Of a stretch of DNA of 52,081 nucleotides, positions 1 through 52,081 are shown piece after piece. The stretch comes from Butyrivibrio sp. (GTDB lineage Bacteria; Bacillota; Clostridia; Lachnospirales; Lachnospiraceae). Under the pieces are notes generated by a model that saw only the letters and a list, made by a program, of their open reading frames with translations, made no database searches and had not been told where the DNA came from. The translations under genes and the position numbers were made by a program. The stretch is from NCBI GenBank assembly GCA_017445665.1, contig JAFSTR010000169.1:1-52081 (forward strand). The letters run 5' to 3'. Every line of letters starts with the position of its first letter. The first letter of the stretch is position 1.

Positions 1-57
1 AATGACCCTCAGTTTGGCCGTGAGCCTTTAGAGGAAGAATAAGGAGGAGGCAAGGAT

Positions 58-2121
58 ATGTTTAAAAGAATGAATCTGCTCTCCAAGATGCTTCTTGGAA
101 TAATACCCGCTGTTGCGCTTGCTCTTATTCTTGTAACGGCAGTCAGCGTAAACAGGTCATCCGGTGCTATTGAGACTCTGACAGCACAGAAGGCAGAAGA
201 GAGCATTGCAGCTAATGTAAGTGATATAAATGCAACACTCAAAACCCTCAGATCTACAGGAACGACTCTTGCAAGTACTGTAGGCGGAACATACAGTTCT
301 ACTGACCTTGATGTATATCAGGCAATTTTTAAAAAGACTATTCTATCCAACAGCGTTATTTCAGGAAGCGGAATATGGTTTAAACAGGGTGTATATAACC
401 ATATGACCTACGCCGGTCCATACTGGTACAGAGATGGAGATACGGTAGTTTATACAGATGAGTATTCCAATGCAGACTACAACTATTTTGAACAGGAATA
501 TTATGTAGTAACAACAGGTCTTTCAGAGGGACAGTCAAATATAACCAACCCATACTATGACCCTTCAAGCGGAAAGGTTATGTCTACCTGTTCGGCTCCG
601 ATCTACGATGTTGCAGGCTATTATTCCGGATGTATTACGGTTGATATTTATCTTGATGAGATCCAGAACATGATCTCTAATATCAGCCTGGGCAAAAACT
701 CAACACCTATGCTTCTTGACTCCGGCGGAACATACATTTATGACGTTGACGAGTCCAAGATCAGCGGATCTGTCAATATCGCCAATGATCCCAACGCTTC
801 CCTTGCCTCAGTTAGCTCTGTTGTAATGGGCAATGAGAGCGGTGTGACCACGTTTAAGCAGAACGGAGAAAACTACCTTCTCTTTTACGGAACAGTACCT
901 GATGTTGGTTGGAAGCTGTGTGTAACTCTTCAGGAAAAAGAGATGAATGCCAGCGTGACCGCTATCAGATCTTTCCTGATCATTATTTGCGTGATAGCCA
1001 TTATTGCGTGCATGGCAATTATTGTGGGCCTGGCCCTTTCCATTGTTAAGAGCGTTAATAATGTTAAGAAATTTGCCGGCAATCTGGCAAAGGGAGATTT
1101 TACCATCTCCAATATCAAAGCTAAGAGTTCTGATGAACTTGGCCAGATGTCTATGTCACTTAATAACATGTATGAGAGCAACAAATCCGTTATCTCTCAG
1201 GTTTCTGAAGAATCCGGCCGTATCGGAGAGGCTTCTTCAAACCTTGGAGATATGGCACAGCAGCTTACCAACGACTTCCAGGTTATCAGAAGCAATATGA
1301 CCGGAGTTAACGATGCCATGATGAGTGCATCAGCTGCTACTGAAGAGGTCAATGCCTCTATTGAGGAAGTAAACGCTTCTGTACAGATGCTGTCCGGACA
1401 GGCTGATGAGACTAGGATCCAGGCTGAGGAGATACAGAAAAAGGCTGCACAGATTGAGGAGAACTCCAGAAGAGCCAGTGAGAATGCCGCTCAAATCTCC
1501 TCTGAGAGAGAAAAAGATGTGGAAGAGGCCAATGAGCAGGCTGAAGTCGTTAAGGAGATCGGTTCTCTTGCAGATTCTATCGCAGAGATTGCAGACCAGA
1601 TCAACCTCCTGTCCCTCAACGCTTCCATCGAGGCTGCAAGAGCCGGAGAGCACGGAAAAGGTTTTGCTGTTGTTGCAGCTGAGATCAACAAGCTTGCAGG
1701 AGATACAGCGGATGCTGTTGGGCAGATACAGGGAACAGTCGACAATGTTCAGGGGGCCTTTGAACATCTGCTCAATGCTACCAATGAACTTCTCAGGTTC
1801 CTTAAGGAAACTGTTAAGACCGATTATGACAACTTCGTAAATATAGCTCAGGAATACGGCAACGATGCTGAATCCTTTGGACGTCAGTCGAGTTCTATTT
1901 CCGAGATGGTTGATACTATCCGTGGCGCTATGGGAGAAGTAAGTTCAGCTATCCAGAACATTACCGAGTCCACTCAGGACACAGCATCCAGAAGTTCGGA
2001 GATCACCGATACAGTTAACACCGTATCCGGAGTGGTTGATAACGTATCAGATATGTCTGTTCGTCAGCAGGAGATTTCTAAGTCGTTGTCTGACGTAGTA
2101 GGACAGTTCAAACTTAAATGA
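58..2121 (+). CDS. Methyl-accepting chemotaxis protein (TM-dCache-TM-HAMP-MCP signal)
   Basis: RBS AGGAGG upstream; two TM segments flanking a Cache-like periplasmic region (ITNPYYD); MCP hairpin [27 protein letters not shown]. Confidence 0.95.
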
Positions 2122-2178
2122 TTCTTTTGTTGATCAGTACTGTCAACTAACATATAAACAAATAAAAGGAGAGAATAC

Positions 2179-4248
2179 ATGAAAAGGATGAGTCTTCGCG
2201 TCAAGATGCTTCTGTGTATTTTGCCGGTCATGGCCATAGCCATGGTTCTGCTGACATATGTAGCAGCTAATCAGATCAGCAGCACTATGCAGTCCATGAA
2301 CACCGAAACAATGAATGAGACAGTTATTGCTAACGCAAACATTGTTGACGGTAAGCTAAAGATAATCAAAACCTCGTGTGTTGATATTGCCCAGATGATA
2401 TCAACATCTTATCAGTTTGTTACGATGGATAACTATAAGGGTACTATCACTAAGATTATCACTAGTAACGATTCTGTTCTCGGGTCCGGAATCTGGTTTG
2501 AACCCTATATGTTCGATAAGAACGAAATGTATGTAGGTCCATACTGGTATAAAGACGGTAGTGAAATTGTTGAGACCTATGATTACAGTAATGCTGAGTA
2601 TGACTACTTTAATCAGGAATACTATCTGAACGCGAAATCACTTTCAGAGGGTCAGGCAATGATCACAGATCCATACTATGATCCTACATCAGGTACGGTT
2701 ATGGCCAGCTGTTCAGCACCTATATATGACAACGGCACATATGTTGGCTGTGTAACAGTTGACATGTCATTGGATGACATAGACGAGATGATATCCGGAA
2801 TCAAAGTCGGAAAAACCGGATCGGCAATGCTTGTTGATTCATCAGGAACATATCTTTACTGCCTTGATTCTTCCAAGGTGGAATCAGGAGTTCACATCAC
2901 CGAAGACGATAATCCTGCACTTGCTGCAATGGGAACAGAGCTCATGTCAAAAGATTCCACATATCCTCAGATGGGTGCATTCATGGAGAATGGCAAAAAT
3001 ATACTTTTGACATATGTTACCATTCCTGATGTTAATTGGAAGCTTATACTTCGAATGGACATAGACGAGCTTGAAGAACCGGTACAGGCCGCAGGCGTTA
3101 AGCTTGCCGGTATTTGTATTGCGGCTCTTTTGGTTGGCGCGGCTATCATCTGGATATTTGTAATGAGTATCTCAAAGAGTATCAACAATGTTAAAGCCTT
3201 TGCCGGATCCCTTGCAAGCGGTGACTTTACTGTTGATAAGATCAGAAGTAAGAGCGGAGATGAGCTGGGACAGATGTCCGATTCCTTAAACAACATGTTT
3301 GAGAGCAACCGCGATGTTATCAGTAAGATTTCAGACGGATCGGAACGGGTATCCGAGACATCTTCAGGTCTTGCTACCATGGCCGGTGAACTTCAGGATC
3401 AGTTCAACAGCATCCAGGGCAATATCTCAGGCGTTAACGATGCCATGATGTCCTCCGGTGCAGCAACTGAGCAGGTTAATGCTTCTGTAGAAGAAGTCAA
3501 TGCGTCAGTTCATCAGCTGGCTGGCGAGACTGAAAAGACAAGTGCAGAGGCTGCCGATATCAAGGCGAGAGCAAGAGATATCGAAAAGAAATCAAAGCAG
3601 GCCTATGACAATGCGATCAGTATTGCAGAGCAGAGAGAAGCAGATCTTGCCGATGCCAATGAGAAGGCTAAGGTTGTGGATCAGATCGGAACTCTTGCCG
3701 ATACGATTGCTGAGATTGCCGACCAGATCAACCTTCTTTCACTCAATGCAAGTATTGAGGCTGCAAGAGCAGGAGATGCAGGTAAAGGTTTCGCAGTAGT
3801 TGCTTCAGAGATCAACAAGCTTGCAAGTTCAACATCGGAGGCAGTAGAGCAGATCAGAGATACCATCGACGGTGTACAGGAAGCTTTCGGAACACTTTCA
3901 AATTCTTCGGGAGAGCTGCTTGAATTCATTAAAGAGACAGTTACACCTGATTATGACAACTTCGTAAATGTAGCTAAACAGTACGGCGATGATGCTGATT
4001 CCTTCGGAGGATCTTCAGAGAACATTGCTCAGATGGTTGAGAACATCAGAGCATCCATGGAAGAGGTATCTAAGGCTATCCAGAATATCGCAGAATCTAC
4101 ACAGGATACTGCAGATCTCTCCAGCAGAGTAAATGACTCCGTAATGGCTGCTGCAGATGTTGTTTCCAATGTAAATGATATGTCCGGCAAACAGGAAGAG
4201 ATCGCCGGAACGCTGAAAGAGATTGTGGGTAAGTTCAAACTTAAGTGA
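2179..4248 (+). CDS. Methyl-accepting chemotaxis protein, tandem paralog of 58..2121
   Basis: RBS AAGGAG; same architecture; [27 protein letters not shown]; collinear similarity to upstream MCP, both ending in FKLK. Confidence 0.95.
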
Positions 4249-4266
4249 TAATGAGTCGAAAGTAAG

Positions 4267-4301
4267 AAAGAGCGTACATGCTTGCATGTACGCCCTTTTT
4301 T
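4267..4301. terminator. Intrinsic terminator, probably bidirectional, between convergent mcp and glgD
   Basis: GCGTACATGC-TT-GCATGTACGC stem followed by CCTTTTTT; A-rich on the other side. Confidence 0.8.
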
Positions 4302-4312
4302 GACTTTATGAC

Positions 4313-4397
4313 GATAACGGATATGAGGAAAAAAGTGCGTAGCACGATTTCCGAATGTCCGTCGGATTGCGAGAACGAAGTGGAGCAATCCGTTATC
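4313..4397. repeat. Structured intergenic element (two hairpins closed by an outer stem)
   Basis: Outer GATAA/TTATC; hairpin 1 CGGATAT(4318)/ATGTCCG(4361) with inner GTGC-GTA-GCAC; hairpin 2 CGGATTGC(4363)/GCAATCCG(4392). Confidence 0.55.
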
Positions 4398-4414
4398 ACT
4401 GAATCCGTATAATT

Positions 4415-5533
4415 CTACAATGTGTCTTGCCTCTTGATATACTGCGGAGCATCAGCCTCGCCTCGTATGTTCTTGGCATGGATTATATGTGCCCACTTAT
4501 CAACGATGGCATTTTCAATGTGAACACCCTCTTCAATTGTGGAGTAGGCCATGATGATGGAGTTCTTGATGACAGCGCCTTTCTTGATCACAACACTACG
4601 TCCGATTATTGAATTTTCGATGCTTCCTTCAATAAGACATCCGTTACTTACAAAAGAGTTTGTGACCTTGGCACTTTCGAAGTACTGAGTAGGGCAGGCA
4701 TCGGTGGTCCTTGTGTAGATGGGCCACTCGGGACGGAACAGGTCATGAGCCATATCATAGTCAAGAAGTGCCATTGATGCATTGAAATAATCTTCAAGAC
4801 TTGTCAGGGTCGCAAAGTATCCTCTGTGCTGGAAGGCTCTGATATCCATGTCCTTGCACTTAAGGTTTACGATATCAGCAAGGGTGTACATGGAGCTCAT
4901 CCAGCTGGCTGACTTTACAAGCTCAACGAAAATGTCTTTCTTCATGCAGTAGGTATCCATGAAAATGTTTCTGGAGTTGGCTGTTCCAAGGTTCTTGTCT
5001 ATGGACTGGACACCCTTTTGTTTGTTGACGGAAACGGTGTGGCAGTTCTTAAAATACTCCCTGGCATTGTCTACCTTGTGGTACAAAAGAGTTACGTCGG
5101 CTCCGGAAGAAACATGGGCATCAAGGAGCTGTCTGTAATCCTGCTTGTAAACCATGTAGCTGGGAGCAATGATAACATAATCCTGATGCATACGCTGAAT
5201 GATATCAAGATTCTCCATGTAAGCGGAGATATCATTGTTGTAAATGGAGCGTGAAGATGAGTTCTGTGAAAACAGAAGCTGGATCTTACCACGTTTTGAG
5301 TTGATGTTGTAATGTCTTCCGCTTCCTACGTGCTCGGCAATGGATCTGGGCCTTGAGCGGACATATACCTGAATACGGTTAATATCACTGTTACTCATGT
5401 TTGAGATGGGAAAATCTATAACACGAAATCTTCCAAGGAAAGAGAAAGCACCAATGGGACGATAATCGTGAAGACCCTCAACATGGATGGTGTTATCTGC
5501 GGAGGATACTATACCAAAAGCCTTAACTGCCAT
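4415..5533 (-). CDS. glgD: Glucose-1-phosphate adenylyltransferase subunit GlgD
   Basis: GlgD-type N-terminus (RPIGAFSFLGRFRVIDFPISN) lacking the GGxGxRL motif; C-terminal left-handed beta-helix; overlaps glgC stop. Confidence 0.92.
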   Translation of the reverse strand: MAVKAFGIVSSADNTIHVEGLHDYRPIGAFSFLGRFRVIDFPISNMSNSDINRIQVYVRSRPRSIAEHVGSGRHYNINSKRGKIQLLFSQNSSSRSIYNNDISAYMENLDIIQRMHQDYVIIAPSYMVYKQDYRQLLDAHVSSGADVTLLYHKVDNAREYFKNCHTVSVNKQKGVQSIDKNLGTANSRNIFMDTYCMKKDIFVELVKSASWMSSMYTLADIVNLKCKDMDIRAFQHRGYFATLTSLEDYFNASMALLDYDMAHDLFRPEWPIYTRTTDACPTQYFESAKVTNSFVSNGCLIEGSIENSIIGRSVVIKKGAVIKNSIIMAYSTIEEGVHIENAIVDKWAHIIHAKNIRGEADAPQYIKRQDTL

Positions 5534-6675
5534 TACTTTGTACCTCCTTTCACGTTTTTGGCAACAAGTTCAATGTTTTCGCTGTTTCTGGAACCTACCC
5601 TGGCTTTCTTGCCAATATGTACATTTTCAGCAACCAGCGCTCTTGTAACTGTTGCGCCTTCTTCGACCACTACACCCGGCATGAGAACAGAATCAACGAT
5701 CTTGGCTCCCTTGCCCACAATGGCTCCTGTAAAGAGAACCGAGTTGGTGACACTTCCCTCTACACGCACACCCTGTGTGATATATGCTTTTTTGATCTTT
5801 GCATCCTTGCCTATGTACTGAGGAAGAGTAGATACGTCTTCTGTGTAGATGAGCCAGGATGAATCGTTCAGATTAAGAGAGTTCTTGGGATCGAGAAGAT
5901 CCATGTTGGCTTCCCAAAGGGAATCGATGGTTCCCACATCCTTCCAATATCCCTTGAATTCATATGCGAAAAGACCTTTCTTTTCATTCAGCATTCTTGG
6001 AATAATGTCTTTTCCGAAGTCATGATCTGAATCGGGGTTCTTCATATCCTCGATAAGCATCTTGCGAAGAAGCTTCCAGCTGAAGATGTAGATACCCATG
6101 GACGCGAGATTGCTCTTTGGCTTGGCGGGCTTTTCTTCGAATTCGATGATACGGCCCTTGCCGTCAGTATTCATGATTCCGAAACGGCTTGCTTCACGCA
6201 TGGGAACACCGCGGACAGCAATAGTTGCGTCAGCGTGCATCTGTTTGTGATAATCAAGCATCTTGGAATAATTCATCTTGTAAATGTGATCTCCGGAAAG
6301 AATAAGCAGATACTCCGGATCGTAAGTATCGATAAAATCGATATTTTGAGAAATTGCATCAGCGGTTCCGCGAAAGACATCAAGGCCCTGATCAGCCTTC
6401 TCGCGTGGAGTCAAAACATATACACCGCTGTCCTTGGAGTCGAGACCCCAACGTCCGTCCTGTGCTACATAGCTGTTAAGGAGCACGGACTCATACTGTG
6501 TAAGAACACCGACAACATCGATGCCACTGTTCGCACAGTTACTTAAAGGGAAATCAATGATACGATATTTTCCCCCATAGAAAACTGCTGGCTTAGCTAC
6601 CTTCGTGGTTAGGTCTTTTAGCCTGCTTCCACGTCCACCTGCCAGGATCATAGCTAACATTTCGTTTTGAGCCAT
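5533..6675 (-). CDS. glgC: Glucose-1-phosphate adenylyltransferase GlgC
   Basis: [51 protein letters not shown] motifs. Confidence 0.97.
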
Positions 6676-6722
6676 ATGTAGATCCCCCTATCTTGATGTT
6701 TGTAGAAATACCCTATAATCTA

Positions 6723-6731
6723 TGATATAAT
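6723..6731 (+). promoter_or_regulatory. Extended -10 promoter element for the GT2 gene
   Basis: TGATATAAT about 40 nt upstream of the GTG start, in the divergent intergenic region. Confidence 0.55.
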
Positions 6732-6770
6732 GCATGAGGACTTTAATCAAGCACGAAAGGGGTATCTAGG

Positions 6771-7679
6771 GTGCTTTCCGTAATTATACCTGCATACAAT
6801 GAAGAAGAGATAATACCACAAACCGCTTCAGTAATAAGCGGTATTTTAAGTGATGCCAATATAGAGCACGAGCTGCTTTTTGTGAATGACGGATCCAAGG
6901 ACAAAACCTGGGAAAAGATAGAGCAGCAGGCGGAGAATATCCCCTGTGTCAGAGGAATCTGTTTTTCAAGGAACTTTGGAAAAGAGTCGGCGATATTTGC
7001 CGGAATAGCAGAGGCAAAGGGTGAATGCTGCGTGGTAATCGACTGCGACCTTCAGCATCCGCCGGAGAAGATAGTCGAGATGTACAGACTCTGGGAGCAG
7101 GGATATGAGATAGTAGAGGGTGTTAAGTCTGACCGCGGCAGAGAGAGCGGCCTTCACAGATTTGCTGCCAAAAGTTTCTACGGCATCATGTCCAGCGCTA
7201 TCGGATTTGATATGTCCAGAGCATCTGACTTTAAGCTCCTTGACAGAAAGGCCATGAACGTACTCCTTAACATGAACGAGAAGAACGCATTCTTCAGGGC
7301 TCTTTCATCCTGGATCGGCTTTAAGTCAACAGAAGTGGAATATGAGGTGAGAGAGAGGCAAGTCGGTACCTCCAAATGGAGCACCAGAGCACTGTTTAAA
7401 TATGCTCTTACCAATATCACATCCTTTACATCTGCGCCTATGCAGATAGTTACACTTCTTGGAATCATCGTGTTTGTCGTGGGCCTTGGCGCCAGCATCG
7501 AAGCGATCGTGACCTTCTTTAAGGGACAGGCACAGGACGGCTTTACGACCGTTATTATCCTTCAGTGCTTTACAGGGTCTTTTATCATGATGGCACTTGG
7601 AATTATCGGATTCTACATTTCCAAGATCTATGATGAGGTCAAGGGAAGGCCGAAGTATATCATTGACAGGACGGTATAA
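6771..7679 (+). CDS. GT2 polyprenyl-phosphate glycosyltransferase (GtrB/YkoT-like)
   Basis: SVIIPAYNEE, VNDGSKD, SRNFGKESA, IDCDLQHPP, two C-terminal TM helices, EVKGRPKY. Confidence 0.92.
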   Translation: MLSVIIPAYNEEEIIPQTASVISGILSDANIEHELLFVNDGSKDKTWEKIEQQAENIPCVRGICFSRNFGKESAIFAGIAEAKGECCVVIDCDLQHPPEKIVEMYRLWEQGYEIVEGVKSDRGRESGLHRFAAKSFYGIMSSAIGFDMSRASDFKLLDRKAMNVLLNMNEKNAFFRALSSWIGFKSTEVEYEVRERQVGTSKWSTRALFKYALTNITSFTSAPMQIVTLLGIIVFVVGLGASIEAIVTFFKGQAQDGFTTVIILQCFTGSFIMMALGIIGFYISKIYDEVKGRPKYIIDRTV

Positions 7680-7802
7680 CGGGCCGTTTGCAAGTTTTTT
7701 CATCAACGGAAATTAATAAAAATATTATTTGTTTAATCGTATTTTAGAGGTACAATATAAGTAAGTGGGAGTTTGTCTTTATGTGGCTGAAAGGAGAACT
7801 TT

Positions 7803-9026
7803 ATGCTTGCTACGTTGATACCTCTTTTTGATAGTGAAATGTCTGTGTGCTCATATTCTGTCTTTGCACGCAAGACCAATCTCTTTTTGAATCCCTCATT
7901 TATGGCCGGGGCCAGATTCGATGGGGCAGGTACCGTTCCGGAGCTTGAAGTTGTCAGTAACATGGGTGTTGCAACTCTCTCAGGCGGAAAAGAGGTCTTT
8001 GTTCCCATAAATCAGTTTTCAATTTTTGCAGAGATATCCCTTCAGTGTACGGTTCCGCCGCAGAAGGTTGTTCTTTTGATGGATAATTCAATTCCTCCGG
8101 AGGAGGCTTACGTCAAGAGGGCAAAAGAGCTTAAGGAACAGGGATACAGACTGGCAATCCGAAAGATCCCAATCAGTAGTTTTGAAGATTACAAGGAGCT
8201 TATAGCCCTTTGCAGCTATATACTTCTTGATCACGTTAAGATTGATGTTTCCAAGGCTAAAATATATTTTGGCAGACAGTATCCGGGCATCAAGCTGTGT
8301 GCTGTTAATGTTGATACAAAAGAAGACTATGACAAGCTTGTAGCGGACGGCGGATATGACCTCTACGAGGGAAGCTTCTTCAGAATGCCCATTAAGAAGT
8401 CGGAGAAAGAGGTAAGCCCGTTGAAGGTCAACTACATTGAACTTCTCAATGTGGTCAACGCCCCTGACTATGATCTGACCGATGCTGCGGATGTTATCGG
8501 AAAAGACCCTGCTCTTGTGATCTCACTTCTTGAGATCGTAAACAGAATGGCTTTTAATTCCGAGATAACATCTATTCGCCATGCGGCTGCCATGCTCGGA
8601 CAGAAGGAACTGAAAAGATGGATCAATACAGCCGTTACAAAGGAACTTTGTGCGGATAAGCCAAGTGAGCTTATCAGGCTGGTTATGATAAGAGCGAAAT
8701 TTGCAGAGAACCTTGCCAGTGAGTTTGAGATGGCAATGCAGGCGCCGGAGCTGTTCATTATGGGATTGTTCTCGGCTCTTGATATCATGCTTGAAAAGAC
8801 CATGGAAGATGCCCTTGAAATGGTCCAGGTTTCAACGCATATCAAAGAAGCACTTCTGGAGAACAAGGGAGATTTCGCTAAGATACTGCAGTTTATCAAA
8901 TGCTATGAGGATGCGGACTGGACTGAGGTATCCAGGATCCTTGTTCTGGAAGATATCGATATGAACAATGTCTACACCGCATATCTCGGAGCGCTTAGAT
9001 GGTATCGTGATCTGATTCCGGCATAA
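7803..9026 (+). CDS. EAL-like + HDOD domain protein (YuxH/PdeH-like, degenerate EAL)
   Basis: RBS AAGGAG; C-terminal HDOD (DPALVISLL...ITSIRHAAAMLG...RAKFAE...GLFSALD); N-terminal EAL-like region lacks the ExL and DDF motifs. Confidence 0.8.
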   Translation: MLATLIPLFDSEMSVCSYSVFARKTNLFLNPSFMAGARFDGAGTVPELEVVSNMGVATLSGGKEVFVPINQFSIFAEISLQCTVPPQKVVLLMDNSIPPEEAYVKRAKELKEQGYRLAIRKIPISSFEDYKELIALCSYILLDHVKIDVSKAKIYFGRQYPGIKLCAVNVDTKEDYDKLVADGGYDLYEGSFFRMPIKKSEKEVSPLKVNYIELLNVVNAPDYDLTDAADVIGKDPALVISLLEIVNRMAFNSEITSIRHAAAMLGQKELKRWINTAVTKELCADKPSELIRLVMIRAKFAENLASEFEMAMQAPELFIMGLFSALDIMLEKTMEDALEMVQVSTHIKEALLENKGDFAKILQFIKCYEDADWTEVSRILVLEDIDMNNVYTAYLGALRWYRDLIPA

Positions 9027-9060
9027 GCAAGAGGGCAGCTTTATGCTTTGAGGATCCAGT

Positions 9061-12000
9061 ATGGTTGATGTCAGAGGGATAGGCAGCTTTACCTTTAACC
9101 TCGCGGCTGTTATTGTTGCAGTGACCTGTCTTTTCTATACTCTTTTGATGGGCAGGAACCGCAGGTTTAAGAATAAACTGTTTATCGCGCTTATAGTAAT
9201 TGTAATCATTGATGCGACTACCGTTATAGGAGCTGATCTGATAACACTTGGGAATATATCCCAGGCAGGTAAGCTCTTGATTTTTTATGTGCTCCAATAC
9301 ATCTATTTTTTCACACATTTTGCCATTGCTCCAATGTTTGCGCTATATATAATAATGGTCTGCAATGTGTCGTATCGCTTTTCCAAGCTGGCGCAGTTTT
9401 GTCTTGCGTTGCCTTTCTATATTCTTGAAATCCTTGTTGCCACCAATGTCTTTACGCGTTTTGTATATATCTTTGACGATGAACTGAAGTTCCACAGACA
9501 CGCAGGTGTTTACATCGCCTATGTTCAGGCGGGGTTCTACGTTCTGTTTGCGATGGTGGCGCTTTTTCTGTATTGGAATATCCTCAACAGGATGAAAAAG
9601 ATCGCACTTCTCTATTTCTTCGGGATAGTGATTGCCGGAACTCTGATACAGATGTTTTTCAGCAATATCCAGTGTGAGCTCATTTGCGAGGCTATAGGTC
9701 TTATGGGCATCATGATCGTCCTTGAAAATGACGATGACATGATGGATATGCCATCCGGTGCCTTTAACAGAAATGCCATGACCAAGGATGTGGGAAACTA
9801 CTTTAAGTACGGCAGGAATTTCTACAGCATCTGTATAAGGCTTCTTAATGCTGATTCTTACAGGAAGATCACGGGATACGAAGAGTTTGAAAAGATACTA
9901 AGAGAGATTGTTGAGTTCTTTCGCAGTATCGATGACAGATTTGATATTTACAGGGCAGCGTCAGACTGCTTTATGATAGTCTGCCCCGATATAGATAACG
10001 ACTACGCTACAAGCGTGGCGGAGAAGGTTTTATCAAGGTTTGATCAGGGGTGGTCCCTAAAGGACAACACTCTGTTTCTTAAGGCCTATATACTCATGGC
10101 CAGCTCTCCTGATCAGTTTACATCCCTTGACAATCTCTTTTTCCTGAGCGACTCATCAATTGATGCTGATAACGACAGGGTGCTCCAGGGCCATGATCTG
10201 GACTTCATCCTTAGAAGGGCCGAAGTCGAAAAGGCTGTTAAAAGAGATATCGGAACCGATGCTTTTAAGGTATATTTCGAACCTATTTATACCAAGGATG
10301 ATCTGGCCATCTGTGCGGCTCAGGCGGTTGTTGTTTTTGAAGACAGCGAGCTCGGTGCGATCGCGCCTGATGAATTCCTTCCGATCGCGGAGCAGACAGG
10401 ACTTATAGAGAAACTGGGATGGTTTACAATTGATGAGGCTTTCTACTTCCTCGGCGGCGGTATCGCCGAAGAGATGGGATTGGAATTCATTGAGATAGGG
10501 CTCTCATCCATTCAGCTCATAAAATCGGATTTCAGCGCAAGAGTAAGAAAAGCACTGTCAAAATTCGGTGTAAGACCGACTCAGATTGTTTTTGATATTA
10601 CGGAATCATCCGCCGCAACAGATCAGGATGTGCTCGGTATCGTCATGGCGGATCTTGAAAAAGACGGGATCAGGTTCTTTATGGATGAATACGGATCCGG
10701 TTTCTTTAACATGCAATCAGCTTCTTCACTCATCTTTGAGGGTGTGAAGATGGATGCATCTCTTTTGCATGTGGCTAAAAGAAATATGCAGAACAAGATC
10801 ATTCTTGAGAACAGACTTAAGATGATGAACCAGATGCAAAAGCGCATTGTCCTGGATCATGTGGATTCCCAGGAACTCTTTGAGACCATATCCGCCGTGA
10901 AAGCTGATTACCTAAAGGGTTCTTATTTTTCCGAAGCGGTAAGCAAGAATGAGTTTATCTCAATCCTGCGTGCTACCGAGCTTGCCAGGATGGAGGAGAG
11001 AAGAGCAAGGGCTGCCAACGAAGCAAAGAGCAACTTCCTTGCCAATATGTCACACGAGATAAGAACCCCTATCAATGCAGTACTTGGTATGAATGAGGTT
11101 ATCCTTCGTGAATGCACGGATGAAAAGATCCTTGAATATGCCCAGAATATTGAGGGGGCCGGAAGAACTCTTTTGTCACTGATAAATGATATCCTTGACT
11201 TCTCCAAGATCGAGGCGGGAAGTATGGAAATCAATGAGGCGGATTATGACTTCTCATCGGTTCTCAACGATGTCTACAACATGGTGCATATCAAGGCATC
11301 CCAGAAGTCGCTTCAGCTGATATTTGATATTGATGACACTCTTCCGGAGAGTATGCACGGCGATGAGATGCGCCTTAGACAGATAATGGTGAACATCTTA
11401 AATAATGCTGTAAAGTATACCTCCGAAGGAAAGGTCACCCTTAAGATAACAGGCTATCGGGAATTTGGTGACATGATAACCTTAAAGATCGATGTTTCGG
11501 ATACCGGCATCGGAATTAAGGATGAGGACAAGGAAAGACTCTTTGAGAAATTCAAGAGGCTTGATATAGACAAGAACAAGACCGTTGAAGGAAGCGGACT
11601 TGGACTTGCCATCACAAGCTCTCTTCTTGATCTTATGGGCGGAAGTATTTCTGTTGAAAGTGAGTATGGAAAGGGATCAACCTTTACCATCACTCTTCCA
11701 CAGAAGGTTGTCAGTGATAATCCGATCGGAGACTTTAAGTCTAAGCTTTCGGAGACGACGAAGGAGCGAAAGAAATATAAAGAAAAACTGACAGCTCCTG
11801 AAGCGGAGATCCTGGTAGTTGATGACACGCCTATGAACCATGTGGTCATCAGAGAACTGCTAAAGAGCATACAGGTCAGGGTGGAATCCGCAAGAAGCGG
11901 AGAGGAGTGCCTCAAAAAGCAGCACGAAAAGAAATACGACATCATTTTCCTGGACTATCGTATGCCGGGAATGGATGGTATTGAGACACTGGATGAAATC

Positions 12001-12867
12001 AAGAAAGATACTTCGAGTCCAAACAAGGATACGCCTGTTATCGTGCTTACAGCCAATGCTATTTCCGGAGCAAGGGAGAACTTCCTCAGGGAGGGCTTTG
12101 ATGATTACTTAAGCAAACCCATCGAGAGCGATAAGCTGGAGGATACACTGATAAGGTATCTGCCTAAGGAGAAGGTGCTCCTTACATCCGATAACAAAAA
12201 AGAAGAAAAAACAGAGACTCAGGGCAGTCAGGAAAATGAAAGCACAGATTATCCGGAATGGACCAGGTATCTTGAGGAGATCGATGTCGGAGAAGGCCTT
12301 AAGAACTGCGGAAGCATTGATAGCTACTTCAATATCATCAAGGTCTACTATGAATCAGCTGAGATGACAGAGAACAATATTGAAGGTGCATATAACGATG
12401 AAAACTGGAAGGACTACACAAGTTATGTCCATTCCTTGAAGAGTACCAGCAGGACTATAGGAGCCAGAAGCCTTAGCGAGCTTGCCAAAAAGCTTGAGGA
12501 TGCAGGAAATGCAGGTGACATCGAGACCATCAGGGAGTACCAGGATGAGCTGATGAATCTGTTCACTATAGTCAAATACACACTCTCCAAGGTTCCGGGA
12601 ATTGATCAGCAGGAAGAAAATCCTGATGCAGATGACAAGGTCGATATAAGCACAGCACAGCTCAGGGATGCTTACCAGAGCATCATTGAAGTCAGCAAGA
12701 GCCTTGACTATGACACACTCACATTTATCCTTGATTCTTTGAGAAACTACAGACTTCCCGATAAAGACAGGAAGATCTCAAGGAGCATAGGTGAAATGGC
12801 ATATAAGCTTCAGTGGGATGAGATTGTAAGATTAGCTTCAGAGGGACTGACCCTATTAGAGGAGTAA
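9061..12867 (+). CDS. Hybrid sensor histidine kinase: membrane domain, degenerate GGDEF, degenerate EAL, HisKA, HATPase, REC, Hpt
   Basis: About 7 TM helices; RAASDCF (GGDEF position); FLPIAEQTGLI and MDEYGSG (EAL-like); FLANMSHEIRTP; NAVKYT, DTGIG, GSGLGL; VVDD...FLDYRMP; VHSLKSTSRTIGA (Hpt). Confidence 0.9.
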   Translation: MVDVRGIGSFTFNLAAVIVAVTCLFYTLLMGRNRRFKNKLFIALIVIVIIDATTVIGADLITLGNISQAGKLLIFYVLQYIYFFTHFAIAPMFALYIIMVCNVSYRFSKLAQFCLALPFYILEILVATNVFTRFVYIFDDELKFHRHAGVYIAYVQAGFYVLFAMVALFLYWNILNRMKKIALLYFFGIVIAGTLIQMFFSNIQCELICEAIGLMGIMIVLENDDDMMDMPSGAFNRNAMTKDVGNYFKYGRNFYSICIRLLNADSYRKITGYEEFEKILREIVEFFRSIDDRFDIYRAASDCFMIVCPDIDNDYATSVAEKVLSRFDQGWSLKDNTLFLKAYILMASSPDQFTSLDNLFFLSDSSIDADNDRVLQGHDLDFILRRAEVEKAVKRDIGTDAFKVYFEPIYTKDDLAICAAQAVVVFEDSELGAIAPDEFLPIAEQTGLIEKLGWFTIDEAFYFLGGGIAEEMGLEFIEIGLSSIQLIKSDFSARVRKALSKFGVRPTQIVFDITESSAATDQDVLGIVMADLEKDGIRFFMDEYGSGFFNMQSASSLIFEGVKMDASLLHVAKRNMQNKIILENRLKMMNQMQKRIVLDHVDSQELFETISAVKADYLKGSYFSEAVSKNEFISILRATELARMEERRARAANEAKSNFLANMSHEIRTPINAVLGMNEVILRECTDEKILEYAQNIEGAGRTLLSLINDILDFSKIEAGSMEINEADYDFSSVLNDVYNMVHIKASQKSLQLIFDIDDTLPESMHGDEMRLRQIMVNILNNAVKYTSEGKVTLKITGYREFGDMITLKIDVSDTGIGIKDEDKERLFEKFKRLDIDKNKTVEGSGLGLAITSSLLDLMGGSISVESEYGKGSTFTITLPQKVVSDNPIGDFKSKLSETTKERKKYKEKLTAPEAEILVVDDTPMNHVVIRELLKSIQVRVESARSGEECLKKQHEKKYDIIFLDYRMPGMDGIETLDEIKKDTSSPNKDTPVIVLTANAISGARENFLREGFDDYLSKPIESDKLEDTLIRYLPKEKVLLTSDNKKEEKTETQGSQENESTDYPEWTRYLEEIDVGEGLKNCGSIDSYFNIIKVYYESAEMTENNIEGAYNDENWKDYTSYVHSLKSTSRTIGARSLSELAKKLEDAGNAGDIETIREYQDELMNLFTIVKYTLSKVPGIDQQEENPDADDKVDISTAQLRDAYQSIIEVSKSLDYDTLTFILDSLRNYRLPDKDRKISRSIGEMAYKLQWDEIVRLASEGLTLLEE

Positions 12868-12870
12868 GCT

Positions 12871-13629
12871 ATGTTTAACAAAAAGATATTACTTGTAAGA
12901 AATGAAGAGACGTTCCTTGTAAATGCGATAAAGAATGCTCTCCTGGATGCCAAATTTCTCGTAACGGAGGCCGCATATGTTCTGTCTGATCTGAGCGGAA
13001 AGACAAAGGATACGGACCTTATCCTTCTCTACACGGATACCGAGTTCGAGGAACATCGTGATGTCATGGTGTATTTTAAGGATCTGTGCATCGATGAGAA
13101 TATGATAATGATCGTCATAGGAAACAAGGACGCCTTCAATCTTGTTCACCAGTATATTCCGAAAGAGGATGTGGCGTATGAGATTGAAAGACCTCTTGAC
13201 ATGGCTGATCTTGTGCAAAAAGCTCTCATAGTGACCGACGATGAATATGAGTTCCAGCGAAGAAAGAGCATTCTTATTGTGGATGACGACCCGACTTTTC
13301 TTCAGATGATAAGAGAGTGGCTCAAGGATACCTACAGGATCGGAATGGCAAATTCCGGAACCCAGGCGGTAGCCTGGCTTGCCACCAACAAGGCAGATCT
13401 CATACTCCTTGATTATGATATGCCGGTACTGGACGGACCAAAGGTCCTTGAGATGCTAAAGAGTGAGTCTTTCTCAAGCTCAACTCCGGTAATGTTTTTA
13501 ACAGGAAAAAACGACAAGGAGAGCGTTACAAACGTTATTGCTCTGAAACCTGCGGATTATCTGCTCAAGACGATCTCTAAGGACAAACTTCTTTCTACAC
13601 TGGATGCTTTTTTCAAGGCGAGGAAGTAG
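12871..13629 (+). CDS. Response regulator (N-terminal pseudo-receiver + C-terminal receiver, no DNA-binding output)
   Basis: C-terminal ILIVDDD...LLDYDMP...FLTG...YLLK; N-terminal half is receiver-like without acidic catalytic residues. Confidence 0.82.
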   Translation: MFNKKILLVRNEETFLVNAIKNALLDAKFLVTEAAYVLSDLSGKTKDTDLILLYTDTEFEEHRDVMVYFKDLCIDENMIMIVIGNKDAFNLVHQYIPKEDVAYEIERPLDMADLVQKALIVTDDEYEFQRRKSILIVDDDPTFLQMIREWLKDTYRIGMANSGTQAVAWLATNKADLILLDYDMPVLDGPKVLEMLKSESFSSSTPVMFLTGKNDKESVTNVIALKPADYLLKTISKDKLLSTLDAFFKARK

Positions 13630-13632
13630 GCT

Positions 13633-15588
13633 ATGGGTGATATAAACCCTATAGGAGCGCTATCCTTCAGGATTGCGGCCCTGATCATCTGCATAACCTG
13701 TATCTTTTACACGGCTGTGATAAAAAAAGAGACCAAGAAGAGGCTCCGCAGCCGTTTATTTCTTGTTGCCCTCATAATCACCTGCTATGACTGCATCACG
13801 GGAATCATTAATACTCTGGTGCTGGACAGCTCTCTTTCTCTTGATACAAAATACCTGGTAGTCTATTTTAATAAGCTTACATATTACGGAACACACTTTG
13901 CGTTTGTTCCGGTATTTGCGCTGTATATAATCCTTGTCTGCGACGTTTTTCACAGATATAGAAGTAAACTTTCTCTGGCTTTGTTTTTTGGACCGTGCCT
14001 TTTCCTGGAGCTGGCAGTCATAACAAATCCTTTCACAGGCTTTATCATCAGTAACGGAATAGAGAACAACTTAAAAAGAGGCGGAGGAGTTTACCTTGCC
14101 TATGTGTTCAGTGCGGTTTATCTCGGGTTCTGTTTTTATCTTCTCGGAAGATACTGGAATACCATGAATCATCTTCAGAAGATTGCCATGTTCTACTTTT
14201 TGGGACTTGCTGTGACTGGAGTTATTGTACAGATGATCTTCCCTGAGATCATCTGTGAACTGCTGGCGGAATCCCTGGGACTTATGGGCGTCATGATCAT
14301 GGTGGAAAAGGATGACTACAGACTTGATTACAAGACAAAGGCATACAACAGGTCTGCCCTGATACATGACCTGAAGGGTGCTCTTAACGTTGAAAAGAAA
14401 TTCCATGCAATCTGCGTTCGTATCATAAACGCCGATCTCTATCGCAGACTTATGGGATATAAGGGCTATGATGTTATTCTTACCAATGTCGCAGATTTTC
14501 TTAAGAGCCTCGATTACAGGTTTGATGTTTACAGGACCACGGGCGGAAATTTCTACATGCTGTGCGAGGATATGTGCGGCTTTGACGTGGACAAGGTGAT
14601 AGAAAAGATAGTCAACCGATTTGAAGAAAGCTTCGAAACAGAGTACGGAGCTACCAATGTAAAAGCAAAGATCATCTGCGTTAAATGTCCTGATGAATTC
14701 AGCGATGCCTATGATATCCTGAGACTTTCCGAGTGCAATATAGATGAAGAGGACAAGATTGTCTTTAAGGGAAAAGACATTGAATTCATCCTGAGAAATA
14801 TTGACGTGGAAAAAGCCATAATAAGGGGTATCGCAGGAGATGCCTTCATGGTGCTTTATCATCCTGTCTACGACAAAAAGACATTGGGTGTAGTTTCTGC
14901 TGAAGCTCTTTTGAGATTAAATGACTCTGTAATGGGAAAGATGAGATTTTCTGAGTTTAAGGCTGTCGCTGAGGATGCAGGTGTTGCAAGTGAGCTGGAA
15001 TTCAGGATGATCGATTCGGTATGCCAGTTCATCAATTCCGGCGTAAAAAAATCCGACATGGACATTAAGGTCTTTGTAATCAATATTATGTCTGTACAGG
15101 TGCTTAAACAGGAGCTCGTGGACAAGGTAAGGGCATGCGTCAAGAAGTACGAAATAGATACCGGTATGCTCAGGTTCAGCGTTAGTGATACAATAGCAAC
15201 ACAGGCACAGGATGTGCTGGGATACATAATTGATGAATTTAACAAGATAGGGATCAGGTTCATTTTGTTCAACATGGATTCCGGTTTTCTTAGACTGGAC
15301 GTTACTACTATCGATAAGTTCGACGGTATCAATGTTGATGTCAAAAGACATTTTGAATCTGAAGATGCTACTCACGAAGAAGCGATTCTTCGTGACAAGG
15401 TCAATATGCTAAGTCAGCTTGGTAAACGTGTCATTTTGAGCGGTATAGACAGTAAAGAGCTCTATGACAGGGTAAAAGATGTCAAAGCCGATTTCATTAT
15501 CGGAGACTACCTCTCGCCGGGTGTTACCAAAAATGAACTCCAGAACAAGTTCTGGAATAAAGAGGTGTTTAATGAAAAGAGTACATAG
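13633..15588 (+). CDS. Membrane protein with degenerate GGDEF and EAL domains, paralogous to the N-terminal half of 9061..12867
   Basis: Collinear TM region; RTTGGNF at the GGDEF position; YHPVY...AEALLRL but FNMDSG instead of DDFGTG. Confidence 0.82.
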   Translation: MGDINPIGALSFRIAALIICITCIFYTAVIKKETKKRLRSRLFLVALIITCYDCITGIINTLVLDSSLSLDTKYLVVYFNKLTYYGTHFAFVPVFALYIILVCDVFHRYRSKLSLALFFGPCLFLELAVITNPFTGFIISNGIENNLKRGGGVYLAYVFSAVYLGFCFYLLGRYWNTMNHLQKIAMFYFLGLAVTGVIVQMIFPEIICELLAESLGLMGVMIMVEKDDYRLDYKTKAYNRSALIHDLKGALNVEKKFHAICVRIINADLYRRLMGYKGYDVILTNVADFLKSLDYRFDVYRTTGGNFYMLCEDMCGFDVDKVIEKIVNRFEESFETEYGATNVKAKIICVKCPDEFSDAYDILRLSECNIDEEDKIVFKGKDIEFILRNIDVEKAIIRGIAGDAFMVLYHPVYDKKTLGVVSAEALLRLNDSVMGKMRFSEFKAVAEDAGVASELEFRMIDSVCQFINSGVKKSDMDIKVFVINIMSVQVLKQELVDKVRACVKKYEIDTGMLRFSVSDTIATQAQDVLGYIIDEFNKIGIRFILFNMDSGFLRLDVTTIDKFDGINVDVKRHFESEDATHEEAILRDKVNMLSQLGKRVILSGIDSKELYDRVKDVKADFIIGDYLSPGVTKNELQNKFWNKEVFNEKST

Positions 15589-16603
15589 GATTCTCGCTGC
15601 TCTTATTGTGCTTGTCGTAATAGCTGCAACAGCTTACGGGGTGATAAGCCGCAATGGAGTTGCAAAGGGGGAAGCTGAGAATAAGATTGTGGTTGTTTCA
15701 CCGCATCCGATTGAATTTATGAAGCCGCTGGTTAGTGAATTTGAGGCCCAGACTGGGATAACCGTAGAGGTTATAAGGTGCGGAACCAGCGAGGCTGTAT
15801 CCAGAATACAGGATGGGGAGAAGATCGATGTTCTTTGGGGAGGTTCCGTTCTTTCAGTAGGTTCCTACGAAGATCTCTTTTTACCTTACACAACTGAAAA
15901 TGAAAAGAGCTTTTACAGCGAATACAGAAATGCAGGCAATGCTTTGACCTGCTTTACCGACGTGCCCAGTATTCTTATGGTCAATACTGACCTTTTGGGT
16001 GACATGGAAATAGACGGCTATGAGGATCTGTTAAGCCCGGCACTTGCCGGAAAGATTGCCTATGCCAGTCCCGTCAAGTCCTCGTCCTCCTTTGAGCATC
16101 TCACCAATATGCTCTATGCCATGGGAGACGGAGATCCGGATAAGGGCTGGGACTATGTAGAGAAGTTCACCACGCAGCTATCAGGAAAACTCCTTGAGAG
16201 TTCTTCCGATGTATATCAGGGTGTTGCCAGCGGTAAATTTGTGGTGGGGCTTACCTTTGAAGAGGCGGCCATCACCATGTTAAAAGGAGGAAAACACGTT
16301 AAGGTCGTATACATGGAGGAGGGAGTTGTCTCTACGCCTGACGGTATCTACATAAATAAAAATGCTGAAAATCCCGACGGGGCAGCAGCCTTTGTTGACT
16401 TTATGACTGATGTTGATACCCAGCATTATATCGCCACAGATCTGGGAAGACGATCTGTACGCGAGGATGTAAACAGTTCAGCCCTTGTCAAAGCCAAGGA
16501 GGATATAAGGCTTTTGCAGGTTGATAAAGACAAGGTATTAAAGGACAGGTCAGAGTGGGTAGATAAGTTTATGAGCTATATGGGGGAGGATGGAAATGAG
16601 TAA
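15572..16603 (+). CDS. Extracellular solute-binding protein (Fe3+/AfuA-like), probable sensory partner of the adjacent kinase
   Basis: ATG at 15572 follows RBS GAGGTG (in frame with track ORF 15479); N-terminal anchor; SPHP, DVLWGG, YASPVKSSS motifs. Confidence 0.85.
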   Translation: MKRVHRILAALIVLVVIAATAYGVISRNGVAKGEAENKIVVVSPHPIEFMKPLVSEFEAQTGITVEVIRCGTSEAVSRIQDGEKIDVLWGGSVLSVGSYEDLFLPYTTENEKSFYSEYRNAGNALTCFTDVPSILMVNTDLLGDMEIDGYEDLLSPALAGKIAYASPVKSSSSFEHLTNMLYAMGDGDPDKGWDYVEKFTTQLSGKLLESSSDVYQGVASGKFVVGLTFEEAAITMLKGGKHVKVVYMEEGVVSTPDGIYINKNAENPDGAAAFVDFMTDVDTQHYIATDLGRRSVREDVNSSALVKAKEDIRLLQVDKDKVLKDRSEWVDKFMSYMGEDGNE

Positions 16604-18293
16604 AGATATCAAATCCTTCCAGGACAACATAAGAAGAACCTTTATCCTGTTTTCTCTTACTCCTGTCATTGCAATCGTATTTACTGCGATATTGCTTTTT
16701 ATCTTCACCTGGAGTGCCTATATGGCTGAGACAACCAGGGAGGACTCAAAGAGCATTGCAGGGGATGTGGATATAATACTGGATACTTACTATGCAATGC
16801 TAACTGACGTGGAATTTGTGGTTTCCACTGCGGATATCGATGTGGAGAAGGTGCGTGACAGAGTCTTTTCCATACTATACAGCAGGACTTCGGATTTCGA
16901 TGACATCGGAAATCTCATGATCATGTCACCGGAGAAAAGAGCTCTTTTTACCAGCAAGAATTCTGTTCCTGAGTGTCTTACTGGAGAGGAATACGACAAC
17001 TGGGGCATATGGAACAGGATCAAGACACACCCAAATGAAACAAGGACTGTGCTCTACGGCGGAAATCTCTATGTGGTAAGGGGGGTGTTTAGGGGGAGTG
17101 ATCTTAAGTATGCCATCATCTATTCTGTACCGCCGCAGGTTATTGCAAACGTCATCAACAACAAGAACAGATACTGTATTCTGACTGATCTGGGCGGATG
17201 GGTTTACCTTAATAATACCCAGGGACTTACAGATGAGTTTGGTCAGATCAATTCTCTTCTGGAAGGCAATACCGGTTATGCACGGATCGGCGGGCAAAAG
17301 TATATCTGCTACGAGACTTCTGTGGCCAAGGGGCTGAGAGTATATACTTTTTCTGACATAAACAGAAGCACCAGGATGATCATAATTCTGGTTGTTATAG
17401 TGGCGGTTATTTTCTGCGCTATAATCTTTATCACCTACAGGAGTACTGCCACCAGCTCAGAGGTATACACCCGCGATGTAAAAAAGATTGAAGATGCCTT
17501 TGAGGCGGTCCAGCAGGGGAATCTTGACGTGTCCCTGAGCATTGACAGCTCCAAGGAATTTCAGACCATCGGAAATGATTTCAATGAGATGCTTGACGGT
17601 CTAAAAAAGCAGATAGAACAGAACCGGGAGCTGGCACAGAATGCGGCTTTTTCACAGGTCAAGCAGCTTGAGAGCCAGTTCAATCCGCACTTTTTGTTTA
17701 ACACCCTGGATAACATCAGATTCATGGCTAAGATAGATGCTGCATCCGCTGATAAGATGATAGTATCGCTGTCAGGTCTTTTGAGGTACAGCATAAGAGA
17801 GACCAGGGAAGAAGTGACTGTCGGAGAGGATCTTCAGCACCTGCAGTTTTACCTCAACATCCTGCAGATAAGATTCAACAAGAGGTTTGCCTACAGCATA
17901 AATGTCTCCGAGGACATAAACGACTGCCTTATACCTAAGCTTCTTCTGCAGCCTCTTTTGGAGAATGCTGTAAAATACGGCTTTGGAGAAAAGGAAAAAC
18001 TCACGGTCAGGATAAACGGCTATCAGCATCAGGAGAGGCTGATCTTTATCTGTGAGGATGACGGAGTCGGTATTGACGAGGATGTACTTGAAGAGCTTAA
18101 GCACTCGATCCAGAATCCTGATACGCAGCCGGCGCACTTTGGGCTTTACAATATTCACCAGAGGATAAGGCTCATGTATAATGGAGACTACGGACTTGAT
18201 ATATGGAGTAAAAAAGGAGAGGGCACTACGGTAAGACTTACGCTGCCTAAGAGAGTGGAGAAGAATGTACAGAGTTTTGATAGCAGAGGATGA
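16596..18293 (+). CDS. Sensor histidine kinase, YesM/LytS-type
   Basis: RBS GGAGGA suits ATG 16596 (track start 16590); HAMP; LESQFNPHFLFNTL; LLQPLLENAVKYG; DDGVG. Confidence 0.92.
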   Translation: MSKDIKSFQDNIRRTFILFSLTPVIAIVFTAILLFIFTWSAYMAETTREDSKSIAGDVDIILDTYYAMLTDVEFVVSTADIDVEKVRDRVFSILYSRTSDFDDIGNLMIMSPEKRALFTSKNSVPECLTGEEYDNWGIWNRIKTHPNETRTVLYGGNLYVVRGVFRGSDLKYAIIYSVPPQVIANVINNKNRYCILTDLGGWVYLNNTQGLTDEFGQINSLLEGNTGYARIGGQKYICYETSVAKGLRVYTFSDINRSTRMIIILVVIVAVIFCAIIFITYRSTATSSEVYTRDVKKIEDAFEAVQQGNLDVSLSIDSSKEFQTIGNDFNEMLDGLKKQIEQNRELAQNAAFSQVKQLESQFNPHFLFNTLDNIRFMAKIDAASADKMIVSLSGLLRYSIRETREEVTVGEDLQHLQFYLNILQIRFNKRFAYSINVSEDINDCLIPKLLLQPLLENAVKYGFGEKEKLTVRINGYQHQERLIFICEDDGVGIDEDVLEELKHSIQNPDTQPAHFGLYNIHQRIRLMYNGDYGLDIWSKKGEGTTVRLTLPKRVEKNVQSFDSRG

Positions 18294-19026
18294 GGATATC
18301 ATCCGCAAGGGGATAGCTTATACCATGGACTGGGTATCCATGGGCTGCACCATCATTGGAGAGGCTGCAAACGGCAAGGAGGGAGTGGAGAAGATAAAAG
18401 AGCTTTCTCCCGACATAGTGCTCGCTGACATAATGATGCCGCTTATGGATGGTATTGAAATGATAAGGCAGGCACAGGAGACGTGTGACTTTAAGGCGAT
18501 CATCATGACCAGCTATGCTGATTTTGAGTACGCAAAACAGGCAATAGAGCTTGGGGTCTCTGCATATCTTATGAAACCTGTTGACGAAGAGGAACTTAAA
18601 AAGAACATAGCAAAGGTCATCACTGAGATAGAAAAGGACAATCAGCTGCGCCAGTTATCCTCCAGGTCGAAAAACGGAGACGATGTCGATGCGCTCTTTA
18701 TAAAGAGCGAAGGAGATAACGACTATATCCAGGAGGTCTTAAAGGCAACAAAGGAGCGCTACGCGGAAAAGATAAGCATCGAGACCTTCTCCGAGGAACT
18801 TGGCGTTTCCGCCAGCTACCTATCCCGCAAATTCAAAGAAGCTACCGGCCTAACCTACCTTGATTTCCTCAACAAATACAGAGTTCAGCAGGCCATAAAG
18901 CTACTTGAAAAAGGAACCTATAAAGTCTATGAAGTGTCCGAAATGACAGGCTTTTCAGACTACAAATACTTCAGCACAGTCTTCAAAAAATACACAGACA
19001 GATCGCCGTCAGATTTTGTTAAATGA
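18265..19026 (+). CDS. Response regulator, YesN-type (REC + AraC HTH)
   Basis: LIAEDE...ADIMMP...YLMKP; SYLSRKFK...GFSDYKYFSTVFKK. Confidence 0.93.
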   Translation: MYRVLIAEDEDIIRKGIAYTMDWVSMGCTIIGEAANGKEGVEKIKELSPDIVLADIMMPLMDGIEMIRQAQETCDFKAIIMTSYADFEYAKQAIELGVSAYLMKPVDEEELKKNIAKVITEIEKDNQLRQLSSRSKNGDDVDALFIKSEGDNDYIQEVLKATKERYAEKISIETFSEELGVSASYLSRKFKEATGLTYLDFLNKYRVQQAIKLLEKGTYKVYEVSEMTGFSDYKYFSTVFKKYTDRSPSDFVK

Positions 19027-19045
19027 CAGGTTGAAAATATGTGTT

Positions 19046-19106
19046 CAGAATTTTGGACAAAAAAACAGAAATTTGGGTATTACCGATTTCTGTTTTTTTT
19101 TATGAT
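19046..19106 (+). promoter_or_regulatory. Candidate RR-binding direct repeat and -10 for the ABC operon, overlapping an inverted repeat
   Basis: CAGAATTTTGG (19046) / CAGAAATTTGG (19066); TATGAT at 19101; AAAAAAACAGAAAT...ATTTCTGTTTTTTT inverted repeat at 19059-19099. Confidence 0.55.
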
Positions 19107-19145
19107 TAATTTATCCAATGACCCGAAATTGAAAGGAGAAGAATT

Positions 19146-20294
19146 ATGAAAAAGAAATTAGCATTGGTATTGGCGGGACTTATGACACTTAGCATGGTTG
19201 GATGCGGAAGTGCAGCTACAGAGACACCTGCAGCTACTACTGAGGCTCCTGCAGCTACAGAGGCACCTGCTGCAGAGGCTGAAAGCTCAGGAATGGACGC
19301 TCTTATCGAAGCTGCCAAGGCAGACGGAGAGCTCATTGTTTACGGCTCCTGCGAAGAGGAATATCTTGCAGCAGCATGTGAGAACTTTGAAAAGCTCTAT
19401 GGCATCAAGGTTCAGTATCAGAGACTTTCTACAGGTGAAGTTCAGAGTAAGATCGAAGAGGAGAACGGAAACCCTTCAGGCGATGTATGGTTCGGTGGTA
19501 CAACAGATCCTTACAACGTAGCAGCTTCCGAGGGACTTCTTGAGGCTTATGATGCTCAGAACGCAAGTCACCTTCTTTCAGATAAGTACCGTGATGCAGA
19601 CGGATACTGGTACGGTATCTACAAGGGAATCCTTGGATTTATGGTCAACAAGGATGAGCTTGCAAGAATGGGCATAGATGAGCCTGCAGACTGGAAGGAT
19701 CTTCTTGATGAGAAGTACAAAGGACTTATCTGGCTTTCAAACTACAACACAGCAGGAACTGCTAAGCTTGTTATCAACACAATGATCCAGAAGTACGGTC
19801 ATGACGAAGGTATCCAGTACCTTGTTGACCTCGACAAGAACATCGAAGTTTATACAAAGTCAGGTTCAGGCCCTTCTAAGAACGTTGGTACAGGTGAGTG
19901 TGTAGTTGGTATCGGATTCCTTCATGATGGTATCACACAGATCGTTGACAACGGCTATGGCAACATCGGCCTTGTAATTCCTTCATCAGGAACTTCCTAC
20001 GAGGTTGGTGCAACAGCTATCTTCAAGGGATGCCAGCATCCAAATGCAGCTAAGCTTTGGATCGAGTATGCCCTCAGCCCTGAGTGCGTAGAGCTCGCAG
20101 CACAGAACGGTTCATATCAGTTCCTGGTTCTTGACAACGCGAAGCAGCCTGAAGTTGCTACAGAGTTCGGCCTTGATCCCGAGAACGTTATGGATTATGA
20201 CTTCGAAGATGCTAAGCAGAACACAACAACATACATCGAGGAAGTTATGAACGCACTTGGAAGCGCAGCAGACGATCGTTTCCAGACCGAGTGA
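19146..20294 (+). CDS. ABC transporter substrate-binding lipoprotein (Fe3+/AfuA family)
   Basis: RBS AAGGAG; lipobox MVGC; Ala/Pro/Thr linker; RLSTGE, DVWFGG, YTKSGSGP, GIGFLHD. Confidence 0.9.
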   Translation: MKKKLALVLAGLMTLSMVGCGSAATETPAATTEAPAATEAPAAEAESSGMDALIEAAKADGELIVYGSCEEEYLAAACENFEKLYGIKVQYQRLSTGEVQSKIEEENGNPSGDVWFGGTTDPYNVAASEGLLEAYDAQNASHLLSDKYRDADGYWYGIYKGILGFMVNKDELARMGIDEPADWKDLLDEKYKGLIWLSNYNTAGTAKLVINTMIQKYGHDEGIQYLVDLDKNIEVYTKSGSGPSKNVGTGECVVGIGFLHDGITQIVDNGYGNIGLVIPSSGTSYEVGATAIFKGCQHPNAAKLWIEYALSPECVELAAQNGSYQFLVLDNAKQPEVATEFGLDPENVMDYDFEDAKQNTTTYIEEVMNALGSAADDRFQTE

Positions 20295-20318
20295 TAGAGA
20301 GTATTATCTCAAAATCAT

Positions 20319-20352
20319 AGGGCGGATGCTTTTCCATCCGCCCTTTTCTTTT
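20319..20352 (+). terminator. Intra-operon hairpin/terminator after the SBP gene
   Basis: AGGGCGGATG-CTTTTC-CATCCGCCCT followed by TTTCTTTT. Confidence 0.75.
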
Positions 20353-20377
20353 AAGATCATGCAAGGAGGAAAGAGTA

Positions 20378-22090
20378 ATGGCAAAGAGTCAAAGTGCCAG
20401 CCTTGACAGAAAAAAGCTGATGGCGGACCCGATAATGGTCACAACCATTGTGCTTTTGGTGGTATTTCTTACAATCTTTATCTTGTATCCGCTGGCTATT
20501 TTGTTGGTGGACAGTTTCGTTTCGGATGATGGATTAACACTTGATACTTTTAAGAGAGTAATGGCGCTTCCTAACTTCAGACGCGCTATCACCAATACTT
20601 TAAAGGTTGGTTTTTTAGTTGGAATTGCTTCGTCTCTCATAGGTCTTTTGTTTGCCTATGTTGAGGTATACGTTAAACTTCGTACAAAATTCATGGAAGG
20701 TCTTTTCAAGGTAGTATCAATGCTTCCTGTTGTTTCCCCTCCATTTGTTTTGTCACTTTCAATGATCATGCTTTTCGGAAAAGCAGGTATCATTACAAGA
20801 TTTCTTTTACATATCTACGACAACAGTGTGTATGGCTTCTGGGGTATAGCAATAGTCCAGACCCTTACATTTTTCCCGGTATGCTACATGATGCTCAAGG
20901 GTCTTTTGAAAAATATCGATCCTTCTCTTGAGGAGGCAGCAAGAGATATGGGTGCTTCCAGATTCAAGGTATTTATGACGGTCACACTTCCTTTGATCCT
21001 TCCCGGACTTGGAAATGCATTCCTTGTAACCTTCATCGAGTCTATAGCAGATTTCGCAAACCCTATGATCATCGGTGGTTCATATGATACGCTTGCAACA
21101 ACGATCTACCTGCAGATAACAGGTGCTTACGATAAGCAGGGCGCAGCAGCCATGGCGGTTGTTCTTCTGGCGATCACACTCCTTATGTTCGTGATACAGA
21201 AGTATTATCTTGAGGCTAAGAGTACAGCAACACTTTCAGGTAAGGCTTCAAGAGAACGTATGCTGATAACGGATAAGAGCGTTACGGTTCCTCTTACGAT
21301 CCTGTGCTCAGGTCTTGCAATCTTTGTTATCATCATGTACATCTGCGTACCTTTCGGAGCCATGTTCAGGACCTGGGGTTATGATTTCCATCTGACATTT
21401 AAGTGGTTCGGTCAGGTATTTACCAAGTACAAAGGATTTAAGGCATTTAAAGACAGCTTTATTTTGTCACTTATTTCAGCTCCTATAACAGCTCTTTTGT
21501 CCATGATAATTTCTTATCTGGTGGTAAAGAGAAAATTCAAGGCAAAAGGATTCATTGAGGCAGTATCAATGCTGGCCATGGCAGTTCCCGGAACTGTTCT
21601 CGGTATCGGATATATCAGAGGATTTTCAGGCGGACTCTTCGGTTCGGGCTTCCTTCAGGGACTGTACGGAACAGGAGCGATCCTGGTCATCGTATTCGTT
21701 GTACGAAGCCTTCCTACAGGTACCAGAAGCGGAATTTCAGCTCTTCGACAGATTGATAAGAGCATCGAGGAATCGGCTTATGACATGGGTGCAGACAGCT
21801 TCAAGGTATTCATGACGGTTACGCTTCCTCTTATCAAGGACAGTTTCCTTAGCGGCTTTGTTACTTCCTTCGTAAGGAGTATAACAGCCATCAGTGCTAT
21901 CATCCTTCTGGTTACACCTTCTTACCTTCTTATTACAGTTCAGATCAATGAGTTTGCTGAGAAGGGTGCTTACGGAATAGCCTGTGCATTCGCAACTATC
22001 CTGATAATCATAACTTATACCGCTGTTCTTCTCATGAACATATTCATGAAGTACTTCGGAACCAGCCGTAAGGTAAACATAGAAGACTAA
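20378..22090 (+). CDS. ABC transporter permease, fused double domain (FbpB/AfuB family)
   Basis: About 12 TM helices; two EAA loops (LEEAARDMGA, IEESAYDMGA). Confidence 0.93.
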   Translation: MAKSQSASLDRKKLMADPIMVTTIVLLVVFLTIFILYPLAILLVDSFVSDDGLTLDTFKRVMALPNFRRAITNTLKVGFLVGIASSLIGLLFAYVEVYVKLRTKFMEGLFKVVSMLPVVSPPFVLSLSMIMLFGKAGIITRFLLHIYDNSVYGFWGIAIVQTLTFFPVCYMMLKGLLKNIDPSLEEAARDMGASRFKVFMTVTLPLILPGLGNAFLVTFIESIADFANPMIIGGSYDTLATTIYLQITGAYDKQGAAAMAVVLLAITLLMFVIQKYYLEAKSTATLSGKASRERMLITDKSVTVPLTILCSGLAIFVIIMYICVPFGAMFRTWGYDFHLTFKWFGQVFTKYKGFKAFKDSFILSLISAPITALLSMIISYLVVKRKFKAKGFIEAVSMLAMAVPGTVLGIGYIRGFSGGLFGSGFLQGLYGTGAILVIVFVVRSLPTGTRSGISALRQIDKSIEESAYDMGADSFKVFMTVTLPLIKDSFLSGFVTSFVRSITAISAIILLVTPSYLLITVQINEFAEKGAYGIACAFATILIIITYTAVLLMNIFMKYFGTSRKVNIED

Positions 22091-22143
22091 CGAAACCAAA
22101 TATGAATTTAGGAACGCATGACAATGCGAGATAGGTGGATAAA

Positions 22144-23205
22144 ATGGCAAAAGAGAAAAAGGGCGTACGCCTTGAACACATTTCAAAGATATATAAAGAT
22201 CCCAAAACGGGAAAAGATTTTTATGCAGTAAAAGACCAGAACCTTGAGATCGAGCCCGGAAGCTTTGTTACACTGCTCGGACCATCAGGCTGCGGTAAGA
22301 CAACTACTCTGCGTATGATAGCAGGATTTGAATCACCGGATGAGGGTGAGATCTATCTGGGAGGAGAGCCTATCAACGCACTTACTCCCAACAAGCGTGA
22401 CACAGCAATGGTTTTCCAGAGCTATGCGCTTCTTCCTCACTACAACATTTTTGACAATGTAGCTTACGGACTTAAGCTGCGCAAGATGGATTCAGAGACC
22501 ATCAAGAAGAAGGTTACCGATATCCTTTCACTGGTTGGACTTGAGGGAATGGAGAACCGTATGACAAACCAGCTCTCGGGAGGACAGCAGCAGAGAGTTG
22601 CCCTTGCCAGAGCACTTGTAATTGAGCCCGGAGTTCTTTTGTTCGATGAGCCTTTGTCAAACCTTGATGCAAAGCTCAGGGTTTCCATGAGAACAGAGAT
22701 CAGACGTATCCAGCAGGAAGCCGGGATTACAGCTGTCTATGTAACACATGACCAGTCAGAGGCTATGGCTATATCCGACAAGGTCATCATTATGAACAAG
22801 GGTATTGTAGAGCAGGTGGCTACTCCACAGGAAGCATACTATTACCCCAACAGTAAGTTTGTTGCAGACTTCATCGGCGAGTGTAACTTCCTTAAGGCCA
22901 AGGTTACAGGCCAGGATATGGTTGAGATCGACGGAGCTGCAGTAAAGTGCGCTACAGGAAACCTTGAGAGCGGAGCAGAGTGCGACGTTGTGCTCCGTCC
23001 AGAGGGAGCTACTCTTTCAGATACAGGAGTCATCAAGGGAATCGTTGATTACTCATGTTTCATGGGTGCTTATCAGGACTATCGCATCAAAGTGGGCGAG
23101 AGCTTTGTTAAGATCCAGGAGTACAATCCTAAGAATAAAAAGATCTATAAGGTCGGCGATACGGTTTATCTTGGATTTGAGGATAATACTCTATACGCAC
23201 TTTAA
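22144..23205 (+). CDS. ABC transporter ATP-binding protein (FbpC/PotA family, TOBE domain)
   Basis: RBS AGGTGG suits ATG 22144; GPSGCGKT, LSGGQQQR, LLFDEP. Confidence 0.95.
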   Translation: MAKEKKGVRLEHISKIYKDPKTGKDFYAVKDQNLEIEPGSFVTLLGPSGCGKTTTLRMIAGFESPDEGEIYLGGEPINALTPNKRDTAMVFQSYALLPHYNIFDNVAYGLKLRKMDSETIKKKVTDILSLVGLEGMENRMTNQLSGGQQQRVALARALVIEPGVLLFDEPLSNLDAKLRVSMRTEIRRIQQEAGITAVYVTHDQSEAMAISDKVIIMNKGIVEQVATPQEAYYYPNSKFVADFIGECNFLKAKVTGQDMVEIDGAAVKCATGNLESGAECDVVLRPEGATLSDTGVIKGIVDYSCFMGAYQDYRIKVGESFVKIQEYNPKNKKIYKVGDTVYLGFEDNTLYAL

Positions 23206-23216
23206 AGGGGTAAGCT

Positions 23217-23915
23217 ATGACTTTTGCAACGATTATTGATTATTTACAGAGTACAGACAGCATTGCTGTAGCCATAAGGCTTGTGATCGCCACAGTCTTC
23301 GGAGGCCTTGTCGGATGGGAGAGGATCATCAAGCACCACAGCGCCGGGATTAAGACTCACGCTCTGGTAAGCCTGGGTTCAGCTTCCGCCACGGCTCTCA
23401 ACATCTATCTGGCCATGATTCCGGGACTTAATGCCGATGCCAGCAGGATACCCGCCGGAGTGGTGAGCGGAATCGGATTTATTGGTGCAGGTACTATTAT
23501 AGTTACAGGCAGAAAGCAGATAAAGGGTCTTTCTACGGCTGCTACAGTATGGGTGACTTCATGTATGGGAATGGCCATTGGAGCCGGATATCTGGAGATA
23601 GGCTGTGTATGCCTTATCATGGTAGAATTTTCAAATATCCTGTTAAAACAGCTCTCCAACAAGGTTGAAGGCTACAGCAAGTTCATGAACATTTACATTG
23701 AAGTGAACAAAAACCGTGGGGTAAATAAGCTAAGAAACCTCCTTTCCGACAACGGCTTTTCTATCATAAGCATGACAAAGAGCAAGGAGAAAACCCTTCA
23801 GTCTTCGGATACGGGACTTATACTGGACCTGGATCTTGGAAGGAATAAATCCCACGATGAGGTCCTGAATGTTCTTAGTAATGAAGAATTTGTTAATTAT
23901 GTAGAAGAAGTATAA
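23217..23915 (+). CDS. MgtC/SapB family membrane protein
   Basis: GWER...AGIKTH...DASRIPAGVVSGIGFIGAG...GLSTAATVW. Confidence 0.92.
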   Translation: MTFATIIDYLQSTDSIAVAIRLVIATVFGGLVGWERIIKHHSAGIKTHALVSLGSASATALNIYLAMIPGLNADASRIPAGVVSGIGFIGAGTIIVTGRKQIKGLSTAATVWVTSCMGMAIGAGYLEIGCVCLIMVEFSNILLKQLSNKVEGYSKFMNIYIEVNKNRGVNKLRNLLSDNGFSIISMTKSKEKTLQSSDTGLILDLDLGRNKSHDEVLNVLSNEEFVNYVEEV

Positions 23916-23931
23916 AACATTCATAAATAAT

Positions 23932-23968
23932 GGGGCTTTACCGGGTAAAACGCTGGTGAGCCCCTTTT
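23932..23968 (+). terminator. Intrinsic terminator
   Basis: GGGGCTTTACCGG...CTGGTGAGCCCC followed by TTTT. Confidence 0.7.
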
Positions 23969-24023
23969 GTATTTGCTAAAATATAGAGTAGTGTTGTGTG
24001 TTATTTCGGAAGGATGACATATT

Positions 24024-25172
24024 ATGGTAATAGAAGGCTGGCAGGTAAATAACTTTTTTACTTTGTTCTTGATCATTCTAATACTCTTGTTTCACAGGAG
24101 AAGCACAAGAGTCAAAACCGGAAGAATGTTTACATACATACTTATATGCACTCTGGTCCTTGTGGTGGCTGACACCTTCGCAAGAATAGGTGAGAACAGA
24201 GGCGGAACATATATCATCATTGCTTTTTTGGGAAATCTTGCCATGTTCCTGGCTGATCCTCTGGTTGTCCTGTTTTCCGTGATCTATATCGACTGCTGGA
24301 TGGATGAAAAGAACAAGAAACAGCGCAAGGTATTCAAGGTCATTTTCCAGTTTTTTGCAATACTTAACATAGTGCTGGTTTTGGCGGATCAGATATTCGG
24401 ATTTAAGTGGTTCTTCTATTTCGACAGAGCAGACTACAATAGAGGACGATTCTTTATGGCAAGAGCCATAGTCCTTGCTCTGTTTATCTTCCTTGTCACG
24501 GTGTATATCCTGGTGTTCAGAAAAAACGTACTTACAGACTACAGAAGAACGCTGTATGTTATGCCTGTATTTGCTCTGATAGGAACCATTGTCCAGGTAT
24601 TTTATTCGGGATTAAACGCTACTTATGCTGCGGGAGCTCTGGCCTGCCTTATCATCTTTATCAGCTTCCAGAGCAATGATGTAAACATGGATAGCCTTAC
24701 GGGAGTTTTGAACAGGCGTGGATTCGATATAAGGCTGGAACAGCTCATGAGCAGCAGTGCAGAGGGCGAGGGGAATTTCAGTGCTGTCATGTTTAACATC
24801 GAGCACTTTAAGGACATCAATGACGCCTACGGGCATGAGGAAGGCGACGGAGCCATCATGGTATTTTCAGACATGCTGGTTGACGCCTTTGGCGAGAACT
24901 GTCAGGTTGGCAGGATCGACGGAGTCAAGTTCTGTGTTCTTACCGAAAAAACTTCTGAGCCCGAGATAAAAGAAGGGATCAGAATAGTTAAGAACTCTCT
25001 GAATATGGTCAGAAAAAAATGCGGATGGAGTGACAAGATCGGAGTAAGATATATATATGAGACCTTCGACCCGAAGCTTGATGTGAGTGCTGCGGAGTAC
25101 CGAAGGCATCTCGATGACCTGATGCAGAAAAAGAAATATGGAGAGGAGAAGACGCAACAGGGGGAGACATAA
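24024..25172 (+). CDS. Membrane protein with degenerate GGDEF domain
   Basis: About 7 TM helices; DSLTGVLNRR, FKDINDAYGHEEGD; active site reads RIDGVKF. Confidence 0.85.
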   Translation: MVIEGWQVNNFFTLFLIILILLFHRRSTRVKTGRMFTYILICTLVLVVADTFARIGENRGGTYIIIAFLGNLAMFLADPLVVLFSVIYIDCWMDEKNKKQRKVFKVIFQFFAILNIVLVLADQIFGFKWFFYFDRADYNRGRFFMARAIVLALFIFLVTVYILVFRKNVLTDYRRTLYVMPVFALIGTIVQVFYSGLNATYAAGALACLIIFISFQSNDVNMDSLTGVLNRRGFDIRLEQLMSSSAEGEGNFSAVMFNIEHFKDINDAYGHEEGDGAIMVFSDMLVDAFGENCQVGRIDGVKFCVLTEKTSEPEIKEGIRIVKNSLNMVRKKCGWSDKIGVRYIYETFDPKLDVSAAEYRRHLDDLMQKKKYGEEKTQQGET

Positions 25173-25174
25173 TA

Positions 25175-26293
25175 ATGCAGGAAGATTTTCATTACTATGC
25201 AACTTATTGCGCAGCATATCTGGCGGGGTATTCACACGAGGAGAGCCTGGACATATGCTACTGTGCGCAGTTTGTTGATCTGTGTTCGACAACTTTTTTG
25301 TCCAAGATAAAGGCCCCCATAAAGGCAGCCACAACCCAGCTTTCGCTTGAGATGATGGATGCAAGGACTGATATCATCGGACTTCAGGATATAACCAGGA
25401 TCTGGGCCTCATTCCACTTTCTCCCCAGAGATCTTTATGCAGTAAAACCGAATCGCTCGAAACGTTACATGAGCAAATACAGACTTATCTGTGGTCCCAA
25501 CGGTGATCTTTTGGAAAAGACCGTAAGGCTGGCTAAGGGTAAGTCTCTTCAGCATGCGGGAATTGCAATGCATGTGCTTGCAGACACCTGGGCACACATG
25601 TATTTTGCCGGAACCCCTTCTCTTGTCATCAATAATGTAAACAATTCATTTTACGAGATACTAGAAAAAGACGGAGAGGAATATGCAAGACAGATAAAGT
25701 TCAGGCACAATCCATCCGCTCCGGACGACATAGAAAAAGGTCTTTATACCAACAGCCTTTATCAGTCAAATGAGAATTCCATCATGAACCTTGGGCATGG
25801 AAGAGCAGGGCATTTCCCCGATTACTCTTTTGCCAGATACAAGTATATGCCTGCCTGGGCAGATTACTACGAAGTATTAAAGGACAACCCCTCGGATTAC
25901 GAGAGGGCCTTTACGCAGATGGTTTATGCCCTTAAGTATTTAAGGGGCGAGACAGAGTCTTTTGTAAAAGATACTTATGATACCTCTGTGATGGAGAAGT
26001 ATGGGGACAGGATAAGAACGATCATAAGAAAGAGACAGCTAAACGCCTGCGAGGACTGGAAGAAATTCGGAGAGGAGCTCTCGGGGGAGACCATTGAGAA
26101 ATTCGACCTGACAAAGTATGAGGATGAGTACGATCTGATACCTGCAGATTCCAAGAATAAATCCTTCATCGGGAAATTCATCGAGGGAGCGCTGCAGCAA
26201 AAAGGAATGGTAACAGACGAGATATCAAAGGCCGGTATCAGTCATGCCGGATTTGTTATACCAATTGAGCTTAATAAGAGGAAATCGGGATGA
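25175..26293 (+). CDS. Conserved hypothetical protein (DUF6765-like), putative metal-binding
   Basis: DFHYYATY N-terminus, FHFLP, GIAMHVLADTWAH, LGHG motifs; family name from recall. Confidence 0.65.
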   Translation: MQEDFHYYATYCAAYLAGYSHEESLDICYCAQFVDLCSTTFLSKIKAPIKAATTQLSLEMMDARTDIIGLQDITRIWASFHFLPRDLYAVKPNRSKRYMSKYRLICGPNGDLLEKTVRLAKGKSLQHAGIAMHVLADTWAHMYFAGTPSLVINNVNNSFYEILEKDGEEYARQIKFRHNPSAPDDIEKGLYTNSLYQSNENSIMNLGHGRAGHFPDYSFARYKYMPAWADYYEVLKDNPSDYERAFTQMVYALKYLRGETESFVKDTYDTSVMEKYGDRIRTIIRKRQLNACEDWKKFGEELSGETIEKFDLTKYEDEYDLIPADSKNKSFIGKFIEGALQQKGMVTDEISKAGISHAGFVIPIELNKRKSG

Positions 26294-26823
26294 CAAAATT
26301 ACAAAGGATAAGTAATTCATTATTCGGAGTGGCCATGATAGTGACTGCATTTTTTCTGGCCTATAACCCGAAAGAGGCATACAGAGTTGTGATCTCTTTT
26401 CTGGCCATTGGATTTTTGGTTTCGGGCATTGCGACCCTCAGTTATTATTTCACCATGGCCAGATATATGGTTGGCGGCAAGATAATACTTTACAGGGGCG
26501 TACTGCTTTTTGACTTTGCCATTTTCTCGGGAGCTCTAGCGGATGTCCCAAGGTTTTATGTGCTGGTATATCTGGCGGTCATCCATCTGTTCTCGGGACT
26601 GGTTGAGGTACTGAGGTCCGCAGAGGCCAGAGGGAACGGAGGAAAGAGCTGGGGGCTTAAGCTGATACACGGCATCATAAATATTACAGCCGCGATCTGC
26701 TGTCTCGTTTTTGCCAAAAAGACCAATACGGCGGTCTACATATACTGCGCCGGTATTTTTTACTCCGGTATAATAAGGATTGTTCAGGCTTTCAGAAAGA
26801 CATCTTTTGTATATATCAGATGA
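26290..26823 (+). CDS. HdeD/DUF308-like membrane protein
   Basis: 177 aa with about 6 short Gly-containing TM helices; ATGA overlap with the upstream gene. Confidence 0.7.
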   Translation: MTKLQRISNSLFGVAMIVTAFFLAYNPKEAYRVVISFLAIGFLVSGIATLSYYFTMARYMVGGKIILYRGVLLFDFAIFSGALADVPRFYVLVYLAVIHLFSGLVEVLRSAEARGNGGKSWGLKLIHGIINITAAICCLVFAKKTNTAVYIYCAGIFYSGIIRIVQAFRKTSFVYIR

Positions 26824-26827
26824 TCAC

Positions 26828-26862
26828 AGCCGCTTACCTTGATATGGGTAAGCGGTTTTTTT
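26828..26862 (+). terminator. Intrinsic terminator
   Basis: AGCCGCTTACC...GGTAAGCGGTT followed by a T run. Confidence 0.85.
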
Positions 26863-26881
26863 ATGCCCTTTTTCGGGTGAG

Positions 26882-26944
26882 CAAAAATATATAAAAAGTG
26901 GCTTGGATTTTATAAATACAGTGCCCACGGAGCTTTGATAGAAT
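26882..26944 (+). promoter_or_regulatory. Candidate activator direct repeat + -10 for the GH43 gene
   Basis: CAAAAATATATAAA / TTGGATTTTATAAA with 21-bp period, then TGaTAGAAT; same layout as 33591-33652. Confidence 0.55.
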
Positions 26945-26992
26945 ACAAAGCGGTTGGAACTTTTTTTGAAAAAAGTGAAAGGGGGAAACAAA

Positions 26993-29900
26993 ATGAGAAG
27001 GAACGCCAGGTTCCATGCAATCGCACTGGCTGCTGCACTTGGACTGCAGACAATCAGTGCTCCTTTGGCATATGCTGCCGAAGAAGATCAGCAGCTCGAG
27101 CTGCCGGAAGAAGGGGAAACACCTGAGGAAAAAGAGACTCCAGATGAGGAGAAGCCTTTGGATCAGGAGGAGAAAGACGGCAAAAACGAAGCTGAAGAAG
27201 AAAAGAAGGTAGAAGAAGAGAAGAAGGCAGAGGAAGAGAAGAAGGTAGAAGAAGAGAAAGACGAAGAAGATAAGGCGCAGGAAGAGGCTGAAGTAAAAAA
27301 GGAAAGTGAAGCTGATCCTGAGAATGCAGCGGAAGCTGCAGAGGAAGAGATCACCACACTTGACCTGGAAGAATCCGGCCCCTGCCCGGAAGCTGTGGTA
27401 AACAGGGGAGATCTTCTATGGGAAGTTGACATGAACGATCTCTCAGCTTTTGACCTGTACACAGGCCCGGCTGAGGGTACATGGTCAAGTGCTGACGGCA
27501 TTGTAAGGATTGACGGAGGACACGGAAACAAGGCTATTTCCAAGAGACAGGACTTTAGTGACCTGGTCCTTGAGTGTGACGTAACTGTTGAAAAGCAGGC
27601 TGATCTGCCTGATAAATCCAGTGCTCAGGGCGGAATACTCTTTAGGGCATCTCAAGGCGCAAACCGTCAGAACGACGGATATTTCGGCTACTATCTTGGT
27701 GTTAACGCAAAGGGACAGGAGCTCATCCTTGGAAGATGTTCAGGCAACAACTGGTACCAGATTGCAACAAAGAGAATGAATGCCGAGTTTGGAAAGACCT
27801 ATCACCTGACAGTGGTGGCAAAAGGTTCTGAGATTACCTGCTATGCAGACCAAGGCGGTGAGAACCTTGCAACCATCTCAGTTACAGATACAACACACGC
27901 AAGTGGCGGTATCGGAATGAGAAACTGGCTCTCTCACTCAAGCTTTAGAAATCTCAAGGTAAGCGAGTACAAGGAGAAGGTTCTTTCTGATGAGGAGTGC
28001 CTTGAGGAAGTGGAGAAGGCTATTGATAATATCACAATTCCCGGTGCGGATTCTGTAAGAGGAAACATAACTCTTCCCGATAAGCTGGGAGATGTGGAGC
28101 TTAGCTGGGAGTCAGACAATGAGGATGTTATAAGCTCAAAGGCTGTTTCGCAGGATGATTACTATGATATCCCCGCAGGTGTTGTAAGAAGGGGAAGCTC
28201 TGACGAGAAGGTAACTCTTACTGTCACAGCAAGCCTTGGGGATGTGTCTTTGTCAAAAGACATGGAGGTTACGGTTCTTGCAAAGACTGAGCCTGACACA
28301 GACTATGTTGGATATCTGTATGCGCACTTTAAGGAGATCCCGGGACAGAAGGGCGAGCAGGATATCTTTTACGGAATAAGTGATGACGGTCTTAACTGGA
28401 CAGCTTTAAACGGCAACGAAGCAGTCCTTAAGTCAGACGTCAGTGACATGGCAACAAGAGATCCTTACATCATAAGAAGTGCAGAGGGAGACAGGTTCTT
28501 CCTTCTGGCTACGGATCAGGATATCTACAAATACGGAAACAATATTCCCTGGGACAGGCTCTCAACTCAGGGCAGTACAGCACTTACCATCTGGGAGTCC
28601 ACAGACCTTGTGAACTGGACAAATGAGAGAAATGTTGATGTGGCAGGTTCCATCGACGGCGGATGCGCATGGGCACCTGAGGCCATCTATGATGAGGGCA
28701 CAGGCGAGTACCTTGTATACTGGGCAAGCAAGATCGCTGCCGACAACTATGCAAGGCAGTACACCTTTGTTTCAAGGACAAGGGATTTCTACACATTTAC
28801 AGAACCTGAGCTGTTCAATGATTTTGGAAGCAACATTGACACTTCAATGCTCAAGGTAGGAGATGATTACTACAGGCTCACTAAGATCGAGGACGGCATG
28901 TATGTAAGACTCGATAAGGCAAGCGGAAGACTTCGCTCCTACGGGAATGGTGTTACAACCAAAAGGATCGGAAATCTGACCTTTAACGTAGTAGGAAACA
29001 ATTACAGTTATATTGCAAACACAGCGGACGGATGCCTTGAGTCCTTCAGAGGAAACTATGAGGGCGGCACAATGTTCAAGTTCAACGACCGCGATGAGTG
29101 GTGCGTAATGCTTGATGAGTACGGCGGGCAGACAAGAGGATACATTCCTTTCACAACAGGTGACCTCAGTGCTCCAAACTCAGTGCACGTTCTTGATGAA
29201 GATATGTATACTGCTCAGGAGGGCTGCAAACACGGAGTTATCCTTCCTGTTACGGCTTCAGAGTATGACAGCCTTATAAGAGCTTACGGCGTTCCTAAGG
29301 GTCTTTTCGCAGGGCTTGATAAGTCCGAGGGACCGGTAACTGAGATTGATTTCGAAGAAGCAGACGGATCAAAAGTTACCTGCAGGGGAGAAGATCTTGG
29401 ACTTACACTTTACGGAAATGCAGAGCTTAAGGATGGCGCTCTTTATCTGGACGGCTCGGATGATAGCTACGCTGCCTTTGAGAGCGGAGTATTTGACGGG
29501 GCAAAAGAGATGACTATCAGCTTTGATGTTAAGGCTCTTATGTCAGATGCGACAGGAATGGCTCTTTACCTTGGAAACGATGCAGATAAGTATATGTATG
29601 TCGGAGTAAATGATGAAGAAACCAACGCCGGCAACACTGCAAGAGGTAAGAGCGGTATTAAGGAAGTTAAAGTGGGCGGCTACGGAAACTACGACAGACT
29701 TATGCATCTGGATGCGGTTGTAAGTGACCACAACCTTTCACTTTATGCGGACGGTCTTTATATCGGAACCGTTAAGAACAGAAATATTTCTGAGCTGGGA
29801 AAAGACCTTACGATGTATCTTGGCAGGTCATTGGCAGGAGAGAGGCCTTTTAAGGGAAGCATCGATAACCTGAAGATCTATAACAGAGCACTTACCATGG

Positions 29901-32182
29901 AAGAGATTGGGGCAAAAGAGATGACGGCCATCACGGTAAAGATAGAGGCTGAGAGCGGAACGGTTTCAGGAAAGGCCAGAGTTGTACAAAGAGGCGATGC
30001 GTCCGGAGGATACAAGGTTGGATATATTGATGACACATCCTCTGTTGTAACCATGAAGATCAATGCACCTAAGGATGGAACCTACAGAGTTGATATTGCT
30101 GCTGACGGAGATAAGGGAGCATTCCCCAACACCTCTCACAGATATTGGGTAAACGGTGATGAGGCATCAGCTAAGATTGTGGAATACACTAACGCCACAA
30201 ACTGGGATATCTGGTCACTCTACAGTGTTTATGTAGATCTTAAGGAGGGTGAAAACACCTTCTCAGTATCACATTCAGGTATTGCAAACAGTTTCTCCGA
30301 GCTGGATTACATCGTGTTCCATGCAATGGAGGAGCCTGAGTTTGAGATCATGGTAGGCGATAGAGCCCTTGATAAGTTTGACAGGACAAAGAAGACATTT
30401 AGTGTTGATGTTGAAGATCTTGCAAATATTCCCGAGGTATCGGTAAGGTTTGCTGAAGGAACGGCAGAGAGCTTTAAGGCTACAGTGACACAGGCAAGTG
30501 CAAACAGACCTGAGAGTTATGTCACTGTTTACAGCACTGATGATCCTACATATGTACATAAATACACAGTAAGGTTTAATTCAACGGAAACCTTTGGAAG
30601 CATGATCGTTAATTTCGGCGCTGATCCGTTTGTTACCTATCACGACGGTTATTACTACTATGTTCGCATGGGACGTAACGACACAGGTATCTGGGTGACC
30701 AAGGCTGCTGAGCTTTCAAGGATCGGCAAGGTAGAGCCTGTATGCGTATACATGCCTTCGGGAGATGAGCCTACAAGGGAGCTTTGGGCGCCTGAGCTTC
30801 ATTTCATCGATGGAAAGTGGTACATCTACTACACAGCAGGAGCCGGTGCAGATCACCGCATGATGGTGCTTGAGAGCGTATCTGACGACGCTCAGGGTGA
30901 GTATGTATTTAAAGGCAAGATGAGCCCTGAGACAGACAGATGGGCAATCGATCAGACGGTTCTTGAACTAGACGGACAGCTCTATGCTATATGGTCAGGC
31001 TGGGATGGTTTTGTTGATGGTGAGCAGAGGCTCTACATCGCCAAGATGTCAGATCCGGTTACTATCTCCGGCGACAGAGTGGAACTCTCAAGACCTGAGT
31101 ATGCATGGGAAGTCAACGAGCATCCTACGATAAACGAAGGACCTGAGATCGCTGTTTCACCTGACGGAACTGTAAACATTGTTTACTCAGCAAGCGGATC
31201 CTGGTCAGATACATACTGCCTCGGATGCCTGACCCTTAAGAAGGGTGCTGACCCTATGAATGCAAATTCCTGGGTTAAGGCTTCAAAGCCTGTTTTCCAG
31301 AAGAATGACAGCACCACCTTCTCAACAGGACATGCATGCTTTGTTAAGTCTCCTGACGGCAAGGAAGATTATCTCGTATACCATGCAACAGTATTTGCAG
31401 GCGGCGGCTGGAACGGAAGAGGAGTAAGAGTTCAGAGAGCATACTGGCGCGAGGACGGAACTCCATTCCTTGGAGAAGCTGCGGAGTATACAGATCAGAT
31501 CAAGGTTCCTTCAGGAACAAAGAAGGCTGATTACAGAAAATTAGAGGCTGAAGATGCTGCTCTTACAGGAGTATCAGCTTCTGAGACCTATAACTCTTCA
31601 GGAAATGCCTGTGTATACGGATTTACTGATGAGGAAACAAAAGCAGAGTTCACCTTTGATGTGGATGAAGCAGGAGAGTATGTACTTTATCTCGGAGCAT
31701 CCGCTGACAGGAACGGAGCCGGACTTAAGGCTGTTGTAAACGGTCAGGAGTACGAGAAAGAGATCTATAACTTCAATGCCAATGCAGGTGGAAGGCTCTG
31801 CACAGATAACTGGTTTGGATATGAGATCAGGGTAAGTCTTGCACAAGGAAGCAATACTGTTGTTGTATCGGGACTTGGCAGCAAAGAGAAAGCAGCTCTT
31901 GATTACATCGAATACTGCAAGGCTGAAGATGCTTATGCACCAAATCCGGAGCCTGTAGAGGAAGAAGAACCTGTAATTACAGATCCTACAGATCCTGAAA
32001 ATCCTGATGATCCAACAACACCTGATGAGCCTGATAAGCCGGATCAGCCTGAAAAACCTGAGAAGCCACAGGTTCCTGTAGAGAAAGTGGTAAAGGCGAT
32101 CACAGCAGTTGTTAAGACTGTGGTAAAGGTTGTGGTCAAGACAGTGACAAGCATTGTAAAAAAGATACTTAAATGGTTTTAA
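26993..32182 (+). CDS. Secreted multidomain glycoside hydrolase with two GH43 domains (arabinofuranosidase-like), plus DUF1080, Ig-like, LamG and two CBM35/CBM6-like modules
   Basis: ATG 26993 after a GGGGG RBS; signal peptide (AYA-A); GH43-1 TRDPYI...AWAPEA...NIDT...YEGG; GH43-2 ADPFV...LWAPELH...WAID...INEGP; IEAE/LEAE CBM starts; Pro/Asp linker. Confidence 0.9.
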   Translation: MRRNARFHAIALAAALGLQTISAPLAYAAEEDQQLELPEEGETPEEKETPDEEKPLDQEEKDGKNEAEEEKKVEEEKKAEEEKKVEEEKDEEDKAQEEAEVKKESEADPENAAEAAEEEITTLDLEESGPCPEAVVNRGDLLWEVDMNDLSAFDLYTGPAEGTWSSADGIVRIDGGHGNKAISKRQDFSDLVLECDVTVEKQADLPDKSSAQGGILFRASQGANRQNDGYFGYYLGVNAKGQELILGRCSGNNWYQIATKRMNAEFGKTYHLTVVAKGSEITCYADQGGENLATISVTDTTHASGGIGMRNWLSHSSFRNLKVSEYKEKVLSDEECLEEVEKAIDNITIPGADSVRGNITLPDKLGDVELSWESDNEDVISSKAVSQDDYYDIPAGVVRRGSSDEKVTLTVTASLGDVSLSKDMEVTVLAKTEPDTDYVGYLYAHFKEIPGQKGEQDIFYGISDDGLNWTALNGNEAVLKSDVSDMATRDPYIIRSAEGDRFFLLATDQDIYKYGNNIPWDRLSTQGSTALTIWESTDLVNWTNERNVDVAGSIDGGCAWAPEAIYDEGTGEYLVYWASKIAADNYARQYTFVSRTRDFYTFTEPELFNDFGSNIDTSMLKVGDDYYRLTKIEDGMYVRLDKASGRLRSYGNGVTTKRIGNLTFNVVGNNYSYIANTADGCLESFRGNYEGGTMFKFNDRDEWCVMLDEYGGQTRGYIPFTTGDLSAPNSVHVLDEDMYTAQEGCKHGVILPVTASEYDSLIRAYGVPKGLFAGLDKSEGPVTEIDFEEADGSKVTCRGEDLGLTLYGNAELKDGALYLDGSDDSYAAFESGVFDGAKEMTISFDVKALMSDATGMALYLGNDADKYMYVGVNDEETNAGNTARGKSGIKEVKVGGYGNYDRLMHLDAVVSDHNLSLYADGLYIGTVKNRNISELGKDLTMYLGRSLAGERPFKGSIDNLKIYNRALTMEEIGAKEMTAITVKIEAESGTVSGKARVVQRGDASGGYKVGYIDDTSSVVTMKINAPKDGTYRVDIAADGDKGAFPNTSHRYWVNGDEASAKIVEYTNATNWDIWSLYSVYVDLKEGENTFSVSHSGIANSFSELDYIVFHAMEEPEFEIMVGDRALDKFDRTKKTFSVDVEDLANIPEVSVRFAEGTAESFKATVTQASANRPESYVTVYSTDDPTYVHKYTVRFNSTETFGSMIVNFGADPFVTYHDGYYYYVRMGRNDTGIWVTKAAELSRIGKVEPVCVYMPSGDEPTRELWAPELHFIDGKWYIYYTAGAGADHRMMVLESVSDDAQGEYVFKGKMSPETDRWAIDQTVLELDGQLYAIWSGWDGFVDGEQRLYIAKMSDPVTISGDRVELSRPEYAWEVNEHPTINEGPEIAVSPDGTVNIVYSASGSWSDTYCLGCLTLKKGADPMNANSWVKASKPVFQKNDSTTFSTGHACFVKSPDGKEDYLVYHATVFAGGGWNGRGVRVQRAYWREDGTPFLGEAAEYTDQIKVPSGTKKADYRKLEAEDAALTGVSASETYNSSGNACVYGFTDEETKAEFTFDVDEAGEYVLYLGASADRNGAGLKAVVNGQEYEKEIYNFNANAGGRLCTDNWFGYEIRVSLAQGSNTVVVSGLGSKEKAALDYIEYCKAEDAYAPNPEPVEEEEPVITDPTDPENPDDPTTPDEPDKPDQPEKPEKPQVPVEKVVKAITAVVKTVVKVVVKTVTSIVKKILKWF
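27194..27259 (+). repeat. In-frame 18-bp tandem repeat (EEEKKV/A, about 3.7 copies) in the acidic N-terminal linker
   Basis: GAAGAAGAAAAGAAGGTA GAAGAAGAGAAGAAGGCA GAGGAAGAGAAGAAGGTA GAAGAAGAGAAA. Confidence 0.8.
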
Positions 32183-32249
32183 GATACTTGTTCCGTCCGT
32201 GTTTACAAGTTATGATATATGGGCATGAAAACGTTTCCGGAGGGATTAT

Positions 32250-33467
32250 ATGAAATACAGAACTCTTGTAGCAGATGATGAACCTATGATCAGAAGAGGA
32301 ATCATTAGTTTCCTCAAGGCCTATGACGATTTCGAAGTTGTGGCTGAAGCTGAAGACGGTGAGATGGCGCTTGAAAAGTCCAAGTCCACAGTTATTGATG
32401 TGTTCTTTGTGGACATCAACATGCCTTTCCTCAACGGACTGGATTTCATAAAGGAGCTTAAAAAACTCTACCCTCAGGCCCTTGTTGTAATAATAACCGG
32501 GTATGATCTCTTTGAATACGCAAGAAAGGCTGTAGGCCTTGGAGTATTTGACTATGTACTTAAGCCTCTGATGGAGGATCCTTTCGATGAACTCATCGGA
32601 AGGATCCGTGAGGCTCTCAGCAAGCGCAGTGGCGAGGAGATGGAGAAGAAATACCTGGAATGGGCTAGGGACAAGATGAACGAGAGCAGAGAGCTGCTTG
32701 TAGCAGAGCTTGTAAAGAAGATAATTGACGGAAGGCTCTCGGAGGATGAGATTTCTCAGGAGTGTAATTACTTAAACTTAAGGATCCCGGAGAACTATTC
32801 CATGATCCTGGTGAGGATGGACACAAGGCCTACTGAGGAGCTGAACGGAGACTGGAACGACGATCTTTTGTACTTTGTATCTGAGAATATCGCGCTTGAG
32901 ATGTTTGCTTCCCTTGCTCTTGAGAGTAAGTGCAGGGACGAGTCGGGAAATCTTGTGCTGATAACAGGCAGGATGGATGACAGCGTTCTTGCCGAGCAGG
33001 CTGATGAGTACATCAGCTATATCTCGGGAATACTTCCTGTTAAATGTGTTATTGAGACAGCTCAGGGATCAGGATTTGTTTCCATAGCAGGAACATATCA
33101 GGAAGCCCTGTCGCGGGCTTCTGAGAACACGGGATATTCTTCCATCATGGAATCGGTACTTGAGCTTATGCAGGAGAACTATTCAAGAGAGGAGTTTTCA
33201 CTTCAGGAGGCAGCAGACAAGGTGGGACTTTCTGTCCCGTATCTGAGCCGTATATTCAGAAAGGAAGCAGGCTGTACCTTCGTTGATTACCTCACGAATC
33301 TTAGGATGCGCAAGGCAAGTATCCTTCTGCATGATGAGGAGATGAAGATCTACGAGGTTGCTGAGAGCGTAGGTTACACGTCACAGCAGTACTTCAGCCT
33401 GGTATTCAAGAAGAAACTGGGAATCAGCCCTGTAGAGTACAGGCAAGCTATTAAAGAAAACAAATAA
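32250..33467 (+). CDS. Response regulator, YesN-type (REC + AraC HTH)
   Basis: LVADDE...VDINMP...YVLKP; YLSRIFRKE...VGYTSQQYFSLVFKK. Confidence 0.93.
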   Translation: MKYRTLVADDEPMIRRGIISFLKAYDDFEVVAEAEDGEMALEKSKSTVIDVFFVDINMPFLNGLDFIKELKKLYPQALVVIITGYDLFEYARKAVGLGVFDYVLKPLMEDPFDELIGRIREALSKRSGEEMEKKYLEWARDKMNESRELLVAELVKKIIDGRLSEDEISQECNYLNLRIPENYSMILVRMDTRPTEELNGDWNDDLLYFVSENIALEMFASLALESKCRDESGNLVLITGRMDDSVLAEQADEYISYISGILPVKCVIETAQGSGFVSIAGTYQEALSRASENTGYSSIMESVLELMQENYSREEFSLQEAADKVGLSVPYLSRIFRKEAGCTFVDYLTNLRMRKASILLHDEEMKIYEVAESVGYTSQQYFSLVFKKKLGISPVEYRQAIKENK

Positions 33468-33590
33468 GAAAACCGGCTACCCCCTATCTGCCCCGCTTAG
33501 TGACCGGTATTTATCTGGACTACAATCACTGTGCTGCGGGGCTTAACTGTCCCAATAAACGAGAAAAATGTAAGCTGCGCATTGACAAGT

Positions 33591-33652
33591 CAAAAAAGTA
33601 TAAACTTCGGACAAATCAGTCTAAATACTTTTCCATTCTCTTTAGCTAGAAT
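33591..33652 (+). promoter_or_regulatory. Candidate activator direct repeat + -10 for the sugar ABC operon
   Basis: CAAAAAAGTATAAA (33591) / CAAATCAGTCTAAA (33612), 21-bp period; TAGAAT at 33647. Confidence 0.6.
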
Positions 33653-33707
33653 CAATCTTGTAAACAACGAAAGGGCCTGAAGGAAAGGGCCAAATAAGGA
33701 GGATAAT

Positions 33708-34751
33708 ATGAAGAAAAGATTAGTTAGTTCGATTTTGTGTGCAGCTATGCTTACTGCATCAATCGTAGGTTGCGGAAGCGCTGCTCCTGAAAAGACAGCT
33801 CAGGCACCGGCACAGACTGTTGAGGAAGCTGAAACTCCAAAGGCTGATGCACCTGCTGCAACAGATGAGGGAAGTGACAAGCTCGTAGTTGGTTTTGCTC
33901 AGATCGGACAGGAGTCAGGATGGAGAGATGCTGAAACAATGTCAATCCAGACATATGCTGCTGAGCATTCAGACACAGTTGAACTTAAATTTGCTGATGC
34001 ACAGCAGAAGCAGGAAAACCAGATCAAGGCTATCAAGAGCTTCATCGAGCAGGACGTTGATGTTATCGGACTTGCACCTGTTGTTGAGACAGGATGGGAT
34101 CAGGTTTTTGCAGAGGCACAGGATGCAGGAATCCCAATCATTCTTCTTGACAGAACAGCTGATGTAGACGAGAGTCTCTATGCTACATTCATCGGTTCAG
34201 ACTTTATCGAAGAGGGTAAGGAAGCTGCTAAGCAGATGGCTGAGCTCATCGGCGGTAAGGGCAAGATTGTAGAGCTTGAGGGAACAGTTGGTGCTTCTGC
34301 TGCTACAGACAGAAAGACAGGTTTCGACGAAGAGATCGCTGCAAATTATCCTGACATCGAGATCGTTGCATCTCAGACAGGTGACTTTACAAGAGCACAG
34401 GGCAAGGAAGTTATGGAGTCATTCCTTAAGTCTAACCCTGATATCGTAGGTGTATATGCACACAATGATGACATGGCACTTGGTGCTATCGAAGCTATCA
34501 AAGAAGCCGGCCTTAAGCCCGGTGAAGATATCGTAACAGTATCTGTTGACGGCGTTAAGGGAATCTTTGAGGCTATGGTAGCCGGTGAGGCTAACTGCAC
34601 AGTAGAGTGCAATCCTCTCCTTGGACCTCTTTTCTTTGAGACTGCTGCAAAACTTAAGAACGGCGAGTCAGTTGAGAAGTGGGTTAAGTCAGTTGACGGT
34701 GTATTCACATCAGATATTGCTGCGGATGTTATCGATTCAAGAGCTTATTGA
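33708..34751 (+). CDS. Sugar ABC transporter substrate-binding lipoprotein (YtfQ-like)
   Basis: RBS AGGAGG; lipobox IVGC; VGFAQIGQESGWR, DAQQKQENQI, HNDDMALGA, VECNPLLGP. Confidence 0.92.
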   Translation: MKKRLVSSILCAAMLTASIVGCGSAAPEKTAQAPAQTVEEAETPKADAPAATDEGSDKLVVGFAQIGQESGWRDAETMSIQTYAAEHSDTVELKFADAQQKQENQIKAIKSFIEQDVDVIGLAPVVETGWDQVFAEAQDAGIPIILLDRTADVDESLYATFIGSDFIEEGKEAAKQMAELIGGKGKIVELEGTVGASAATDRKTGFDEEIAANYPDIEIVASQTGDFTRAQGKEVMESFLKSNPDIVGVYAHNDDMALGAIEAIKEAGLKPGEDIVTVSVDGVKGIFEAMVAGEANCTVECNPLLGPLFFETAAKLKNGESVEKWVKSVDGVFTSDIAADVIDSRAY

Positions 34752-34772
34752 TCAGTAAAGAGTATTAAGAAT

Positions 34773-34805
34773 AATCCGCTCCGTAAACTTCGGAGCGGAT
34801 TTTTT
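34773..34805 (+). terminator. Intra-operon hairpin/terminator after the SBP gene
   Basis: AATCCGCTCCG-TAAACTT-CGGAGCGGATT followed by TTTT. Confidence 0.78.
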
Positions 34806-34819
34806 AAAGGAGGAGAAGG

Positions 34820-36346
34820 GTGAGCGGTCAGACAAAACTCTTAACAATGAAAGGCATATCCAAGTCCTTTGGAAAAGCGGTTATTGCCTTAGATAACGTG
34901 CAGTTCGAACTGGAGGCCGGAGAAATCCATGCTCTTCTTGGTGAGAACGGCGCGGGAAAATCCACACTTATCAAAGTGCTGACAGGTGTTGAGGAGAGAG
35001 ATGAGGGAGAGGTTTTACTTGAGGGAAAAAAGATCCATCCCAAATCTACAAATGAGGCACAGCAGGTAGGAATATCAACTGTTTATCAGGAAGTAAACTT
35101 ATGCCCTAACCTGTCTGTGGCAGAAAATATCTATATCGGAAGAGCTCCGAAAACAAAGATGGGAGCCATTGACTGGGCTGCTATGAGCAGAGATGCAGCA
35201 AAGCTCCTTGAGAAATTTGATCTGAAGCTTGATGTCAACAAGAGGCTTGATAACTATTCGGTTGCTATCCAGCAGATGGTAGCTATAGCAAGAGCCAGTG
35301 ATATCAAGGCAAAGGTTCTTATCCTGGACGAGCCCACAAGCTCTTTGTCCAAGGTAGAAGTAGATAAGCTGTTTGAGATCATGAGAAGGCTTAAAGCTGA
35401 AGGAATGGGAATCATATTTGTAACTCATTTCCTTGATCAGGTATATGAAGTTACTGACAGGATCACTGTCCTTAGAAACGGCAACTATGTAGGAACATAT
35501 AAAACAAGTGACCTTCCGAGAATGGAGCTTGTATCAAAAATGATCGGAAAGGACTATGCGGTTCTTAACCAGTCCTTAAAGGAAGGTCAGGCTGAAAAAG
35601 AAGGAACAAAAACAGGCGATGAGCTTGTTTCCATGAAGGGGGTATCCCATCAGGGAAGTATCTCGGGAATGGATCTTACCATTTCAAAGGGTGAGGTTCT
35701 GGGACTCTCCGGACTCCTTGGGTCGGGAAGATCGGAAACAGCGAGAGTACTGTTTGGAATAGATCAGGTTACAGACGGAGAACTGTGCATCGGTGGAGAG
35801 AAGGTTCACTTAAAACATCCGATTGATGCAATAAGAAAAGACATTGCTTTCTGCCCTGAGAACAGAAAGACTGAAGGCATCATAGGTGACCTCTCCATCA
35901 GAGATAACATGGCACTGGCTCTGCAGGCCAAGAAGGGACTCTTTAAAAAGATCTCTAAGAAAGAGGCTCAGAAAATTGCAGACGAGTATATTGAGAAACT
36001 TGAGATAAAAACACCGGATGCAGATCAGCTGATAAAGAATCTCTCCGGAGGAAATCAGCAGAAGGTTATCCTCGCAAGGTGGCTGGCTACAAATCCCCAG
36101 CTTCTTATGCTGGATGAGCCCACAAGAGGTATTGATATCGGAACCAAGGCTGAGATCCAGAAGATTGTAATAGATCTGGCTGCCCAGGGAATGGCGGTAC
36201 TGTTTATTTCATCAGAGCTTGATGAGGAACTTAGATGTTGCAGAAGGATCGTTGTGCTAAAAGACATGGAAAAAGCAGGCGAAGTTGTTGGGGATAACAT
36301 CTCTGAGGGAGCTGTAATGCAGATCATGGCAGGAGGAGAAAAGTAA
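34820..36346 (+). CDS. Sugar ABC transporter ATP-binding protein (YtfR/RbsA-like, CUT2)
   Basis: GENGAGKST; LDEPT twice; LSGGNQQK; GTG start with AGGAG RBS. Confidence 0.95.
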   Translation: MSGQTKLLTMKGISKSFGKAVIALDNVQFELEAGEIHALLGENGAGKSTLIKVLTGVEERDEGEVLLEGKKIHPKSTNEAQQVGISTVYQEVNLCPNLSVAENIYIGRAPKTKMGAIDWAAMSRDAAKLLEKFDLKLDVNKRLDNYSVAIQQMVAIARASDIKAKVLILDEPTSSLSKVEVDKLFEIMRRLKAEGMGIIFVTHFLDQVYEVTDRITVLRNGNYVGTYKTSDLPRMELVSKMIGKDYAVLNQSLKEGQAEKEGTKTGDELVSMKGVSHQGSISGMDLTISKGEVLGLSGLLGSGRSETARVLFGIDQVTDGELCIGGEKVHLKHPIDAIRKDIAFCPENRKTEGIIGDLSIRDNMALALQAKKGLFKKISKKEAQKIADEYIEKLEIKTPDADQLIKNLSGGNQQKVILARWLATNPQLLMLDEPTRGIDIGTKAEIQKIVIDLAAQGMAVLFISSELDEELRCCRRIVVLKDMEKAGEVVGDNISEGAVMQIMAGGEK

Positions 36347-37383
36347 TGAAAAATAAGCAGCTTAAAATAACGCAGAATCAGGCATTCTGGCCTGTGATCA
36401 TTTTCCTGACCATCATATTGTTTAACACTGTTATGACAAGGGGAGAGTTCCTCTCAATCTCCATAGTGGACGGGCATTTTTACGGAAGGATCATAGATAT
36501 CTTCAGAAACGGCGGTAAGCTCATGATCCTGGCTGCAGGTATGACAATGGTCCTGGCAACCGGTGGAACAGATATCTCAGTAGGATCGGTGATGGCTATA
36601 AGCGGAGCAATAGCCTGCAGTATCATAAGAGGCAATCTTCTTCCGGGACTTGGAGGAAGTGTGACAGCAGCAATTCTTTTTGCAGTTTGTGCAGGAATAA
36701 TCTGCGGACTGTGGAACGGCTTTCTTGTGGCACAGATAAAAATCCAGCCTATTGTAGCTACCATGATCCTGCTTGTTGCGGGAAGAGGAATAGCACAGCT
36801 TATAACCAGCGGAAAGATCATAACAATTAATTCCGATGCATATTATTTCATCAACGGCGGATATATTCTGGGACTTCCGTTCCCGCTGTACATAGTTCTT
36901 TTCCTGGTTGGTATTCTGCTCTTGTTTGTACACAGAACATCCTTCGGACTCTTCCTTGAATCCATCGGCTGTAATTCGCTGGCTTCAAAGTTTGCGGGGA
37001 TCAAGGTAAACAGATATCTTCTTGCAATCTATACCATATCCGGAGCATTTGCTTCAGTTGCGGGCCTTATCGAAAGTGCCGGAATCAAGGGAGCTGACTG
37101 TAACAACGCAGGTCTTAATATCGAGCTCGACGCAATTTTAGCAGTTGCCATCGGAGGAACCAACCTCATGGGTGGAAGATTCTCAATATTTGCCAGCGTT
37201 ATCGGAGCACTTATTGTACAGAGTATCACTACAACGGTTCTTGCACTTGGAGTACCTGCTGCATATATCAGGGTTTTAAAAGCTCTTTTGATAATTGTTA
37301 TATGCCTTTCCCAGTCAGGCAAGTTCAAGGTGCTCTTTGGCAGAAAGCTTGAAAGTAAGAAGAAGGAGGCAGTTGCACTATGA
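36346..37383 (+). CDS. Sugar ABC transporter permease (YtfT-like)
   Basis: TGGTDISVGS, IQPIVATMIL, ELDAILAVAIGG. Confidence 0.93.
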   Translation: MKNKQLKITQNQAFWPVIIFLTIILFNTVMTRGEFLSISIVDGHFYGRIIDIFRNGGKLMILAAGMTMVLATGGTDISVGSVMAISGAIACSIIRGNLLPGLGGSVTAAILFAVCAGIICGLWNGFLVAQIKIQPIVATMILLVAGRGIAQLITSGKIITINSDAYYFINGGYILGLPFPLYIVLFLVGILLLFVHRTSFGLFLESIGCNSLASKFAGIKVNRYLLAIYTISGAFASVAGLIESAGIKGADCNNAGLNIELDAILAVAIGGTNLMGGRFSIFASVIGALIVQSITTTVLALGVPAAYIRVLKALLIIVICLSQSGKFKVLFGRKLESKKKEAVAL

Positions 37384-38384
37384 AAGAGAAACTGCGCATC
37401 AAAAACATATCACTTACCATGACCATAGTTCTTTTCCTGGTCATGTTCATATTCGGGTCTGTCAGATACGATCATTTCTTTTCATTGTCCACGTTCCTTA
37501 ATCTGTTCAATGACAACGCTTATCTGATGATAGCCGGGATAGGAATTACATTCGTGCTCATTACCGGGGGAATTGATATCTCCATTTCATCAACCATCGC
37601 TTTTACCGGAGTATTTATGGCATACAGCCTTCAGCGTGGAATTCCCTCCTATGTAGTGATCCCAATGGCACTTATTATCGGCATCGTAGTAGGAGCGGTT
37701 CAGGGAAGCCTCATCCATTATTTCAGGCTTCAGCCCTTTATCGTAACCCTTGCGGGACAGTTCCTTATGAGGGGACTCTGCGTAGTAATAAGTGAGGCGT
37801 CAATACCGATCACAGATCCGTTCTTTAAGTTCATGGCCCTTGGCAGGATACAGATAAAGCTTGGGGATTCCAAGGCTTTGAACGGCAAGATATACTACTA
37901 TGTGCTTATCTTTGTGGCAGTTCTTCTGATAGGTCTTTATGTACTTAAAAAGACTCCTTTCGGAAGGGCAGTGTATGCCATCGGAGGCAATGAACAGTCA
38001 GCTCAGCTCATGGGACTGAATGTTGCAAGAACTAAGATTGGAGCGTATATTATAAGCAGTTTCTGCGCTTCTCTTGCAGGTGTTGTATTCAGTTTTTACA
38101 CACTGGCAGGTTATGGACTTCAGAACATGGGAATGGAGCTGGATGCAATCTCTTCAGCGGTAATCGGAGGAACACTTCTTACAGGTGGTGTGGGTTCCGT
38201 ATTCGGAACAGCTGTTGGAGCAATGATCCAGGGTATAATTCAGACAATTGTTACTTATGAGAATCTCAATACATGGTGGACCAAGGTTACCATCGCAGGT
38301 CTTCTTTGCTTCTTTATTGTGGTTCAGAGAATTATTGCAGTAAGAGCTGAGTCCATGAAGGGAAAAGAGCTGGCTGCAGCGTGA
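37380..38384 (+). CDS. Sugar ABC transporter permease (YjfF-like)
   Basis: TGGIDIS, QPFIVTLAG, YAIGGNEQSA, ELDAISSAVIGGTLLTGG, WWTK. Confidence 0.93.
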   Translation: MKEKLRIKNISLTMTIVLFLVMFIFGSVRYDHFFSLSTFLNLFNDNAYLMIAGIGITFVLITGGIDISISSTIAFTGVFMAYSLQRGIPSYVVIPMALIIGIVVGAVQGSLIHYFRLQPFIVTLAGQFLMRGLCVVISEASIPITDPFFKFMALGRIQIKLGDSKALNGKIYYYVLIFVAVLLIGLYVLKKTPFGRAVYAIGGNEQSAQLMGLNVARTKIGAYIISSFCASLAGVVFSFYTLAGYGLQNMGMELDAISSAVIGGTLLTGGVGSVFGTAVGAMIQGIIQTIVTYENLNTWWTKVTIAGLLCFFIVVQRIIAVRAESMKGKELAAA

Positions 38385-38407
38385 TATTTACCAGTAAATG
38401 ATCGGGG

Positions 38408-40198
38408 ATGAGAGTGATGAATATTAAAGGAACAGGATCGGGAATAACCAAGATACGTACAAAGCTGATCCTGTCACAGATATTCATTGCCCTCATCCCC
38501 TTTGTGCTTCTTGGAATTGTCGGAGGACTCTTTTCAATCAGGGAAGCAAGAAAAAATGTGACACAGCGTACATCCCAGACAGTTACTCAGGTGAGCCAGA
38601 CTCTGGATACCTACATGGAAGACCTTGAAAAGCTCGTACTCACGGTATCTGATGAGATCGAAGTTGCAGATCTGGGACATGACTGGGAATCGGAAACCTT
38701 GAGAGTCAGGGGCTCGATGCAGAGCATCATGGGAAGATATGATGAGATCGCGGGCATGCTGTATGCGGATTCTGGGGACAGGTATATCAGCACCGGTATC
38801 ACCAGGATATCCAGAGACTCTTTTCAGAAGGAGAGCTGGTATAAAGCTGCACTTTCCAATCCCGACAAGGTGCACATGATAAGTACGGTCACAGGAAGAA
38901 ACATCGCTACCGATGTAGGATATTCGGTGGACGATGTCTTTTCCATAGTAAAGGCAGTTAAGGATAAGGAGACAGGCAAGGTCGAGGGCGTACTCCTTAT
39001 GGATATAGGACACAGCATCATATCCTCGGCCATAACCGATTCGCAGCTTGGCGGAGAGGGCTTTGTCTTTGTCCTGGACGAAGAAGATCACATGGTATAC
39101 ACACCGATAAATCCCGTGGTTTACAGGATCAAGCCGCAGTGGCTTACGGATGAAGATGAGACTTTGACGGTGGATATAGGAGGCGGAAGATATCTTATCC
39201 GCTATAAAACGTCAAACAAGACGGGCTGGAAGACGGTAAGCGTCAAATCCTATGATGAACTGATGGGCGACTTTAACAGGATGATCGGGATCTTTGCAGT
39301 GATCCTTGTGGCTACCCTCATCCTTGTACAGTACCTGTCCATCAGGGTTTCGGATAACATCACAAGGCCGATAAAGCGCCTGAGGGATCTGATGATGCAG
39401 ACGGAGGAAGGTAATCTCTCACTGAGATTTGAGAGTGACAGTCACGATGAGATCGCGGACCTCGGCATGAGCTTTAACCACATGATCAAGAGGATCCGTG
39501 AGCTTTTGGACAGAGTAAGGCAGGAGGAAGACCTTAAGAGAAAGGCTGAGCTGAAGATAGTTCAGGAGCAGTTCAAGCCACACTTTTTATATAATACACT
39601 TGATACCATCAACTGGATGGCAAGAGAACATGGGGCAAAAGACATTGTAAATCTCGTTGATGCGCTGACAAATGTCTTCAGGATAAGCCTCAGTCACGGC
39701 AAGGATTACATCACGATCAAAGAAGAGATAAATTATATTTCCAGTTATCTCTATGTTCAAAAGACAAGGTATGAGGATAAGCTTTTATTCGAGATTGATG
39801 CGGATGAGGACTGCATGCAAAGGCAGGTGCCCAAGCTCATCCTGCAGCCTCTTGTGGAAAATGCCATCTACCACGGCATTAAGCTAAAAAGAGGGACCGG
39901 ACATATCGGAATATCCGTTCACAGGGTGGACGACAGGATATGCATGACTGTAGAGGACGACGGAAAAGGAATGGATGAGAACACCAGGGATTCACTGAGG
40001 GACCTTCTTAAGACAGGGGAGAGGACCGATGATATCAAGGTGGATGACAACCAGAGTTTTGGCCTTTTCTATGTAAAAGAAAGACTGCAGCAAAGATACA
40101 GAGACAGCTACAGCGTTGAAGTCGAAAGTACTCAGGATATAGGTACAAGGATATCCATTTATATACCTTTTTTTGAAGAGGAGAACATGTCGATTTGA
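38408..40198 (+). CDS. Sensor histidine kinase, YesM-type (dCache-HAMP)
   Basis: QEQFKPHFLYNTL; ILQPLVENAIYHG; DDGKG. Confidence 0.93.
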   Translation: MRVMNIKGTGSGITKIRTKLILSQIFIALIPFVLLGIVGGLFSIREARKNVTQRTSQTVTQVSQTLDTYMEDLEKLVLTVSDEIEVADLGHDWESETLRVRGSMQSIMGRYDEIAGMLYADSGDRYISTGITRISRDSFQKESWYKAALSNPDKVHMISTVTGRNIATDVGYSVDDVFSIVKAVKDKETGKVEGVLLMDIGHSIISSAITDSQLGGEGFVFVLDEEDHMVYTPINPVVYRIKPQWLTDEDETLTVDIGGGRYLIRYKTSNKTGWKTVSVKSYDELMGDFNRMIGIFAVILVATLILVQYLSIRVSDNITRPIKRLRDLMMQTEEGNLSLRFESDSHDEIADLGMSFNHMIKRIRELLDRVRQEEDLKRKAELKIVQEQFKPHFLYNTLDTINWMAREHGAKDIVNLVDALTNVFRISLSHGKDYITIKEEINYISSYLYVQKTRYEDKLLFEIDADEDCMQRQVPKLILQPLVENAIYHGIKLKRGTGHIGISVHRVDDRICMTVEDDGKGMDENTRDSLRDLLKTGERTDDIKVDDNQSFGLFYVKERLQQRYRDSYSVEVESTQDIGTRISIYIPFFEEENMSI

Positions 40199-42090
40199 CA
40201 AGGGTTTTAAAAGCAAAATGGCACATATTATGTGTGCTGGCGCTGGCACTTATAATGGCGATGACCGTAGGGGGCTGTCATTTTATTCCGCTGAATGATG
40301 GCGGAAGTAAAAAGGGCGTTGCGTCAATAATCGGAGTTTCTCAGGCCAATATGCGCGAAGAGTGGAGAGTAGCGCTTATCAACGAGCTCAGGGAAGAGAC
40401 TGCCAGATATCAGGATATTCAGATCGTGACCACAGATGCAACGGGAAGCGCTGCCAAGCAGATCCAGGATATAGACAATCTCATTGGTTTTGGAATGGAC
40501 CTTCTTATCATTTCTCCCTGCGATGAGAAGATAATGGGAGATAAGATAAAAGAGGTCTATGACAGCGGAATACCTGTAATCGTCATGGACAGGGCAGTTG
40601 AAGGATTTGACTACACCCTGTATATCGGCCCTGACAATGAGGTTATAGGGCAGCAGGCCGGTTCATACATCAAAAATCTGCTGGGAGAAAAGGGCGGAGA
40701 TGTTGTTGTCCTTCAGGGGAATCCTGCATCTGTTCAGGGTACCGAGAGACTCTCCGGCTTTAAGAATGCTATAGACGGAACACCGGATATAAGCCTCCAT
40801 GAGGTTTATATGGGGGCTGAGTCCAAGGATGCAGCCTATGATATGGTGATCACTGCAAAAAGTATTGTGGAGAAGGCGGAGATCATTTTTGCCTACAGTG
40901 ATAACATGGCGCTTGGAGCCTGTGATGCCGTTAAGGCACTGGGGCTTGAGAACAAGGTCATGATCGTAGACTGCGACGGCTTTAAGGGCGCAGATGAGGG
41001 AATTGATCTGGTTTCTCAGGGAAGGCTCAAGGCAACAGTATCCTGTCCCATCGGTGGCAAGGAAGCTATTGACTATGCGCTGTCCATTCTTAATAACGAG
41101 AGCGGAGTTCCAAAGCAGGTCATTCTGAGAAGTAACATCATTGACAAAGAAAATGTAGAAGAGAATCTAAGCCGCATCAATGCAGAAACTGCGGATGACG
41201 GAAAGAGGATAAAGGTCGGCTATTCCCAGGTTGGACAGGAGAGTAACTGGCGTCTTGCAAACACCAAGTCTATTGAGGAGTCGGCCAAGGACTTTAACAT
41301 TGAGCTGCATATGGAGATCGCAGATCAGTCTCAGGAAAAGCAGTTCGAAGCCATAAGATCTTTTATCAGCGAAGGCGTTGACGTTATAGTTGTATCGCCT
41401 GTTGTTGAGACAGGATGGGATGAGGTTTTAAGGGAGGCCAAGGCAGCAGGCATTCCGGTCATCATGTCGGACAGAAACGTCCTTGTTGAGAACAGGGAGG
41501 AGAATCTGACCACCACTTACCTCGGTGCTGACTTTGTGGAAGAGGGACGCAGGGCTATGCGCTGGATCAGAGACAATGTAGAAGCCGGTGATGGTGGCAG
41601 TCACATTATGGAGATCATGGGCAATGTCGGGGCTTCTCCCACAGAGGAGAGAGACAGAGGATTCAGGGAGATCCTCTCTGAGAATCCGGCATATGATATA
41701 TCCTATTCTGCGTATGGAGATTTCACCTTTGAAGGTGGTAAGAAGGTTATCCGGGAATATCTTGAGAAAAATGAGTGGGACATTGACATTATCTTTTCCC
41801 AGAATGATGACATGGCCCTTGGAGCCATAGAAGAGCTCAAGGCTCATGGAATAAAGCCTGATACAGATGTAAAGATAATCTCCGTTGATGCCACAACCGA
41901 GGCTTTTGAGGCTATGGTCAGGGGAGAACTCAGCTGTGCTGTTGAGTGTAATCCCATTATCGGGCCGCAGCTCATGAAGGCCATCAGGGATCTTTGCAGC
42001 GGCAAACAGATGCCGTTCAGGATCATCACAGATGAGAAGGTGTATGATCAGAGTGTGGCAGAAGATTATATAAGAAAGAGATTGTATTGA
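40195..42090 (+). CDS. Tandem two-domain sugar-binding lipoprotein (C-terminal domain YtfQ-like)
   Basis: Lipobox VGGC; two PBP type I repeats (IGVSQAN...WR; VGYSQVGQESNWR...QNDDMALGA...VECNP); TTG start overlapping the HK stop. Confidence 0.85.
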   Translation: MTRVLKAKWHILCVLALALIMAMTVGGCHFIPLNDGGSKKGVASIIGVSQANMREEWRVALINELREETARYQDIQIVTTDATGSAAKQIQDIDNLIGFGMDLLIISPCDEKIMGDKIKEVYDSGIPVIVMDRAVEGFDYTLYIGPDNEVIGQQAGSYIKNLLGEKGGDVVVLQGNPASVQGTERLSGFKNAIDGTPDISLHEVYMGAESKDAAYDMVITAKSIVEKAEIIFAYSDNMALGACDAVKALGLENKVMIVDCDGFKGADEGIDLVSQGRLKATVSCPIGGKEAIDYALSILNNESGVPKQVILRSNIIDKENVEENLSRINAETADDGKRIKVGYSQVGQESNWRLANTKSIEESAKDFNIELHMEIADQSQEKQFEAIRSFISEGVDVIVVSPVVETGWDEVLREAKAAGIPVIMSDRNVLVENREENLTTTYLGADFVEEGRRAMRWIRDNVEAGDGGSHIMEIMGNVGASPTEERDRGFREILSENPAYDISYSAYGDFTFEGGKKVIREYLEKNEWDIDIIFSQNDDMALGAIEELKAHGIKPDTDVKIISVDATTEAFEAMVRGELSCAVECNPIIGPQLMKAIRDLCSGKQMPFRIITDEKVYDQSVAEDYIRKRLY

Positions 42091-42091
42091 T

Positions 42092-43018
42092 ATGATAATA
42101 AACACAGGACAGCGCACTGACATCCCGGCTTTTTACCCTAAGTGGCTCGCTAACAGGTTTAAAGAGGGAGAAGTGTGCGTCCGCAATCCATTTAATGAAG
42201 AAAGGGTCAGCAGGTATAAGCTTAGTCCCGACACTGTAGATGTGGTGGGATTTTGCTCTAAGAATCCTGCGCCCTTTTTTGAGTACATGGATGTGATAAA
42301 GGACTACGGGCAGTACTGGTTTGTGACAATAACGCCCTATGGCAGGGATATCGAGCCGGGAGTGCCTGATAAGCACAAGATTCTGGAGGATTTTAAGACG
42401 CTGTCCGGGATGGTTGGGATTAACAGTATAGGTTGGAGATATGACCCGATACTGGTTAATGACAGGTACACTGCAGAGTATCATCTAAGAGCCTTTGAGC
42501 AGATGGCAGCAGCGCTTGACGGGTTTACCCGTACTGTTGTCATCAGCTTTATTGATCTGTACGAGAAGGTCAAAAGAAATTTCCCGGAGGTCTGCGCAGT
42601 ATCAAGAGAGAACAAGCACTTTCTGGGAAAAGAGATCATAAAGATCGCAGCAGAACATGGCATGGTGGTTAAGCCCTGCGGAGAGGGGCAGTTCCTTTCA
42701 GAGTACGGTGCTGACTGCAGGGGCTGTATGACGATTGAGACTTACGAAAAGGCCATCGGAGCAAAGCTCATTGTTCCAAACAAAAAGCCTGCCAGAAAAG
42801 AGTGCGCCTGCTACCTTTCCGGCGACATCGGCGCCTACGACAGCTGCGGACATCTCTGCAGATACTGCTATGCCAATAACGACATCGAGGCAGTTAAGCG
42901 CAACATGAAGCTCCACGACCCGGATTCACCCTTCTTGATCGGCGGCTACCGCGAGGGAGACATTATCCACGATGTGGAGATGAAATCTTACATCGACAAT
43001 CAACTGAGCCTCTTCTGA
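42092..43018 (+). CDS. DUF1848 family protein
   Basis: RTDIPAFY, FCSKNP, WRYDPI, DIGAYDSCGHLCRYCYAN. Confidence 0.88.
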   Translation: MIINTGQRTDIPAFYPKWLANRFKEGEVCVRNPFNEERVSRYKLSPDTVDVVGFCSKNPAPFFEYMDVIKDYGQYWFVTITPYGRDIEPGVPDKHKILEDFKTLSGMVGINSIGWRYDPILVNDRYTAEYHLRAFEQMAAALDGFTRTVVISFIDLYEKVKRNFPEVCAVSRENKHFLGKEIIKIAAEHGMVVKPCGEGQFLSEYGADCRGCMTIETYEKAIGAKLIVPNKKPARKECACYLSGDIGAYDSCGHLCRYCYANNDIEAVKRNMKLHDPDSPFLIGGYREGDIIHDVEMKSYIDNQLSLF

Positions 43019-43022
43019 TTTT

Positions 43023-43089
43023 GGACCCTGGGGACGGAGTCAAGGGATCATTTTTTGAACCCCAGGGACGGAGTCAAGGGATCATTTTT
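43023..43089 (+). repeat. GGGACGGAGTCA hairpin repeat, tandem copies 1-2
   Basis: Core at 43031 and 43065 (34-bp period); each copy reads ..CCC-(T/C)(G/A)-GGGACGGAGTCA-AGGGATCATTTTT. Confidence 0.9.
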
Positions 43090-43099
43090 CAAGAATAAG

Positions 43100-43108
43100 T
43101 GGTATAAT
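43100..43108 (+). promoter_or_regulatory. Extended -10 promoter for the 59-aa ORF
   Basis: TGGTATAAT, about 43 nt upstream of ATG 43152. Confidence 0.65.
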
Positions 43109-43151
43109 ATTGATATAAATTAATATTTTTTCTTTCTGGGAGGGCAAGACT

Positions 43152-43331
43152 ATGGCAGATTTAGACAAGATCGAAACTCGTGTCACAAAAGAAGAGGAAA
43201 TATACGCTGACCCTGAGAAGGCTGCACTATTTGCAGATGATATCAGCGAAAAGGAGATAAAGCCTGAGATTTCAAAACAGTCGACGGTGGCTTTCACAGA
43301 ACGTGAGCGGCTGTGGGAAGGCATGAAATAA
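43152..43331 (+). CDS. Small acidic hypothetical protein, 59 aa (absent from the ORF track)
   Basis: MADLDKIETRVTKEEEIYADPEKAALFADDISEKEIKPEISKQSTVAFTERERLWEGMK; RBS GGGAGGG; own promoter and terminator. Confidence 0.75.
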   Translation: MADLDKIETRVTKEEEIYADPEKAALFADDISEKEIKPEISKQSTVAFTERERLWEGMK

Positions 43332-43362
43332 AGAGTAACAACTGAATATGGGATAGATCATC

Positions 43363-43392
43363 AAGGCTTCGGAGCGATCCGGAGCCTTTTTT
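43363..43392 (+). terminator. Intrinsic terminator
   Basis: AAGGCTTCGGA-GCGA-TCCGGAGCCTT followed by TTTT. Confidence 0.85.
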
Positions 43393-43403
43393 ATAAAAAT
43401 TTG

Positions 43404-43441
43404 ATAACAGGTATTAACAATTAACAGATGTTAACCGATAA
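43404..43441 (+). promoter_or_regulatory. Candidate BlaI-family operator(s) overlapping the blaI-like promoter
   Basis: Palindrome TTAACAGATGTTAA (43421-43434) plus degenerate ATAACAGGTATTAA (43404-43417); adjacent ACCGATAA/GATAAT -10-like sequence. Confidence 0.7.
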
Positions 43442-43471
43442 TAATATTGAAAAAGAAAAAGGGGGATTATT

Positions 43472-43867
43472 ATGCCAAAAGAAGAGATGCTTCCAAGTGA
43501 AAGTGAATGGATGATCATGGAGACGCTGTGGCGATGTGGGCATGATCTTACCTCTGCGGAGATAGCTGATGCACTGCCAAAATCTTCCAGGATGAACCAG
43601 AGGATGGTCAGGGTTCTTATAAACAGATTATGCAAAAAGGGTAAGCTTAAGTTTACTGTCGATCCCGATGATGCCAGGGTCTATCACTATACGGCTGCCA
43701 GAGGGAGAGATGAGTGCAGGAGAGCAAAGAGCAGCGCTTTTGTGGAGAATTACTTTGAAGGCAACAGACTCTCAGCAGCATTTACTTTGCTGGAGGGCGG
43801 AGGGCTCTCGGCGGAACAGATAAAAGAGCTTGAGGACATCCTCAAAGAAGCCAGGAAGAATATATAA
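43472..43867 (+). CDS. BlaI/MecI/CopY family transcriptional repressor
   Basis: SESEWMIMETLW...VRVLINRLCKKG...LSAEQIKELEDIL. Confidence 0.92.
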   Translation: MPKEEMLPSESEWMIMETLWRCGHDLTSAEIADALPKSSRMNQRMVRVLINRLCKKGKLKFTVDPDDARVYHYTAARGRDECRRAKSSAFVENYFEGNRLSAAFTLLEGGGLSAEQIKELEDILKEARKNI

Positions 43868-43876
43868 GACTCATGG

Positions 43877-45130
43877 ATGAGCGAGGTAGCAGTTATGCAG
43901 GGAATGCCAATGTTTTTTGAATTCGTATGCGTTTATTATTCGACCATACTTGGTTTTTGCGCTATCATATCATTTTTTGTAATGGGAATTATCATGGCCT
44001 TAAGGAGCAGTGTGTTTGCCGGGCATGTCTTTGGCAGAGCTGCTTTGTGGTGCATGCTGATTCCTGTTTTGTTTTGCGGGAAACTAAGAGCCTATTTTGA
44101 GACAAGAATTGGTGTGCATACCATATTCAGGTGGTATAGCTTTTTGTCAGAGCATAGATGGATGTGCACCCTGTATATGGCGGGAATAATAGTATTTGCA
44201 GCACTGCTTATATACAGGCGCGTAAGACTAAAGCGCCTTATCAGGTTCATGCCCGATTCGGAAGATCACTTATCCGTGTATCCTGTCAAAGTATTTTCGG
44301 GTAAAACATCGTCTTTCTGCCTGGGATGCTTTAAGCCGGTTATAGTTGTGCCGGACATTTTACAAGGTGCAGAAAGAGGCGTTGTGATAAAGCATGAAGA
44401 GACGCATATAAGGCTCGGACATCTGTGGATATTACTGGTTTACGATATACTTCGGACTCTCCTCTGGCCCAATATCCTTCTACATTTAGGTGTTAGGTAT
44501 CTGAAAAGAGATCTCGAAGATATTTGTGATCTGGTGACGATACAGAGAAACAACATCGATACGGGATTTTACGGGCGCGTAATTCTCGACTGTGCAAAAG
44601 ACATGTCTGATAGCGGGAGAAAGATTGGATATGAAAGCGGAATGTCTTTTACCACGAATGATAATTACAGGGTCTTGAGAAAGAGACTTGAGCTGATAGT
44701 AAGGGAAAGGGCATATAACTCAAAAGCTGTGCTGGCCGGGGCAGTAATCCTTGTGATGGTGGTTTGTGTTGCGATCGGACTTATAAAGGCTAATTCCTAT
44801 AAGAGAACCAATGACATGGGACAGGTCTGTTCCATGTGCTATCCAGGTGATCTGGACTCTATATTTGTAGATGATGACCAGACTATTGTGACATATGTTG
44901 ACGACGAGTATATATCAATAAACGCCCAAGCCCTTCTTGAACAGTACCCTGAAGCAAAAAGCGGCGATGGATGGTTCTATTTCTCAGTGGGCGGCTACTA
45001 CAAAATCCCGGGAATCGGTGGCGGTGGTGGCTGGGGAGAACTTGATGCAAAAGACATAAATGGCAGTGTTATCATGATCCCCAATCACACAGATATTGAC
45101 TTCTTCGAGCGCCTCATCATGTGGCTATGA
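43877..45130 (+). CDS. BlaR1-like M56 metallopeptidase signal transducer without a penicillin-binding domain
   Basis: TM helices; SFCLGCFKPVIVVP; HEETH zinc motif; LWPN; DLEDICD; LRKRL; short extracellular C-terminal domain. Confidence 0.88.
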   Translation: MSEVAVMQGMPMFFEFVCVYYSTILGFCAIISFFVMGIIMALRSSVFAGHVFGRAALWCMLIPVLFCGKLRAYFETRIGVHTIFRWYSFLSEHRWMCTLYMAGIIVFAALLIYRRVRLKRLIRFMPDSEDHLSVYPVKVFSGKTSSFCLGCFKPVIVVPDILQGAERGVVIKHEETHIRLGHLWILLVYDILRTLLWPNILLHLGVRYLKRDLEDICDLVTIQRNNIDTGFYGRVILDCAKDMSDSGRKIGYESGMSFTTNDNYRVLRKRLELIVRERAYNSKAVLAGAVILVMVVCVAIGLIKANSYKRTNDMGQVCSMCYPGDLDSIFVDDDQTIVTYVDDEYISINAQALLEQYPEAKSGDGWFYFSVGGYYKIPGIGGGGGWGELDAKDINGSVIMIPNHTDIDFFERLIMWL

Positions 45131-45194
45131 CCCCCGGGGACGGAGTCAGGGGATCATTTATGAGCCCTAGGGACGGAGTCAAGGGCTCATTTTT
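45127..45194 (+). repeat. GGGACGGAGTCA hairpin repeat, tandem copies 3-4
   Basis: Core at 45137 and 45170; copy 3 contains the TGA stop of the M56 gene; copy 4 is a perfect ATGAGCCCT/AGGGCTCAT stem. Confidence 0.9.
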
Positions 45195-45220
45195 GAAGCC
45201 AGGGAACAGGAGGTGGTTAT

Positions 45221-46072
45221 GTGAACGGATGGGAAGTCACTGTGAGTGGCAATACAACTCATTACAGAAAAAGACTCTATGATGCATACGGAAATCATGT
45301 CGGAACCATCGGAATCTGCAGACCTACCAAGCAGACCGGTAAGAAAAAGAAGCCGGCACTGTACAGTTTTAAGCAGGTTTCATCCCAGGTTTTGCAGGCC
45401 AAGACCTCTACAAAAGCCATGCAGGTTTCTAACAGTATCAGGGCGAAGATAGGTCTTTTGAAAAAACAGCTTAAGAACGGAGATGTGGATGAAGAAGAGG
45501 TACTGAGGGCAATCCTTCATGCGGAGATGGTTCAAAGAGCTTGTGACAAGAAAAAGAAGAACCTGAAAATGGAAGAGACTGCAGAAAGAAATATTGAGGC
45601 AGAAGAGGAAATGCCTGTAGAAACCGAGGAAGCGCCTGATGAAGCTGCCTCGGAAGAGGAGGTAAAGGAGCTTGAGCAGGCCGAGTTTGAAGCCCTTATG
45701 GAAAAGTTGGAGCTCAGCGCTGATGAGATGATGGAAATGGCGGAAGAGACGGCAACGCTTGACGAGGAGCTGGATGAAATGGCAGAGGCTCTCTCCGGAT
45801 CCATGACGCCGGAAGATCTTGAGCAGCTCAAGGTCAAGCACAGATCGGATGAAGCCAGAGACATATTGAAGGCAGATCTAAAGTATTTGAAGGCACTGTT
45901 TGACCGGCTCCAGTCGGAAAAAGAAAATGCCGGAAAAAGCTCTTTTGCGGGAGCAGGGTCATATGACAGCGGAGTGATGCTATCGCTTGGAGGTGTGGAC
46001 ATGACAGTTATGGATGCAGGAACGACAAGCGCACTGGCAGAAACAGGCGGGACATTTGATGTAGAGGTGTGA
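45221..46072 (+). CDS. Hypothetical protein (basic N-terminus, acidic coiled coil, C-terminal GGTFDVEV)
   Basis: GTG start with AGGAGGT RBS; 283-aa ORF with no recognised domain. Confidence 0.8.
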   Translation: MNGWEVTVSGNTTHYRKRLYDAYGNHVGTIGICRPTKQTGKKKKPALYSFKQVSSQVLQAKTSTKAMQVSNSIRAKIGLLKKQLKNGDVDEEEVLRAILHAEMVQRACDKKKKNLKMEETAERNIEAEEEMPVETEEAPDEAASEEEVKELEQAEFEALMEKLELSADEMMEMAEETATLDEELDEMAEALSGSMTPEDLEQLKVKHRSDEARDILKADLKYLKALFDRLQSEKENAGKSSFAGAGSYDSGVMLSLGGVDMTVMDAGTTSALAETGGTFDVEV

Positions 46073-46092
46073 GATATTTTTTTAGAGAATAG

Positions 46093-46108
46093 ATTAACAG
46101 CTGTTAAC
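46093..46108. promoter_or_regulatory. Second copy of the candidate BlaI-family operator
   Basis: ATTAACAGCTGTTAAC, 15/16 identical to 43420-43435; TTAACAGCTGTTAA is a perfect palindrome. Confidence 0.7.
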
Positions 46109-46113
46109 GAATT

Positions 46114-46147
46114 GTGAGCCCTGGGGACGGAGTCAGTGGCTCATTTT
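46114..46147 (+). repeat. GGGACGGAGTCA hairpin repeat, copy 5
   Basis: GTGAGCCCTGGGGACGGAGTCAGTGGCTCATTTT. Confidence 0.9.
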
Positions 46148-46173
46148 GTGAAAGCGAAAAGGAGGTAACATTT

Positions 46174-46830
46174 ATGAGCATAGGAATTAACACAAATTAT
46201 GGAACAAATGGTTATGTAGGCTTAAATGGCAGCGCAGAGCCGGCTTGGATCAAGGATGATGATAAGGAAAAAGAGAAAGCGTCTTCCGCAGCACAGCCCG
46301 GAGTTATCTATGAAAAGCAGGATGCCAATGCGAGTGCAGCAAAGAGCGAGAAGGACGATGAAAAGGCTATCTACAAGAAATCCAAAGAAGACAGGGCAGC
46401 CATAGTCCAGCAGCTCAAGGCTGACGAGGAGCAGCAGAGGAACAATCTGATCTCCATTGTACAAAAAACGCTCAAGGGTCAGGTCGGAGCTTATGGAACA
46501 GCGAAGGGTGATGATTTTTGGAGACAGCTTGCCGGTGGCAACTTCAAGGTGGATGCTGCTACAAGGGCTCAGGCGCAAAAAGATATTTCGGAAGACGGCT
46601 ATTATGGCGTGAAGCAGACTTCCCAGAGGCTCTTTGATTTCGCATCAGCCCTTGCCGGGGACGACGTGGACAAGATGAAGGAGATGCAGAAGGCTATGGA
46701 GAAGGGATTTAAGCAGGCGACCAAGACCTGGGGACGTGAACTTCCAGCTATATGTAAAGAGACTATGAATGCAGCTAATAAGCTGTTTGAGGACTACTAC
46801 AGCTCAAAAGAGAAAGGGACTGAAGTATGA
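46174..46830 (+). CDS. Conserved hypothetical protein (DUF5610-like C-terminal helical domain)
   Basis: ATG 46174 after AAGGAGGT (the track start 46114 lies inside the repeat); ISEDGYYGVKQTSQRLFDFA...KGFKQA...LP motif; family name from recall. Confidence 0.75.
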   Translation: MSIGINTNYGTNGYVGLNGSAEPAWIKDDDKEKEKASSAAQPGVIYEKQDANASAAKSEKDDEKAIYKKSKEDRAAIVQQLKADEEQQRNNLISIVQKTLKGQVGAYGTAKGDDFWRQLAGGNFKVDAATRAQAQKDISEDGYYGVKQTSQRLFDFASALAGDDVDKMKEMQKAMEKGFKQATKTWGRELPAICKETMNAANKLFEDYYSSKEKGTEV

Positions 46831-47405
46831 AGATCGCAGGAATAGGCGGGACATATTCAGCGGCCGGTGCAGAGCAAACCCGCAAAAAGCCGGGTACTGT
46901 CAAAGAGTATTCTAACTACCTTACTCAGAAATTTCCCTGCCTTACTCCGGGACCAAATTCTGCTGTTTCGGTCACAAGTGGACTTCTAAAAAAGGCTATG
47001 GCAGACGAGAAGACCGGCGCATGGCTGGAAAGAGAACTGGCGAAAGCCCCGGATTACATCAAAGCAGCTCAGGAGTCCGCAAAAGCACATGGGGCTACAC
47101 TTAAGTCTGTAACTATCGAATTTGGTGAAGAGTACAGCACTATGTGCACACTTACTGTAACGGATGGCGGAGGAACAGAGCCTGAGATAGACAAATGGCT
47201 TGAAAGGGTTAAAGAGAAAAAAGCTGAGCAGAAGAAAGCGGAAAAGAGGCTTGAGAAGGAACAAAAAGCCTTGGAAGTGCAAGAAAGTATGCATTCCATG
47301 GAGATACATGGAAAAGACCTGAAGGACCTGACCAAAAAGTTCTCTGAAAAACTATCTGAACAAACGCAATTCAATCCATATGGGAATTTTGACGCTAGAG
47401 CCTGA
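46827..47405 (+). CDS. Hypothetical protein (DUF6033-like; C-terminal YGNFDARA)
   Basis: ATGA overlap with the upstream gene; EYSNYLTQKF...VSVTSGLLKKAMAD; Lys/Glu coiled coil; family name tentative. Confidence 0.7.
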   Translation: MKIAGIGGTYSAAGAEQTRKKPGTVKEYSNYLTQKFPCLTPGPNSAVSVTSGLLKKAMADEKTGAWLERELAKAPDYIKAAQESAKAHGATLKSVTIEFGEEYSTMCTLTVTDGGGTEPEIDKWLERVKEKKAEQKKAEKRLEKEQKALEVQESMHSMEIHGKDLKDLTKKFSEKLSEQTQFNPYGNFDARA

Positions 47406-47410
47406 GCTGA

Positions 47411-47444
47411 CTAATTATGACATAAATGAATCCATTGATGACAT
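47411..47444 (+). promoter_or_regulatory. Candidate LytTR-binding direct repeat
   Basis: CTAATTATGACAT / CCATTGATGACAT with 21-bp period; matches the repeats at 49688 and 51965. Confidence 0.7.
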
Positions 47445-47449
47445 TTCTA

Positions 47450-47477
47450 TAAGTTGCTAAAGGTTATATGCCGATAT
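47450..47477 (+). promoter_or_regulatory. Sigma-28 (SigD/FliA)-type promoter
   Basis: TAAG-N16-GCCGATAT versus consensus TAAA-N15/16-GCCGATAT. Confidence 0.75.
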
Positions 47478-47517
47478 AACAGAAAAGGAGTTGTGTCGTT
47501 CATGTACACGGAGGTAG

Positions 47518-48420
47518 ATGATTATGACCGGAATCAATATTACTTCGCTGGATAGGCAGGTAAAAGACATTGGTCAGGAAATTTACGCTGCGAAACAGCA
47601 GCGAGATGAGAAGCTGGCTAAGTCTTCGCCTGAAAATAAAGATGGTGGTTTGCAGAAAGCCATCCATGAAAAACTCAGTGATAGATCAAACGTGGCTTTT
47701 GGTGACACGGCAGCTACGCTTTCTATCTCTGCGCTTGGAGCAGAAAAACTGGAGAAAGTCAGAGATTCCTGGAATAACCATCCGGTAAGTTCACTGTACA
47801 GAACAGAGATTCCGATCAACAAGAATGCCGAAGGTGCGTACAAGATAGGCGGAGTTTCTTTTGCCGAAGAAGAATTTACTGCAGCCAGAGAACTTGTGAC
47901 GGATACAAGCAGTCAACTCAAAACCGGATACCTGAGCTACAGGGATTATGCCAAGATGGAAGTGACGCAGAAGGTTGTGGATGATCGTGCTTCTAAAGGC
48001 TTTAGTGCAGAACAGGCCAAGGTGATCAGCCGGGCTATGAAGGACTACAACAGCAGTCTGGTAGAGTGGCAGAACGAAATGCTTTCGGGCAGAACTACAC
48101 GTGTGAACAATGATCCTGAGTCAGGAAGATACTTTGGAGTCGAGGTTCTGGTGCCCAGAAGCGTTACAGAATCAGGAATACCAAGATATGCCAGCACGGA
48201 CATTGCTACGGACAGGGAGCTGATAAAAACGCTACGTGACAGTATAGGGGCAGTTGATATTACTGGCAAAAACGCTGCTTCTGAGATTAAAGCTCTTTAT
48301 CAGGACATTATGAAGCCCGTATATGCTGCGCAGTACCCATTCCAGAGGGAATCTGATATAAATGACGCTTTGGATAAAGACGTAAAAGAGCTTATGGCAC
48401 TTATAGATGTTGAGAAGTGA
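47518..48420 (+). CDS. Hypothetical protein (start may be 47524)
   Basis: GGAGG RBS; 300-aa ORF; ATLSISALG motif near the N-terminus; no recognised domain. Confidence 0.8.
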   Translation: MIMTGINITSLDRQVKDIGQEIYAAKQQRDEKLAKSSPENKDGGLQKAIHEKLSDRSNVAFGDTAATLSISALGAEKLEKVRDSWNNHPVSSLYRTEIPINKNAEGAYKIGGVSFAEEEFTAARELVTDTSSQLKTGYLSYRDYAKMEVTQKVVDDRASKGFSAEQAKVISRAMKDYNSSLVEWQNEMLSGRTTRVNNDPESGRYFGVEVLVPRSVTESGIPRYASTDIATDRELIKTLRDSIGAVDITGKNAASEIKALYQDIMKPVYAAQYPFQRESDINDALDKDVKELMALIDVEK

Positions 48421-48439
48421 TATGAGATTTGCTCATGAA

Positions 48440-48508
48440 AAAATGAGCCCCTGACTCCGTCCCTAGGGATCAAAAATGAGCCATGGGGACGGAGTCATGG
48501 GTTCATTT
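48440..48508. repeat. GGGACGGAGTCA hairpin repeat, inverted pair copies 6(-) and 7(+)
   Basis: TGACTCCGTCCC at 48452 and GGGACGGAGTCA at 48486 (back-to-back); ends immediately before the GGAGGT RBS. Confidence 0.9.
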
Positions 48509-48523
48509 CGGAGGTAACAGATT

Positions 48524-49549
48524 ATGAGGATACAGCAGAACCCCTTTCAGGGAAATGATAATACACAGATAATTTCAGGCGCTGCAAATGCTCAGAATAA
48601 GAATGGTAACATGAATTCGATTTCCGGTGCTAACCTTAAGGGGGAGAGCCTTATAGCTCAGCGTCAGGGGCTTGCAAGGAAACAGGCACTTAAGGTTGTC
48701 TCCGATGCTTTCGGCGGCGAGAAGAAGCTCGATGCTCAGATGCAGGGGATCAAGGATGAGATCAAGCGCCTGCAGGACGTGATAAATGAGAAGCGCACTG
48801 ATACCAGGGATAATGATGCTAAGTTAAAAGAGCTTCAGGAGCAATACGGGATCGACCCGGACAGCGAAGAGAATAAGAATCTGGAGCAGCTTGCCCTTAA
48901 AATGAATTACTCCAAAGACGGTTTATCCGATGAGGAGATGGAAAAGCTATCCGAGTATCAGCAACAGGCTCTTTACTATGTGGCAAAAAATCAGCAGAAT
49001 GCGCTTGATATCGACCAAGCCAAGGCTCAGCAGGCCGGAAATGTCCAGGGATATGCAGATATGAAAAGAGAGCGTGCAAAATCCCAGGATATGCTCAAAG
49101 CACAGGATGCAGCTGAGGAGATCATGGAGGCTTCGAACGATGAGACGGTAGCTCTTTTGACTCAGGAAATGATTGAGCACGTTGATGAAGAGCAGAAGGA
49201 GCGCGAAGAAGAGGCAAAAGAGGCTGCGGAAAAGAAAAAAGAAGAGAAGAAGGAAGAGGCGAAGAAGCTTGAAAAAGAAGCTATGCAGCAGGAGATGATC
49301 GAGAACATCAAGGAACATGCTGCCGAGGGTCAGAGGACAAGTGCCGATGCAAAAAGAGCTATCGCCAGGCGTGAGCGAGCTGAGGCCGAACGGATGGATG
49401 CAGAAGGCGCACAGAAGACCATTATTTCCGAAGGTGCTTCCATGGAGGATACACAGGATGCAGTCAATTCCGAGATTACCAATATTCTTAACAAGCTGAG
49501 TCTTCTTTCAAATGACGTAAAGGGCAGTGCTATAGATAATCAGATATGA
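48524..49549 (+). CDS. Hypothetical coiled-coil protein (N-terminal MRIQQN, C-terminal KGSAIDNQI)
   Basis: GGAGGT RBS; 341 aa; Asn/Gln-rich N-terminus, Glu/Lys/Ala-rich helices. Confidence 0.82.
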   Translation: MRIQQNPFQGNDNTQIISGAANAQNKNGNMNSISGANLKGESLIAQRQGLARKQALKVVSDAFGGEKKLDAQMQGIKDEIKRLQDVINEKRTDTRDNDAKLKELQEQYGIDPDSEENKNLEQLALKMNYSKDGLSDEEMEKLSEYQQQALYYVAKNQQNALDIDQAKAQQAGNVQGYADMKRERAKSQDMLKAQDAAEEIMEASNDETVALLTQEMIEHVDEEQKEREEEAKEAAEKKKEEKKEEAKKLEKEAMQQEMIENIKEHAAEGQRTSADAKRAIARRERAEAERMDAEGAQKTIISEGASMEDTQDAVNSEITNILNKLSLLSNDVKGSAIDNQI

Positions 49550-49624
49550 GCCCCAGGGACGGAGTCAGGGGACCATTTTCAGAAAATTCTGAAAATGAAC
49601 CACTGACTCCGTCCCTAGGGACCA
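49546..49624. repeat. GGGACGGAGTCA hairpin repeat, inverted pair copies 8(+) and 9(-), forming a long palindrome
   Basis: Core at 49556 and reverse complement at 49604, joined by TTTTCAGAA-AA-TTCTGAAAA; copy 8 contains the TGA stop of the upstream gene. Confidence 0.9.
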
Positions 49625-49635
49625 AAATCAAGGAT

Positions 49636-49680
49636 GCGCATTATTTCAATGGAGTGAAAACATTGGAATGATGCGCTTTT
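49636..49680 (+). terminator. Probable intrinsic terminator
   Basis: GCGCATTATTTCAATG...CATTGGAATGATGCGC followed by TTTT. Confidence 0.65.
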
Positions 49681-49687
49681 AAATTGT

Positions 49688-49756
49688 CCATTCGTAACAT
49701 GAAAATGGCTATTCATGACATGGATAAAGCCTACGCAAATGTTCTGATGCTATGAT
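49688..49756 (+). promoter_or_regulatory. Candidate LytTR autoregulatory direct repeat + extended -10
   Basis: CCATTCGTAACAT / CTATTCATGACAT with 21-bp period; TGcTATGAT at 49748-49756. Confidence 0.7.
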
Positions 49757-49785
49757 TTATGCATAAACAGACAAGAGGATGAAAT

Positions 49786-50547
49786 ATGAATAAGTACAGT
49801 ATAGCAATTTGTGATGATGAAGAGCCAGTGAGATGTCTTTTACGCGAATGGACAAGGACAAGTACACCCGGGGCAGAGGTTAGGGAATACTCAGGTGGCA
49901 AAGAGCTGCTAAGGGATATCGATGAAGGCCTAAAGGTTGATGTGCTGTTTCTTGATATTGCCCTGGAGGAGAGTGATGGCTTTGAGACAGCAAAAGAGCT
50001 GGAAAAGAAAATAGAGGCAACCGGAAAGAGTATGCGCGCTTCAAGGCCTCTTATCATTTTTGTTACCGGAATCCCCGACAGGATGGGAGATGCGTTCGAG
50101 GTAAAGGCGTTTGATTATCTGATAAAGCCGGTTTCAAAAGATATATTTGAGAGTGGTCTGCACCGCGCAATTGAGGAACTAAAACGACTTGATGCACAGC
50201 TTATATGCGAAACTTCATATCACAACAAAGAGGATTTCATTACAGTACAGATTGGAAAAGAGTCGGTGACTTTGAGGGTAAAAGACATTCTCTATGTTGA
50301 AAGCTCCGGCAGAAAAGCAGTAGTGCGTATGAAGGATAAACGCTATGAAATCTACAGACAGATGTCCGGACTTGAAGAGGAACTTGGAAAAGAATTTTTC
50401 AGAATCCACAGGGGATATCTGGTTAATATGGAGCATATTAAAGGGTACTCGAGGTCTGAGGTTCAGATAGATAACGGGGATCTTCTTATCATATCCAAAT
50501 ATAAATACCAGGAATTTGTAAAAGCATATATGGATTACATATCCTAA
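49786..50547 (+). CDS. LytTR family response regulator (AgrA-like)
   Basis: IAICDDE...LFLDI...IIFVT...YLIKP; ILYVES...FFRIHRGYLVN. Confidence 0.95.
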   Translation: MNKYSIAICDDEEPVRCLLREWTRTSTPGAEVREYSGGKELLRDIDEGLKVDVLFLDIALEESDGFETAKELEKKIEATGKSMRASRPLIIFVTGIPDRMGDAFEVKAFDYLIKPVSKDIFESGLHRAIEELKRLDAQLICETSYHNKEDFITVQIGKESVTLRVKDILYVESSGRKAVVRMKDKRYEIYRQMSGLEEELGKEFFRIHRGYLVNMEHIKGYSRSEVQIDNGDLLIISKYKYQEFVKAYMDYIS

Positions 50548-50561
50548 AAAGCGGAGGGGTT

Positions 50562-51992
50562 ATGACCGAAGAACAGATAAGGATAGCTCAGCAATTATAC
50601 GGAATGATCATGATTCTTATCAGGGGAGCGTTTCTGGGATTGTTTCTGGATCTTTTTCTAGAAAAAGAGATATTGAACAGAGCAAAGATAATTATGATAT
50701 CAGCAGTCGTGACTGTTATCGGGCTAATTCTCTTTGCTATACCGTTTTCCACAAGAGGACTGTACAGCCTCATCGGACTTATCGTCATAGCCATAGTCTT
50801 TTGGCTGATCAATCCCAAAGTGCTGCCTCACTCGATATTTGTTTTCTTTTTGTGGAACAATGTCTTTTACGTATGGTATCTTGCAAACTTCGCAATCTTC
50901 AATGAAATTACAGATAAGGTCACAGGAGCAATTGATTATTCAAAGGAAGGTGCCATAGAGCGTTTGTGGCTTTGGATGTTTGCGCTTATAGTGGCGCAGA
51001 TTGTCTTTATGGCACTCACACTTTTTGGCGAATATCTGGTAGTAAGAAAACTCTGTCAAAAGAAATATGACATGTCCTGGACGGAAGCTCTTTATCTGTC
51101 AGTTTATTCGGCGGTCTCGTACATTATCTGTTACATGATTGCGGATGTAATGGTGGTTCCCTTGGAAAAAGAGGTATTCCTTTTAATGGACGAAAAGAGA
51201 GAAATGGTATTTACGCTTCCTCTGCTTGCACTGCTATTATTCATAGGCGAGATATCTGCCATTGCTACCTGGCAGAGGTATAGACGGCTCAAGGAAGAAG
51301 AACTGCGGCTTCAGGAAGAGCTTAAGCAGCAGGAATTTATCAGGAAGAAGATAGAGTACACAGAAAAATATCATGATCGCATCAGAACGCTCAGGCATGA
51401 TATGGCCGGAAAACTCATGATACTAAAGAGCTTTATTGAAAATGGTAAGTATGAAGATGCTGAACAGTTTCTGGGAGAAATGGACATAGAGCTCAGCAGG
51501 AGTAGTATACATTTCACTACAGGGAATCCGGTTACCGATGTTGTGATAAATGAGGCAGCAGCCCAGGCGGACAGTTTAAGATGTAAGTTTCAGGCGGACT
51601 TTTCTTTTCCCATAGAAAGCGGTATTGGCGCAATAGATGTTGGGATCATATTGAATAATCTGTTGGACAATGCACTGGAAGCTGTGGCAGTAATCCCGGA
51701 AAACGAAAGGTACATAAAACTTACGGGAGAGTTTAAGGAGAACTTTTTCCTGATAAGAGCCGAGAACTCTTTTGACGGAATGATGAAAAGAGATGGGAAT
51801 GGCAATATAGTGAGCAGGAAAAAACATCAAAGTGACGGAGAGCTTCATGGAATTGGGCTAAAGAGTGTGATGAGCATTGCGGATAAATATCTTGGGACAA
51901 TGGATATCAGTTCAGAGAATAAGGTATTCAAGGTTAGAGTTATGCTCCAAAGCACTGAAGATGACTATTCACTACATCAAACTGTCCGTTGA
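50562..51992 (+). CDS. Membrane GHKL sensor histidine kinase (AgrC/VirS-like)
   Basis: About 7 TM helices; LRHDM; TGNPVTD; NLLDNALEA; HGIGLKSV. Confidence 0.92.
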   Translation: MTEEQIRIAQQLYGMIMILIRGAFLGLFLDLFLEKEILNRAKIIMISAVVTVIGLILFAIPFSTRGLYSLIGLIVIAIVFWLINPKVLPHSIFVFFLWNNVFYVWYLANFAIFNEITDKVTGAIDYSKEGAIERLWLWMFALIVAQIVFMALTLFGEYLVVRKLCQKKYDMSWTEALYLSVYSAVSYIICYMIADVMVVPLEKEVFLLMDEKREMVFTLPLLALLLFIGEISAIATWQRYRRLKEEELRLQEELKQQEFIRKKIEYTEKYHDRIRTLRHDMAGKLMILKSFIENGKYEDAEQFLGEMDIELSRSSIHFTTGNPVTDVVINEAAAQADSLRCKFQADFSFPIESGIGAIDVGIILNNLLDNALEAVAVIPENERYIKLTGEFKENFFLIRAENSFDGMMKRDGNGNIVSRKKHQSDGELHGIGLKSVMSIADKYLGTMDISSENKVFKVRVMLQSTEDDYSLHQTVR

Positions 51993-52031
51993 TGCATTAG
52001 CTATTCACCCGGATATCTTCATAGTCGATAC
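51965..52031 (+). promoter_or_regulatory. Candidate LytTR direct repeat + weak sigma-28-type promoter for the next gene
   Basis: CTATTCACTACAT / CCGTTGATGCATT (21-bp period), then TTCA-N16-GTCGATAC with geometry identical to 47411-47477. Confidence 0.6.
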
Positions 52032-52076
52032 CTGTAATGTAACAGTAAAGCGCTGAAATCGTGAGGTAAACAGAAT

Positions 52077-52081
52077 ATGAA
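52077..52081 (+). CDS. Probable start of a gene truncated by the window edge
   Basis: GAGGT RBS at 52063, ATG at 52077, downstream of a candidate promoter. Confidence 0.45.

Follow-up and report, generated by a model that had tools for sequence, protein, structure and literature searches.

A sensor-flanked, flagellum-linked gene cluster in Butyrivibrio with predicted sigma28 promoters and candidate clients of flagellar export

Within a 52,081-nucleotide stretch of a Butyrivibrio sp. contig (JAFSTR010000169.1; hereafter the window), five co-oriented genes enclosed by a BlaI/M56 and a LytTR/GHKL regulator pair form a real cluster of protein-coding genes linked to the flagellum. We consider it likely, with a probability of roughly 60%, that the predicted sigma28 promoters of this cluster are gated by the two sensors and that its products (termed cargo below) are clients of flagellar export, most of them probably exported. 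The export itself, the binding of the operators and the function of the cargo are what we infer from the analysis below. The original prediction, in which two membrane sensors gate a variable set of flagellum-exported or flagellum-associated proteins and hairpin repeats may aid their shuffling, is thereby partly supported.

All genes of the island lie on the forward strand. The upstream pair consists of blaI (43472-43867), encoding a BlaI/MecI/CopY-family winged-helix repressor (Penicillinase_R, PF03965, 70.4 bits), and a gene for a BlaR1-like membrane protease sensor (43877-45130; Peptidase_M56, PF05569, 59.5 bits), and the downstream pair of genes for a REC-LytTR response regulator (49786-50547; Response_reg PF00072 and PF04397) and a multi-pass membrane histidine kinase of the GHKL type with six hydrophobic segments (50562-51992; HATPase_c_5, PF14501, 82.5 bits). 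Between these pairs, whose predicted identity and arrangement were confirmed by the open reading frames and by Pfam, are found the acidic cargo A (45221-46072; C-terminus GGTFDVEV), cargo B (46174-46830), cargo C (46827-47405; C-terminus GNFDARA), cargo D (C-terminus LIDVEK) and the long helical hairpin protein cargo E (48524-49549; C-terminus KGSAIDNQI). For cargo D (47524-48420), homologs favour the second ATG over the start of the open reading frame at 47518. A further cargo gene starts at 52077 and is cut by the contig end. As had been predicted, the five genes are devoid of a recognisable catalytic domain, signal peptide or transmembrane helix: a Pfam profile search placed no family near its cut-off for cargo A, B, D and E, cargo C bordering on DUF6033 (24.8 bits; cut-off 25), and a hydropathy check, rather than a signal-peptide predictor, revealed neither a 19-residue window above 0.87 nor a hydrophobic N-terminus, and hence no Sec signal or membrane helix, a trait of Fed/Cia/FspA-type proteins.

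The predicted flagellar link is upheld by a strict co-occurrence with FlhA across 220 Lachnospiraceae genomes (one per genus, at least 92% complete; 116 with and 104 without FlhA), for which p-values overstate the association because the genomes are kin. Cargo A was present in 28, cargo B in 94, DUF6033 in 59 and cargo E in 44 of the 116 FlhA-positive genomes, and cargo D in 3, which is not significant. The refutation set out beforehand, homologs in non-flagellated genomes, did not materialise: none of the 104 FlhA-negative genomes has a homolog of any cargo family examined. A control family neighbouring the island, DUF1848, did not split in this way (57/116 versus 44/104, p=0.34). Cargo B is the island paralog of a near-universal gene of flagellated Lachnospiraceae, and this core paralog is preceded by a canonical sigma28 promoter. 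For cargo B itself, DUF5610 is a weak lead only, and a homology to FedB is conceivable; the homolog searches of the cargo families gave close Bacillota matches only, in a comparison made without Campylobacter sequences. Cargo E belongs to a large unnamed family (850 clusters of 50% identity at E<=1e-10), and is modelled as a long helical hairpin (pLDDT 77). Of 30 homologs of cargo E, 11 are preceded by a sigma28-like site (37/1572 in the background).

Judged by its sequence, the main sigma28-type promoter of the island is the one before blaI (43414-43441; TTAAC-N15-ACCGATAA), which was missed by the original prediction and is predicted to serve a blaI-M56-A-B-C operon. Its register is that of the flagellin, flaG, flgL and flgM promoters in relatives and agrees with the Butyrivibrio sigma28 consensus as published (PMC3720852). 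Such a promoter was present at 16/18 blaI loci and, in a second, partly overlapping set, at 13/22 blaI loci versus 2/1572 background open reading frames. A sigma70-like match overlaps this promoter as well; its -10 element is not conserved, whereas CCGATA is. Embedded in the promoter is a BlaI-type palindrome, TTAACAGATGTTAA (43421-43434), with a half-degenerate copy upstream, and a second palindrome lies upstream of cargo B (46094-46107), with no sigma28 -10 element beside it. In 1.99 Mb of assembly (63% complete, 84% coding), the perfect box TTAACAnnTGTTAA occurs at two sites, both in the island (43421 and 46094), and the box upstream of cargo B was observed at 11/21 loci carrying this M56 clade compared with 2/53 loci lacking it. 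At three or four distantly related loci the two arms have switched jointly to TTTAC..GTAAA, TTAA and CCGATA being unchanged.

With its winged-helix repressor, HExxH M56 membrane protease and palindromic operator over its own promoter, this pair resembles BlaR1/BlaI (MecR1/MecI), from which it differs in lacking a penicillin-binding domain and beta-lactamase, in its sigma28-type promoter and in its targets, which are predicted flagellar clients. The BlaI protein scores far under the NCBIfam BlaI cut-offs, and the M56 protein reaches 31 bits against blaR1_generic (cut-off 400), covering positions 169-368 of 585. The latter retains an intact HEETH motif in the alignment, three hydrophobic stretches and a C-terminal domain of about 110 residues of no known family with a conserved KxPGxGGG; no Pfam match, and hence no penicillin-binding sensor domain, was seen in that domain. 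Neither a beta-lactamase nor a PBP2a gene adjoins blaI-M56 in the window or at related loci, where the neighbours are cargo genes. The M56 clade was detected in 7/116 FlhA-positive and 0/104 FlhA-negative genomes, and all seven family-level matches adjoin cargo-type genes. By analogy with BlaR1/BlaI, BlaI would occupy the palindrome that separates the -35 and -10 elements in front of blaI-M56-A-B-C, and would be cleaved once an outside signal prompts the M56 sensor to trigger this. Our literature search did not find BlaI repression of sigma28 promoters.

A matrix for LytTR-type direct repeats, trained on other genomes and applied genome-wide, returned three strong matches, two in the island and the remaining one following another LytTR/GHKL pair. 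The best match is located upstream of the lytTR gene (49687-49721), which is predicted to be autoregulated, and is conserved. The third-best (47410-47423 and 47431-47444; 21-bp period) directly precedes a sigma28-type promoter of cargo D (47450-47477; TAAG-N16-GCCGATAT) with a weak -35 element, and promoter and repeats are both conserved in relatives. Accordingly, the claims that candidate operators for both regulators recur inside the cluster, here the palindrome before B and the repeats before D, and that a sigma28 promoter precedes 47518 both hold, the latter for a sigma28-like site with a weak -35. Towards the contig end (51964-52081), degenerate repeats, under the matrix threshold, and a sigma28-type -10 element GTCGATAC (52024-52031) precede the truncated cargo gene; in the related genome G005 this sequence is found in front of a cargo gene of family F12 encoding 328 aa. 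We propose that sigma28 would delay transcription until the hook-basal body is complete, as the promoter sequences suggest, and that the GHKL kinase may phosphorylate LytTR. The repeats of 21-bp period, which immediately precede weak -35 elements, would then be bound by LytTR, leading to activation of D-E, of the cargo gene further downstream and of the lytTR operon itself. The assembly, 63% complete, yielded no FliA. An activator-dependent sigma28 promoter is known from CRP at E. coli aer (PMC2859248), and our literature search did not find LytTR activation of such promoters.

An additional feature, absent from the original prediction and new here, is a C-terminal motif common to cargo, FliK, FlaG and FlgN. 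This phi-D-x-x-x (hydrophobic-Asp-x-x-x) tail ends many unrelated cargo families and was found in 10/17 cargo representatives versus 29/1572 genome open reading frames; several of the 17 are distantly related to DUF6033 and thus do not count independently. The tail is retained in 32/35 homologs of cargo A and 134/150 of cargo E, and a cargo C homolog in L143 ends in GSIDIKA; that of cargo D is not conserved (3/6 close homologs), and cargo B, the most widespread cargo, is without it. In four relatives the same ending was present on FliK (8/8), FlaG (5/5) and FlgN (4/4); a FlgN-like protein bears it as well. Among the flagellar proteins checked, it was not flagged on axial proteins, FlgM or FliS. 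The island tail differs from those of FlaG and FliK in that numerous non-structural families without mutual relationship carry it, and our literature search gave no paper that treats it as a shared motif.

How such a tail might act is indicated by FlaG, whose last six residues are modelled as a beta-strand on the FlhA strand IRIRDNLRL, mutation of which lowered FlaG secretion (PMC11536152); the counterpart in the FlhA of our genome, IRLRDNIQL, is retained. The last five residues of FliK matter for switching and have been proposed to contact FlhB (bioRxiv 10.1101/2023.11.25.568686; PMC13344023). By extension, the cargo tail likely docks on the export gate, at FlhA or FlhB. Secretion of FedB and CiaI was unchanged in the FlhA strand mutant (PMC12445086), and this strand site is therefore not a general export requirement. 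The tail appears to mark gate clients rather than export, since it is also carried by FlgN and the FlgN-like protein, both cytoplasmic chaperones.

This distribution of the tail suits the foremost alternative, to which we assign a modest chance: that regulation operates as described while the cargo never leave the cytoplasm, acting there as chaperones or competitors at the export gate and using the tail to adjust, in response to a signal, how many flagella are made, how long the filament grows or in which order substrates pass. FlaG antagonises FliS-flagellin docking at the export gate (PMC11536152), and the long helical hairpin of cargo E is a shape common among type III secretion accessory proteins. 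Against this, the N-termini of the cargo, polar and charge-poor, cluster with those of exported flagellar proteins, with scores of 0.31 for cargo, 0.29 for exported and 0.02 for cytoplasmic flagellar proteins (p=6e-5, for a feature defined after the data were seen), FlgN and the FlgN-like protein scoring -0.20; the expected export-like N-termini were thus recovered, more weakly for cargo A, C and D of the window, which score at the 76th percentile. In addition, a FliD_C-like cargo suggests extracellular action, and more than 10 interchangeable families are hard to reconcile with one gate-tuning job. For the predicted export of the cargo, motility-dispensable Campylobacter jejuni proteins leaving through the flagellar T3SS, namely FedB, CiaI, FspA and FlaC (PMC12445086 and PMC5223770), are the closest parallel. 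Like these, the island products lack a signal peptide, are restricted to flagellated genomes and, by sequence and conservation, have sigma28-type promoters; in contrast to them, the island genes are clustered, interchangeable and accompanied by membrane sensors of their own, their hosts are Gram-positive-type commensals, and export of their products is predicted only. The Campylobacter flagellum-secreted non-flagellar proteins are under sigma28 control.

Sensors beside cargo are an arrangement shared by several genera, in which the cargo are reshuffled and the flanking genes vary, and swapped families across related islands bear out the variable cargo set anticipated earlier. FlxA-like (PF14282), DUF6033, DUF3879 and FliD_C-like proteins all serve as cargo there, whereas so far these families have been known singly rather than as exchangeable parts of one sensor-gated cluster; FlxA, from the FliA regulon, is dispensable for flagella. 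A second alternative, which we hold to be rather improbable, is that the cargo, or fragments of them, are exported signals detected by the adjacent sensors, in an Agr-like self-amplifying loop with the flagellum as exporter. The downstream pair indeed shares with Agr/Com-type systems a REC-LytTR regulator, a multi-pass GHKL kinase, 21-bp-period direct repeats and predicted autoregulation, and differs in that its predicted targets include sigma28-type promoters. Kinases of this type sense peptides, and no peptide precursor or processing/export gene was found among window open reading frames of at least 60 aa, the contig ending after the kinase; the predicted autoregulatory boxes at both sensors and the restriction of the M56 clade to FlhA-positive genomes, beside cargo-type genes, would also fit such a loop. 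Arguing against it, the cargo beside a given sensor type varies widely, with no fixed combination seen, cargo genes often occur without a sensor, and the island kinases fall into several lineages in a quick tree. Cargo A homologs in other genera mostly stand alone, 16/19 loci being without an island-type sensor cluster, and gating thus appears to be an add-on.

The REP-type repeats, in contrast to what had been proposed, are passengers. Nine copies at five sites do mark 4/6 junctions around the five hypothetical genes, as tandem doublets (forward strand) at 43018-43093, which is not part of the system, and at 45124-45198, a single forward copy at 46111-46152 and inverted pairs at 48438-48514 (hairpin z = -8.2) and 49543-49630 (z = -10.9); the original count therefore stands, and island specificity does not, since 35 of the 44 exact cores in the genome lie outside the island. 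A role in shuffling is contradicted by the genome-wide spread of the family, by the 10/14 related islands devoid of any repeat and by the clean loss of cargo C at a repeat-free junction in two close relatives (L028 and L029). We therefore rejected the repeats as a working part of the island and regard them as an ordinary lineage-specific REP-type element, genome-wide yet confined to few lineages. As in REP/RAYT elements, from which they do not differ essentially, they are short extragenic imperfect palindromes (41/44 exact cores outside open reading frames of at least 120 aa) in tandem and inverted doublets, flanking on both sides, as inverted pairs, a RAYT-like Y1 HuH transposase in genome G005 (L157); no such transposase was found in our 63% complete genome. 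REP elements carry a terminal GTAG/CGTC-type tag, on which our literature search gave no paper. Chance assembly by these repeats, with transcription by the housekeeping sigma factor and functionally unconnected sensors and cargo, might draw on the variable flanking genes, the overlapping sigma70-like site and the nine repeats, and is very improbable given that islands of different genera show this arrangement where repeats are lacking, that CCGATA rather than the sigma70 -10 is conserved, that the boxes track their regulators and that cargo C was lost without a repeat at its ends.

Beyond the flagellar export reading favoured here, it is conceivable, though doubtful, that the island represents a signal-gated accessory secretome, in which membrane sensors license the sigma28 promoters of swappable cassettes for more than 10 unrelated families. 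A portable C-terminal tag of five residues, common to FliK, FlaG and FlgN, would direct these to the flagellar export gate, and some exported cargo would be the very signals that the sensors read; were this true, the tag would amount to a docking code of general use for those clients of the flagellar T3SS that do not polymerise. A tail common to FliK, FlaG, FlgN and unrelated families offers a direct test of how clients other than building blocks are recognised by the T3SS, bears on the role of the last five residues of FliK and would assign several of the large families still lacking a name, cargo E among them, to a pathway. The hosts, among them Butyrivibrio, Pseudobutyrivibrio, Roseburia and Lachnospira, are abundant in the rumen and the human gut, and, if our reading is true, the flagella of these commensals would be a regulated protein-export route.

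ORF calls place nine same-strand genes in a row at 43472-51992, namely blaI, an M56 protease sensor gene, five hypothetical genes (cargo A to E, starting at 45221, 46174, 46827, 47524 and 48524, respectively), a REC-LytTR regulator gene and a GHKL kinase gene. Together with the Pfam searches, in which A, B, D and E matched no family and C gave only a near-threshold DUF6033 score, these calls bear out the original prediction of five unfamiliar co-oriented genes between a BlaI/M56 and a LytTR/GHKL pair. No hydrophobic segment was found in A-E, GC content shows no anomaly over the cargo, and no integrase lies within the window. A further gene starts in the last four bases of the contig, and its counterpart in the related genome G005 is a 328-aa cargo. 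In the assembly to which the window belongs (1.99 Mb, 63% complete), FlhA and two flagellin-domain genes were found and no FliA over the cut-off; homologs of gene B that are 90-93% identical to it bear the name Butyrivibrio. Outside the island, two tandem methyl-accepting chemotaxis-type genes (labelled by sequence appearance) occupy 58-4248 at the contig start, and an acidic 59-aa ORF at 43152-43331, with its own RBS, an extended -10-like TGGTATAAT upstream, no Pfam match and a terminator-like hairpin following at 43363-43388, is apparently separate from the cluster. In G005, a 1028-aa TIR-domain and beta-propeller protein is encoded a few kb upstream of the island (L028:1082-4168).

To relate the cargo to flagella, we used 220 family genomes with a completeness of 92% or more, each from a different genus, among which FlhA was found in 116. 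B occurs in 94/116 FlhA-positive genomes, E in 44/116, A in 28/116, DUF6033 in 59/116 (a tally for the family to which C weakly belongs, not for C itself), the island M56 clade in 7/116 and D in 3/116 (not significant), each versus 0/104 FlhA-negative genomes, the significance of these comparisons being inflated by the kinship of the genomes. The control DUF1848, encoded directly upstream of the island, was present in 57/116 versus 44/104 (p=0.34). The check for homologs in non-flagellated genomes, proposed with the original prediction, therefore returned no exception among the 104 for A, B, D, E or DUF6033, and the cargo almost certainly belongs to a flagellar regulon.

Flagellin, flaG, flgL and flgM promoters in relatives take the form TAAA/TAAG/TTAA-N15-[GAT]xCGATA, which agrees with the Butyrivibrio σ28 consensus in PMC3720852. 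This form precedes the blaI operon at 16/18 loci and, in a partly overlapping named set, at 13/22 versus 2/1572 background ORFs; an overlapping σ70-like site in the window scores 10/12, its -10 varying while CCGATA stays constant. Between the -35 and -10 of the blaI promoter lies the palindrome TTAACAnnTGTTAA, found at a single further place in the same genome, upstream of B. After removal of duplicates and of matches with <100 bases upstream, it stands upstream of B at 11/21 loci with the island M56 clade versus 2/53 without. Both palindrome arms are altered to TTTAC..GTAAA at three loci (L203, L208, L213), and a fourth (L196) is similar. The BlaI/MecI box is TACA-nn-TGTA, to which the altered form is nearer than the island palindrome. 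For LytTR-type repeats, a matrix built on 17 sites, all from other genomes, with a repeat period of 21 bp, gave three strong tandem matches in the window's genome: at 49687, before lytTR; at 47410, before the σ28 site of D; and on contig C19, following an unrelated LytTR-GHKL pair. The match on C19 supports the motif as a LytTR box and shows that the island regulator is not alone in having it. This second pair (C19:3463-9119) comes with a like direct repeat before a probable glycoside hydrolase gene, labelled by sequence appearance. Promoters behind the LytTR repeats have weak -35 elements, as expected of activator-dependent promoters. Candidate operators for both regulators are thus present inside the cluster as foreseen (TTAACAnnTGTTAA upstream of B, LytTR repeats at 47410), as is the predicted σ28 site before D, after these repeats, and the boxes are very probably functional operators. 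The RNA runs had small word shares only, and contigs of four covered parts of the island thinly; these contigs say nothing about expression or starts because the thin coverage extends to the island's neighbours.

To assess export features, we computed a polar-minus-charged index over residues 2-21, an index picked after the sequences were seen. It averaged 0.31 in 17 cargo representatives (some of them related) and 0.29 in 14 exported flagellar proteins (p=0.76), compared with 0.02 in 18 cytoplasmic flagellar proteins (p=6e-5 versus cargo) and 0.00 in the proteome; A, C and D reach the 76th percentile only. We consider that most of the cargo is probably exported. Once outside, these proteins may have cap-like or filament-associated roles, act in signalling, or interact with host or neighbouring cells. 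The E model (pLDDT 77) is a long helical hairpin whose ends have low confidence; it has no Foldseek match at E<=0.001, and its best VIA Z, 9.5, is to generic helical hairpins, which is uninformative; the B model, from 11 sequences, reached pLDDT 49.5 and was left unused. A PDB sequence search returned nothing for alignments A1 and A2 and a single low-complexity match for A6, the M56 C-terminal domain gave nine matches and no family when sought in shorter proteins, and ESM Atlas linked cargo A at 0.85 to clusters bearing DUF6033 and FlxA, which is a lead only.

The C-termini of A, C, D and E read hydrophobic-Asp-x-x-x, a tail that B lacks and that ends 29/1572 ORFs in the window's genome, equal to its frequency at shifted positions. 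It is kept in homologs of A (32/35) and E (29/30, and 134/150 in a larger set), whose profiles are unrelated (probability 1%), as well as in the cargo families F8 (10/10), F9 (9/9) and DUF6033 (7/8) and in half of the FliD_C-like family (11/22); it is not conserved in D (3/6). In four relatives, the tail is also carried by both FliK paralogs (8/8), FlaG (5/5), FlgN (4/4) and the FlgN-like gene after fliS (3/4); it was not seen on flagellin, FliD, FlgK, FlgL, FlgE, FlgD, FlgB, FlgC, FliE, FlgM or FliS, most of these labels resting on gene order and recall. Genome-wide, a single ORF has both tail and σ28 site (p=0.44, not significant), a comparison weakened by most tail genes being operon-internal and many flagellar genes missing from the assembly. 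In PMC11536152, the last six residues of C. jejuni FlaG are modelled as a beta-strand that pairs with IRIRDNLRL of FlhA, and mutation of this FlhA strand gave longer filaments and less FlaG secretion; FlhA from the window's genome has IRLRDNIQL at 395-403. The five C-terminal residues of FliK play a part in specificity switching (bioRxiv 10.1101/2023.11.25.568686), and FlhB is their proposed contact (PMC13344023). Complex prediction for FlhA (residues 345-686) and the 40 C-terminal residues of E scored 0.00 in both runs and speaks neither for nor against docking. The tail is likely a mark of non-polymerising export-gate clients; either FlhA or FlhB could be its partner, and the chance that it docks on the export gate is about even. 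It is not described as a shared motif in the literature searched, outside which lie supplementary FlaG/FlhA alignments that may bear on it. Two FliK-domain genes, both with the tail, occur in 4/4 relatives checked (L100-L107), one in the fla/che operon and the other, at L048, the only locus examined in this respect, beside a small FlhB-like gene. In G005, a 126-aa gene directly after fliA (L246:849-1229) has the tail and no Pfam match. Stand-alone tail ORFs in the window's genome lie at C6:7675-8418, C180:6247-6687 and near C189:21547; one is a DUF6033 protein, and two we take to be YaaR-like and YjfB-like.

Taken together, we assign a probability of roughly 0.6 to a model in which predicted σ28 promoters are likely gated by the two sensors and the products are likely flagellar export clients, most likely exported. 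The cluster can be likened to the flagellum-secreted Fed/Cia proteins of Campylobacter (PMC12445086, PMC5223770), export here being predicted. As the tail alone does not equate to export, because FlgN also carries it, the cargo might act instead as cytoplasmic modulators of the gate, a role we consider unlikely beside N-termini that resemble those of exported proteins. An autoinducing loop with the cargo themselves as signals is compatible with export, and we regard it as improbable. The BlaI-M56 pair recalls BlaR1/BlaI and the LytTR-GHKL pair Agr-type LytTR systems; no quorum peptide was seen among ORFs of 60 aa or more, and a beta-lactam sensor is ruled out, with no penicillin-binding domain and no beta-lactamase. 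The literature searched, with subscription journals and supplements outside it, holds no account of such clusters and no description of BlaI at σ28 promoters.

The nine repeat copies in the island region had been proposed to aid shuffling, which our results do not uphold. The 12-base core occurs exactly 44 times in the genome, 41/44 outside ORFs of at least 120 aa; it is abundant in few of the 36 genus members (G005, 105; G035, 43; G011, 40; G004, 29; G003, 13; G016, 12) and absent from 19/36. No copy is present in 10/14 related island loci, yet cargo there is equally different, and gene C is absent in G005 and G035 at a clean, repeat-free junction. By repeat-free islands, patchy lineage distribution and repeat-free loss of C, a shuffling engine is ruled out, and the repeats are ordinary passengers of the island. 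G005 has a Y1 HuH transposase gene (L157) flanked by inverted repeat pairs, the same arrangement as in REP-RAYT; a transposase of this type was not found in the incomplete genome of the window. In genomes without the GGGACGGAGTCA element, other palindromic elements, e.g. around GCTAGTCGCACTTAGCGAGC, recur between genes at similar junctions (L033, L037-L041).

B is present in 35/36 genus members, its core copy adjoining an ispE-like gene and a second, island copy often being present. The 14 genus island loci include blaI-M56 in 11 and the LytTR-GHKL pair in 11 (some contigs end early), and cargo families around the A-B core differ among them (FliD_C-like, over the Pfam cut-off in 3/4 tested; DUF6033; unnamed F8, F9 and F12), in line with the variable set first proposed. 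In G035 (L029:5366-5700), the frame of cargo A is broken by a large internal deletion, with blaI, M56, B, D and E intact. The same layout occurs in other genera (L048, L049, L067, L138-L143, L146, L147, L150), with FlxA-like and DUF3879 proteins among the cargo, and chance clustering is accordingly a very remote explanation. At L048 (G147), where the island has as direct neighbours a small FlhB-like gene, a flagellin gene and one for a FliK paralog, a natural fusion joins an F8-type N-terminus to cargo B (10216-11214). Island-type B was also viewed in its surroundings at 80 named loci, from taxa that include Butyrivibrio, Pseudobutyrivibrio, Roseburia and Lachnospira; 47/80 have a regulator match and another cargo family, both within 8 kb, a figure that runs high because weak response-regulator matches were counted in. 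In a GHKL tree, by a quick method and with 41/46 rows from islands, labels were no more clustered than in shuffles.

Of the 19 loci with A homologs in a family-level sample, just two (L048 and L049) are clearly sensor islands, and a third (L066) lies near a LytTR gene and a gene for an ECF sigma factor; the remaining A homologs are isolated genes, and a σ28-like site of their own is found at 9/19 loci. Overall, the cluster is conserved and modular and not obligate as a system; since isolated A homologs often have their own σ28-like site, sensor gating is an addition to genes that already resemble members of the flagellar regulon.
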